A stretch of 63,320 nt of DNA, filler included, from Bipalium vagum (GCA_037834085.1; 3 parts of 3 records of this genome joined end to end with filler, not necessarily neighbours in it); one strand, 5' to 3'. Positions 1 through 63,320 are shown, counted from the first letter of the whole stretch. Notes: a model not told the origin generated them from the sequence alone. Numbers and translations: made by a program.

Positions 1-78
1 ATTTTTATGTAATGTACATATGTTATAAATAAAAATTTTGCATTTTAAAAACGGCACGAATTTATTAGACAACCTAAC
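1..78 (+). mobile_element. Right end/TIR of a mariner element truncated by the window edge
   Basis: Ends ...gaatttattagacaacctaa, resembling the reverse complement of the ttagg(c/t)tgtcca TIR of the mariners at 4628 and ~31562. Confidence 0.45.
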
Positions 79-247
79 ATATAATTATAATTATGGATGT
101 GCTATTAAATATTAGTAATTCACTTTTATTAAATTTGTTTTACGTTACATGTTTAAAATCCAATTTTTTGGAGTGAGCCAATAAATATTGCTCTTTTACT
201 TACTTGTTCGTTAATTTAACTCTTATTCTATAATTAAATTCTAAGTA

Positions 248-1142
248 CAGGGGAACCCATAAGTCACTTTCCTATTTAAAAATTGAATAAAATTTTTGCG
301 TTTTAATAAACTACTTTATTGTTTCTAAAAAAATAAGTAAATGAGATTTTACTTTATTTATTTATAAAAAATGAAGTGGCTTAAGTAATACCCATTATTA
401 GTTTCGCAAGTTGATGCTCTTTGTAAAAATTTTCCTTGATAGCTCTTAGAACGTGTGGCTCTACTTTAATGTTGTTCTTAATCTGTTGGATAGTTCTGGG
501 TATGTTAACATACACACTGTCTTTCAGGAAACCCCAAAGGAAAAATTCTGGTGCTATTAAGTCAGCCGAACGTCCAAGCCACTGAAAATCTGACTTTAGC
601 GAAAATATTAGGAGCTATATTGTCTCCCTGGTAGTGTGAGCAGTTTCTCTATCATATTTCAAGAATGACAACTATTTCTGAAGGCACAAAATTTTTAATA
701 TTTTTCGATATCGGTTGCCTGTAACTGTAACTGTTTTTTTCGTACGGGTGCTTATTTTAATATCTTAGTAGAGCTGTAGAGAAGTTCTTTATACTCTAAT
801 CTGTCGATGTCTTCTAGTAGGTAATCAAAAATCTTGTAGAATAATGTCCAGTGCACAAGTAACATTTTTAAGAACATACAGAAATTTGTCTTTCACACCG
901 TTCTAAATCTGTAACAGAGCTGTCCAGATAATGTATTGTTGGTTTTGTTAGTGATTTTCTGATCTTGAAATATTTCATATTTATTCTCTTTTTGTTAAAA
1001 TAATGGAAATATTTTTGGTAATAAAAATCGATAAATTTTTATCTTTTGTTATATTGTATTTAATCTATTTTAAAAATTCAATTTCTCAATAAAAAGTTAT
1101 TATTCAATTTATAAATAGGAAAGTGAATTATGGGTCATCCTG
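248..1142 (-). mobile_element. Internally deleted Tc1/mariner-superfamily element (rosa/DD41D/DUF4817-like) with both TIRs
   Basis: ~45-bp imperfect TIRs (caggggaacccataagtcactttcctatttaaaaattgaataa / ...ttattcaatttataaataggaaagtgaattatgggtcatcctg) flanked by TA at 246-247 and 1143-1144. Minus-strand remnant WLGRSADLIAPEFFLWGFLKDSVY resembles the WPxRSPDLxPxDFFLWGxLK motif. Confidence 0.8.
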
Positions 1143-1669
1143 TAATAGAACTTGTAAATGCAAATCCAACAAGATCATGTACTTATGTGTTCTAAGCTTA
1201 TAAAAGTTATATAAGTTTTATATATTTTATTTGTTTATTTATATTTATATTTAGCAAGATATATTGTCGATTTTGTAGGTGCGGAAATAAATTTTTATCG
1301 CACTATATTTAATCATGCCAGTCTCACATTAAGATGGATAATATAAATTTAAAGTAAGGAATTGAAAGATATGCAGCTATGTTGTCGGTCTAGAATTAGT
1401 TTAAGCATTAAAACTTTACTGGTTCATTTTCATACATTGATAAGAATAAAATTAAGAGAATTATATTCTATACCAATTAATTTGTTAAAAGAAAAAAATT
1501 ATTTTGAACTTTTTTTTGCTTTTGGAATCATTTTCATTGTTGAGATTGAATATAGTTTTTGAATATTGATGTTATGTATATTGAATTCTAGCAGGTTTTT
1601 TTAAACAGTTGGTGAAAGCCTCCATAAAATTTTGAATCTCTTTTCATAACATTCTACAATCTTTTTCAG

Positions 1670-4600
1670 AGACATCGAATCCGATAAAGATAAAAATCTA
1701 AAAACCATAGCCAAAATACGAGATTCTTTGAGAAGGACCAATTTCGTAGATTTTTATGTTATCAAGGAACATTGGTATTCAGAATCACCAAAATCTACTA
1801 AATTGTCAATTGAAAAAGCAGAATCGATCCTAAAGGGAATGAAGTTTCCCTTATCCGGAGATTTGATATGTGAATTGCTTAATCTGTTTGTGTATTATGA
1901 GGGTTTTAAAATAATTTTATTTTCTTATAATAGATCAAAAGACTATCAATCAGATGAAGTTGACCTATGTAATTTATTAGCAATAATTGAATGGCAAAAA
2001 TTTCAACCTGACTATTATGATTCTATTGCCAGATTCCTGGATTGCGACAATTGGCTTACAAGTAGGCTGGACGAGCCCTTTGAAAATCAACTAAAAGTAC
2101 TTGACTTGATCAATTACCTTTTATTTTACCTAATATTTGGATGTTCTTATTATAAAATATCCTTCCACTATTACACTAATAAATAATCAAATCAAAGAAT
2201 TAAATCAACTTTTTAGATTAGTAGTAAATAATATACGTGATGTGGATAAAAAGTCCTTAGATTCTTACATACGTAAAAATGCTACTGAAACGAAACTTTG
2301 TATTTAGGACAAGTGAACTACATTTTTAAATAAACCTAATCACTTTCCTATATAACCACCTTCTGCTTCCAGACATTTTGTCCATCGATTTATCACAGAA
2401 AAGAGACCATTTTCGAAGAAAGTAGTAGGCTTTTCATTGAACAAATCTTGAACTGTTCGTATGAGATCATCTTTAGACTCAATTCTCTGACCTCGCAGAT
2501 GCTGCTTTAAGTGATGAAACGAAACTGGGAGCCAAATCAGGACTAAAAGGTTGGTGTGAAACCAACACAAAGCCTTTTTCTCGTATGACAATCGCAGTTT
2601 GGTTAGCTGTATGAACTGGAAAATTATCCATGAAGAGAAATAGGTCTTGATTCTTTGATCCGCACGTACTATTTAGAAAACAATAGCACAGCTTGTTTAA
2701 TTCAAAGTTCTTCATATGATAATAAGACTACAATATTATCGTTTCCAATTAAAATGATACTATTTATGCCAAATTTACTTTTTTCTAATAATTTTTTAAT
2801 AAATATTTTAATATTTTATTTTTCTAGATGAATAAGTTTCATCTATAGTAAAAATATTTTTCTTTAAATTGAGCTTACCAATTTATATAATTGTATCCTT
2901 CGATAGTTTAAAACTTAAATTTTATCTATATTTACAGTGTTTGTATTCTCATTTTAAAAATTTATAATTCAATTTTAAATTTTTGTAAGTTTTTTTCAAA
3001 TTTTTATAATTTAACAGTAATGAGTTTAATTAGACTAAGTACATTAATTTTAACAAACATTATTATTTGCAAAAGAAATATGCAATATATAGGGTGTTTC
3101 AGAAAAAATCTGGCAGGCTTATACATTCTATCTTTTTTTTGTACTTCCAATACGTATCACAATGTAGATTTAGTGTTTGAATACCAGTAATATTTGATGA
3201 CCTTTTTGTTTAATCAGACTAATTAAAATAAATATGTTTATTTCTAAAATTAATAGTGTACTTTCAATTTCTCAGTGCAATATCGCCAAGCATTTAAAAT
3301 TACTTCGCTCAAAAGTGCAAAATGTTTTAGCCAATTAACGTAAAACTTTGTTAATCGACAGAAAAAAGGCTTTTGGTTGCCAAAAATCAGATGCAGCAAA
3401 TAAGGAAGTTGCAAAAAAATTACAATAACATTTCAAAGAGATCCTAACGGTGGTGAATATTGTAGGAACGTCAACATCAACTGTTCACAGAAATAAAATT
3501 CGAGCTGAATTGAAGATATTTAAAGTGCAAAAACCACCAGACAGAGATGAAACTAAAGAAGAAGTCGCCAAAAAACTAGTTAGAAAGTTAAACGCTAATT
3601 TTTTTACGAAGTTTGAATGTTGCATTTTGGATTACGAAACAATCTATATTGAATATTTATTTATTAACGGTTTATTTCGTTTTGAAAATTTATTTTAAGA
3701 GGTTGTATATATAAATTAAAAGATGGAAAGCATACTAATATATTAAGGTCTTGAATTTAAGAAGATGCAACCATAGCTCTTGAAACATTAAGATTAAGAC
3801 TAAAAGAAAAGTTTGATAATTCAGTATGCGCAAAAGCAGTGTGTAATTAAATTGAAAGATTCTCAAATAGATGCCAACAAGAAGACATTATAAAAGAGCA
3901 TTGAATGGTGGATCGAAATTCACATAATTCATTTTAATCACGTTATCACAATATGATAAATTCGACCTGTTTTTCGATGATAACGTCGGTTTCAATATAT
4001 CCTTGCGCTCAAGAAAAGAAAGCAATTCATTGTATACATGAATTATGGTTACAAAATTTTTCTAAGTTGCGCTATGAATAAAAATAAAAATGTTCATTAT
4101 CATGCACAGACAAAATCATATAACACGAAACATTTTTGACGCTTATAGCCATTTAATATGAAAAAGAGAACTTCCTGAACATGGATCTGTGTAATCATTG
4201 TAGACAATGTTTTTGGGTTAACCATGGACACATCCCTGTTAACCCTGATACAAATTAAATGATAAAGATACTTTTTTTTAAAATGAGATTAAAAACCCTG
4301 TAATATATCTCAAAAATAAAAATATGAATTCAATTATAAAGCATTCTGACTGATTTTGATTCTACTTTTGTAGTGGAAGTCCTAAAAAACCCGACCAATC
4401 CTTTCACCTGCTCGAGATTACGTCTAAATATTTATTCACCAAAGAAACATTTTCTTTATCAATAACTTTTAGCTTAATTTTTGCAACCAGTTCTTTTCCT
4501 TAATTTATATAAAAAAATTATATTAAAAATTATATATTTAATATCTTCGTGGTGCAGATAAAAATTGTATAGACTCGTACAAAAATAAAATTAGGAACTC

Positions 4601-7600
4601 CATGAAATTTTCTACGTAAAGCAATTATTAGGCTGTCCAGTATGAAATGTCACATTTTAGTAATTAAAATTTATTAATTAAAATATTTGCCATTACTGTT
4701 TAAACACTCTTGCCAACGATATAAAAGTTTATTTATTCCAATTTGATAAAAATCAGGAGTTCTGGATTCAAAAAACTGGACTATGTTCTTTTGAATGAAA
4801 CCTTGGTCTCGGAAGGTTTTATTAATAAGAAAATCATTCATTTGTTTGAACAGATGATGATCTATTGATAACAGGTCTGGGGAATAAGGTGGATAAGGCA
4901 AAACCTCATACTACAAGTGATGTAATTTTTGTACAGTCATTTTAGAAATATAAGGTCTTGGGTTATCATAAAGCAAAATTATCCCCTTTCGACTTATCAA
5001 ATACGTTCTCTGTGCATGAGTTCAATTTCTTGACAGTACGACTGTGCTTTTACACCATGCAACATTAATTCTATCAGCTGCCTGAGATGCAATGTGTTTG
5101 AATTTAAACTCGTACAACATGCAGATGCGAATTTTTTGATCTACCATGCCTAAAAAGGATGAAAAATAGAACTTTATATTTCATTAATATTTTTACTTTT
5201 GCAATGAAAATAAACTATGAAATCTCCTCTTTAATTTGGTATATTTAAACAATATGTGCAATTAATACGTATTAATTATTTCAATTTGAAAATACAACAT
5301 TTCATGCTGAACAACCTAATAATACACTTATACAATCAAATAATATTGAACGTGATTCCATTAATAATCATTCAATGATAATATTTACGGAGCTTTCTTT
5401 AAAAATCTACCAGTAAGTTGACTTTTGAAGTGTTATTTGTATTTTGCTTCCAAGGAGAGCAGAAAAGAAAGACATAATTTTTCAGCTACACCAAGCATCT
5501 GAAAATTAAACTCCATGCAAGATTACTATTTATAGTTGGATCAGCGAATTTTCTTTTGGCATGAACAAGATGTTTGATGAAATATATGAACAATATGTTT
5601 GTAAAAATTAGAAGTTCAAAAAATTAAAAATTATTTTGAAAGAAAAGAAATCTATCATTCTGAGAGAGCTATCTACTAGAGTTAATTTAAACAAAACTTT
5701 ACAGAACATTCCGACTTTACCCTGAAAATCATGGAATCGAACTACTACTGCACACTCATGAGAATGTTTCAAAGAAGGCCAAGGAATCAAAACCCGCCAG
5801 TTCACACAGCTCACCAAACTATGGGTGTAATTTTTGAAAAAGAATTCATGATGGTTACATATTTATCGTACAGCCATTATTTGGCTCCTAGTGACTTTTT
5901 TATTCACTTAAAAAATATTTACGAGGACAGAAAATGGAGTGTAGCAAGGATGTCACAAAACTACTGAAAGAATTTTTTCAGTGAAAAGGATGCATCTTCC
6001 TTCAAAAATGGTTTCTTTTCATTAGTAAATTGATGGATGAAGTGCATGGAAGCAGAAGGTATTTATATATTAGTTTGAAGCATAAGTTCGTTCATTTTTT
6101 CAAATGAGTTTTTTGTCCCAATTCTGGTTATATTTAGCAAAGTATTATTAATGTTTTGAAAGCTAATTATTCATTATGTTTAATTTTGTTTTACTGAACC
6201 AATTTAAAATATTTACTTTGCGGATATTTTAAATTGAAATAGGAATTAATTGATAAAGATGTACATTACCGACACCTGATGCGTTTTGCCTACAATCGTA
6301 ATTGTAAAGCTGCACAAGCGGCTCGCGAAATTTGTGAGGTATATAGAAAATGACTCATAAGCTCACAGGCAGCTTAGAAATGGTTTGGGAAATTTAAGAG
6401 TGATAAATTCTCAATACAAGACAAAAGACATTCTGGGCGACCTATTGAATTTGATGAGGAGCATTTAAACGCACTTTAAAAGGCAATGGATGACAAAACA
6501 CGCTTAAGTTGGTCGATCAAATGAAATGCAACCAAATGATAATCTGTTGTCACTTAAAATCAATGGGTAAGTTCAAAAGATGGATGCGTGGATACCGTAT
6601 GAGTCTTCTGAAAACAAAAAACATCAACGCTTCACAGTTGCGGCAGATTTGCTTGCGCGTCATAGAAGATTGTCATTAGAGACGAGAAGTGGCATCTATA
6701 TGTAAATCACCGTAAAAAGGAAACATCGGGTAAGTACGAGGGAACCAGAAATGTGTAAAGTTAAGAAAGATCTCCATCTTCGCAAGACATTTATCAGTGT
6801 GTGGTAGGACTGAAAAGGTCTCATTAATTTTGAAATTCTATCTTATAATTGCACAATCAACCAGCAACTCTACGTAGATCAATTGCATCGCTTGAACCAA
6901 TTTTTTCAAAAGAAGTGATCTGATCTTCAATGGCCAGTAATTTTGCAGCACGACAACACACGATCACTCACAGCACAGCTAACAAAGACGGCTATCCAGG
7001 AACTCACTTTGGAGGTTTTGGCTCATCTACTATACAGTCCGGACATGGCTTCGTCAGATTTCCATTTTTCTTTCGCTTTTTAACCAAAAGCTCAATTTAA
7101 CATTCAACAATGAGGAGGATCTGAAGAATTGGCTTAAGAATTACTTTGATTCCAGACCAGCACAATTATGGAAAAACGGGAGCAACAAGTTGGTACAACG
7201 ATGGAAAAAGTTGTAAATGATGTAACTGGTTGACCTTTTTGTTTATCATGAAATAAGTGTCTATTTTTTCTTAAACTTTATTGACTAATAAATGATTCAT
7301 TTATTCTATATAAGTTTCATTTTAGTTTCATTCATATTTCTGTACAAGTCTTAGTCTCGTTGATATAAATACTAATTCCTTTGAATTCTAGTTCAATTAA
7401 TACATCAATATTCTCTTAATAATTCTAAAATCTTGGGAGTCGGACAATTCTTTGAATTTCAAGATGGTTCTTCTATCAACAATAATTTTTCTTATAATAT
7501 TGTAAAACATTCTAGGATTTTTTAATTTTCAAATTAATTATTTTAGATAGGAAGAATAGAATATGAAAAATTATTGATAGACATATTCAATGAACCTCAG

Positions 7601-7672
7601 ATTTCAAAAACTCATCCATCAGCCCAAAAAATGTTAGGTATCAATTGCAGTCAAAGAAATGAAGATATGTAA
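1670..7672 (+). CDS. Partial host gene, EFHB/CFAP21-like EF-hand protein (exons ~1670-1885/1891, 1934-2096, possibly 7547-7672)
   Basis: Acceptor tttttcag at 1669, short in-frame intron ending taatag at 1933, donor gtactt at 2097, phase-compatible acceptor ttttag at 7546. Peptide KNLKTIAKIRDSLRRTNF...FPLSGDLICELLNL...DEVDLCNLLAIIEWQK resembles the EF-hand region of EFHB as I remember it; not database-verified. Confidence 0.4.
2236..2900 (-). mobile_element. Decayed mariner (DD34D) fragment
   Basis: IFTIDET, MDNFPVHTA, HQPFSPDLAPS, RWTKCLEAEGGYIGK across frameshifted ORFs 2340-2715; TIR-like cgtgatgtggataaaaagtccttaga after TA. Confidence 0.85.
3090..3700 (+). mobile_element. Decayed Tc1-like (possibly DD37E) fragment
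   Basis: TIR-like tagggtgtttcagaaaaaa at 3090; ORF 3450-3698 STVHRNKIRAELKIFKVQKPPDRD...CCILDYET. Confidence 0.5.
4628..5319 (-). mobile_element. Internally deleted mariner with both TIRs and TA flanks
   Basis: TIRs ttaggctgtccagtatgaaatgt / acatttcatgctgaacaacctaa. N-terminus MVDQKIRICMLYEFK is joined to the C-terminal part (YDNPRPY, YPPYSPDLLSIDHHLFK). Confidence 0.9.
5390..6120 (+). mobile_element. Decayed mariner fragment related to the 2236-2900 copy
   Basis: QNPPVHTA, YSHYLAPSDFF, WMKCMEAEGIYI. Confidence 0.8.
6250..7230 (+). mobile_element. Near full-length decayed mariner transposase pseudogene
   Basis: HYRHLMRFAY...AAREICEVY, RHSGRP, WIPYE, IVIRDEKW, QHDNTR, YSPDMASSDFH with stops and frameshifts. 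Confidence 0.9.
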
Positions 7673-8239
7673 AAAAATCAAGCTCAAAATACAAATTATT
7701 ACATTATATAATTTACAAAATTAAGAAATATATTGTGGTCATTGTCAGGAATTTATTGTTATTATGAATTCTTTAATAACGTAATATAATCTTAAAATTT
7801 TTAAATATTCCTTCAAAAATTTATAAATTTTAAATTGATATTTTAATATTTACCAAGCAAGAGATTATTTGACTCCAATATCTTAAATCTGAGTTTTCCA
7901 CATAATAAACAAAGTCAAACTTCTAAAACTTTCATTAAATCGATAAGCAACAAACAGAAATTACAAAATCAATAACTCAAACTGAAACACAGAATATCGA
8001 TGTCTTTATACGCTTCTAACACACCCCGCATCTAAGTCGCAATCTTTCATAATTTCTCTATGAATATTTTTAATACTACGCCGCTTCCTCACAATAACAA
8101 TATCAATAAATAGATATACAAAATAATAGAAAATAAAGTAAAATGAATTAATAAAAGAAATATAAAAATCTATTATATTATTAGGCGATGGCATATCTCA
8201 TAGATTTTCCGTATTTTAAAACTTTAAAAATTTTCGATA

Positions 8240-8430
8240 AATTATATATAATAAAATGTTTCCTTCGTTTGTTAAATCTTTTTCTATCTTTCTGGTAAAC
8301 TTTCAATATCTCTTGTAAATTTCCTTTGGTTTTAACTCAAAAATTCATTCAAAACCGTCCTATGGATAGTTTCATAGACGACAAGGCAAATGGTAATCTG
8401 ACGGGCCAATATCCAGATTTTCCAATATTT
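8240..8430 (-). mobile_element. Short mariner C-terminal fragment
   Basis: DIGPSDYHL motif on the minus strand, abutting a Gypsy-like integrase remnant. Confidence 0.5.
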
Positions 8431-8439
8431 TTCGTGCAT

Positions 8440-11000
8440 TAGGTGTCCATGCATTAGGGAAACGCAGTCTTTGTAACATACGGGAATATTCCGGCATTGA
8501 CTGAATTATGCACTTCATGGATAATGCTAAGATTCTTTCCATTATATCTGACGATATCCCTTCTGTTTATTATTAACGTCATCTGCTGGCTGTTGAGCTA
8601 ATCGGAGTTGTATTGACCGCTGTACTTTATTTAATGTATTCATTTTCTAGATATTTTGAACTGAATTGGGGCCGGAGTTTTTACTTTAGGACAAATTTGC
8701 CAAAATCGTTGCCCTTACGCTGCATACTAGATTCTATAGGTACTGATACATATTCCTGATATTGTGTTAATATTTGATTCTGATAAAAGTTGTGTGTCAA
8801 TATCTATTGACCATTCACGGTTCTGAATGATAACTTGTTTCTCTAGTATTTTTCTTTAATACCATATCCTTACTATCCATTTATATTTTCAAAGTTTGTG
8901 TGAGCCTCTTTTGGTGCTTTTTGGATGAAGTGTGTATCGTGTCATTTTAAAGTTGATTGTACCTCAGTTTCTTGAACAATAGAGTTAAGATCAATAATAT
9001 CAAAAGGTTTTCTTACCAGTTCGATTAATGGGGATTCTGAAGATAAAACTTTAACAATATTAATTTTATTAGGATTACAACCATTATCAATAAGATATTC
9101 CTCATTATCAATAGATTTTCCAAAAATTAAAATTAAAGGAGTAAGATAAACTTTTGTGTCAAGAGCCGTCTCAATTTTTAGCTTTGCTCAATAAAGGGAT
9201 TTTATTATGTAAAACTCTATGATCATGCATTACAACTTTAAATTAAATTGGTGCACTTTTCTTTGATTGTCTCAGACTTTGACCATATTTATGGAGATTA
9301 GGACGTACTCTTTTTAAAAAATGTTATCTAATTTCTCAATTTATTAACTGTATTTTCCAGAATTTCAATAAATAGGGTTAACTGATTTATTTCGTCTAAA
9401 ATGATTTTTATTTCTGGGTTCTCCAGAATACTTATTACTAATTTCTGGCTCAATTGTAGTGGAATGTTGTTCATAAATATCGTGTTCCATAAATGACTCT
9501 ATTACTTTAATAAATGCCTATAAATCAAAAATATTTTGTTTATATAAGCTAAATTTTGAACTTGATATTTTGAATCGAATGAAAATTTAAAAATATCAAG
9601 CTTTTCACGAAATTAATTTTTTATATAATAAAATTTATTGATATCAGTAGTCTATACAAGAAATCTATGTTGGATTTGCAAAGGGATAAACCCTAAATTT
9701 AGAGATTATTGTTAAGTTTTTACGGGACGTGGGGTAATTGTATCCTATCTGAATCCTACTTTCGTAAAGGTAGTATATCAATCACAATGAATAAAGACAA
9801 ATATTTTTTAAAAACTTTTTTTATAATACAAATTTTTTTCAAGGTTTTTAAATAAACTTACACATTTTTAGCTCAAAAGATCATTGATCAAAATTACTAT
9901 TAATTAATCAAGATTTTAATCTACACAAGGAAATATGCATGCGCCCTGAAGAAAAAATATCGAATCTGATAACTAATTTATCAGACCATAATTGCCGGAA
10001 ATAAAAACAAAAAGGAAATAAGAAATGATTTAGAAAGACAGAAACGGGAAATAATATTCACGTTCTATTTATTAATTTTAATTAATTAAAGTGAATATGA
10101 TAATTCACTTACAATTTATTTCAATTGAATTGTGATAATCTCTTATTCTTTTATTGTTTGATATTAGTTATAGTTATAACAAACTAATTGGCAAATTTTA
10201 TGATTTTTCCCTGGGTATTATACTATTTCTCACTGTACCTTTTGTGTGCTGGTGTTAATGACGATTTTACTTATGCTGTTGAATGACGATAATTTTTAAC
10301 TGACGTTAAATTAATTATATTCATTAATTATTAATATTCATAATGTAATATTTTATTTATTTATTATTATTAAGTCTCTCATTATTAACATGTTGTGCTT
10401 TTTATCCAAAAACTTATTATTATTCTTATTACTATTTTCTTTATTATCATTACTCTTTTATTCTTTCTTATTATTTTTATTATTATTATAATTTTTATTA
10501 TTATTATTCTGAATTTTTTTTGTATTATTTCACATTTATTGTTTATGGTGACATCTTGTCACTTATTTCTCTGGTCTCCACTTAATCCTCTCTTATTTCT
10601 CTGATCCCCACTTTGAGGCTTATTTTTGTCTTAATCCCTTGAATCATGTAGATTTAATTTTATTATTAATAATTCATTTATTTTCTTTTTATTCAGGTTT
10701 CTCACGCTCCAGATCTTTTTCAGTTTTCCACTAACTGTCAATCCAAGTGGATATACTTCCAGGTTTATTTTTATTTTTTTATATTTCTATATTAATTATT
10801 TTGCTATTATTATTTTTTTTGAAATATTTTATTTTTTGTTATTATTAAAAAAAATTATTTATTTATTTGTTTAAATCAAAAATATTTTAATCACATCACA
10901 TAAATTAATTTTAATCACAATATTATAAAATTTTAAATGTCTTGAAACAAAATCAAAAATCCCATTGCTCTTGATACTGTTGAGCTGCAATATCTCTTTT
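8440..11000 (-). mobile_element. Heavily degraded LTR-retrotransposon (Gypsy-like) gag/pol remnant
   Basis: Integrase zinc-binding-like ILSIIHEVHNSVNAG near 8500; Asn/Lys-rich low-complexity gag-like tract at 10400-10600; many stops. Confidence 0.35.
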
Positions 11001-11046
11001 ATTTCCTTTTCTTCTTTATTTCTGATTTCCACATTATCAAAGGTTT

Positions 11047-11047
<1 letters not shown>

Positions 11048-11093
<46 letters not shown>
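11048..11093. repeat. (TAA)n microsatellite, ~15 units
   Basis: Directly visible. Confidence 0.95.
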
Positions 11094-11094
<1 letters not shown>

Positions 11095-11989
11095 TGATTA
11101 ATTAAGTTTTAATTAAAAGAAGTACTTTTAGGAAAGACTTAATAATAATTTATTTAAATATTATCTGGTCGTCTAGATAATGATTTATTATAAATAATAA
11201 TATTATTATAATAAAAGAAATTTTATCTTGCCGTTGAGATATTAAAGGAATAAATGTAGACTTAATGGGATAATAGGATAAATAGAATCTCAAACGTAGA
11301 GATTAGTGATCGTAGAACAACCTCTAAGGCTATATATGGCGAAGATTCATATCAGAAATTCGCACCAAAAAGATTGAGCATATTTTTTGTTTTTGTTAAT
11401 CCGAAGAAATTTTATTTTTCAAGTGATAAGATTCTCCGAAGAAAACTTATTTCTGTGTAAACAGTATTGATATACATTATGGTCAATACGCAACAGGATT
11501 TCACAATAGGACTCGTCGAGTTGGTTAGACCCTAGGTGACTAAGCAGAACCTAGAGGAAGACCCGGGGTTCCATTGTAACTCACGGTGAGAGAGTTCTTT
11601 ATTTTTTTATGTTTTAACTTAAATTTTAATTAATTGACATTTATTTGATTCTTATTTTATTGACGTTCTGATATTTGATTCAGGTGATTTATAAATTAAG
11701 TACGTTTTAATTCGATTATCAAAGATTTTTTATGGCCTAAACGTAAAGGAATTGACCTTAGCTATGTTTATTTCCGCAAGATATCACACAGTACAAGAAT
11801 TTTCCTATTAGACAATCTCTATTGTTTTATTTTATAATTTTTATTTTTATCCCTGGTTCTCAAGATGTCTATTATTTCTCTCTGACTCGATTGATTTTCT
11901 TTTGGTCTGATCGCTATGCGTGAAAAATTAAAAAGAAAGAAATATGTGATAATCTGTAGCCGAGATGTCTGGTTCATATGGTGATAAGA

Positions 11990-12260
11990 ATTATACTTTT
12001 TCTGCTAATCAAACTGAATCTTATTTTTGAAGAGCGCAATGTAAACTGTCTAATTGTTGGCAGTAACATTCAGAGTCAATAGTTTCGCCATTTTTCAAGA
12101 GTTCCCAATAAATAACTCCCAAGCAATCCCACCAAGCAGACAATGGAACTTTTTTTTGGAATAGGCCTGGTTTTGAGGTCGCAATTGGATATTCTTCAGC
12201 TGAAAAAATAAATTTTTCAGTTCAGATTAAATTGGATCTCTAATATATAGAATTTTTCTC
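11990..12260 (-). mobile_element. Mariner internal fragment
   Basis: KPGLFQKKVPLSAWWDCLGVIIWELLKNGETIDSECYCQQLDSL. Confidence 0.85.
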
Positions 12261-12379
12261 ATTGCCGTACCATTGCTTTCCTACTTTTGTAATTGTTCTA
12301 GTTCAGTTTACTTAGGAGTTTAGTAACATCGTAAGAAATGCTTCATTTCATCGACATTATCTATTGATATATCATACAT

Positions 12380-13000
12380 TTATTCATTTTGCTGATAGGC
12401 CAAATGCTTCTTTCTCATTAAATATGAGTGTTATTGTTATGAGCATATGAAATTCTTTTTCTTGTTCTTTGATTGTATCTATTTTAAGATATTCTTCTCT
12501 CGATATTGACTCTAAGTTTTTACTTGAGACATAGATATGTGCATTTAATGGTTTTTCAGTATCCTTTTGGGCTTCACTAACTACATTTATGTAGTTTCTT
12601 TGAGGCATAATGCATTTCTCTGTAAGTGTTCAAATCGATCACTTTATTTTGCCAACTGTATTAACCTAATTTCTCTAAGGAGAATTAAAATTTATCCTTC
12701 TATAAACTGTTCCACATTGTAAATATTGCAAATTTACTGCTCTACATTCTGCTGTATTATGATTATTTCTACCATATTTATTATTGTTTCGATACTGCAC
12801 CTTGTACCTTTATATGTAGTGTAAACATTCCTGTAAGAGGTTATATGGAATTCTATTACTACTGTTATTGGCCTTTTATGATTTATTTGCTTGTTCATTT
12901 TTAATGGTATTATAAGCCCTTGAACTGTTGTCCATTTGTTGGGACTTAAAGAATTGAATAGCTTTATTTTTTCTTTCCAGTGGGGATATCTATTGTTTTT
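12380..13000 (-). mobile_element. Degraded LTR-retrotransposon gag (zinc knuckle)/protease remnant
   Basis: GRNNHNTAECR knuckle-like peptide followed by a protease-like ...RNYIN segment; weak. Confidence 0.35.
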
Positions 13001-15156
13001 TTGCTATTGTTTAATATATCTTAAATTTGATCATCAAAAATATTTTCAATAATAATTATGCATAACAGTTGATTAAATTAATGAAGTCCTAAAATAAAGA
13101 AAAATTAAATAATTTGAAATTAGAGAAACACAAAAGATATTATTGTGAATAATGAAAATAAAGTTGTTTTGATAAATTAAATAACAGAAAAGATTTTTCA
13201 TAACTTATGTAGTTTGAATAAATCATTGATCGTATAATAAATGACGATAATTTTCGAAATACCGTTTCTAAAATTCTGAACATGATGATTTTTTTTAAGA
13301 AAATGATTAATAAGTTTTACTTTTGTTGGCACAACTCCCAGCGCACCTAACCTACATAGAGGCTCTAACTTAAGCTCGTAAAACCAACGAAACTCTCAAA
13401 TAACTTTAATAATAATTTATGGCGAGACCCTTTTAATTGACACTCAAACTCTTTAACCAAACACCCTGTGCCAGGTACTTGTTCACCGAAAACAATAAAT
13501 TGTATTTCTAAAATTTTCTGAAAAAAAATTTATTGTAGTTCAAGGTAACATGCTACTGATTAAAAAAATCTATAGTTTAAGTGAAAAGAAAGATTTATTA
13601 AAAAATGAGAAGAATCGAACTTCAACACATTTATTACTTAATAAGTAAATACAAAATAAATATTTGTGACCGGCCGGATTTTAAACTTGGTTTTTTTATG
13701 CGATTTCAAAATAAGAATATTAAAATGAAATTTAATTATTATTTATTAATTAATAATTATTATTTAATTATTAATTTTTCTAGAAATTTGACGAAAGAAA
13801 AAATTGTTAAAATTCAATTCATTAATTAATATTATTTATTACTATTTATATTATCCTCTCAATTAAGAAAGGATACGCTGCATTACCGACGTATGCATAA
13901 AATTACGTAGATATTTGTGCAGAAGACTGCTTCTGTAATACTCATTTCTGATTACAGAAAGCATAATTATTTCCGCTTACTCCGGATATTTCATTTATCC
14001 GAAGTAAATTTCCTGGCAACAATCTAACCAGTTTTAAATATTTTTTGATTGCAAAACCTTATCTAATATTTAAATCGGAATAATCGGATAATCATAAAAT
14101 AATTAAATCTTATCTCATTAATTCCTGAGTTTCCGATATTATAGATTATCTTTTTAAAAACCCCATAATTCTCATCAGTTTTTGATTTTTTACTTGCTCA
14201 AAAAATTTTTCGAACGACCGGAACACATTTACGTGAAGTAATATTATGATGAATAATTGCACACAATGGCACAAAGACTTACAAACTTTATTTATTTCTT
14301 GATTTATTAAATCAAATAAGCATGAGATTTTATGCTTCAATCTGTTCCAGCTGTCCGAGTATTCTGTTTTGATATGTATGTCGCTGTTTAGAATACCATT
14401 AGAAAATATTTATTAATATTACACCATTTTTTAATTATATTTATTAGTTAAAATAAATATATCAAACTCATCTAATTCAATTTTTTGTTTATTTATAAAT
14501 AAAATCTTACTGAGTTTATTTTTAATTTAAATATTTCAAACCAAAAGGTTGTTTAAATCAATAGAACATAAAATTTCTAAAAAATTTAAATAACTTAGTA
14601 ATTTTAAATTGATACTATTAACTATCTTAAAATCCATTAATTAAAAAAATATTGAAACGATTATATCACCGAAAACAATGATGCAAAAAATTCATAGAAT
14701 TTATCTATTATTTAATTTTAAACATGCAAATCAACGAAAAATAAAAATATTCAACGAAATAGTAGTAGATAATTATCGAACAAACTAATATCGAAAATGA
14801 ATGAAATCCATAAACAATTTCAAATATCAAAAACACGGCTGAATCATCGCAACGCGTCAGATAAACGTCGTTATGTAATAAATCTTTTTGATAATCAAGT
14901 CTATGCACAACGAAAAATAGCTTTGAAAAATAAATTGTAAAAATAGCAGACAATTTTTATTTTTAAAAAATCAATACAAAATTATAAATGTTGATATTAC
15001 AATAATCAATATATTTTACATTTATACGAAATATTAAAAGTTAATTTCGCACGAAAAATAACAGAAAACAGGACACGGAAATGTATTAAAAACTCGTGGT
15101 ACTCATATAATTGTATGGTTTTTTCTCTGTATACTCTATTTTTTTCTGCGGCTCGC

Positions 15157-16523
15157 TCAAACGAATTCCGTGCTGCCTATCGGAGCCGAAGGATTTCTTT
15201 TTGCACTGCTCACAGCCGGAGGCAATTTGACGGCCATGTTATTAATGGAATATTGATCGGCCATAATATAATAAGGGTGATTTCGCAGGTCTTTATCTGA
15301 ATATTTTGCTTCGAAAGTATCGAAAAGATTAGAGACGATAGCCGATGTTATCAGATCACCACTATTGATATAGATCATTTGAACGATGAGATATCCGTCA
15401 TATTGCAAAAAGTCCCGAACGAATTTTGCAACGAGCTCACTTTTCGAAGAGTCATATGAGTCGTCCAGTTTGAGGAATTTTTTGATGAACTGAACACGAC
15501 AGCAAGTCAACATTCGTTTCATCCACACCAGAATGCTGATAGCAGTTGTCAGGGCAACAAAACAAATCCAAGCGAAACACACTAGGAACAATTTCTCATT
15601 GAGCATATTTTGTGGCAACGAGCATTGGGCCACGTAATTGTTCTGATATTGGCCAGTGACAACGATATTCTCGATGTTACAATAAGTGACACGTGGGAAA
15701 ACTCGAGTCTGTTCCCATGATTTGTATTGAATTGTGTTTTTGAACAATTGCCATGTGAAAGATATAACGTTCATGTTTGAATTGAACAGTCGAGAAATGA
15801 AGATCAATTGGAAAATAGCGTTAGAGAGGTATGCGAATTTCATGACGAAATACCAGAATGAAAGCCAAGTTCCTAGACGTTTACTGGCTACCAGAACACC
15901 AAATAGATCGTTGAAATATCTTCGCACGTTGGAAATTTTTCCCTGGCGATAATCTCTATGACAATACAGAATGGACTCGATATGATCGGAAATCGGTTTG
16001 GAGTTTTTTTTACAATTGTCTTCGTAGCGGATCTTGTTAGCTTTTTGAATCATATTTTCCAAATCAACACCAAGCTTTTTATAGCAAAACGATTGCCATA
16101 AGACTCGTGGTAGATAGAAGAAAATGCACATCATTCCCAAAATAAACGGCATCCATTGGTAATAATCTAATTGAAAATAAATACAGCAATAATAGATTAA
16201 ATATATCTACCAATTTTTAAGTGTTCAGCTTCTTTCCATTGACTTGGAGTTCTGGGCATTGTATCGTTTGGTAAAATAGCATAAGTACCAGTAACCCAAC
16301 AGTAATTTTCTACATAATCATCAAACTTGGATCCTGATGGGAAAACCGACAGATAGCAGGATAATGGTGACAATATGTATGTTTTTGAAGTGACAAATAT
16401 AGTTGAGAGCATCAGAAATACAACGGTTACTAGAAAGCTCAATTTGTCAGCAAAATCTTCCAGCCCACAATAATTTGTGAGCTGGAACTTTTCCACTAAG
16501 CTCATAAAATCTTGGGCTACCAT
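15157..16523 (-). CDS. inx: Innexin (gap-junction protein), 440 aa; exons 16523-16211 and 16166-15157, 44-bp GT-AG intron 16167-16210
   Basis: Splicing restores the innexin signature DYYQWMPF. Also EDFADKLS, ENYCW, FPRVTYC, QCSLPQNMLNEKLF, four hydrophobic segments; frame intact. Confidence 0.96.
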
Positions 16524-17571
16524 ATATTATTCTAAAATAAAATAGATAATTAATAAACGAGTTATTAATAATTGAAAAATTTAAAGAGTTTAAGTAGCTT
16601 TTCTTTATGATTTTTTCAACTAAATATTGTTAAAAAATATCATGCGTTTTAAACAAAACTGATTTATTATTTATATATAAAATTAAGTTTTGATTTTTAA
16701 GCAGTGAGAAGCACAAAAAATATTATTAAAATATTTTTCGTAGTCTTTTTACAATTTATAACTATTTTATATTATAAAATATTAAATTTTGAATTAATAA
16801 TTAAATGGTAAATATAATAATAACCTTGATAATAATACAGTATTTAAATTTTGCTTATATTCAGTATGTTAATATTTTTTATACTTTCAATAATAATATG
16901 GTGAAAATTAAATGGTGAAATTTTTGAAAGTCAGTTTTTTTAGCTTTCAATTCATTTATTAAATTAATTGGTAATTAATTTTCTATATGTAAAATATTCT
17001 TTAAGTTGGTTTTAAATTAAATTACATAAAAGTGATTTATTTATGATGGATCAGCACTCCCAATAAATATGTGAATGAAGTTTGTTTATTCAATTTAAAG
17101 TTAGAATAATTACAAAGTATTTAATATTGGTAAATGTTAAATGTAATGTGTTAAAATTGTAAATTTTAATAAAAATAAACACAAAATTTTATGTACATAT
17201 TTTGATAATTACAATTATTTGATGAGCTTCTTAATTGCTAAATTACTTTCTAAACATGTAGAACTCATCTAAAGTAAAATAACAAGAATTTTTAATTTTT
17301 TTGTTAATAATAATAATTGAATAACGGAGTTACATTCTGCAATTCTAATAGAAGTTGTAGTACTAATCATAGTAACTAATGGAACTACCTAAAATAAATT
17401 TTTTTATTCAGTGATCTCTTTACTGATATTCTTTATTTAAAATACTTATTGAACATGACATCTAAATTGTTTAACGAAAGTACTATTTTGAATGTTTAAA
17501 AATTTAATAAATTGTTACTATTATACTAAAACGTAGCAACGTGTGCTCGTCTGCTCGTGACTCCTCATTTT

Positions 17572-17852
17572 TGTTACGATATTAATTCACTATGAACCCA
17601 GTCGTAACCGTAGCTCGAAACGTTGCTGACCCCTTCACTTGCCCCTATGCGTGTACGCAATTGAATGAATCAAACAACTAAATACAACACTATTGTTTCA
17701 ACAACAATACAAAATATTCAAAACAATCACTAAAATGTCGATCAACTGTCTTTAAATAAAAATCAATTGTATCACACTGAAAAAAGCAAAAATTATAATA
17801 ATCAATAATAAGTAAATGTTATGATCAAATGTAAATAAAGTTCAAATAGTAA
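17572..17852. mobile_element. Probable LTR (partial, runs into the gap)
   Basis: Begins tgttac; shares gctc-aaac-tt-ctgacc(c)cttcactt with the TG..CA-bounded segment at 56224-56592. Confidence 0.35.
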
Positions 17853-17952
17853 NNNNNNNNNNNNNNNNNNNNNNNNNNNNNNNNNNNNNNNNNNNNTTAA
17901 TTAATTAANNNNNNNNNNNNNNNNNNNNNNNNNNNNNNNNNNNNNNNNNNNN
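17853..17952. other. Artificial contig linker (44 N + TTAATTAATTAA + 44 N)
   Basis: Identical 100-bp structure at 44177-44276; the 12-mer has stops in all six frames. Confidence 0.95.
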
Positions 17953-18250
17953 TACACTCCGCCGAATTTTGAAGATTGATTTATTTATGCATCCTTACAA
18001 AATTCAAATGGTCCAAGAATTGCATCCTGGTGACTTGGCGTTACGATTAAGGTACAGTAATGCAATTTTGTTAGAATATGATAATTATATGTATATTACT
18101 TAAATAAAGTTAATCTTATTGGGATCATGGTTTATTTTATAAATTTAGAATTATGATAAAATGCTTATGAAGAAGAAAACCTTAGACTCCATAATTAGGT
18201 AACTGTGTGGATAAGATCTGATCGATAATAATGATATTAGCGATGAGACA
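17953..18250 (+). mobile_element. Tc1/mariner (DUF4817/rosa-like) transposase fragment
   Basis: TLRRILKIDLFMHPYKIQMVQELHPGDLALRLRY. Confidence 0.7.
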
Positions 18251-18559
18251 TTGACATCACGCTGACTGTTTGGTAAGTTGACGTCGTATAAATTACCTTT
18301 TTTGATGTTCAGAGTTACTTCTTTTGAGAGTCTGTGATTGAGCCAGGAAGCGATTTATTTTTAATGTGTTATATGATGGTTTGGTCTAGATGCATATTCT
18401 ATTACAATTCAAGGGTGTAGAGTTTCATTTGGTGACAATTTAATCTCCCTACAGAGTGGGAGAGGAAATAGATTCGGGTTAGACGTCGTAATACTAAGTG
18501 AAAATATATTACTGCCGCCAAAACCTGAGACATTGTGCTTTTTCAGGACAGAGATCAAA

Positions 18560-20260
18560 GTCAAGTGATTTATGTATTTTAAATCAAGCATTGACTTACA
18601 ATAATTTCACGAGGCTATCAATGAATTAGTAGAAATACAAGATGGAACAATTCCAATTCGCTTTTTAAAATATTTATGTTAAGACGACGAAGTTGTATAC
18701 AAAGCTGGGAATAGGCACGTAGTAACCGGTATCGAGGGAAGCATACGAGGATGCAATAAAATGATTAGACCACGCGTATTAAAGAAATACAAGCCGATCG
18801 TGATTACTAGTCCTTATTTAACCGAATGGCAGAGAGAGTATCCGAAAAGGTGATAGTAAAATATGACAATGTAATCGCAAAGAATGAGTTGGGTTGTAAT
18901 CACATTTTAAAACATTAAATTATTCTCAATCCAACTCCAATCAAAAAGAGGGCATGGAGATAGAAGAAGAAAAAGAGATAGGATTTTTGAAGGCACTAAA
19001 AGAGAAAACCCGGAGGAATAAGAAATTAATGGGAAAAGTATAACAATCTGAAACAAAAAGAATTGGATGAGAGTCTAAGTAAGATGAGGAAATTAAAAGA
19101 ATAATTGACGATTTTTGAAAGAAAAGTAAAATTAGGCAATCTAGGAGAGGGCTGAAGTAAAGATAGCCATAATTTCCCAACGTCTACATTCGAAGACTAA
19201 ATTAACGACGAAAATATTGACGGGAAATCGATTTTACAGGGGCGTCATCAAAGGAGGAAGAGGTTGAATGATTGAGGAAGGAATCCAGAATGTTGAGATT
19301 TCTAATCCTATTTAACAAAAATATAAATTTTATCGATTTATTAATAGTTAATTGGGTAATTAATCTTGAGACTTGTTATAATCGAATTTTACAAAGAAAT
19401 ATAAATTTTTATTTAAATTTTGAAAACTTTTGGTACAACATAATATTTTTGTTAATTCCAATGATTTTAGTAATTTATCATATTTATTATTTTTATATTG
19501 TTACTTATTTATTAATTATTAGATATTTTCCTAACTTAATTAATTTTATTTTCATTGATTAATAGTAGCGAAAGAGAGAAACAAGAAAAATATTCAACCG
19601 AAATTCAAAGATTTCAGAATGTCTAATGTTGAGGCTTCATGTTGTTTGTGAATTTTACTTTTTACTATTCATATGATTATAACTGAAATGGTGAACAAGT
19701 AAACTAGAATTTAGCAATATTGAAAATTCAGAGAAAAAGAATTGTAGTGGAATATGAGATGACCAAACCAGAATGTACGAGAAACAATAGAATATAGATA
19801 AGAGGAGTTTTTGATTTTTAAAAAATATTTTGGATAATCCAACTGGGCAATCTCATAACTTGTGAATATCTACCAGCTGGTGTAATATTATGCTCATTTT
19901 CGGATGGAAAGCATAACAGAAAAAATTTGGCTACAGAGAGATATTGTTCGTGATTGAAGTTTGGATTTTTGTACAAAGAATTTCTTCGAGATCAATAAAA
20001 ACTATTTTAAATATCTAAGATCAGAAAAGATAGTTAAATGAATCAGGAATGGGCTCAACAGAATAGAATATTAAAGATTTGAAAAAAACCTAAAAGATTG
20101 CCTTTAAAAAGTGAATATATATTTCATCCAGTAGCTTATAAAATAGAATCAACGCGGGAAGAAATCTGATTTGAAACTACACCCGAGTTGGAAAAAGATT
20201 CGATAATTATTCTGAATTATTCAGACAGTTCGTCTGAAGATATAGAGGTATAGAGGGAAA
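18560..20260 (+). mobile_element. Degraded Gypsy-like integrase/3' pol remnants
   Basis: Fragmentary integrase-like peptides (e.g. PIVITSPY) in purine-rich, stop-riddled sequence; weak. Confidence 0.3.
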
Positions 20261-20484
20261 GATTAGTTACAGTTTTTAGTGGAATTTGCAATTTATTTCA
20301 TTAAATATTTGTTAGAAATTAATTAAGATGCTATTTTATTATTCATAAACAGATTTAAATGTTATATCTTTTTCTCTATGCTTTTCTTTTCAATACTAAA
20401 ATTTTTAATAGCAAGGCACTAAAGTACTCATTTCATAGACAATTTTTGACTAACGTGAATTTATAAAAAATAATAAATGATATA

Positions 20485-21705
20485 TTAGAGTCTTCCAATT
20501 GAAAGTTTGTTTTTTAGAAAAGTTAAATTTATTTATACAATTTTTCTAAAACTTCTTCCCCATGTTTGATCAAACTTTCGATGCCGCTGCCATACCAGGG
20601 CTTTGTATTAAAGAACCGAGTCAGGACAGTTTCTATATAATGAATTCTGTCAAACTTTTTCCCACAAAGGAAATGGTGTAAAGATCGAAACAAATAGTGA
20701 TCCGAAGTTGCGATGTCTCATCTATATGGAGACTGAGGCATTTTTTCCTATTGAAAGGCTTTCATCTTACGCTGTGTTACTTTTGCAGTGTGTTGTCTAG
20801 CCCCATCGTGATGAACAATAATTTTGTTTCTGTTGATCAATACTGGATGCTTCACAATAAATGCATCTCTCAAAAGGTCAAGAATTTTACAATATACATC
20901 GGTATTTATTGTTTGACTCATTTCCAATAATTCAAAGTGAATTACTCCTTTACAATTCCAGAAGATAATAAAAAAGACCTACTTTGAAGAAGTCCTGTTT
21001 TCGCCACTGGTACAGGGGTTTGGGCTGGAGATAGCCACTTATTTTTGTTATGTGGATTCTCAAACATTATCCACTTTTCATCTCCAGTCACAATCCATTT
21101 GAAGATTTAATCCTTTAAATGTCGAATGAATAATGAGTGACAGATTTGGTCTTCATTATTTTTCTGTTCTGGGCTTAAATCATGAGGGAATCAAATATCA
21201 CACTTATTGCTTTTGTCTATCTCTTTTATATAGTTTCATACACTGCTGACACTACAGTTTAATAGAACAGACAATTCTTTTAATTTTTATCTTGGACTTG
21301 TTTCGATGATAGCATTTAACAGATCATTATCCACCTACAAATTGTCGATCTCCAAACTGAGATCACTATTGCTAAACCGGTCGAACGATTTTTGAAATTT
21401 GCGAACGTCAAGAATATTACCTTGAAAACATCGTTGATATTTTTTGTGGCAACGATGGCATTTGATTCCGTTTAAACTCATACAACGTAAAATGCCGAAT
21501 ATGAGCGTCATTTGGGAGATTTTCATTCAATTCTAAATAAGTTAAATAAATTTATTTAATACGACAAAATTTTAAAATTATTGTTTATAATTGACATCGA
21601 TCTTTGATCTTAAATTGAATTTTAAAGTCTTGCTCATTATGGACGATATAAACATATTAAAACAACAGTATTAAATATTATTTAAAAAAACGAACTTTCA
21701 ACTAT
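20485..21705 (-). mobile_element. Near full-length decayed mariner
   Basis: TIR-like ttagagtcttccaattgaaagttt / aaacgaactttcaa. Minus-strand MKISQMTLIFG..., VTGDEKWI, HHDGARQH, SPYR-DIATSDHYLFRS. Confidence 0.85.
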
Positions 21706-22496
21706 TTTATATTTTATTTGTTTTAGTTAAAAGAAAATTAAATCTTAACTTTTAAATCAGTGGCAGTTATAGTACTTTTTCGGACCATTACTAAAAGGAT
21801 TATATTTTATAATTTTAAGACATTTAATTCCTTATTAAAACAATAAAATACTCAATTTGAATAGTATGACAAGTAAAAAGATTTATAAAAACAAACGAAT
21901 TAGACCTGGAATTTATTGTTCTTTTAAACTCAATGGCACTTATAATTTAATTAATTTTTTTTTCCTTTTGATTTTACTTTTATATCTTAGTTTACAATCT
22001 CCAGGATTATAAATGAATGACAGAAACTGAGGACACTATTATAAAATGGTAATAATTAATTGTTTGACGCAATTAATTATGACTCCAGGAAAAACTATGC
22101 TTACTTTATAATCATTTCAATTGGTACATTACGTCAAATGCCAAACAGCTGACGAGAGCAAAGCTTTGACTACCACAAGATTAGACTGAACAGCTGTCAA
22201 AAATAAAAATGCTATTATTTTTAATTCTTTATAAAATAAATTTGGTCTATGTACTCTGGACTTTTACCCTTTTTATTCTAAACTTCAATATCCCAAGTCT
22301 CTGTTAATCGTTAAAATCTGAGATCGAAGATCCTTTTAAATGTTTAACTATTACAAACAAAACCGACAACATTACAATTGTTTTAAAGATGAGTTTTGTA
22401 TGATATATTTCATTAAAATGACAAATAAAAATGAATATTACACTTCAAAAACAAAATGTTAAAATGAGAGGAAAGATGACAGTCTCTTAAAAAGAC

Positions 22497-23803
22497 TTAA
22501 GGTCGATTGTAAGCAAACCAATACAGAAAATTGAACAAAATAAATACAATCGGGAACCATATGCTAAATAGACGATCCAACTGATGGGGTTTTATTTTAT
22601 AGATAGTTTTATTTTTTGTTTCATGCTTCACTGTGGTTTCGTTATGTTCTTCTCTTAAGAAGTTCGACAAAGGATTGTTAATATCCCCCTCTTTACAGGA
22701 TGACGGTGTTTTCTTAGAACCGATTGAGCCTAATATCATTAGCTCATTTTTTACCATTTGTTTCAGATCATTCTTAAATTTATTTTTTTCTTGATTTCTA
22801 GCTAAGCAATTGACAACAGTAAACTCAAAAAGTGAAATGATCACAAATGCTAAACATGTGAACATCCAAACATCAATCGCCTTCACGTACGAGACTTTTG
22901 GTAACTTCTCAACAACGGCAGAACTCTGTGTCATTAGCGCCAGTAATGCCAACAGACCCAGCGTTATTCTGGCAGGAACTGCACGATAGTCGATGAAGAA
23001 CGCCACCCAACTTATAGATACAATGAAAATCGATGGCAAGTACGTGTAAATTAAATAAAATCCAAATTTTCTCTTCAAGACAAAGTTGACTTGTAAGCAA
23101 CTAAAATTGCCAGTCAATTCAAAGTGTGACTGACAAAAATGGGTCGATATTTCAGGTTTGAAAAATTCGTTTAAATTGATTCGTTCATTAAGGAAAATGT
23201 GCTTATCTTTATAATTCCACCATTCGAAACGTAAATCTTCAATCGGATATCCATAGCTCCCCATTTGCATGAAACAGGTTTGAGTATCTAATGGGAAATT
23301 CCACAAATTCATTTCACAAAACAAAGTCACTGTTAATTTCTGGCTGAATTTCAACCTTCCATCTGGATATAACCACATCATATGATTAGGCTTAGTAACA
23401 GTATGTGTCGAAGACCGTTTAGAATTTCGGAAAAACAAGTCTGAGGTCCAAAGTTTTGATTTTAAGTAACCTATTGACAGAGATTCAAACGACTGATTTA
23501 GACTAAGCCTTTTATCTATCCACGTCTGACGGACCATTATATCAAGAGTGAAATCATTATCACCAACATTTATACTGCTGAAAGCCACAATAAAGATATT
23601 AATACCTACCACAACAGCATTGTGGCCATCATGATTGGAAAGTTCTGTCTGATATATCGGTGGCCGAACAGTTGGCTCGTAGCGAATATTTTGTAAATGT
23701 TGAGTTATTTCTTGTTCTAATCTTAATTCATTTTCTGGAAGGTCTGTCTTGCACATGATAGCTCCAAAGAAAATTCCATTTAGAGAGAAAGTCACAATTA
23801 AAA
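22497..23803 (-). CDS. Cys-loop ligand-gated anion channel subunit (GlyR/GluCl-like); one large exon, true first exon upstream and not located
   Basis: WTSDLFF, Cys-loop CEMNLWNFPLDTQTC, SYGY, second loop-C Cys pair (FCQSHFELTGNFSCL), M1 YLPSIFIVSISWVAF, anion-selective PAR before M2, PKVSYVKAIDVW, M4. Acceptor aatttag at 23804 precedes a signal-peptide-like stretch. Confidence 0.93.
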
Positions 23804-23881
23804 CTAAATTAATAATTTATTAAATAAAGAGATTAATAAAAAATTATTTTTATAATTTGCATTAACATAATTAGTCTTATA

Positions 23882-25092
23882 CAAAGCTTGTTATATAAAT
23901 AACCAAAAATTTATTGATACACCTTTAAATACAGATTATATTTTCCATAAAAGATTATAATTATTCAAAATAGGTCTCATGGGATTCAATCCAATATCTG
24001 GTATGGTCAGCTAGTGCATGCATAGATTTTTCAAAGTCATTTAAAGGAATTTTCTTGAGTACTCGTGTCACGGCTGCTTTAATCAGTTGAACATTATCAT
24101 AAAATACACCTTTCAATGCCCAATCTCAATTTTTAGAATAGAAAATAGCCACATGGTGATATATCAGGCAAATATGGTCGATGTCCGTGATAATTTTTTT
24201 ATCAAGAATTCAAAAATTTTATGGTCTTGTGCGCTGTGGTCTTATGGTGCAATAAAACAACTGCTTTTCTTCTTGACAATTCTCGAACAATTCTTGACCA
24301 AAAACGATATAAAACATTTAAATAATATTCTTCATTAACATTTTAAAATTTTGAAACAAATTTCTTAATGGACTATACCTTTTGAATCATAAAAAGTAAT
24401 AAGCATTGTTTTAATTCTCGATTTTCGAAAACGAATTTTTTTTGGTTTCGGTTCATCTACTGACTTCCATTTACTACTTTGACGCTTGGTTTGCGGCTCA
24501 TATTTTAAACACCACGTTTAATAATCAGTTATAATTGAGTCAATATAATCTGGATTGTTTTCAACAGTGTTGAGGAGATCTTTACAATATTCAACGCGAG
24601 ATGTTTTTGATCTAAACTTAATGCAAGAGGAACAAACTTAGTACAAACTTTTTTTACCCAAATCTTTCGTTAAAATTGTCCAAATGGTAAATACACTTTT
24701 ATTTAATTCTTCTAACATACTTACTTTTTCCACCAAATGTGGATGATTTTCATCGTCATTCAAATTATCACGATCATTTCTAAATCGTGTAAAAAATGTA
24801 GAAACTTGTGTAAGAGACATGTAATCATCACCATAAACATTTTGCAGCAATTCATAAGTCTGTAAATCTTTTCTCGATTTTAAAAAAAATTTAATATTTG
24901 CTCTTTGTTCCATTGACATAAGCATGATATATACATTTATTTAAATGCATATAAAATTTAAACCTGCTATCCGGATAAAATAAATTTCGATGATTTTCAA
25001 AGATGTAATTTTAAATTAAAGATATTTTTTTAAAAATAAAACTTTTAGCATATGATTTAAATCAAAAGTTCGGTTACTTATATAACACCGTG
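23882..25092 (-). mobile_element. Full-span decayed mariner with both TIRs
   Basis: TIRs share tgttatataa(a/g)taacc. HTH MEQRANIKFF..., IITDY-TWCLKYEPQTKRQS, KTMLITFYDSKGIVH. Confidence 0.85.
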
Positions 25093-25709
25093 TATTTACC
25101 ATATTTTTTGAATTTTCTGTAATAAAAGAATCAGAAGGGAAAATGTTTGAACAAGATTTTTGGATTTTTACAACTATTTTTACCACAGTATCAGTACTGA
25201 ATATTAATTCAAAGAGAGTTTGGCAAATAAATAATTAATTGATTAAATAATATGTAAAGTGTGTGTTTGATGAAAGCCAAAAACATAAACTGGATGACTG
25301 AATGTAGCAGACCCATTATTCAGTTAACATTAATCAGAACATGGGTATGAATTCATTCAAGACTAATAAATTGAGGAACTACAGTTACGTAAATTATATT
25401 AAATATAACCAAATCAAACAATATTCGATAATTGACAAAAATAATAAATAAGTAATCTGAGGTATTATGTTTTACTATAAGCTGTTGATAATGAACTGAA
25501 TTCAAATATTAATACTTTATGATACTTTGAAACTAGTCTCCTCTCAAAAGTCTGATAATTGAAAAGGTAAACCGAAACAAAAGAATTCGATAATAATTGT
25601 TAGGCAATTAATAATAATTAAAAGTATTTGTTTTAATTATCAAGATTTTATAGAAATACAGATTTTTAAAAAGTTTGATGAATAAATAAGAAGGATCAGT
25701 TCAAATTAT

Positions 25710-27700
25710 CATGGTGACCCACCTACACCATTACGGAAAAGTTCGTGATGGAAACTTTTCAGAGAGATGATAAATTAGAAAAGTTAAGTCAATCCCGAGA
25801 CTAGTATTTTGACATGGTAAAGATTAGGATGAACAGAGAATTTTGGATTGAAAAGATGATTCTGAAAGAATCCTATATAATCGCAATAGATAAAGCATAG
25901 GGATTTTGGAGAAAGAATTGTTGAACAAATTATTTGAAAATCAACCGAAAGTAAGAAGTACAAGAAGTTAAAATGTCATCAGAAATGTGGTGCCAATAAA
26001 TCTACCAGATAGAAGGTTATTAATATTTTATTTATGCAATAGATCTGTGGAAACATTATATTGTGTCCAGAAAGAAAAAACTGGCGGCTCTTAGATGTTG
26101 GAAAAGATGTCACATTCAAAAACATAATCCAAATACGAATTTTCAAATGTGGAACTTTTGATCATGTTAGTACTCCCTGCTCTAGATAATTAGGGAGAAG
26201 GTTTGGATACGTTAAAAGAGACGGAGATTATGAAAACAGCAGAAACTAAAATTTAGTAGCAGCTTAGGAAAAAAAATCTGGGATATCCAGGATTCTGGTG
26301 ATTACAGAATCCACTGTATTGAGTAAAAAATTAAAGCTAAGAATCCAAAAGGTTTTAGTCCAACAGGTAGGGAGATGATTATGATCATGTATTGAAGACT
26401 GATAACCATTACAGAATCAATAGGTTCAGGGTATAGGTGCTTGACAGAAGGAACGAAAACCAAAGGAGATTGGTGCAATCGGAATAAAAATTAAATCTGA
26501 GATAATGTCTGACAAAATGGATGAAAGACCTATTTTGTCCACAAGACAAAATGTTGAATGTTTGTTTTTTACTGGGTCAGAGTAACTTCCTTCTGCTTAA
26601 AAATTTTTGAATTCTTCAGAGACACCAAATTAGACAGAACATGAAGACATATTCGTTTGCAGAAATAAAAGCAGACTTTATATTTTGAACAACACATGTT
26701 GATGAGAAAATGGAGAAAATTCCTTTTATAGTTGCAGATTCTATTGTTCAAAATATTATTTGACGTATTGATTTTTTGACAAAATTCGGGTTAGTGTTGC
26801 TGTGGAAGAAGATGATTGAAAAATTAATCTGTTTACGACTGAAGGTGTAATTGATAGAATGATAAATCGTGAGGAATCTTCTCATCTGACAATAAGCGTA
26901 TTAAAACTTGATAAAACAAAAAATAGCAAATATTATTAAAGAAATATGAGGATTCGTTCATAACGGATAATTGGGACATCGGATATACACATTTAGTAAA
27001 ACATAGAATCCAAATGAAGAAAGGTTCAATTAATCTAAAACCTTGGCTTTGTCAATGCATTTCGAAAAAAAGATTCATGAGATGTTGAAGAATCTAATCG
27101 AAAACATTATTGTTCAATACAATTCATCATGGAACTCCTTTGTGTTTTAAGTTTAGAATAAGGATAAAGATATCTGGATTTGTTTAGAAATCATACAACA
27201 AAATGCAATTACTATTAGATAAGTGTTTCTGGTGATAAATACTGAAGAGATCATGGTGGATCAAAATATTTTAGCTCAATCAATTTGTTATCAGGTTGAA
27301 TTTCAAGAAAAACAGATTGTTCAACAAAAGAAGGAAAATTTTGTATTAACTGAATGCCATTTGGTATTAAACAGCACTGGAATTTTCCAAGAGCTTGTGG
27401 CAAAAGATAGGAAGACCTTAACTATGCAAGTCACCTTGAAAAGTTATTTATTTTTACCAGAAGTATTAAGGAACATTTTATCATATATTATAGACTATAG
27501 TCAAAAATGAAATTAAACCGAGAGAACCAAAACAATATCCTACTGTCCAAAAGAATTTTATAGAAAACCATCCCAGTAAGCGTAGATCAAAGCACAAAAT
27601 GCTTGGTGGTACTGAACTTTTCAATTAAAATGATAAGAAAAATTATGCTGGAATATGACCAATTCCAAAAATTATGGGAATTATTTTGAGATTTTTAACT
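25710..27700 (+). mobile_element. Degraded Gypsy LTR retrotransposon internal region (PBS, gag knuckle, RT N-terminus)
   Basis: PBS-like tggtgacccc at ~25712; knuckle CGTFDHVSTPC; RT DNWDIGYTHLVKHRI...SSWNS...IWICL, YQV and RMPFG-like remnants. Confidence 0.7.
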
Positions 27701-30700
27701 AGAGACATTTATAATGTTGATTTATTAATTTAAATTTATTTTTAAAAAACTTATTTTTTCCTTCCTGCTGCAAACATTTTGACCAAGTCACCAAATATTA
27801 AGATTTCCAGGATCCTCGAAGTCATTGGTAATACCTGAGACCTTCTGTACATCAAGGGTGTTATTTTAATTCAAAAGACTGTCAGTATTGAATTTACAAA
27901 GAAAATTTCTTACTTATTTAAAGTCGTTTCAACTTATTTTAGAGACATTTTATGAAAATATTAACAAAACCTGTGTAAATAAAAAATTAAGACAATCATT
28001 GACACCTTAAGTAGACATTGAAAATTCAAGTAACCGAATAAAAACCTCTCTCTATTCAGAAAGCTTTTGAACTAAATTAAAGCAAATAGAACAAAAGTTA
28101 TTCGCAAAATTAAAATTAATGACCGGTTAACTAATTATCTTATCTCTTTAATCTGTTTACAATTATAAGCCCTGTAGACTCAGACAATTGGAATATATTT
28201 TAGTGTTCAAAGCGTTTACTTTTGATATAGCAAGAAATACTAGTCGTTAACTTGAAATCATCCATCGCTTTATATATTTATAATGAGAGAGATAAGCCAA
28301 TTATAAGTTTATTTCCAATAGGAAGTAACAACAGGACATGGTTAATTAACTTCATTTTTGTTTTAACTGATTCCCCAGTACTGATTAATATATACGTTTT
28401 CTACTATATTTCCCAATCTATTAGATATATTTTAGACTATTTTCACTACCAAGTTTTTTGACTGTCGACGTCTGAGAAATGGAAACATCAAAATTAACAG
28501 ATTCGTGTCAGTCGACAAGAGAATTACGGTAGTTTGAAAAGGAAGTCTGGCATACGATTTTGGATCACATCAAAAGAAACTTTTTACGTGTTAGAAAGAA
28601 TAATCAATGAAGTCGACTTTCATCATTTTTAAAAGCTCTGGAAAATAATAGCATTCAATCAATGAATTTCTAAAATTACAGAAAAATTTAATTAGTCGAA
28701 AAACATAGATTTATATTTTATTAAATCTGTTTTTTTTTAATAATCACAATTATGCCGAATGTGGAATTTATATTTCCTGAAGCTTCCGATAGATTTTCCC
28801 GTTTCAAAAGAGAATAATTTGAAAACCTAATTTTGTAATGTCGAACAGTTTTAAACAAAAAAATCACTTTTTACATTTTTTAATTATTTAAACAAATATC
28901 ATTCGTTCAAGGTTGAGTTTGAAAGTCAAATTGACATTATAAAATTCGATATGTTAAGTAACCATTGGTGTTTATAAATATAATGAACTAAGCTGAACAT
29001 TTCTTATCGTGCAAAGTAATAATAAGAAAATTATTAATAATATTTGAGGTATAGAATATAAAAGGAAAAATTAAATCTATTAATCAGGAAACTTTCTGCA
29101 TTGTTTTTATTTTTTCCGTTTCAGACAAAGCATCTGTCGAAAAGTAGCATAATTTATTTTCATAAATGAATGAATATTTTTCTACTGAACTTTTATATAT
29201 ACTTTATTCATCATTTATTATAGTCGAGAACGATGAGGGGAAAGAAGATAGCAAATTACCTGTCTGGAATTAACATTTCTTAACCAATTCAAAGAATACT
29301 ACATTCTGATAGTATCAAAATATAAGTGAATAATTATTAAAAACTCTATGAATTAAGGGAAAACGTTTTTTTCAATATGAATCTTGGTCATTTTGAACAA
29401 TGAACATTAATTAGTTTGAAATAAGGAAAGTTTCTGTTTTATGTATTTCAAACAAAAATTGTTTATTTATTTATTATTTTTTTATAAATTTTGTATTAAA
29501 TCAGTTAAGTAAAGTTTGTTCATACTAATTTTCATTACGAACGTGTTGAAAAATCAAAACGTTGCTGTTCATATTGACCAAGTTTACTGAATATTCTAAT
29601 AATATTTTTACTAATAAAAATAAATAATATAAATACCCTGTATTTTTACGAGAAATTATAACCGAATCAAAATATATTGAAATGCTAAGCCGATTTACTA
29701 AAACCAATTCGAAAGATAGAAGCAGTTGAACAATTTTTAAAAAATTGCTAGAAAAATATGTTATATTCTGAATGTATTATTTCATAAGATTTACGGCTAA
29801 CACAGAACATAAGAAATAAAAGTAAAGAATGGAATATAAAAAAAATCAATAAAAAGTTGAAAATTTGTGAGAAGTGAGTTATAATTTTTTATAATGATTA
29901 TATATTTTTAAGACCATAAGAGATCAATAGAGAATTTTATTTCAATTACATTTGTATATTATACATATATATATTCATATATATGTATTGATTCATATTA
30001 TAACATTTACTAAGTTATGAGACGAAGAACGATTGCTCTTATATACTCAAGGAATTTCAATAATTTTCTTGATTCTAAGTTATATATTATTAAAAATGAA
30101 GAAAATTTTTACAGTAAAAAAATCAATTTTTAGTTCTTGTTTGAATCAATGATAATAATTAAATCGATTTTTTAATCAAGAACTTTATTAGTTACTGGAA
30201 TAAGTTTATATAACATTAACAATAATATTTCATACTTGAATAATCAAAATCTTTAATATTTTGATTAATTCAAAGTTAATCAAACTTATCCAATAAAATC
30301 ATTATTATTTTAAAATATTTTTATTATTACCAAAAATAAAATTCAATAATTTTTGATTTTTTAATACATTTCTGGAAATTTTTTGATGGAAAATTTTTTA
30401 AGATTTGTTTATTCTATTTTATTTATAAGTCTACGAATTTTATTAATCATATAGAATTACTCTTGATTTGAATTAATAAATGCTTCGTGAATATTTTTGT
30501 AATGCTTGTTTATCTTTTATTTTCAATTATATTTACGTCAACTTTATCTAAGTTTCAAAAAAAAGATTAATTTAATTAAAAATTTTAAAATCACAAAATA
30601 ATATATATATCTTAAATAAAAATTGATAAAAAGTTGCTAAAAGGTTTAATACTTATTTTAAACAATTAATATCCAATGTAAATATTCTTGAAAATAGACT

Positions 30701-31561
30701 AATTTGATTGTATCTGAAATTTTTCATTACAAGTCGGAGATGCAATGACGGAAATTATATGAATAAATATATTGAAACTGTCGAGAATATACTACATTAT
30801 TTTTTAGGTTTATTTCAATTATATATTAATTAATAAATGGATGTTGATAATTTAATGCCTGGGAACTGCAGAGTTTTGTCAATTCTGGAGGGAACGCATT
30901 GTTCTGCTATTTGTTTTAATGTTGTCAATATACTTTTTATCGTGGTCTCACAACTTAATTATTTTATATAAGCAAAATAAAGTCTATATATATATAGATG
31001 CAGGAAAAATAATATTGGATTATTTAGCAGGATATATTTCCTCTATCAATTGACGATATTAATAAAAGGTAAAAATAATTAATATTATTGTTTAATTCAC
31101 TTATTTATAGTATTATCCGAATTAGTTTTGAAGAATGTAATTTTATATATTGGGGATTATATTACATCAAGGAAAATTATTTATTTTCTTGACATTAATA
31201 AACATTCTAAGTAATTAATTAGACCATATTTTTTCAATAAGGAAAAAAAATATTTTTTTTTAATATAAAAATATAAAATAATTATTTTAGTTGCCAAATT
31301 TAATTGTAAATTTGTTGAGTATGTACAAATAATATAACAAGTATAGAGGTTATTGAAGATTGTATCTGGAAATTACGATAAAATCAGTTAAAATAGAAAG
31401 GAATACAATATTATCTATTTATCAATCATTAAAAAGGATCTCGTTATTGATCTGTTAATTAAAAGATAATAATTAAATTTCTTTATTTAATTAATATGTA
31501 AGATTTTTTAATTCTAATGAAAAATTATTCAATCAATAAAATTACTTCCATAATAAAATTA

Positions 31562-32745
31562 TGGTTGGTTGTCCAATATGAAATGTCATATTTTTTATTT
31601 GTACTTTCAAAATAAAATTATTCAATTAGTAATAATTCCATATCTTGTTTAAATATACAAGATTAAAGCAGGGATTGTTAAGGTTTGCTTACATTGGGTA
31701 GGTAAGCATGTTTATTTTTTATTCTTTTTTAAGTATGGTAAATCAACAAATTTGAAGTTCCATATTTAAAGAGTATAAACTCAAGAAAACGTATCAAAGG
31801 CGTATAAAAACATCAGTACTGCATGGGGTGGAGACAGCTCTAATAAAACAATGGTGGTTCAATAAATTTCAAAATGGTTGCTTATGTCAAAACAGATTTA
31901 AAGCATCTATTGAAGGAAATACTCACTAAACAATGAGAGAACTTTCCTAAAATCTTAATGCGTCAAAATCTACTATTTCTGTTCATTTCTAAAAGCTTGG
32001 GAAGATCAAAAACTTCGATTCGTGGGCTCCACGTGATTTGACTGAAAATAAACAAAAGGCAAGAGTAGAAATTTGTTTTGACTTAATTATTCTAAACCAA
32101 TTTGATTCCTTTTTTCCTCACAATGTTACATGTGACGAAAAGTAGACTGTGTACCATAATCTTCGACAACCAGCACAATTCCTAAAACCTAATGAACAGC
32201 TCACACATATGTCTAAGCCCAGCCTTCACCAAAAAAGACAATGATGGCTATTTGGTTGTCTGCAGTTAGCTTAACCCATTCTATTTTTTAAATTTAGGTA
32301 AAACTATTACTAGAGTTATACTGTTAGGAAATTGAGATTATACACAGAAAGTTTCTTGACAAACAGTCGGGGCTGATAAATTGGAGAGACCCAGTTTTTC
32401 TTTATAAAAATGCAAGACTACATATTTCTCAAATGTCTGCACAGCAATTACATGAGTTAAAATATCAATTTTTGTCTCAACCACCTTATTCCACGGATCT
32501 TTTACAAACAGATTATAAGCTGTTCAAGCACATGCATACTTTTCAATAAAGCTTTTCACAACCAAAGGTGTGAAAAAATACCTTTCTCATTTTTTTTAAT
32601 CTTGAAATTTGTATCAATAAACTATTTGCTCATTAAAAAGACTGTTTTAACAGTAATGGAAAATATTCTGATTAATAAAAGTTATTTAATACCGGTTCTT
32701 TTTTTTTCGTTACTACTAAATACGGCATTTATACGGGAAAAATGA
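31562..32745 (+). mobile_element. Near full-length decayed mariner, same family as 4628-5319
   Basis: TIR ggttgtccaatatgaaatgtc; MVNQQI, WAPRDL, VTCDEK, KPSLHQKK, QPPYSTDLLQTDYKLFKH. Confidence 0.9.
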
Positions 32746-33099
32746 TATATAATACTTTAGAATTACAAGATATAAATTTAAGGAATTGTAAAGAAAACAA
32801 AGTAAAATATATAGCTGAATCAGGACACCGCACTCTAAACATTATCTAACTCGTTTATGTTTTTTGTATATCTTGGAAGGATGAGCCAAAAATGATATCT
32901 CGTGGTTTTCACAGCTACACCAGATAGTATCTGGATTTTTAGAGTATTAAGATTTATTGCTCTATCCATTTACTTGACATATTCAAATTATTATTTATGC
33001 AAACATTTTTAGCTGTTCACTTAATTTTAGTTTTTTCTCTATGAAGTTTCCAGTAAATGAGGCGTACAAATACTTTTCTTCAATAGGAAAAGTTCTATG

Positions 33100-33570
33100 A
33101 ATACACATAAATTACATGTTGATGCTCTTGGAAATCATGCGTTACTTGAAAAAAAATTGCCGAAAATAGTTTCAAAAATTCAAAATTAATATTCCAATGT
33201 GAGAGACAAAAGTAAGGAAAGTTAAAAAAACTATTTGAAAACTTTAGGCAAGTTTTATTGGACAAATACCATCAGTGAAATGAAAGAATATCATAATAGA
33301 ATATGATAATAGAATGCTTCACTAAATGTAACTCAAAAACAACTTTCAAACCACTTCGGTAATATGGGAGGGATTCGGGTAAGGTAGTGTATGCCTTATA
33401 AATTATAAAATATTTTAAAAAGAAAAGAATATCTCGAAATTTGATTGAAAAGAGTAAAAGATACGTATGTATCATAAATACTAACCGAATTTGAAAGTTG
33501 CCTTATTTTATCAATCATATAATTAAAACTTCATGGACTAATCCTGGACAACCAAACGACTTAACACTGA
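33100..33570 (+). mobile_element. Degraded Gypsy-like integrase fragment
   Basis: KTLGKFYWTNTISEMKEY zinc-binding-domain-like remnant. Confidence 0.35.
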
Positions 33571-36500
33571 TACCAAATTTTTATTTTTTAAAAATTTATT
33601 AAGTTTACAGTGTGACCAAGAAGAAACCATGTCCTATAAACTGCTGAAACAATGAGAACCAAATCCAAGATAACAATATATTTGTAGTTATTATTTTCCT
33701 TTTTATTGTTACCTAATAAAATTATTTTTCTTACAATCTCTGTTATACGTCGATAAGCTATAACAGGATTTGTTTCTATCAATTTTGTACTTTCATACAA
33801 TAGTTTTCTCTATTACTTATCTCAATAAATTGAAACAAATGAGCATTTATTATTTTATCATTTAATAATACAAAGAGTTTTTTCTTTTTATCAGATCAAT
33901 GTAAATTAAGCAGATTAAAAAATCTCATTGAAAAATATAAACTTCATTTACTTTAAGTATTTAACTGTTTGTATAAACCATATATCATAAATTGGAAAAT
34001 TCTAACTTAAGGGATTATATTATCAGTACAGATATTTTCTGAGGTTTTAAATTTATTAAATTTCTGCATTATAAAAATTTTATTCAAAAATACTTAAGAA
34101 TTTTTTCAAAAAAAATTAACTTGGGTATTTTGAACCGTTAGTTGTTTATAGGAAAAATGTCTTCAATCAATATTTTTGAAATGGGAATGTATTTACTTTG
34201 TTTTATTAAATTACTTTAATCCATATATAAATCTGTATAATTAATAGCCATAACAGGTAGATTTTAGTTTATTAGTTATAAATCTTTATAACTAATAGTT
34301 ATATTTTAGTTTATTTTCTAAGTTAATCTTTAAACTTAATAGTTACCAAAGTATCCACTGGTAAAAAGTCCATTATATTATTAATAAAAGGTTGCTGAAG
34401 GAAATTTCAACCGAAAATATCTATCAGCCACTAACTTTTGTATTAATTTGACACCAAATAAAAAATAAAATGTTTAAACCATGTTATGATGGGGAAGTTA
34501 TTGATATGCAAACTAAGAAATGGTTACGAAAAATCAAAACTATGTACAGAAGGTTAAAAAATCATCTAAAGAGGAACTGTATATCAATTGCAAATAATGG
34601 CGTGTTTGAGAAATTTTCAACTCATAAGAAATCAGATCTTTCACGTGCGCATGAACTGCTCTGACTCCTGGGCTACATCCCCAAACTAATTTTCAATTAA
34701 TCTCAAAATCTTCATCATGGTAATTTTACATGGCTCATGCTTTTAGAAACTTATTAGAAAATTATTACAGTAAAAAACGAAGGCGATGCAAAATTGATTA
34801 TTTAAAAAATGTTAAATACAAGAGATCTAAAATACACTTTCTCAAAAATTCAATATACCAAGCATCCGAAGAGTTTCATTCAGTTTTATATAATATGAAA
34901 GTATAAATTATAATTTTCTGTGAACCAACGCTGTTAAGTATGGTCGGCAACTAGACGAACTGAATAATGAAGTACCTCAAACTCCGGAAATATATAATAT
35001 GCAATAAGAGACATCAGACAAAATTTGTCAGTCTTTGAGTAAAATATTTTCTCACCTTGCTCATTCTCATTATTACCCTATCGTTTCAGTTCCTTGGGGA
35101 ATTATTTATATGAATTTTAGTTTTTAGAAAGTGTCACGAACCACCTAGGATATGTTTCAGTTAACATTACATTCTTTACATGTGGTAATTATGATATAAA
35201 ATTGCAACTCGGTAGAAACAGGTGATTGAACAAAATGATCAATATAAACTTCTGTTATTTAAAAGATTTTTAATTTTTTTCATATGAAGTAACCTTTGTC
35301 CAACCTATTATAATGAAAATCTATATATTATAATTTTTTGTATTAATTGTTTTAAAAATCATTTTCTATAATATACATATACATCGAAACAAAGAATATT
35401 TTTAAAAAAAAATAGTTTTGGTATATATATTAGTATTTCTTGAAAAAAAATCTTACCATTTGTCAGCATTGTAGAATCCAATAATAATATATTTTGTTTT
35501 ATAATTTGTTATTAAATATATAAAACTATTGTCTAATTTTGTATAGCCAATCATTTTCATTCTTTATTAAAAATGTAAAATTCCTTTCATAAAACTACAA
35601 TTCATTGTAAATAATAATTCTTTTGTGAAATATTAAATAATAATTTATTTTCTAAAGATACAAAAATAAATAAAAGTAATAATATGTGGAGATTTGATAG
35701 AAAATTCTTGAACGATACTGTTAATTAATAGATGCATTTTAATTATGTACAATGAATAAAAAGTATAAAACTAAAAATATAAAACTAAACTATATATACT
35801 GTTAAAACATTTCTTAAACTCACTTAGATTATATTTCAACCATTTTTACTAGATAGTGTAAAAATTAAGTAAACAAATTATTTTAATACTACTTTAATAT
35901 TATAACGTGTTTTGGTTTTATTCTTTCAGGTGATCTCAATTTTTGTAAATATTAAAACTCATGATTGTTTATTAATTTCTTCATTATTGTTGGCTCAAAC
36001 TAATTTTTAGACTAAAAATTTTATTAAATCATCGAAAAATGAATATCGATTTTATTTTAAATAAAAATTTTCAAAATTATTTTTAAAATAATTTTCCATT
36101 TAGTTTTTCAACTTCCTAAACTCAAAGATAAATTTTTTTAATTTATGCTTATTCAATTATATTTTTCATTTTTATCAATCATTTCCTGCCATTTTCTCGT
36201 TAAATTATAAAACTTTTTAACTCATGATGTAGACAAAATGTCTGATGTGAGTTTAAATAGGCATTAAATGACCATTAACCAAAATTGAAGAATGTTTTAA
36301 AAATTTTATATTTTATTAAGAAGATTAATAACATATTTTTACGTCTAATGAACTCTGTGTTGAATCGATTTAACTAAGTATCACATGAACTTCTCATCGG
36401 TTTATCTGAAATTAAAAAAATAGAATCTTTAAATATTGTATAATTTTCAGGTTTTTAAGTTGTATTATTTTTAAAAGATAAATTATTCCTATCAATGTCT

Positions 36501-36779
36501 GGTGTAAACTAATTTAATATTAGAAATAAAAAATGTAAATATTTTAATAACAAAAGCCTAAAAGAACTCTGGTTTTGAGGCGAACTAGTTAGAGACTTAC
36601 TTTAAAGGTCTCCATACGTTTAGAGGTCCTATTCAAGAAATTCATGTACCATTGACCAGAACACATGAAAATCTAAAAAAGCAAAATTTTGTAAATGTGG
36701 CCAATTGGTTAGTGCTTCCTAAGTATCTTTTAATATGCTTTTTGCTACTTTAGAAGAGTGTAACAGTACGTTGTAATAG

Positions 36780-36990
36780 AGCAAAACTACTTTACCATGT
36801 CTATTTGACTATTCTGAAGGTTAGCAATTAAACATTTATTCAGCTGGACTAATTGATTTTAATAGTGCTCAGATTTACCAATTTCACCTGACTTGAGAAG
36901 CAAATGATACACCACACTTTTTTAATCCCACCAGAGGTATTGCATTTTTTCCTTTCCAAAGAGGCTTGGTTTTGCAGTCTGTGTTGACGT
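36780..36990 (-). mobile_element. Mariner internal fragment
   Basis: TAKPSLFGKEKMQYLWWD-KSVVYHLLLKSGE. Confidence 0.7.
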
Positions 36991-37019
36991 TTGATCAAAA
37001 GTATGCTCAAGTAATGAAA

Positions 37020-37510
37020 ATCGTAAAAGTGTTAGCTGCAGATTATATTGTTAGCGATGGAATTGTTCTGATCTTTGTGATTTTTTAACAATAATAGATG
37101 AAAAACACCAACGAACCTGCAATAATCAGTACATAGATTCTGCTAAGCACTTGAATGCTAAACAATTTCAATGTGAGAAAAATGTGAAGAGACAAATTTT
37201 TATCGGTGATGCACTCACTTCTTCAAATGAAAAAGTTAGAAATGAATTTTTATGGAAATAGCATGAACATTTTTTGCTTGTGGAATTCTTCTTGCTGACA
37301 GATAATCCAAAAATGATTTCATACCTGCAGAAATACACTGGAAAGTCAATTCCAGATGAAAGTAAATTAAGGAAATCGTACATAAAATCCCTCCATGAAG
37401 AAATATTGACACTAATCAAAGAGGTAGTTGTTGATAATCCAGTATATTTTATAATAGACGAATCCATTGGTAGAGTGATCTTTCTCAACATACAATTATG
37501 TATCGCATGA
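37020..37510 (+). mobile_element. hAT-like/CGGBP1-related transposase N-terminal fragment
   Basis: IVSDG..., YIDSAKHL (zinc-finger-like), YLQKYTGKSIPDESKLRKSYI...VYFIIDES (first catalytic D). Confidence 0.7.
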
Positions 37511-37899
37511 CTGGAGATGTAGTCTGATCCAATAAATATCAAACGCTTGAATCTTATTTATTTTAATAGTTTTATGTATCATTTGTTCACTAACTAGTGT
37601 ATCAAACGTTAAACCTGACTCAAACTCTTAGGTGGTGCAAAAATAATAACAATCAGTAAAGCAAAACTTTTATTTATAACACAAAATCACAATGATAACA
37701 TTTACACAAAAATCTTCAAACTCAAGGATCACAATAAGATCTGAAATGTCTGCATTTGTCTTTATCAATCAAGCACAAAAGGTTTAATAAAGAAAACAAA
37801 ATAAACACTTAAATGACTTAATAGCCAAATTATAATAATAATTAATTAAAAATTATATTAATAATAAAGTTAACTGTTAAGCAAGAAGAAAATAAAAGT

Positions 37900-39000
37900 T
37901 AAATAAACGAGCTTACAGGCTAGCTTCGCTTAAACTTCCCGGTTTTAGCTGAACCTTTACAGTTGCTCAGAAATACCCCTCTGTTGGGGTACTCAAACAC
38001 AATGCCAGGGTTGGGTACATTAAAAATATACTTGGAATTCTCTGATAATCTCCTCCAAATAGGGATTGTCTTCTCCAAATAGCGATTGCCTTCTCCAAAT
38101 AGCGATTGGAGACAGAAACACTGACTGGATATGAGCTGTTCATCTTTTGGTGGTGGAAATCCTTTGCACTTGTTATACAGACATCTAGCAATGTGTTTCA
38201 TTGAACAAGATGGCATTTATTTCTGACCTGGGTAAATTTTTCGAAATTCAACATCTTATCGCTCATGAAACCATCTAAACCTGTCTTCCCGGTAGTACTA
38301 AACATACGATTCCATCACAATGATTCGTCCATACCTATGAATATTCATTTGTTGTCAATCATGTTTTCCACTAGAGAAGTCTTTCTGGACAAAATTTGCG
38401 TAGCTTCTTCTTTGTACAGTATTTACTGGTGATTCCTTCATTAGTTATTTCTGTTCCATCGTTTTGTATAATTTAGCCCAATTTCTAATATTGTACTATT
38501 GGATGAAGCTATTAGGGGTTCTCTGAATCCTGCATTTTATCCAGCTTTGATAACAAATCTTTCACTATTTCTTCTCTGGTCATACCTTTCGCAGAGCAGA
38601 ATCCAATAAATTCAGAACTCAAATTTCCAAATTTCCAAAGCGTTCATCTCCATTTTGCTTCATTTGTGCCAATTCCACAAATAGATCGGTAAAAGATTTT
38701 TTACTGTGAATGTAACAGTTAACCTCTTTAATTGTGGTATCTGACTTAGAATTTCACCCCAGAAATGCTGCTTCTTTGAACAATAAAAGGTCAGAAGCAC
38801 TACTGAGGTAAAACTTTCTAATATCTTCGATATCCTTTAACCACCGCTCAGCTTCTGTCGTGCTTCTTCAAATCTGGAAGTTTAAAAGTTCTTCAGCCTT
38901 CTTCATTAAAGCTTCCATAATAATTTTCTTCTGTTGTTTTGTAACATTCACGTTTCCAGTGTGGTTTCCAGTAAAATTTTGTTTAATACTTATTTAAAAA
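37900..39000 (-). mobile_element. Degraded LTR-retrotransposon gag with zinc-knuckle remnants
   Basis: Cys/His-rich HIARCLYNKCKGF...QCFC in ORF 37920-38216; LTR-like sequence at ~37598-37900 next to it. Confidence 0.45.
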
Positions 39001-39229
39001 AAACAGCAGTGTAATCAAAAAGTATTTATTAATTAAACTAAATTGCAAATTTTATAACTTTTATGTAAACTGTTTGGTCTGGAAAATAATTTCCAGTGTC
39101 TTTTGAAGAACTAAGAATAAATAAAAAAACTAAAATATATAAGCTTTATTCGAAAATATATACAGTCTGATACATTAAATTGTCCAGTAAATGAAATTAC
39201 ATTTATATTATATTTATATCATATTTATA

Positions 39230-39530
39230 TACAGAAAACAATATATATTGTTAATATTTGGTATATCCTCCAGCTGTATCGATTATTGCGGAAAGCCTTC
39301 GCTCCATAGAATCTACAAGGCTGTACCGATAATTCTCTTCTCCCATGATAGTGGTCCACAAATCCTGACACTTGCTGAACAGTCAGATGTAATTGGCTTT
39401 ATGATCACATGATTAAGCTGGTGTTTCATGCGCCCCCACACATTTTCGATGGGGTTAGCATCAAGACTGATTGTTAGCCACGGCAGAAGAGGTATATTTA
39501 CTGTTGGAGGTATCTACTTTCTTTTATCTT
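39230..39530 (-). mobile_element. Tc1 (DD34E) C-terminal fragment
   Basis: WLTISLDANPIENVWGRMKH matches the Tc1 WPxxSPDLNPIENxW motif. Confidence 0.8.
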
Positions 39531-40829
39531 TCAGGCTAATAATTAAGAAAATTATTTAAGAAACTGGGATATTTAATTTAATAAAAATTATTTTAATTAA
39601 AAATTATTAAATTAGAATTATTAGTTTAATCCATTTAGAAATCAAAGACTGGAAAAATGTAAATTAATGAGGTAAATAATATAGAAAATAAGAATTAAAA
39701 CTCAGGATTTTTAAAAAAAGTTTTAAAGTTTTAAAAAATTATTAGAAAATCTGTTTCAATAAAGTTCAAATGAAATTGTTTAATTTCATTGATTTTTTTA
39801 ATACATCGATTTTTTATGAACAGTCTGGCTTTAGAAAACCGACATTTTTTGAAAATTATTTTTTAACTGAAAATTTTTTTTTGAAAAAGATATCTGTTCT
39901 AGTAACTAACAAATAACTCCAGATCAAAATAAACTGTAAGAGAAGGACTTCATACATAATAAACCGACGCAAGCAAGACCATTACGAAGACCAACAGTAA
40001 ACTGGAACGCGTCTAAGGATCCAATTCAATAAAGAAATCATATTTTGATCTGCAGCTGGAGAATATATTTTAACCAATATTATAGAAGACAAATATCATA
40101 GACATAATTAGACAAAAATTCAGAAGCCATCCCTGGAGAGAAATCACAACCCAGACCTGTTCTTGTGGGTGAGTGGGTAAATAATTATGTTTTATAATTA
40201 TTTTATTACTATTATTATAATAAATGAAACTTACTGTTTTGGTATTTGTGGTCCTTTATTAAAAAATAAAACTGTCCTAAGTGTTGATCTTTATTCATAT
40301 TATTAAAAATGAAGGAAAAGAGCAACCTGAGAGTAATAAATTTTTTCGTAGACAATTATAGAACTGTTTAGTAGATAAATATATTCTCATAGAGGGATGA
40401 AGAGCTATAAATTTTGGAGCAGGCAGTCTAGCAGAAAAAAAATAAATTATCATCACTTAAAAATTTTTATACTATCCTTAAATCTAGCGGTATTTTTCTT
40501 ATGGTATTAACTCGCGTAAAAATGCACCATTGTTTAACATTTCATGTTATTGCTAATATTGCAGTTTTGGTAAAGGGATTATGATTTCCGTATTACGAAG
40601 TTCATTTGTGCTTGTACAAATAATGAAAAAAATAAAAACAATTTGTTTTATAAAAATTTTTATATTTCTTGAAAAATAATCTTAATTACCATTTTTCAAC
40701 ATTATAAAATCCAGTGACAATGTTTTTGTAAATTTTTATTATTTTCAAAATATTTATAATACAGTTATAAATAAAAATAATAATATTTTTAATATTTTAT
40801 CTTTAATGCTAACTTATTTATATCATTTC

Positions 40830-41376
40830 CATATATATTCAAGATGGTTTCATTAGCACGGAATGTTATGACATCTGTATTTTGGAATACAAAAGAAATT
40901 TTTATTAAATTATGCTGAGAAATGAATGACAATCAAGGCCCAGTATTGTATTAACCTGTTGGGCCAATTTTATGTCGAAATTCGTGAAAACAACTAGGTT
41001 GGTATAAGAACAAAAATCATTTTTCTACAAGACAATGCACTCACTTACAAATGCTTTTAACCATTACAAAATTAAATGAATTGAAGTACGACTTGCTTTA
41101 CCATCCATCCTATTCACTCAATTTGGCTCAATCTGATTTCTTTCTTTTTCCAAACCTGAAAAAATTCCTTTTCGTGGCAATCAAGAAGTAAGTGGCGCTG
41201 AAGATAACTATTTTGCAGGCCGTGGTGAAATCTATTACAATTATAGTTTCCAATTTCTAGAAAAAGGTTGGACCAAGAATGTTTACCTAAACGTAAAGTT
41301 TACCTAATATAATGTGATTTTTGGAAAATAAATGTTTGTTCTTTTCATTTTCAAAACTTGTCAAACCATCCTTCGT
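40830..41376 (+). mobile_element. Mariner 3' half with right TIR
   Basis: NVMTSVFWNTK, FLQDNA, HPSYSLNLAQSDFFLFPNLKK; ends aacttgtcaaaccatccttcg-TA. Confidence 0.85.
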
Positions 41377-44176
41377 AAAATTGTCAAATTCTGTATGACC
41401 AATTATTTTCAGTCTTTAATTAAAAAGCTCTAATTCCTTTGAAATTCGTTCACTTATAAAATATTAAACTAGAATTATATTCTAAAGGTAGAGAAATTAA
41501 AGACCACCAAATATACTTTTTCAGATAGAACTGAAATTCATTTTAAAAACTATTGCAAAAAAGAATTTTAGAAGTGGTAATTAATTAATTAATTTAATTA
41601 GCAATGTATTGTTAGTATTCCAATTACATTGTGAACTCTTAAAATAATACCATTATATTCAGAGTTTTTTTAATTGAAAATGTGAAACCTGTTGAAAAGA
41701 TTATATTATATATTAATATGATTTCTTCAAAACAGCATATTTCTTTAAGATTAAAATAAAATAATAACGTAGAATAAAAATATATTTTGACTAAATCCTC
41801 TAATTATATTTTGTATTCATGGCTATTCAGTAACTGAATTTCGGTGACATCCTTCAATTTCATATGTGATTCGAAGATTTTTAGAAGTCAAAGTTATACA
41901 GTTATCGCTGTTTACGTAACCAAAAACTTGAAAGCCTGCTTCATCGTAATTAAAAACCTTTCCAATTATCAATATTCAGATGGATCTATCCTTAATGGAG
42001 AACCGGGAGATCTACGGGAACCTCAGCTCGACCACATTCGACTGAGCTAGATAATATTTCTTTATTTAATATATTAATTTTTTTTGAAACTTATACAGTC
42101 TTAATAGGTCCTATTATACACTAAGTAAATCAAATTTCTTTGCCCTCTTGAATTCTGGAATGATATGGATTAATGTGAAAAAAAGAATTTTGTACATATG
42201 GTTGAATAAACAACGCTCAGGACACTTATTTATTTCCTGGAGGTGAAACCATTACCGATGATGTTTATTTCAATCAATTATCCCGTCCAATTTTAAAAAT
42301 CAAAGGCCCATGTCTAGTATTAATGACTAAAAAGGTGTTATCATATAACACAACAACCTTAGATCTCATATCTAAAAGAGAAAAATTGGTAAAACTTGAT
42401 TGTAAGTTTAGGAATCAATTCTTGCATTTATAAATATAAATTTCTATATATTTTTTTAATAATTTTAAAACTATTATATCTGGTTTATTATTTGTAAAGT
42501 AATATAATCATTTAGAATGAATGCCAAATCTATTTTATTTTGTATGATACTTTATATTTGTCCTTGACTTTACAATTACTTTAAATATTTTTGGAAATTT
42601 AAAGAGCTCTGTAGGAAATTGTCCTTATAAATATTTTTGCGTTTATTTCCAACCACCTTTAGATTGATATGACATCACCATTACTCCGTCAAATAATAAT
42701 TATTATTTTAAAATTTAACAAAAAAACTTTCATTTAAAAATTTTTAAATATTAAAATATACTGATTATAAAAAGCATAATTTAATTAAATAATATTAATT
42801 AATTAATTAATTAGATTATCAAATAAGTATATTATAAATAAAATAAATAAATAAATAATATATCTAATCAATTAAAGTGATCTTAATATATGTTCTGTGA
42901 TATTTGTTTGAAATCTTGTAAATATAAATAAATATATTTCAATTACTTTTTTGTTTTAATTAATACCTCGTGAAAATTAGCATTTCTTGTTTTACGGCTA
43001 TTTCTACATGAGAGAAATTATTGAATTTTTCCAATGTGTATTTTTTCAGTACATGATCTGCTTTTTCATGCTACATTAATGTAGCTAAAATTTTAGCTAA
43101 TTCGTTGATCATTAAATTTACACATTAGTTATAGATATAAAAAGTCGAATAATTTCACCTGAAAGATAAATACAAAAGCGAAGTTAAACGTTACATTACA
43201 TGTGTTATTACAATAAAAACGTTACAAAAAATGGAAAAAATCAATATTTATACTTAATAATATGAAATAATGATTATTAGAATGCCCGGCAACATAATTG
43301 TAAAATATCAATTATCCAAATGGAATATCAAATCAGATAACAGGTTCAATGGCTTTGGTGTATAATAAACTATGAGAATATGTTAATCTTATATCAAATT
43401 ATATAATAAATTTAATGTATATTATTATTGATCTGAAATGTTTGCTTAGAATAATATGTATAGTGACAAAGAAATTGGTCTATTGTTCCTAATACTAATG
43501 TTTATTAATATTAACAAGTCAATTAGAAGACAATTAATATGATTAATAATAAATAAGAAAAGAAAGATGAAAAGAAAATTAGATTCTGATTTTAACGATT
43601 TTATCTATGTAAAATTTTTATTGGTAACCGGAAAATTTTGATCTATTCCAAATCATTTGGGTGAAATTTTTTTCTCGGAAGATTTCTTAGTATAAATTTA
43701 TTATAATAATTTATTATTTTCCATGCACACAAACCGTCAATAATGTGTAATCTATTATTTCATTGTAAATTCCAATTATGTTCACTATCATACTTATCGA
43801 TTGTTTTACTTTACAAGTTTTATAATAATATTAATATTAATATATATATATTAATAATATTATTAATACAATAAATGCTTCTTTGAAGATCTCATCACTT
43901 ATAACGTTCATTCTTCTAACTCTGTTTAAATATTATTCACTAATGAAATAAATGAAACAATTGTTAAGTTTCAACTAAAAAGATAATATAATATGAAAAT
44001 GAAAATGATTATTAATATTTATTCTGGTTAAGAATATCGAAATTGGACTTTTTAGGAACTTAACATAAACTTTATGTAAATTCAGAAGGATTTAGTGCGC
44101 GTACGTTCGAAGTTAAAGTTTGAGTGACAATAAAAATGTTGATTACTAAACTTGAACCTTTTAAACTTTTAAACAA

Positions 44177-44276
44177 NNNNNNNNNNNNNNNNNNNNNNNN
44201 NNNNNNNNNNNNNNNNNNNNTTAATTAATTAANNNNNNNNNNNNNNNNNNNNNNNNNNNNNNNNNNNNNNNNNNNN
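44177..44276. other. Artificial contig linker (44 N + TTAATTAATTAA + 44 N)
   Basis: Same structure as 17853-17952. Confidence 0.95.
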
Positions 44277-44419
44277 TTCATACATTGCGGTAGAACAAAT
44301 TAGTGGCTGTCGATTAATTTAAAAAATTAAAACAAAAAAATTTAATTAGATGCTAAATACTACAATTTATAAAAACGGCGGGAACTTAGTTGCCAACCTA
44401 ATATATTTGAAATATATTC

Positions 44420-44471
<52 letters not shown>

Positions 44472-44472
44472 T
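44420..44472. repeat. (TAT)n microsatellite, ~17 units
   Basis: Directly visible. Confidence 0.95.
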
Positions 44473-44516
44473 TACCTTTAATTATCTCTAAAATTTTCTG
44501 TTTTTTGATTTTAGAC

Positions 44517-47075
44517 CAGTTAGATTGTCCCCTTGAGCTCGGTGAAGCAATTCAGGAGAACGGTAGATGGGAAAAGTTTAAAAGAGAGCGGTGAAAATCT
44601 TTTTAAAATGATACGTTAATTTATTTATTTAATTTTTAAAACAGCAAATAAATTTTCAAATGAGTTCTGAATTTAATTATGCACAATTTAAAATTAAAAA
44701 CTCAAATCAAAATTAAAAAATTAATGAAAATTAAGGAAACATACAGTCTTGTTTAAATAATAATTAGTTTTCATTTAAATTTCAAATTTTAAGAAACTTA
44801 AATCAGTATTAAAAGTATCAATATATTAAACTTAAGTCTTAATAATTAAGTAATTTTTTAATAGATTTTATTAAGTTATTATGGCTGAATATAAGAAGAA
44901 ATGTCGCTATTATAATATCCAATATTTAAAATTAGGATTTATGGAATGTCCAACAAATAAAACAATATCGCAGTGTTTCATATGCCACAAAACCTTATCA
45001 AATGAAGCAATAAAGCCGTAAGACTACAAGAGAATTTAATCAAATTACATCCCGATGAGAAAGATGAAGATGTGCGCTTTAGTTTATGGTACAATTTAAA
45101 AAACCATTGTGTAATCATCATGTAATTTAATTTTTGTACCACATAAATTTTGATGACATAATAATTTTTAAATTTTAAAAATTATAAGATGAAAGAAGAG
45201 CAAGAGGAAATATCCACTAAAACAATTTGCAATTGGTAAATTATTTTTATTATTATTATGTATTATTATAATCAATCATAGTGATTATAATCATAATTCA
45301 ATCATAGTGATAAGAAGCACCCTTTTAAAAGTATTTTATTTTTTTATTTTCTACACTCATTTTCATAATTTATTTCTTATACGCTGAAGGGGTTCACACA
45401 AACAGGATCGAGTCAATGTGGCGGCCGATGAAGAGTTGGTTTCGGAAACGACAGTCGAATGAAGAGGCATTTGAGGCAACTTTATGCGAATATCTCGCCA
45501 GACGGGAATGGCGCTTAAATGTTGTCGATGGCTTTGAAGAGTTTCTGCTATATATACGGGAATGTTATTCATTTCATAAAATAATTTTGGTAGATTAAAT
45601 ATTCGTTGTTTTTAATTTATTAATTTTTATTATTGTGTTTAATTATATTTTGTACCACATATTTTAATGTGACCATATTTTAAATTTTATGATTATGTAA
45701 TGATTACATAAAAACATAATTTTTTGAATTGTACCACAAAGTAAAGCGCAACCAAAAAAAATTCCTTTAAGCAACAGTTCAATTAAAAGAAGAATAGATG
45801 AAATGGTTCAAGATTTAGAAATCATTTTGTGTAAGTATTTGAAAACATCGATTTTTTATCCAGCTTGATAAATTGACTTTACCAGACAATGAATATGTTT
45901 TATGTATATGTACGATTCATAAGAAAAGAAAAAATTGATCAGAAAATATTATTTGTAAAGAGTTCGGTTTCTAATACTAAAAGTGAATCAATATTTCAGG
46001 AATTACAAAAATATTTCATAGAAAATGATAATCCTCTTAGCAATATTCTGTCATTTGCGACTGACGGTGCTCCAGCAATGTTAGGACGTTATCTAGGGTT
46101 TGTGGTACATATAAAAGAGCATTTACCCAATTTATATGTTATTCATTGCGTTTTACACCGTCAACATTTATTGGCTAAAAATCTCAGTGAATGACTGAAT
46201 AAATCATTGCAGTATGTCATTAAAGAATTCAATAAAATAAAAGGAAATACGTTAAATAGCAGATTATTTAAAGACCTTTGCGAGGAAAATGACGAGAAAT
46301 TTAATCATTTATTACTTCACACTGAAATTCGTTGTTTGTCACGAAGTAACTGTTTGCCACGATTTTATATTCTGTTTAACTGTGCTCGAGTTTTTAGAAC
46401 ACATGGATAGTGTCTTAGGGCTTAATTTGATATAGCTTATTTAACAGATATTTATGACAAATTTAATAAAATGAATTTGCAAATTCAAAGTAATAATCTA
46501 AATTTAATTCAAACGAAATGCGTTATTTCTGCTTTCGTGCAAAAATTCAGATTTAAAAACAAAAGTTGGGTCGAAGAGAATTTAAGCACTTTCCACATTT
46601 ATAAGAGGTTGAAACAACTGATCATGATATTATCAATTATTGTGATCATTTGGATTCCATTTACTTTATTTCAATGACAGATACCAAGATATTTGAAAAA
46701 TTGACATTCGAATTGGCTTTTAAATCCTTTTTATAGATACAGGCAAAGATAAATCTTTAATATCGCAAGAGGAGTTGAAAGAAATTAAAACAAATGAAGA
46801 ATTTAAATTTACGTGTGACTACCAAAACTTACTAGTAGTTTCAATTTTTATGTATAATAAAAATTATTTTATATTTTTATCTCCTTATTTTCATGTTAAG
46901 ATATGACATTCAATTAAATTCGACGTTAAAGGTGGCAGATTTTTAAGTTTCAATGTTTCTACTATGTTTATAGTATATTATAGTACATTTGTTTATTGAT
47001 AAAAAAGAATTTAAGTGGGCGATGAGAAATTTCTTTTTCAAAAAGGGGAAAGCAGATAAAAAAAGTTTGAGACAA
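44517..47075 (+). mobile_element. Decayed hAT transposon of the Buster/SCAND3/FAM200-like group, interrupted by a Merlin element
   Basis: MAEYKKKCRYYNIQYLKLGF...QCFICHKTLSNEAIKP (BED-like, 44881), IPLSN..IKRRIDEM, ATDGAPAMLG, IHCVLHRQHL, LLLHTEIRCLS; terminus-like aaaaagtttgaga near 47070. Confidence 0.88.
45071..45753 (+). mobile_element. Non-autonomous Merlin (IS1016/IS1595-like) element
   Basis: ~30-bp TIRs tgcgcttta(g/c)ttt(a/g)tggtacaatt(t/c)aaaaaa. Internal INHS and GVHTNRIESMWRPMK...LCEYLARR, matching the Merlin HTxxIExxW...ExxxR C-terminus. Confidence 0.8.
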
Positions 47076-49941
47076 TAAATTTAATTTGAAATTTCGCTCG
47101 TCTATGTTTTTCTTTTAATATTATATTTATTTTAATTCCGAACAATTTTAAAATCATAAAAAAACGCATTCAATTCTGAAACATCACACAACCTGAAAGA
47201 AATTAGCTTAACAAGGTTATTCATAAAAAACACTGTACCTAACTATGAAAATGTCGGTACAGATGAGAGTGATTTTAATAATTAAATAATAAAATCATAT
47301 ATAAGTTCACAACATCATAATAATTAATTATTAATAAAATTTTATCAAAATAAAAGTTCTCCCCGAAATCATTTTCAATATCCAACCTTGAATCAATTGA
47401 TAATCAAACAATAGCACATATAGCATGATCTTGTGAAGTCTTTGGTTTGTAATTATTAATAATACAAAATTGTGAAAATGTATATCAATTTGTATATTAT
47501 TTCATGTTACTCAATTTGAAAAAATACTATAACTTGTAATTTCTTTTTACTTATTTTATATAATAAATTATTATTAATAATTATAGAAATTATAGAAACC
47601 AATATAAAATAAGATGAAGAGGAGAAAATCGCAAAAATTTTATTTTAAAACTTTTAATATGAAACAGTAAAAACAGTTCATTTTACAAAGCATCAAATAT
47701 CACAGACATAAGGCAGGTTCGGAAAGCAACCTAAATATGCTTGAAGGAAAAGAAACAGTCGGTATCAGCTTTGCAAGGAAGTCTTTTATCTGTAGAAATA
47801 GATGAAACAAGATCAAATACTCATCAATAGAGTACAATGACAAGGGGAATTTATTTTCATTTCTAAAATGAAATAAGAGAAAAATAAAAGATCTTTTGAG
47901 AAAAAATATTTTGTCAAAATTCGAAGTTTCATCAAACAAATAAACCTGAAAAATATAAAAGAAAAATTACAATATATAATTTTTAATATTTTATATTAAG
48001 CAAGCTGTATTAATCGACTCTCTCGCTTTATTGTAGTTAATTTTAACAATACTTTTAAAATTACTCAAGAAATAAGACATTACATTGTATTGTTCTCCCG
48101 ATACAACAAGATTCTACAATAAATATCAGTGTAATTCTTAAATGAAACGTAATTAATCAACCTATAGTCAATATCTTTCAAGTCATATCTTAACACGTTT
48201 AGCTTTTATAAATATAACTCCATTAATCTCCCGTCCGCGTTCTATTAATCTAGAAAGAATATTTTTAAAAAAAGCTCAAAATCTGAAGATCTCACAAAGA
48301 CTTGTTTTTTGAGAATTTTTTTTTCTTCCTAGAGTTTATCAAAAAGTTGTCATTTGTCATTAAAAAATTCTGTTTATTAATAGTTGACAAAGAATTTATT
48401 AAAAAAATTTTTGAGTATGAAAAAGTATTTGAGATCCAAGAATTGTTATCAATATTAAAGTTAATTATTTGTTATGAGGAAGTCCTTTGTCAGTGATTGT
48501 GCTTGTTGGTAATTTGGGACTGAAAGAATCCAGAAAGCTTGTCAAAAACCCTGCCCCAAAGTTGTCTTTAAAATACTGTTTTTTTAATCATTCATAAAAT
48601 AAAATAACATAAAATTTATATTACATTAATTTTTCCTTTATGTTCTTTTCTCTTTAGTGAAACTGCTCATTAAATAAACTGAGAGGGTTAAATCTCTGTT
48701 ACACTACTGAAACATTGTGATATCATGAGTCACAATTTTTGTTGTACGATTCAATAAAAGTTTTAGACCTGTTTGATAAACACAACCATAAGATTTTGAA
48801 GACAAACATTTAGTAGACTCGGTTATTATAAACATTACAACTGTCGACATTACTAAGAAAAACTTTATAAAAATAAAAAACGGTTAGAAAAAAGAAATAT
48901 GGTGTTGAAAGAACAGTCAATTTGATTCTGAGTTCCTTTACCAGGAGATATTTATCAATGTCTCTGAGATTCGTAGATGTCCTTTAAACAGCACGCCATC
49001 AAGTAGTCAACGTGTTTAGAATAGGCCGTATATTTTGAACTCATTTTAAATTAAATTAAAACTAAATGGAATCATATCCATATATTCTAGTTTTATAAAA
49101 TCCTCTAATTAAAGTGATTTCTAATCCTAATTTTCCTTTGACTTCGTTTTAATAATTCATTTGGGGATTAAATTTTCTAATTTTATATTTGAGTTAATTA
49201 TTAAAATTAGATAATTTCACATTCCGGTATTTCTACAAATAAATTTATTTGCTTACTGATATTTTCATAATTAATTTATGCATTTTGACTGTGAAATAAA
49301 CAAAGAACAAATTTTATTTTTCAATTTATTCTAACTTATTTAGCAGAAAGACAATTACTTCCGTATACGTTTATTTGTTTAAGCATTTTTATTATTATTA
49401 TTTTACACTGTTACCCTTCAGTTAAATCTGTATGTTTAAACAAATAAATTTCGTTAAGTAATCGTGTCCATTTCAATTTTCGAAATTTAATATTATCAAT
49501 AGTAAGTGTGAATATAAAAAGAAATAACAAATAACAAAAGAAGAAACAAAAAAATATTATCCCTGTGTATACTATCATGTACAAAATAGATATTTAGACA
49601 AATATTTATTGATAGTTCATTTTTGGAAATTTTGATAAACATTTTTTATAAAAGCAAAAAATTGAAAATATTAATAAAATATATATAATTTATAATAAAG
49701 TATTTAAATGAATTTTTCTTTTAAATAAAAGACGTATTTCTGCAAAGGCTGTTATTAGATAAATGTTAAATATATATTTTTTGAAACCTAGATAATCAAG
49801 AAATACTAAGTAATAATTTATTTAAGGCTTTAAAAGTTAAACTTTAACCTCAGAGTTTATTTATTTTTCAACTAAACGCTTTTTATCTCTATTGCAAAAT
49901 CAGCAAAATTTTTAATTATTATGAAACTTGTTTCGAACACG

Positions 49942-51060
49942 TACGATGTTAGACTAAAAACTACTTAGACTCTTCCAGAAATAATGAAGATAACTGAACA
50001 AAATTGTTATTAACAATACATATACATGTATAGGTATCATTTCTCGACATAAACGCCGTTTATATCGACGAACTTATTCCACCGGTCAACCATTCCATTG
50101 AAGCCCATTTCAAAGAGATTTTTATTCTTCTCCATAAAGAATTTCGCCACATTATCCTTCATATCATCATTTGAAATAAATTTTTGTCCTCGCATGTATT
50201 TCTTCAGATGGTTGAACAACCAGAAATCTGGACTGTAAGTGGGATGTTCAAGCTGTACAAATCCAGCATTTGCTAATATTACTTGAGATTTCTTTGATTT
50301 GTGAATATGAGCATTACCATGGAGCAAAAATATCCTGTTTCGGAGGCTTGCGTAAGAGATTACTGTAGTAATCGGAATTTATGATTTCTTCAGTAAAATA
50401 TAGCTTCAAGATGCCTTTTCTATCCCGAAAGATAGTCAACATGGCACATTTACGATGCAAAATTTCCAAACGCGAGACTTTAGATGGCTTCTCACTTTGA
50501 AAAACCCATTCCTTTGACTTTCTTTTAGAGTAAGAAATGCAGAGACTCAATAACGTCTCGTCTGTAGTAATGATATTCCATTAAAATAATAGCCAAACAT
50601 CATCCAGAAGACAAAGATTCCTTTCACAGGCCATTTGTCGTCAAGTCATTATATTGGCTGTTAGAAATCTCGGAACAAACCTGCTACATAGTTGTCAATT
50701 CCAATTTGGTCTAGAAGCAACTGAGTGGTTTGTTTGCATACATTTCGCTTCTCAGAAAGCTGAGATTGAGTAATTTTTCGTTCTTTTTTTACAATTTCTT
50801 TCAATTTTTAAATAATTTCTTCATTAATTTCGGCAGTTCTTCCGCGCTTAGATGCTTCATAAACACTTGTACGGCCAGATGAAAAATCGCGGATCGTTAT
50901 AGATGGTCGCCTCACATACATGGGGGTTTTCACTGTATACCCCTTTTAGTTCATTAATAACTTCCTGCTTGTTAGATCTCTTCAGTAGTAAAAACCGGAT
51001 TACACTTTGAAATTCTACATTTTCAAACATTTTTTTGAATTTATCATATCTAGTGCAAAC
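49942..51060 (-). mobile_element. Near full-length decayed mariner
   Basis: VEFQSVIRFLLLK, FVPRFLT, IITTDET, LHGNAHIH, HPTYSPDF, RWNKFVDINGVYVEK; TIR-like cgatgttagactaaaaactacttagact. Confidence 0.9.
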
Positions 51061-51099
51061 AAAAACATTATTTGATCAAAACATATATTTCACAACTAT

Positions 51100-51520
51100 T
51101 ATATATACTCACGGAAAAAAGTAAAAAGCACCCTAAAATCAAAAAATTTGGGTGTGAGTCCTTTATCGATATGTAGGCAAAGACACCTTCTTTATCAACT
51201 TTTTTTCTCAGTTTCAAATTCTCTTTCAAGTCCAACAGCATTTCAGCCATCTCAACACTTTCATCTCCTGGCTCATAATTTTCTAGATCTACAAACCAAA
51301 GTGGATAGTCTTTCTTTAATAGATCACTGTATCTTCTCTCAAAGTCAACATGAAGACCTTCAAGATGGGCAATGCATGCTGCAATGCATTCTAATGTTGA
51401 AGCAGTGGTGTTGAAATTTTTTTCTCAAACTGTTTCTTCCAATATTTCAATTTCCCCATATAACCTTTTATCTTCGATTTTTGGAGTCAGGTTTAGACTT
51501 GATACACTAAATAGTGAACA
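51100..51520 (-). mobile_element. hAT (Buster-like) C-terminal fragment
   Basis: KIKGYMGKLKYWK...HLEGLHVDFERRYSDLL...PLWF...EMLLDLKEN. Confidence 0.6.
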
Positions 51521-52189
51521 ATAGTGTGACGTTTACATCAACAGATACTGATGAAGAAGGTTTAGATATATCATTCTAAGAAAAACATCGTCGTACTTGC
51601 CAATCCGACAAATGTAAGAACAGAACAACTGAGCTTTTAATGCTTGTCAAAAGCCCTTAAGTGATACATAAGAACAAGAATTTCAAATTCGAAAAGGACT
51701 ACGATTTCAAATTCCAATTCAAATTTACAAAGCGTTTCAGTTTATTTGCAAAAGACGACAATCATTCGAAGTCTCACCTCATTTCCATAGTATATGATAT
51801 ATTTTGATTACAGTAAATTTTGTTCATTTTATAATAATTTATTATAGTTTTTATTATTTATTATTATTAAACTTATTTCATTATCTCTGGTAAACTCATT
51901 TAGTTTACACAGATAAAATTAAATTGACTCTAAAATCTAAAACTTTCCCTGGTAATCACTAGTAATAGGGTTGCCTTCACTTTTGTTTTTGCATCCTCTA
52001 ATTTTTCTCTTTTGTAACCTAAGACCCCATATTGAGTATTTGTAACTTGAATTCAGTCACTTTTAGGGAAACTTAACATATTCACCATTTGTCTGGTGGT
52101 CTTTCAAGAGCGTAGTGTATCTTCAATTGATTAGTCAATGTTCAAAAATTTTGCAAATCATTTTTGAGAGGTTTTCTCTTTTAACCGAA

Positions 52190-52968
52190 CGGATGAATTT
52201 TATTTCGCATAATGAATTAGACATGAAAAAATTAACGGCAAGATTGGTGCCGCCTTTGCTTACAGTTGAACAAAAACAAATAAGAATGAATCTTTCTCAA
52301 GAGTGTTTGGCAAAGTTTCAGAAGAATAAAAGTGATTTTTGGCAAAAACTGTCAACACTGATGAAACATTGGTTCATTACTACACCCAGAAAGCAAAATC
52401 CAATCAAAGCAGTGGAAACATTTGAACTCTCCACCTACAAAGAAAGTGATGGCCGCTAAATTTGCTGGTAAGGTTATGGCATCAATATTATGGGATCCCA
52501 AAGGAATTCTTATCATCGATTATCTCCAAAAAGGTGAAACAATCAATGGAAAATATTAAGTAAAGCTGTTGGATAAAGTGAATACCATTATTAATGAAAA
52601 AGACCCAGTTTGCAAAAAAAAATTTCATCAAGATAATGCTTGTCCACATACGGCACTGATTACAATGGTAAAAATCAATCAAGTAAAGTACGAATTTCTT
52701 CGACATCCCCCATATTCACAAGATTTGACTCCCTCTGATTTTTACTTGTTCCCAAAGTTGAAAATTTTTCGTGGTTTTTTTTCCACAATTTCTTTCAACA
52801 ACAGAAGAGATTCATGAATCCGTAAATCATTATTTTGGAAGCCTTGAAGAAAATCACTTTCGAATTGTATTAATTTTGAGGAAGATTATGTTGAAAAATA
52901 ATGTAATTTTTGTTAAAATAAAATTGGTTTTTCTTTTTCATTTCGTGAACTTTTCAAACCAAACTCGT
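52190..52968 (+). mobile_element. Mariner 3' two-thirds with right TIR
   Basis: LDMKKLTARLVPPLL, TDETLVHYY, HQDNACPH, HPPYSQDLTPSDFYLFPKLK; ends aacttttcaaaccaaactcg-TA. Confidence 0.9.
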
Positions 52969-54557
52969 ACAATAAAGTTGGTTTGATAAATGTAACAAAA
53001 ATAAAATAATTAAAAGAAAATTTTAAATTAATAAATTTAAATTCTGTTAGATGTTCCATAAAGATTTTAAATATACTTACTTTTCAGATCAGATAAGAAA
53101 TTTAGTAATGTAAAAATTAAAAATTAAAATTAATTTTTCACTAACAATAAAAAACATTGTTTAATATAATTAATAGTTATTTTTTAATGAGTTCATTATG
53201 ATAAAAAAAAGATACTTTATTCCTTTATGAAGAAGATCAATTATATCACATTACGTAAATAATTTCAGATTAATATTGGTTTGGTACTTTCATTAAATTT
53301 CTCTAATTAATTTCAATAAATAAATATTTGCAATTTTTATGTAATATGATAACCGAAAAAAATTATTGAACAAATTTAAGATTGCTGGATAAAATAGGTA
53401 ACTTTTACATTGTTTTTGACGGCGACTATCTATGATTATGATTGATTAATCAATGAATAAAGTTTAAATGATTAAGAGTGTGGCGCCATTTTCGTACGAG
53501 CAACATAATCAAGAGTATTATTAATACTGCCATATGAATTTACTTGTGGCGTCATTACTTTCAATATGTATCTTTAGACTTTAGGAGAGTTCATTTGTAG
53601 TTGAGCAATCCTATTTATGAACAAAGCTCATTTCGTCTTGCCTCTAAAGGTCTGAAAATTCAGGAATTTATTTTTTCTCTTTTTTCGAAATAATTTGTTT
53701 GAATGAAAAGAAAAATATATTTTAAAAATGTTACATTTTTATCGAAAAAAATTTTAATTATTCAAAATCTATTATTAGATATTGATAATCAAAGAATTTT
53801 AACGTGGTTCAGAAAAAAGATTCTTAATGTTTTTTGTAAAAAGATTTACAAAAATATGAACTTAATTAATATTTTAAAAAGTTCGTTATTTTCGTTTATT
53901 ATCCAGAATGCCATCCCATTTCATTAATATTCATAAAAACAGTTTGTTTAGCTGAATTTCTAAAATCAATTCGGATCTTCAAGCTCATGCTGCAAATACA
54001 TTTATCAAATAATGACATTTCCTTCAATGTTATCATTAATTTTAATGATTTCAGAAGAGATTAATTTTGGGTAAACTCGGAGAGATTTTTCTCAAATTGT
54101 TGAAATTATTAACTAACAAGAACAATGATTAATAATTATTGCAAAATTCAATAATAAATTAACAACTTTAACTTCACACCTTCAGATGCTTTTTAATAAA
54201 TATATGTTATATGCTGAACAATTAATGTTATGTTAAAGCCTGTGAATGACTTCAAATTATAATTTAATAATGGGAACGAAAATTTTTTAAATTACTATTT
54301 TTACTTAGAAATAAAATGATTTGTGATTTGTAAATGTCCGTAGTAAATTATTTAATCAAAAATATTAATAGATAAATTTAATTGAAATAAATATTAGACT
54401 TATTAAAATGATATTTTTGCACTTTAAAATCTAGCACGATGAAAACAGAGATCAGTGGATAATATTCAAAGGATAGACTGTAAATTCAAGACTTGAAATA
54501 TTGAACACTCGAAAAAATTCAAACATGGTATTTGTGAGATAAATTGAAAATTAGTCA

Positions 54558-54605
54558 GGGGATGTAGCTCAGCGGTCAGAGCAGTTCATGCGCATGTGAA
54601 GGTCC
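54558..54605 (+). tRNA. 5' part of an interrupted tRNA-Ala gene (anticodon probably CGC; anticodon arm slightly degenerate)
   Basis: GGGGATG-TA-GCTC-AGCGGTCA-GAGC...TTCAT-GCGCAT-GTGAA-GGTCC: acceptor 5' strand, A-box, D-arm, anticodon arm and variable loop. Confidence 0.85.
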
Positions 54606-55920
54606 ATAAAATATATCTATACGCCAAAATCCTTTGCAGGAGCTGGTGTTACTTCTGTTGTTGACGAATATTTGGTTCAGTCGATCACAAATGTGTTCCA
54701 GCTGTTTAACTCTGCAGATCAAAATATCCGACACAAATGCTATCAAAATTGTTGGTGGAGAAAAACCAGTTCCGCAAATAATCAATTGCAAATGAGACAC
54801 AAGATATCGGTCAAATTCCAGATCAACTAAAATGGAATTTGCCTCAATGTTTTCCAACAACTTAATCCAGGCTACAAAAATGAGGCACTTGTCAAACCAA
54901 AGAATGCCAAGTTGATTTCCAAAATACTTCATAATCTTATCGATAATTCATGGAATTTCAACTGGAATAATCAATCAAGTGCTGTTCGCTTCGCGTCTTC
55001 AATTGGCCAATCATCAATCTCCACAAGACTTATATTCAATGGCGAAATTTCCATCTCTGCATGTTATTCCATACATAGATCCAGATCATACTCTAACCAA
55101 ATCAATGCTCGACACGAATCACCATTCAGAGGATACTGAAGATGTGATGAACCAGAGGAAACTCTATCCCATGTTCTAGTCGGCTGTGATCAGTCGAAAA
55201 TATTTCAGATCTGTCGTCACAATACCATCCAAGACTATCTCGCTGAACAGATCAAATCAAACACAACGGCTAAAGTGTTTGTCAACGCAGAGAACTAATA
55301 TATCAACTCTACGCAACGAGTGGATCTTCAAATTGAATTCACCAATCAAAAACGTCTTCTCATAGACGTCAAATACCCTTATGACACCGAAAACAACATG
55401 TTTTGGAATCATGAGAAAAATCTCAGGCATTGTGAAGATCTGCTCAACAAAACTAAAGAAGCATTGCCGCAATGGAAAATAATTTTGGATATATTTGCCG
55501 TTTGATGCCTGGAATCATGGCAAATGCGGAATGACGATAATCTCAAAAAGCTGCAGTTCTCAAAACGCAAATCAACCGAAATCGGAAAATTCTGCGTATC
55601 TTCGAATATCAAATGGAGTACACCTCAGTGGAACTTTCATCGGAATGTCGGAAAGCTGAAGATGAATCAATCTGAATTGGACGATAATGCCAATGATGAA
55701 CCACAAAGCCAGACAGACGACAATGATGACAGACAAAATCTGACTGATTGTGAAGGCGAACTAATATAAAACTGTGACTGATTTAACAATCCTGAATTAT
55801 GTGATAATTTTTTTTCTTTTCTTTTATTTTGTAAAAATCTTATGCTAGGCTCACAGAAATGTGTAATTGATTTATGTTAAACTATATGTAAAAACTTGTT
55901 GTGAAAATACAATTTTGTTC
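54606..55920 (+). mobile_element. 5'-truncated non-LTR retrotransposon with restriction-like endonuclease (R5/NeSL/R2-group), inserted in tRNA-Ala
   Basis: RT thumb YIYTPKSFAGAG; IHRSR; degenerate CCHC knuckle RCDEPEETLSHVLVGC; RHNTI; RVDL...LIDVKYPYD (PD-(D/E)xK type); FAV-CLESW..N..L; ORF ends 55769, then ~150-bp 3' UTR; stops and frameshifts present. Confidence 0.88.
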
Positions 55921-55941
55921 GTTCGAATCCCGGTATCTCCG
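55921..55941 (+). tRNA. 3' part of the interrupted tRNA-Ala gene
   Basis: G-TTCGAAT-CCCGG-TATCTCC-G: B-box/T-loop plus acceptor 3' strand pairing with GGGGATG (includes G3:U70); TTTT at 55947-55950 may be the Pol III terminator. Confidence 0.85.
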
Positions 55942-56223
55942 ATTAATTTTCAGATAACAGTATTGTTTCGCATCAAAATTCTACAGAAAAATAAATTATA
56001 CGACTGAAAAAGAATTTTTTGTGGTAATTAATAATTTCGGGGAAAATTATTTTAAAAATTATTGATAAGTTAAAGAAAAAAACAGAGATTACCTCATATA
56101 ATGGAGAAATCAGAATTAATGATATACAAATATTGAATGCATAGTTGACTCAGTAGTTGTCAGGATTTTAATATAGTTCTAAAGAATTGTCCTTGAATGA
56201 TTCAGATTTTTTTTAATTATAAC

Positions 56224-56592
56224 TGTTATATTATTTTTCTCATACTGAGTATCAATTGATAGAAAAAGTTAAATTATAATTCCTATAACCAATTTGCTAC
56301 ATTTTATATCTAACCTTAGGCTCAAACTTTACTGACCCTTCACTTATTGTTATTAACGTCTTGTTATGCGAATAAATCAAAATAATCACAGTAAACTTTC
56401 TCTGTTTACTCCAAAACTGTATCAACACTTTCAATTTCACAAAATAATGAATGTTTACAATTTATCACCACAAACGAACCAGAATTTTCAATATTAGGAA
56501 TGATCACCAAATGTAAAACAATTAAATCAATAACACTCAAATAAAATGGTCAAATGGTAATAAAAATAACCTAACCAATAGTTATGATAACA
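56224..56592. mobile_element. Probable solo LTR
   Basis: Bounded by tgttat...ataaca inverted termini; internal similarity to 17572-17852; no clear TSD. Confidence 0.4.
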
Positions 56593-57604
56593 CACAAATT
56601 TTTTTCAGTAAAATTATAAGATAAAAATCATTAATTAATAAGAATTAGATGATAAAATGTTTACACAAAAAGAAAAGTAAAAACAATCAAAGGAACGATT
56701 CATAAACTGCAGTCCATGGGTCATTGAGTCATATCCTAGACTGAAACCGGTACACATAAGGACGACCAAGAATGACAAGACTCATCTTAGAATCCTTTCA
56801 CATCATAATAATTAGTATATAATCTTGAACAAATAAATAAAGTCTCGGTTCTTCCGATAATAACGAATACTCAGGAGTTGGCCAATTACTACATGAGAAA
56901 ATTTTATTCTCCCTTTACTCAAAAAATTTCAAAAAACATTCCCTAAATGCGAACTTTATCTAATCTTCACGAGATAAAAAAGCAGAATTTTATTTTTATA
57001 ATTATTTTATTACTATAGGAAACTATTATTATTCAGACTATATTTTAGTCTTTAATTATTCCATTTTGAACTTTTAATCAGGGTTATGCCTTTTGCGAAC
57101 CAAATATATATATAGTTTTACCTAAGCAAAGGTATAATGTAAATATGTAAGCTCAAATGCTCTTTACAAATTATATAGATAGTGATATCATTAATAATCT
57201 GCTATAGACAGAAATAATAGTTTAAAAAATGGTACAAAATAATGGATTTGTCATAATTTAAAATTCTATAGTTGAATTTTTTTTAATATTAAAAATTAAA
57301 TTACTAAACTTGTAAAATTTAAATAGAAACATTCTCTAATAGCTTACATAGATATCATAACAATCAACTGCAGAAAATCTAATTTTTAATATCTTCAATT
57401 AGTAAATAAAAACATCACAATCCTATAAATTATCTTAGGGGCTATACATGTTGGGATGACCAAAGGCACAAACCCGTTGACAATAATAATAGTAATAAAA
57501 TATTAATTAATAGTGTAGAAATAAATAATGGCGACAGGGATAATAATGGTAATAACAGTAATAATAACAATAATAATAATAAAAATAAGTCTCGGCGTCG
57601 AGGC

Positions 57605-57840
57605 TATGAGGTGAGATTATTAATTTTTTTGTATTTGAGGAGAATAGAATTAAACTTCGTCATCGGAGTAATTAATCCCTTTATCTAACTTTTTCTTGGA
57701 GTATACACCCATTGAACTATAATATGAGGTGAGATTATTAATTTTTTTGTATTTGAGGAGAATAGAATTAAACTTCGTCATCGGAGTAATTAATCCCTTT
57801 ATCTAACTTTTTCTTGGAGTATACACCCATTGAACTATAA
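57605..57840. repeat. Perfect 118-bp tandem duplication (2 copies)
   Basis: 57605-57722 is identical to 57723-57840. Confidence 0.93.
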
Positions 57841-58306
57841 TATATTTCGGTTGAATTCGATATCACTACAGGTCTTTTGTCAAGGTTAATTTAATTTTTC
57901 TTTTGTCATACAACTTTTTTTAGAATCCAGACTTACTGATTGTTTTAATTAGTGGAGCGCTTAAAATTTAAATAATATGCTATGCAGTTACAAAAGTAAA
58001 GATAAAAATTAGTATTACTTTGATATTAAATTAATCATTTAAAACAAAAACAAAATGCTGCAGCTATATCGAATGAGATCCTATATTTCAACTTAAAACA
58101 AGTCTTTAAAAATTACAAATTCTCAAGTTAAAATAAATATCAGTCAAAATTTTAAAAAAATCAAAATATTTTCCTAAACTGTAATTGTTACGTTTTATGC
58201 TTCAAAATTCAAGCGTTAACATGCTCTCCTTTCTCTCAGTTTTCATATAATTTCTGAACAAATTAAATGTAAAAATCGTATTCTCAAATAGGATTAAATA
58301 TATGTT

Positions 58307-59611
58307 TTATTTTATAGAATCAATGAAATGTGAACTTTCAAAAATGAATTTCAATAATTCATCGGAAATCAATTGCAACTTTTGACATCGAGAATCACTG
58401 GATATCATTTTCAGCACACTGAGTGCTGATTGGACGTCATTCATATCCAATTGAATGTTTTGTCTATCCCAGTTTATTTTAGTAGGCCAATTGCTTGATA
58501 ATCGAAAGAAAACGTGATTGAAAAAAATTCGCATCGTTGAGATTTTAGCAGAATCCGAATCAGAAATTTCTTCGATTGCTATATCGCTGATCTTAAGTAT
58601 TTCTTTTAATCGCTTATAAATGATGAATTCGGCCATGGCAATAAATTCTTCAAAATTCATGCCACTATAAGCTTTTAAGCATTCCTAAAACTGTTTTAGA
58701 TTTAAATAACTTTTAATGAAATAGACTTGGCACTGTTCGATATATCCTGGTGTATTTTTGACGTCTTCTGTCTCTCTTTCTATGTCATCTAGCTGCTTAC
58801 TCAGGTGGTGCCACGACATGCTGACATTGAATCCATTGAGCCAATTGTGATTTATTGATATGCAATCAGTGATGTTCTCGACCTGGTGATACCATCCACT
58901 GGGAACAAACATTATTTCACCTTCTTCTTGAATAACTTCGATATAAGGCACATCTTTCAAATCAGAAACCGAAATAATATTGTTTACGACTCCAGAACTG
59001 TTAGGATCAAATCCTGGAGGAATCATTATCCATCTTTTTTTCCCGGATATATTTGCAGACCAACTATACGATTTAAAAACATCAAAATGCATCCCTGTCC
59101 ATGTACCCTTTACACCAATATATACAAATCGATAATCATCAATGACATCCTTTCTGATATCAAAAAATTCATTTAACCAATCTCTTGTAAAATGAGGAAG
59201 TAACATAAACATCCTTGAAGTATTTGGCTTACTTAGAAAAAAATGCCAATCCTTTAGATACAATATTCTTTCATCTAATCCATTGTGAAAATTTTCCCAG
59301 TATGATATAAAATCTCTGATGCAAATTTCATATTTCAAATGTGAATCAAAATAAAAAGCTTTACAATCAGAAACATTTACCATATCACATAAATCATTGA
59401 ATTGAAAAATTTCTTCAAAACTAATATTTTCGTTCGTTTTCCAGGACTTAATACATTCCCAATTTTCAGTAAATATGTTTTTAAAAATACACGGTTTATT
59501 CTTTTTTAAATAGCTGTAAAAAGTATTATACATTTTTATTATATTTAACAAAACTAACTTTAGATAAAAATCTTCCACGGATATGCTTGAAATTCTTTTA
59601 ATAGAAATCAT
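58307..59611 (-). CDS. JMJD4: JmjC-domain 2OG/Fe(II) oxygenase JMJD4, ~405 aa; exons 59611-59559, 59513-58727, 58684-58307
   Basis: NKPCIF, LYLKDWHF, DWLNEF, DDYRFVYIG..GTWTGMHFDVFKSYSWSANISGKKRW, FVPSGWYHQVEN..DCISINHNWLN. GT-AG introns of 45 and 42 bp restore EQCQECLKAYSGMNFEEF. Confidence 0.93.
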
Positions 59612-60249
59612 TTTTCCACATTAATAATAAATTATTTAATTTTATATTTAACTTTATAATGAAATATGTATAAACATATATTTAGTATAGTTGCTGGTTT
59701 TATAATTGACAGATTAAATGTACTATTTAAACTTTTATTTATGATTAATTTTAAAATTATCTAAATGTAATATTTAAACACATTTAATAATGATGGTTTA
59801 ATAAATGGTTTGAAGTTCTAACATTCAAATAATCATTAAAAGTTTAGAAATATAAACTATTAATTATTTGTCAAATTAATATTTTTGGATCCTAAACAGA
59901 TTAAATTTTGTTTCCAAATTTAATTTGCAAAATTAAATTTTGTCAACCTGACACCATCTTGAGTTCAGTGATCAGCTTCGAAGCAATAATTTTTTTGTAC
60001 TCCAATCTTCAAGACATTCTAGCTTGATAGTATATTCCTTTAATAATAAAAATAACTTTATCTCGAAAATGAGTAATTTTATTAAAAAAAGTAACTTTGT
60101 TTGGACGTCCAGATAACACATAATTCTTATAATTAAAGAGTTATTGTAGGAAATAGCCTTCCAAAAGTAGACATTGAATCTAATATTGGGTAGTTCAGAA
60201 ATTCACTTCGCTTTGTTATACCTATTGTTTGGATCTACAGCAAAACTGA

Positions 60250-63214
60250 TTAGAAAAACCATACTGAACCAACACAAACCTCAAAGAAAAGCTTCCAGGC
60301 TTCAAAGAACCTCAGGAGCTAATGGAGAAAAATAGTACCTCTCCAAAAAATAATTAATGAAATTTAGGAACAAGTTGATAATCACAGCGCAGCTGTAAAC
60401 ACCGAAGCTGTACAAACTGATGAACAAAAATCAGGAGGAGTACGCGAAGCTCACACCGCTAAAGGTGGAGTTTTACCACTTATGCCAATTCTTGGTGCTA
60501 TCTTTGCAGGTTTAGGAGCAGCTAGTGGGGTTGCAGATGGTGTTGCAACAACTGATCAAAAAGTAAAAGAAAGTCAGAAAACTAATTTGGAAAAAAATTA
60601 CTAATGGAAATAGAAAAGTTGAAGCCAAAAACAAAGTTCTAGGAAACAAAGCTTCCACATCTGAAACAACTTAAGCAGGACTTTTTATGATCCTTATTTT
60701 GGCAAAGGATTAAAGGATACAATTTTAAATAGTTCAGAATATAACAGAAAACAGAAAGAAAAGAATTAAAGGAATTATTAAGGAAAATGTGTAAAAATAA
60801 AATCAAAATTATCAAACAGGGAAATGGTTTATATTTTGATCTCTATGAGAAAAATAATTAGAATTTTCCCAACTCAAAATCTTTTCTCAAATTTTTTTAT
60901 AAAAATGCAAGACTCGATTCGATTTTCAAAAATTAACTCTTTTACGAAGCAAAGCTTCAAGACCATTCTGGTCGCTTTTAGAGTTTTTATATAAATATGG
61001 AATTAACTTAACAACAAATTTTGATTTAATTGATATTGCTGAAGATTTAGAAATCCCTCTAAAAGTTTTAATGCGAGATAAAGTCACAGAAAAAATTCCA
61101 TCCAAAGGATTAAACAGCATAGATGTGCCTTTAATTATTAATTATCAAAATACAAATCAAAAAGGAATTCATTGGTTTGGTTATTACGCACCAAAGGTGC
61201 GTGAGACGAAGCTGTATAAAAATTTTTACTTTCATTCTTATGGTTTACCACCACTTAAAGATTTAGAAAAATATGTTAAAGAATATATTGAACTTGATTT
61301 TCAATCTGAAGCAGATTTAGAATATTGTGGACAATTAACTTTATATGTTTTATATCAATTACTTAAGGGAAAAAAATTTGATGAAATTTTAGAAGAGTTG
61401 AAATATGTTATTTTTGATAAGTTAAAATTAAAAAATTAAAATTAAATAAAAATTGAAAATTTTAATCAAAGACTCGCTTTTGAAACCAGGTTTCAGATGA
61501 TCAAGTATTTGTTAATATCGCTAAAAATGGAGAATATATTTATTCAAAATCACCTTATCAATTTAATATGAATAATAAAAATGAGGTTAAAGAATAAATT
61601 GACTTTATTAGAGATGAAAAAGAAAATAAATTTTTAAATGTTATAGGATATTCTATGAAAGGAATTTTAAATGTGAATAATAATAAAATAATAAATGTTC
61701 CTGAACCAATAAATGAAAATGATGTTGTAAATTCAAAATACGTGAAGGAACACTTCACAAAGATTTCAGCTGATTTAAAATAGTTTTCAAAATCTATTCT
61801 ATGTCAAATTCATATAAATAAAAATTTTGCTAAAATAAATATAATTCCCTTTTCTTTACTATTCAAAATCAATAAAATATTTGAAGAAGAAAAAATTAAG
61901 ACATTAATAAGAATTGAGGAAATCGAAAAAGAAATATCACAAAGATCTAGAAATGAAACTTGATAAAAAATATGGAAAATTTAAAACAAAAGTTTTATCA
62001 TTTATTGAAACATTTTAAAAATGACATTAAAAGATTCTAATGCAAAAGATTTGAAGACCATAGAAAATAATAATAAATATGTAAATGATGCAATCATAAA
62101 AATAACAAAAGAATCTGAAGGTTCAGAAATTAATAAATAATATTAAAATAAAATTAAAATCATTTCTTGCAATTGATGATCATAAGAAAATATATGAAAA
62201 ATTAAATCCTTTTTCTTGGAGATCATATTGGAAATCTTTTACATCTGGAATTAATACTGAAAAGACAACCTCTGGTCTGTTAAAAATTTATAAAACTAAT
62301 ATTGGACATTTTCAAGGAGAGTTAAGAACAGAAATAAAAGATGCAAGCTCTGCTCTTGAAACCAAAGGTTTCGAATTTACATTTTTTTTATTTGCAGAAA
62401 AAATCAATTATGAAATTGATAATATTTTTAATTTTGGAACAACAAATAATTATCATGTTTTTGGTTGGTATAATACTTATATGAATTATTTTATGGTTAA
62501 TGGAAGACCTCTTGGAAAAACTTTTGTTCAAGAAAAAAAATATACAGGATTTGATTTAATATTTTTAGATTGTAATAATTCATTCAAATTTAAATTACAT
62601 TCAAATTTTTTTTATAATTCAGTAGAAAAATATTCAACAATTTTTCCATCAAGTGGTAATTATAAATTTAGATTTAATTCAGCAAATATTAAAATTTATG
62701 AGATTATAGTTTTTCATAAAGTTTAATTAAACAATCAACTGAAAGAAATTGAAGTTTTTATGAAAAGGTTTTATCCGAATATAAAATATGATGTAAAATT
62801 TTAAAATTTGTTTTTAAAAATGGAAATTGAAAAAATTGAAAAACCAACTGCTCCTATTTTTCATGTTTTACAAAACAATTTCGCCTGTGAAGATGATGAA
62901 GGAATCTCTAATAAATTAATTAATCCAGCGAAGATTTTTGATAATCCTATTATCACGTAATTGGAAAAAAAATAGAAAATTTTATGAATGAGAAAAAAGT
63001 ATTAGGAGATTTACTAACTCATTATAAAAAGTTAAAATTTAAATATACTAATATACTAAATATACTAAAATAGATTCAAAATTAAAAATTGGAAGTAATG
63101 TAATAGCAGAAATTTTAGGAGCTAGAACAGCAATTATGACTGGTGTTTCAACTTTAGGTATTGAATTATTAATTTATATTTCTGTTACAACTGGTATTTT
63201 AGGAGCTGTAAATG
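60250..63214 (+). mobile_element. Degraded Polinton/Maverick (adintovirus-like) segment
   Basis: Co-oriented, densely packed remnants: pX-like GG-VLP hydrophobic peptide, GxGLY repeats, adenain-like protease, fibre-like motif, hydrophobic ORF remnant. Confidence 0.75.
60903..61439 (+). pseudogene. Adenain-family (Polinton PRO) cysteine protease
   Basis: LTTNFDLIDIAEDLEIP..VLMRD, IINY....GIHW, YFHSYGLPP, Q....YCGQL. Frame is open upstream of the annotated ATG; the likely start (60905) is out of frame; catalytic Asp of YFDSFG appears as His. Confidence 0.8.
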
Positions 63215-63216
63215 TA

Positions 63217-63320
63217 CAATGCCGTCCATATGTTTTGGGCCATCTCTAAAATTTCGATAAAATGATGAAAATATATAATTATAAGTACTTTAATCCTGTC
63301 TATATTTAAATATATGATAG
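63217..63320 (+). mobile_element. Possible left end of a Tc1-like element
   Basis: TA-caatgccgtccatatgttttgggcc resembles Tc1 CAGTG-type termini and interrupts the Polinton-like ORF. Confidence 0.3.

Follow-up and report, generated by a model that had tools for sequence, protein, structure and literature searches.

A tRNA-Ala-derived mobile repeat of Bipalium vagum interrupted in its T arm by a decayed copy of a predicted R2/NeSL-group retrotransposon

In a stretch of 63,320 nucleotides from Bipalium vagum (GCA_037834085.1; three parts joined end to end with filler, hereafter the window), we found a tRNA-Ala-like sequence whose two halves are separated by a retrotransposon remnant. What is interrupted is a copy of a tRNA-Ala-derived mobile repeat and no working gene, and the DNA between its halves reads as the 3' end of an R2/NeSL-group non-LTR retrotransposon with a restriction-like endonuclease (RLE), truncated in the RT thumb region. 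The reading that we favour, with some confidence, is a nested insertion, a mobile element inside a mobile element, by an RLE family that probably prefers this T-stem/B-box site. The features of the locus are collected in Table 1.

Table 1. Features of the interrupted repeat and of its insert, in window coordinates
Feature	Position	Strand	Content or basis
Left GTATT, direct-repeat copy (target-site duplication)	54528..54532	+	Abuts the unit boundary 54532/54533
Repeat-unit leader, 25 nt, starts TGT	54533..54557	+	54545-54556 pair with the trailer
tRNA-Ala-like 5' half	54558..54605	+	Acceptor strand GGGGATG, A box/D arm, anticodon arm, variable region, first T-stem base
5'-truncated, decayed copy of a predicted RLE-type non-LTR retrotransposon, 1315 bp	54606..55920	+	Frame, protein alignment, depth
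ORF remnant, 388 codons in one frame: RT C-terminal part (thumb), linker, CCHC, RLE	54606..55769	+	
CCHC zinc-knuckle remnant	55134..55187	+	Alignment with P0002, P0007, P0001 and P0006
RLE core	55215..55373	+	RHN 55215-55223; RVDLQIE 55317-55337; LIDVK 55359-55373
3' UTR, 151 nt, no poly(A)	55770..55920	+	T-rich tract about 55809-55836
tRNA-like 3' half	55921..55940	+	Last T-stem base, T loop, T-stem strand, acceptor strand
Repeat-unit trailer, 19 nt, ends ACA	55941..55959	+	Pairs with the leader; contigs diverge after 55959
Right GTATT, direct-repeat copy	55960..55964	+	Read directly

The split tRNA-like sequence and the repeat that carries it

The two halves (54558-54605 and 55921-55940) lie 1315 bp apart, in agreement with the original prediction of one tRNA in two halves, except that the cloverleaf ends at 55940 and not at 55941. 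In the 5' half, TA stands between the acceptor strand GGGGATG and the D arm, and the 3' half reads T loop GTTCGAAT, T-stem strand CCCGG and acceptor strand TATCTCC, with GTTCGAATCC as its B box. Each half occurs once in the piece, with 0 of 100 shuffles giving a match. In the split state, neither ARAGORN nor Rfam, the latter at its gathering score, called a tRNA. We then rejoined the halves at all nearby junction combinations and submitted the products to ARAGORN, which drew a cloverleaf only when CGG was placed between them. In this cloverleaf, the acceptor stem spans 7 bp and the D and T arms are normal, and the claimed pairing of the acceptor strands is borne out, with a G3:U70 pair. The proposed rejoining with CGG thus yielded a cloverleaf, but one with an anticodon loop of 6 nt instead of 7, which ARAGORN reported as tRNA-?(Ala|Cys)(gc) with no codon assigned. 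The first 18 nt are identical to common eukaryotic tRNA-Ala 5' ends, and the base 3' of the acceptor stem, at the discriminator place and outside the cloverleaf (55941), is G. Of the features examined for a functional tRNA-Ala gene, the G3:U70 pair was present and the 7-nt loop with an Ala anticodon was absent.

To place the sequence in its genomic context, contigs of one public sequencing run were mapped to 54000-56500 at a likeness of at least 80%; their summed depth is not a copy number, and we took only orders of magnitude from it. Summed depth was about 30-100 in the unique flank bins (23 and 26 for the contigs flanking the locus itself), ~175,000 in the bin with the tRNA-like 5' half, and 31,000-46,000 in the 3'-half bins, where just 11-28 of the 84 positions belong to the unit. 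Immediately 5' of 54533, 368 contigs turn into mutually unrelated sequence, and 115 diverge immediately 3' of 55959 with no consensus among their flanks, which shows that the unit 54533-54605 plus 55921-55959 stands in at least several hundred places. From summed depth, the tRNA-like repeat is roughly estimated at about 10^3-10^4 copies; the flank count is the more robust evidence of dispersal. The uninterrupted unit is abundant in the contigs of this run, where exactly CGG joins 54605 to 55921, so that the bases held to be missing from the window copy were found in place. No indels were reported in the anticodon-loop region among thousands of placed contigs, which suggests that the 6-nt loop belongs to the repeat family and is not private decay.

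The complete unit (54533-54605, CGG and 55921-55959; ~116 bp) lies between 5-bp GTATT direct repeats, for which the chance probability at the unit boundaries is ~2% with a slack of ±1 base. Its leader and trailer were folded by RNAfold into a stem of 12-13 bp that stacks on the acceptor stem and extends it. The original prediction had named a tRNA-derived SINE as the case that would speak against it, and this is essentially what was found as far as a tRNA-derived repeat is concerned, but not as far as a SINE is. The unit has the tRNA-related head, with its A and B boxes, and the high copy number and target-site duplication of a SINE; a body and an A-rich or LINE-derived tail are absent, and the 5' end lies 25 nt before the cloverleaf, which is not a pol III start. 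Like the tRNA-Gln-derived Sm-alpha of Schistosoma (PMC2770079), the repeat is tRNA-derived, exists in thousands of dispersed copies, and has A and B boxes and a target-site duplication. Unlike tRNA-derived SINEs, it is a unit of ~116 bp with a 25-nt leader, lacks both body and tail downstream of the tRNA-like part, and has a trailer that extends beyond the T run. Its TGT..ACA ends and complementary subterminal sequences are closer to a cut-and-paste or integrase-type element than to a pol III retrocopy, and a tRNA-like MITE and an integrase-type element are both candidates for its identity. With its 5-bp duplication and paired leader and trailer, this repeat is an odd element that is worth attention by itself.

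The retrotransposon insert and its protein relatives

The insert lies in the same orientation as the tRNA-like sequence, and its single frame aligns with RT- and RLE-bearing proteins, as had been predicted for a non-LTR 3' end between the halves. The frame is broken by four in-frame stops (54828, 55137, 55296 and 55503) before the terminal stop at 55767-55769. Its X-joined translation matched P0002 at 39% identity over 380 aa (E = 4e-85) and P0007, a protein of 1103 aa, at 33% (E = 1e-68). Both relatives carry Pfam RVT_1 (E = 1e-13 and 2e-27, respectively) and zf-RVT, the latter falling at the CCHC block, which in the aligned relatives reads CxxC...H....C. In the window copy, this motif has lost its first Cys to a substitution, with a stop in the codon that follows, which leaves the knuckle recognisable and dead. 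Of the PD-(D/E)XK motifs of a restriction-like endonuclease, the window copy shows RHN, RVDLQ, IDVK and ESW, with a change at the KY position; these columns are invariant in the alignment behind A2, a C-terminal-domain profile that we made from six relatives. When compared with the RLE domain of solved R2 proteins (PDB), A2 gave E = 6e-14 and lined up RH, D, D-x-K, K..KY and G.W, the endonuclease motifs defined for R2Bm (PMC4838377). This profile match and the alignment of the relatives uphold the earlier reading of CCHC, RHN and RVD..IDVK. Downstream of the frame, the 3' UTR terminates in TTTTGTTC, its last 4 nt being the first 4 nt of the downstream target.

The copy lacks the N-terminus and the RT core. 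Of the RT, it keeps the post-palm (thumb) part only, collinear with the RVT_1-bearing P0002 and P0007. In structure and function, the element belongs to the R2/NeSL group of RLE retrotransposons, within which a place in the NeSL/LIN lineage is putative. The closest solved proteins to the relatives are, for the RT as well as for the RLE domain, those of R2, the 28S rDNA-specific element (9nl2, 9nl3, 9dou and 8gh6), and P0007 had its best solved matches among R2 retrotransposon proteins (E = 6e-52). Residues 1-260 of P0007 matched Peptidase_C48 at E = 1e-3 and 19.4 bits, under the cut-off of 20.7. Ulp1-like protease domains have been reported in nematode NeSL families and in Utopia-1_TSP (PMC4640811), and this weak Ulp1-like signal may be taken as a hint of NeSL affinity.

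We also searched for closer relatives of the insert. An exhaustive search of representatives with the 68-aa nuclease piece returned eight protein clusters at 36-46% identity; none of the eight was a same-family protein, the best standing at 46%. In word-index searches of protein collections, from which six ORFs of the window looked up exactly were absent, hits besides the query numbered none for the C-terminal piece, two for P0002 and one for the ORF of L003 (see below). Pfam found nothing significant on five stop-free pieces of the insert, and a PDB search with the 68-aa RLE piece gave no match. An exact search with the last 21 nt of the element returned nothing in viral contigs; the sole match in bacterial genomes, to a Bacteroidales MAG, was taken for chance. 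A metagenome scan with A2 yielded one locus, L003 (1424-5643 of JGI metagenome contig Ga0209893_1000189), which contains a 1044-aa RT+RLE ORF with a long ORF upstream; an identical protein is encoded on L008. L003, 32% identical to the query over the RLE region, is a distant full-length relative. Downstream of its ORF, ~1 kb that contains tandem repeats leads straight into a 5'-truncated tRNA-Phe-GAA (L003:5590-5643; Rfam tRNA E = 6e-4), which lies in the same orientation and runs from the D loop onward. It is possible that L003 belongs to a tRNA-Phe-targeting family, its 5' junction lying beyond the L003 DNA read. The contigs of the other relatives examined contained no tRNA-like sequence, and their 3' flanks were short or uninformative.

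Within the window copy, summed contig depth was 3,000-10,000, which indicates that the element belongs to a multi-copy family; a rough estimate from the same depth is about 10^2 copies. At many sites, three of the four in-frame stops among them, nearly all other family copies in the contigs of this run carry another letter, so that the window copy is old and privately decayed and the family as a whole looks better preserved. The earlier judgement that the copy is dead agrees with its four in-frame stops and its substituted CCHC cysteine, and from these sequence features we regard the element at 54606-55920 as dead.

The junctions and the question of target preference

Protein homology begins at 54609, three bases past the end of the tRNA-like 5' half, which implies that there is no filler DNA at the 5' junction. 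The 3' end of the element, which is in sense orientation relative to the tRNA-like sequence, directly adjoins cloverleaf base G53, which borders the B box, and the flank that follows is GTTCGAATCCCGG. The target has lost 3 bp, the CGG of cloverleaf positions 50-52, and shows no target-site duplication. Seen as an insertion into a multicopy target, this one copy combines sense orientation, a 3-bp (CGG) deletion and a target that exists in thousands of copies. The element ends in GTTC, the same four bases with which the downstream target begins, a match whose chance is about 1 in 256; this microhomology could reflect pairing of the RNA 3' end with the target, or coincidence.

A sequence of events can be read from these junctions. 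The ~116-bp tRNA-Ala-derived repeat landed first and made its 5-bp GTATT duplication, and the R2/NeSL-group RLE retrotransposon later entered the T arm of the repeat in the same orientation. The arrangement is consistent with target-primed reverse transcription, in which a bottom-strand nick beside the G before TTCGAAT would leave the element's 3' end adjoining GTTCGAATCC. Reverse transcription would have stopped early, so that the last 1315 bp alone remain, and a second-strand cut ~3 bp upstream would have removed CGG without producing a target-site duplication; a stagger of about 3 bp between the two cuts would account for this loss. The copy decayed afterwards, gaining four stops and losing a CCHC cysteine.

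Several of these features have counterparts in known systems. Like the NeSL-related tRNA-specific families (PMC4640811), the insert is related to elements with a single ORF that holds RT, a C-terminal zinc knuckle and RLE, it is inserted in sense inside a tRNA sequence and has no poly(A), and it is a 5'-truncated copy that keeps its 3' junction. In contrast to NeSL-1_TV, LIN15_SM and LIN25_SM, its target is a tRNA-Ala-like, high-copy mobile repeat and not a gene. It resembles R2 in the motifs RH, D, D-x-K, K..KY and G.W (PMC4838377) and in the small target deletion with no duplication; it differs from R2 in its target, and its relative P0007 shows the weak protease signal at the N-terminus. 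A tRNA-Ala-like target is not among the tRNA targets listed in PMC4640811, and a full-text literature search found no report of one. The novelty that had been suggested for the target is weakened, since NeSL-related families specific for tRNA-Pro, tRNA-Arg and tRNA-Glu are already published.

We next considered whether the family prefers this site. RLE elements are mostly target-specific, the NeSL-related families specific for tRNAs include NeSL-1_TV (tRNA-Pro) and the planarian LIN15_SM (tRNA-Arg) and LIN25_SM (tRNA-Glu), and targets have diversified within the planarian LIN/R5 lineage (PMC4640811). Also counted in favour of a preference were the relative L003, followed by tRNA-Phe ~1 kb after its ORF, and the GTTC microhomology. 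In addition, the repeat makes up no more than a few tenths of a percent of the genome, a rough estimate that assumes ~10^4 copies of 116 bp against at least 376 Mb of contigs; with ~10^2 family copies, chance hits in the same orientation would number less than about one per genome. Taken together, the analogy with related RLE families and this rough probability argument, applied to one 3' junction, suggest that the family probably prefers the tRNA-like repeat at its T-stem/B-box edge, and perhaps true tRNA-Ala genes at the same place. The stronger claim, that the family is strictly specific for the T-stem position just 5' of the B box in a repeat of thousands of copies, is one that we put forward tentatively, as somewhat less probable than its negation. 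Contigs bearing the 3' end of the family seem to end by about 55914-55917, which suggests that copies differ past the element end, through ragged junctions or different flanks.

The main alternative to a preferred site is a chance nested insertion, in which an RLE family with no target preference, or a very loose one, happened to land in one repeat unit. Hundreds of different flanks surround the unit, whose copies number roughly 10^3-10^4, and among thousands of targets in a genome some chance nested insertions are bound to occur, cases that a scan such as ours picks. Loose specificity also has precedents, as LIN25_SM is weakly specific, with a tRNA-Glu flank in one of the four copies of S6 Fig, and U2 genes flank few reptile Utopia copies (PMC4640811). 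Moreover, the family's 3'-end contigs seem to break just short of the junction, and among the best-supported joints and loose ends of the contigs, most of which stem from the tRNA-like repeat, no second junction between element and repeat was seen. Set against this are the expectation of below about one same-orientation hit per genome, rough as it is, the 4-nt microhomology between element end and target, the tRNA targets of relatives, and the combination of sense orientation, a clean 3' junction and a 3-bp deletion that is typical of RLE elements at a defined site. We regard a chance insertion as rather unlikely, though it deserves serious consideration beside a preferred site.

The original prediction had taken the target for a tRNA-Ala gene, bona fide and formerly functional, and the family for one specific to such genes. 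The G3:U70 pair in the acceptor stem, the A and B boxes, and the first 18 nt shared with common eukaryotic tRNA-Ala 5' ends all fit this reading. It is opposed by the 6-nt anticodon loop with no ARAGORN codon, by the thousands of placed contigs without a reported indel in that loop, and by the G at the would-be discriminator position. The 25-nt leader and 19-nt trailer are, in addition, conserved with the unit, mutually paired and bounded by a 5-bp duplication, and the copy number is far above that of a normal tRNA-Ala gene family. A gene as target is thus improbable, and the claim gave way to that of a high-copy ~116-bp repeat with its own 5-bp duplication and a 6-nt loop. Even less credence is due to a chimera, either a SINE with a tRNA head and a LINE tail or the product of a template switch from LINE RNA to a tRNA-like RNA. 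The order of a 5' tRNA-like part followed by a LINE 3' part does resemble a SINE or chimeric retrocopy, but the LINE end is immediately followed by the missing 3' part of the cloverleaf, the trailer and the second GTATT. CGG is the sole difference in the empty form, and a chimera would not restore the downstream half. With all three of these downstream parts present, the chimera and template-switch models were rejected.

If the nested insertion reflects a site-specific family, an Ala-like T-arm target would join the published tRNA targets of RLE retrotransposons, and the RLE element would be one that lives within another mobile repeat and not in genes, which bears on the diversification of target specificity and on the search for programmable TPRT enzymes. 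Strict specificity, if true, would make the tRNA-like core of another mobile element a safe haven and would add a new endonuclease/target pair to the NeSL/LIN-like group. If the family is not site-specific, the locus is an ordinary nested transposon insertion.

Neighbouring features of the window

Other features were noted around the locus. At 61071-61439 (+), a 122-aa ORF has the pattern HW...Q...CG by eye and recalls Ulp1/adenain-type proteases of Maverick/Ginger-type transposons; it had no Pfam match at E ≤ 0.1. Decayed remnants of mariner/Tc1-type transposases lie at 52115-52817 (+) and 50037-50327 (-), with a Pfam Transposase_1 match at 52422-52556 (E = 4e-11) and a weak DDE_3 match at 50040-50327. 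The sole host-like gene seen in the piece is a JmjC/Cupin_8 hydroxylase-like gene at 58307-59611 (-), which comprises a 308-aa ORF (Pfam JmjC, E = 8e-18) and, after a short gap on the same strand, an ORF of 117 aa. At 57605-57840, a 118-bp unit stands in exact tandem, its two copies being 100% identical.
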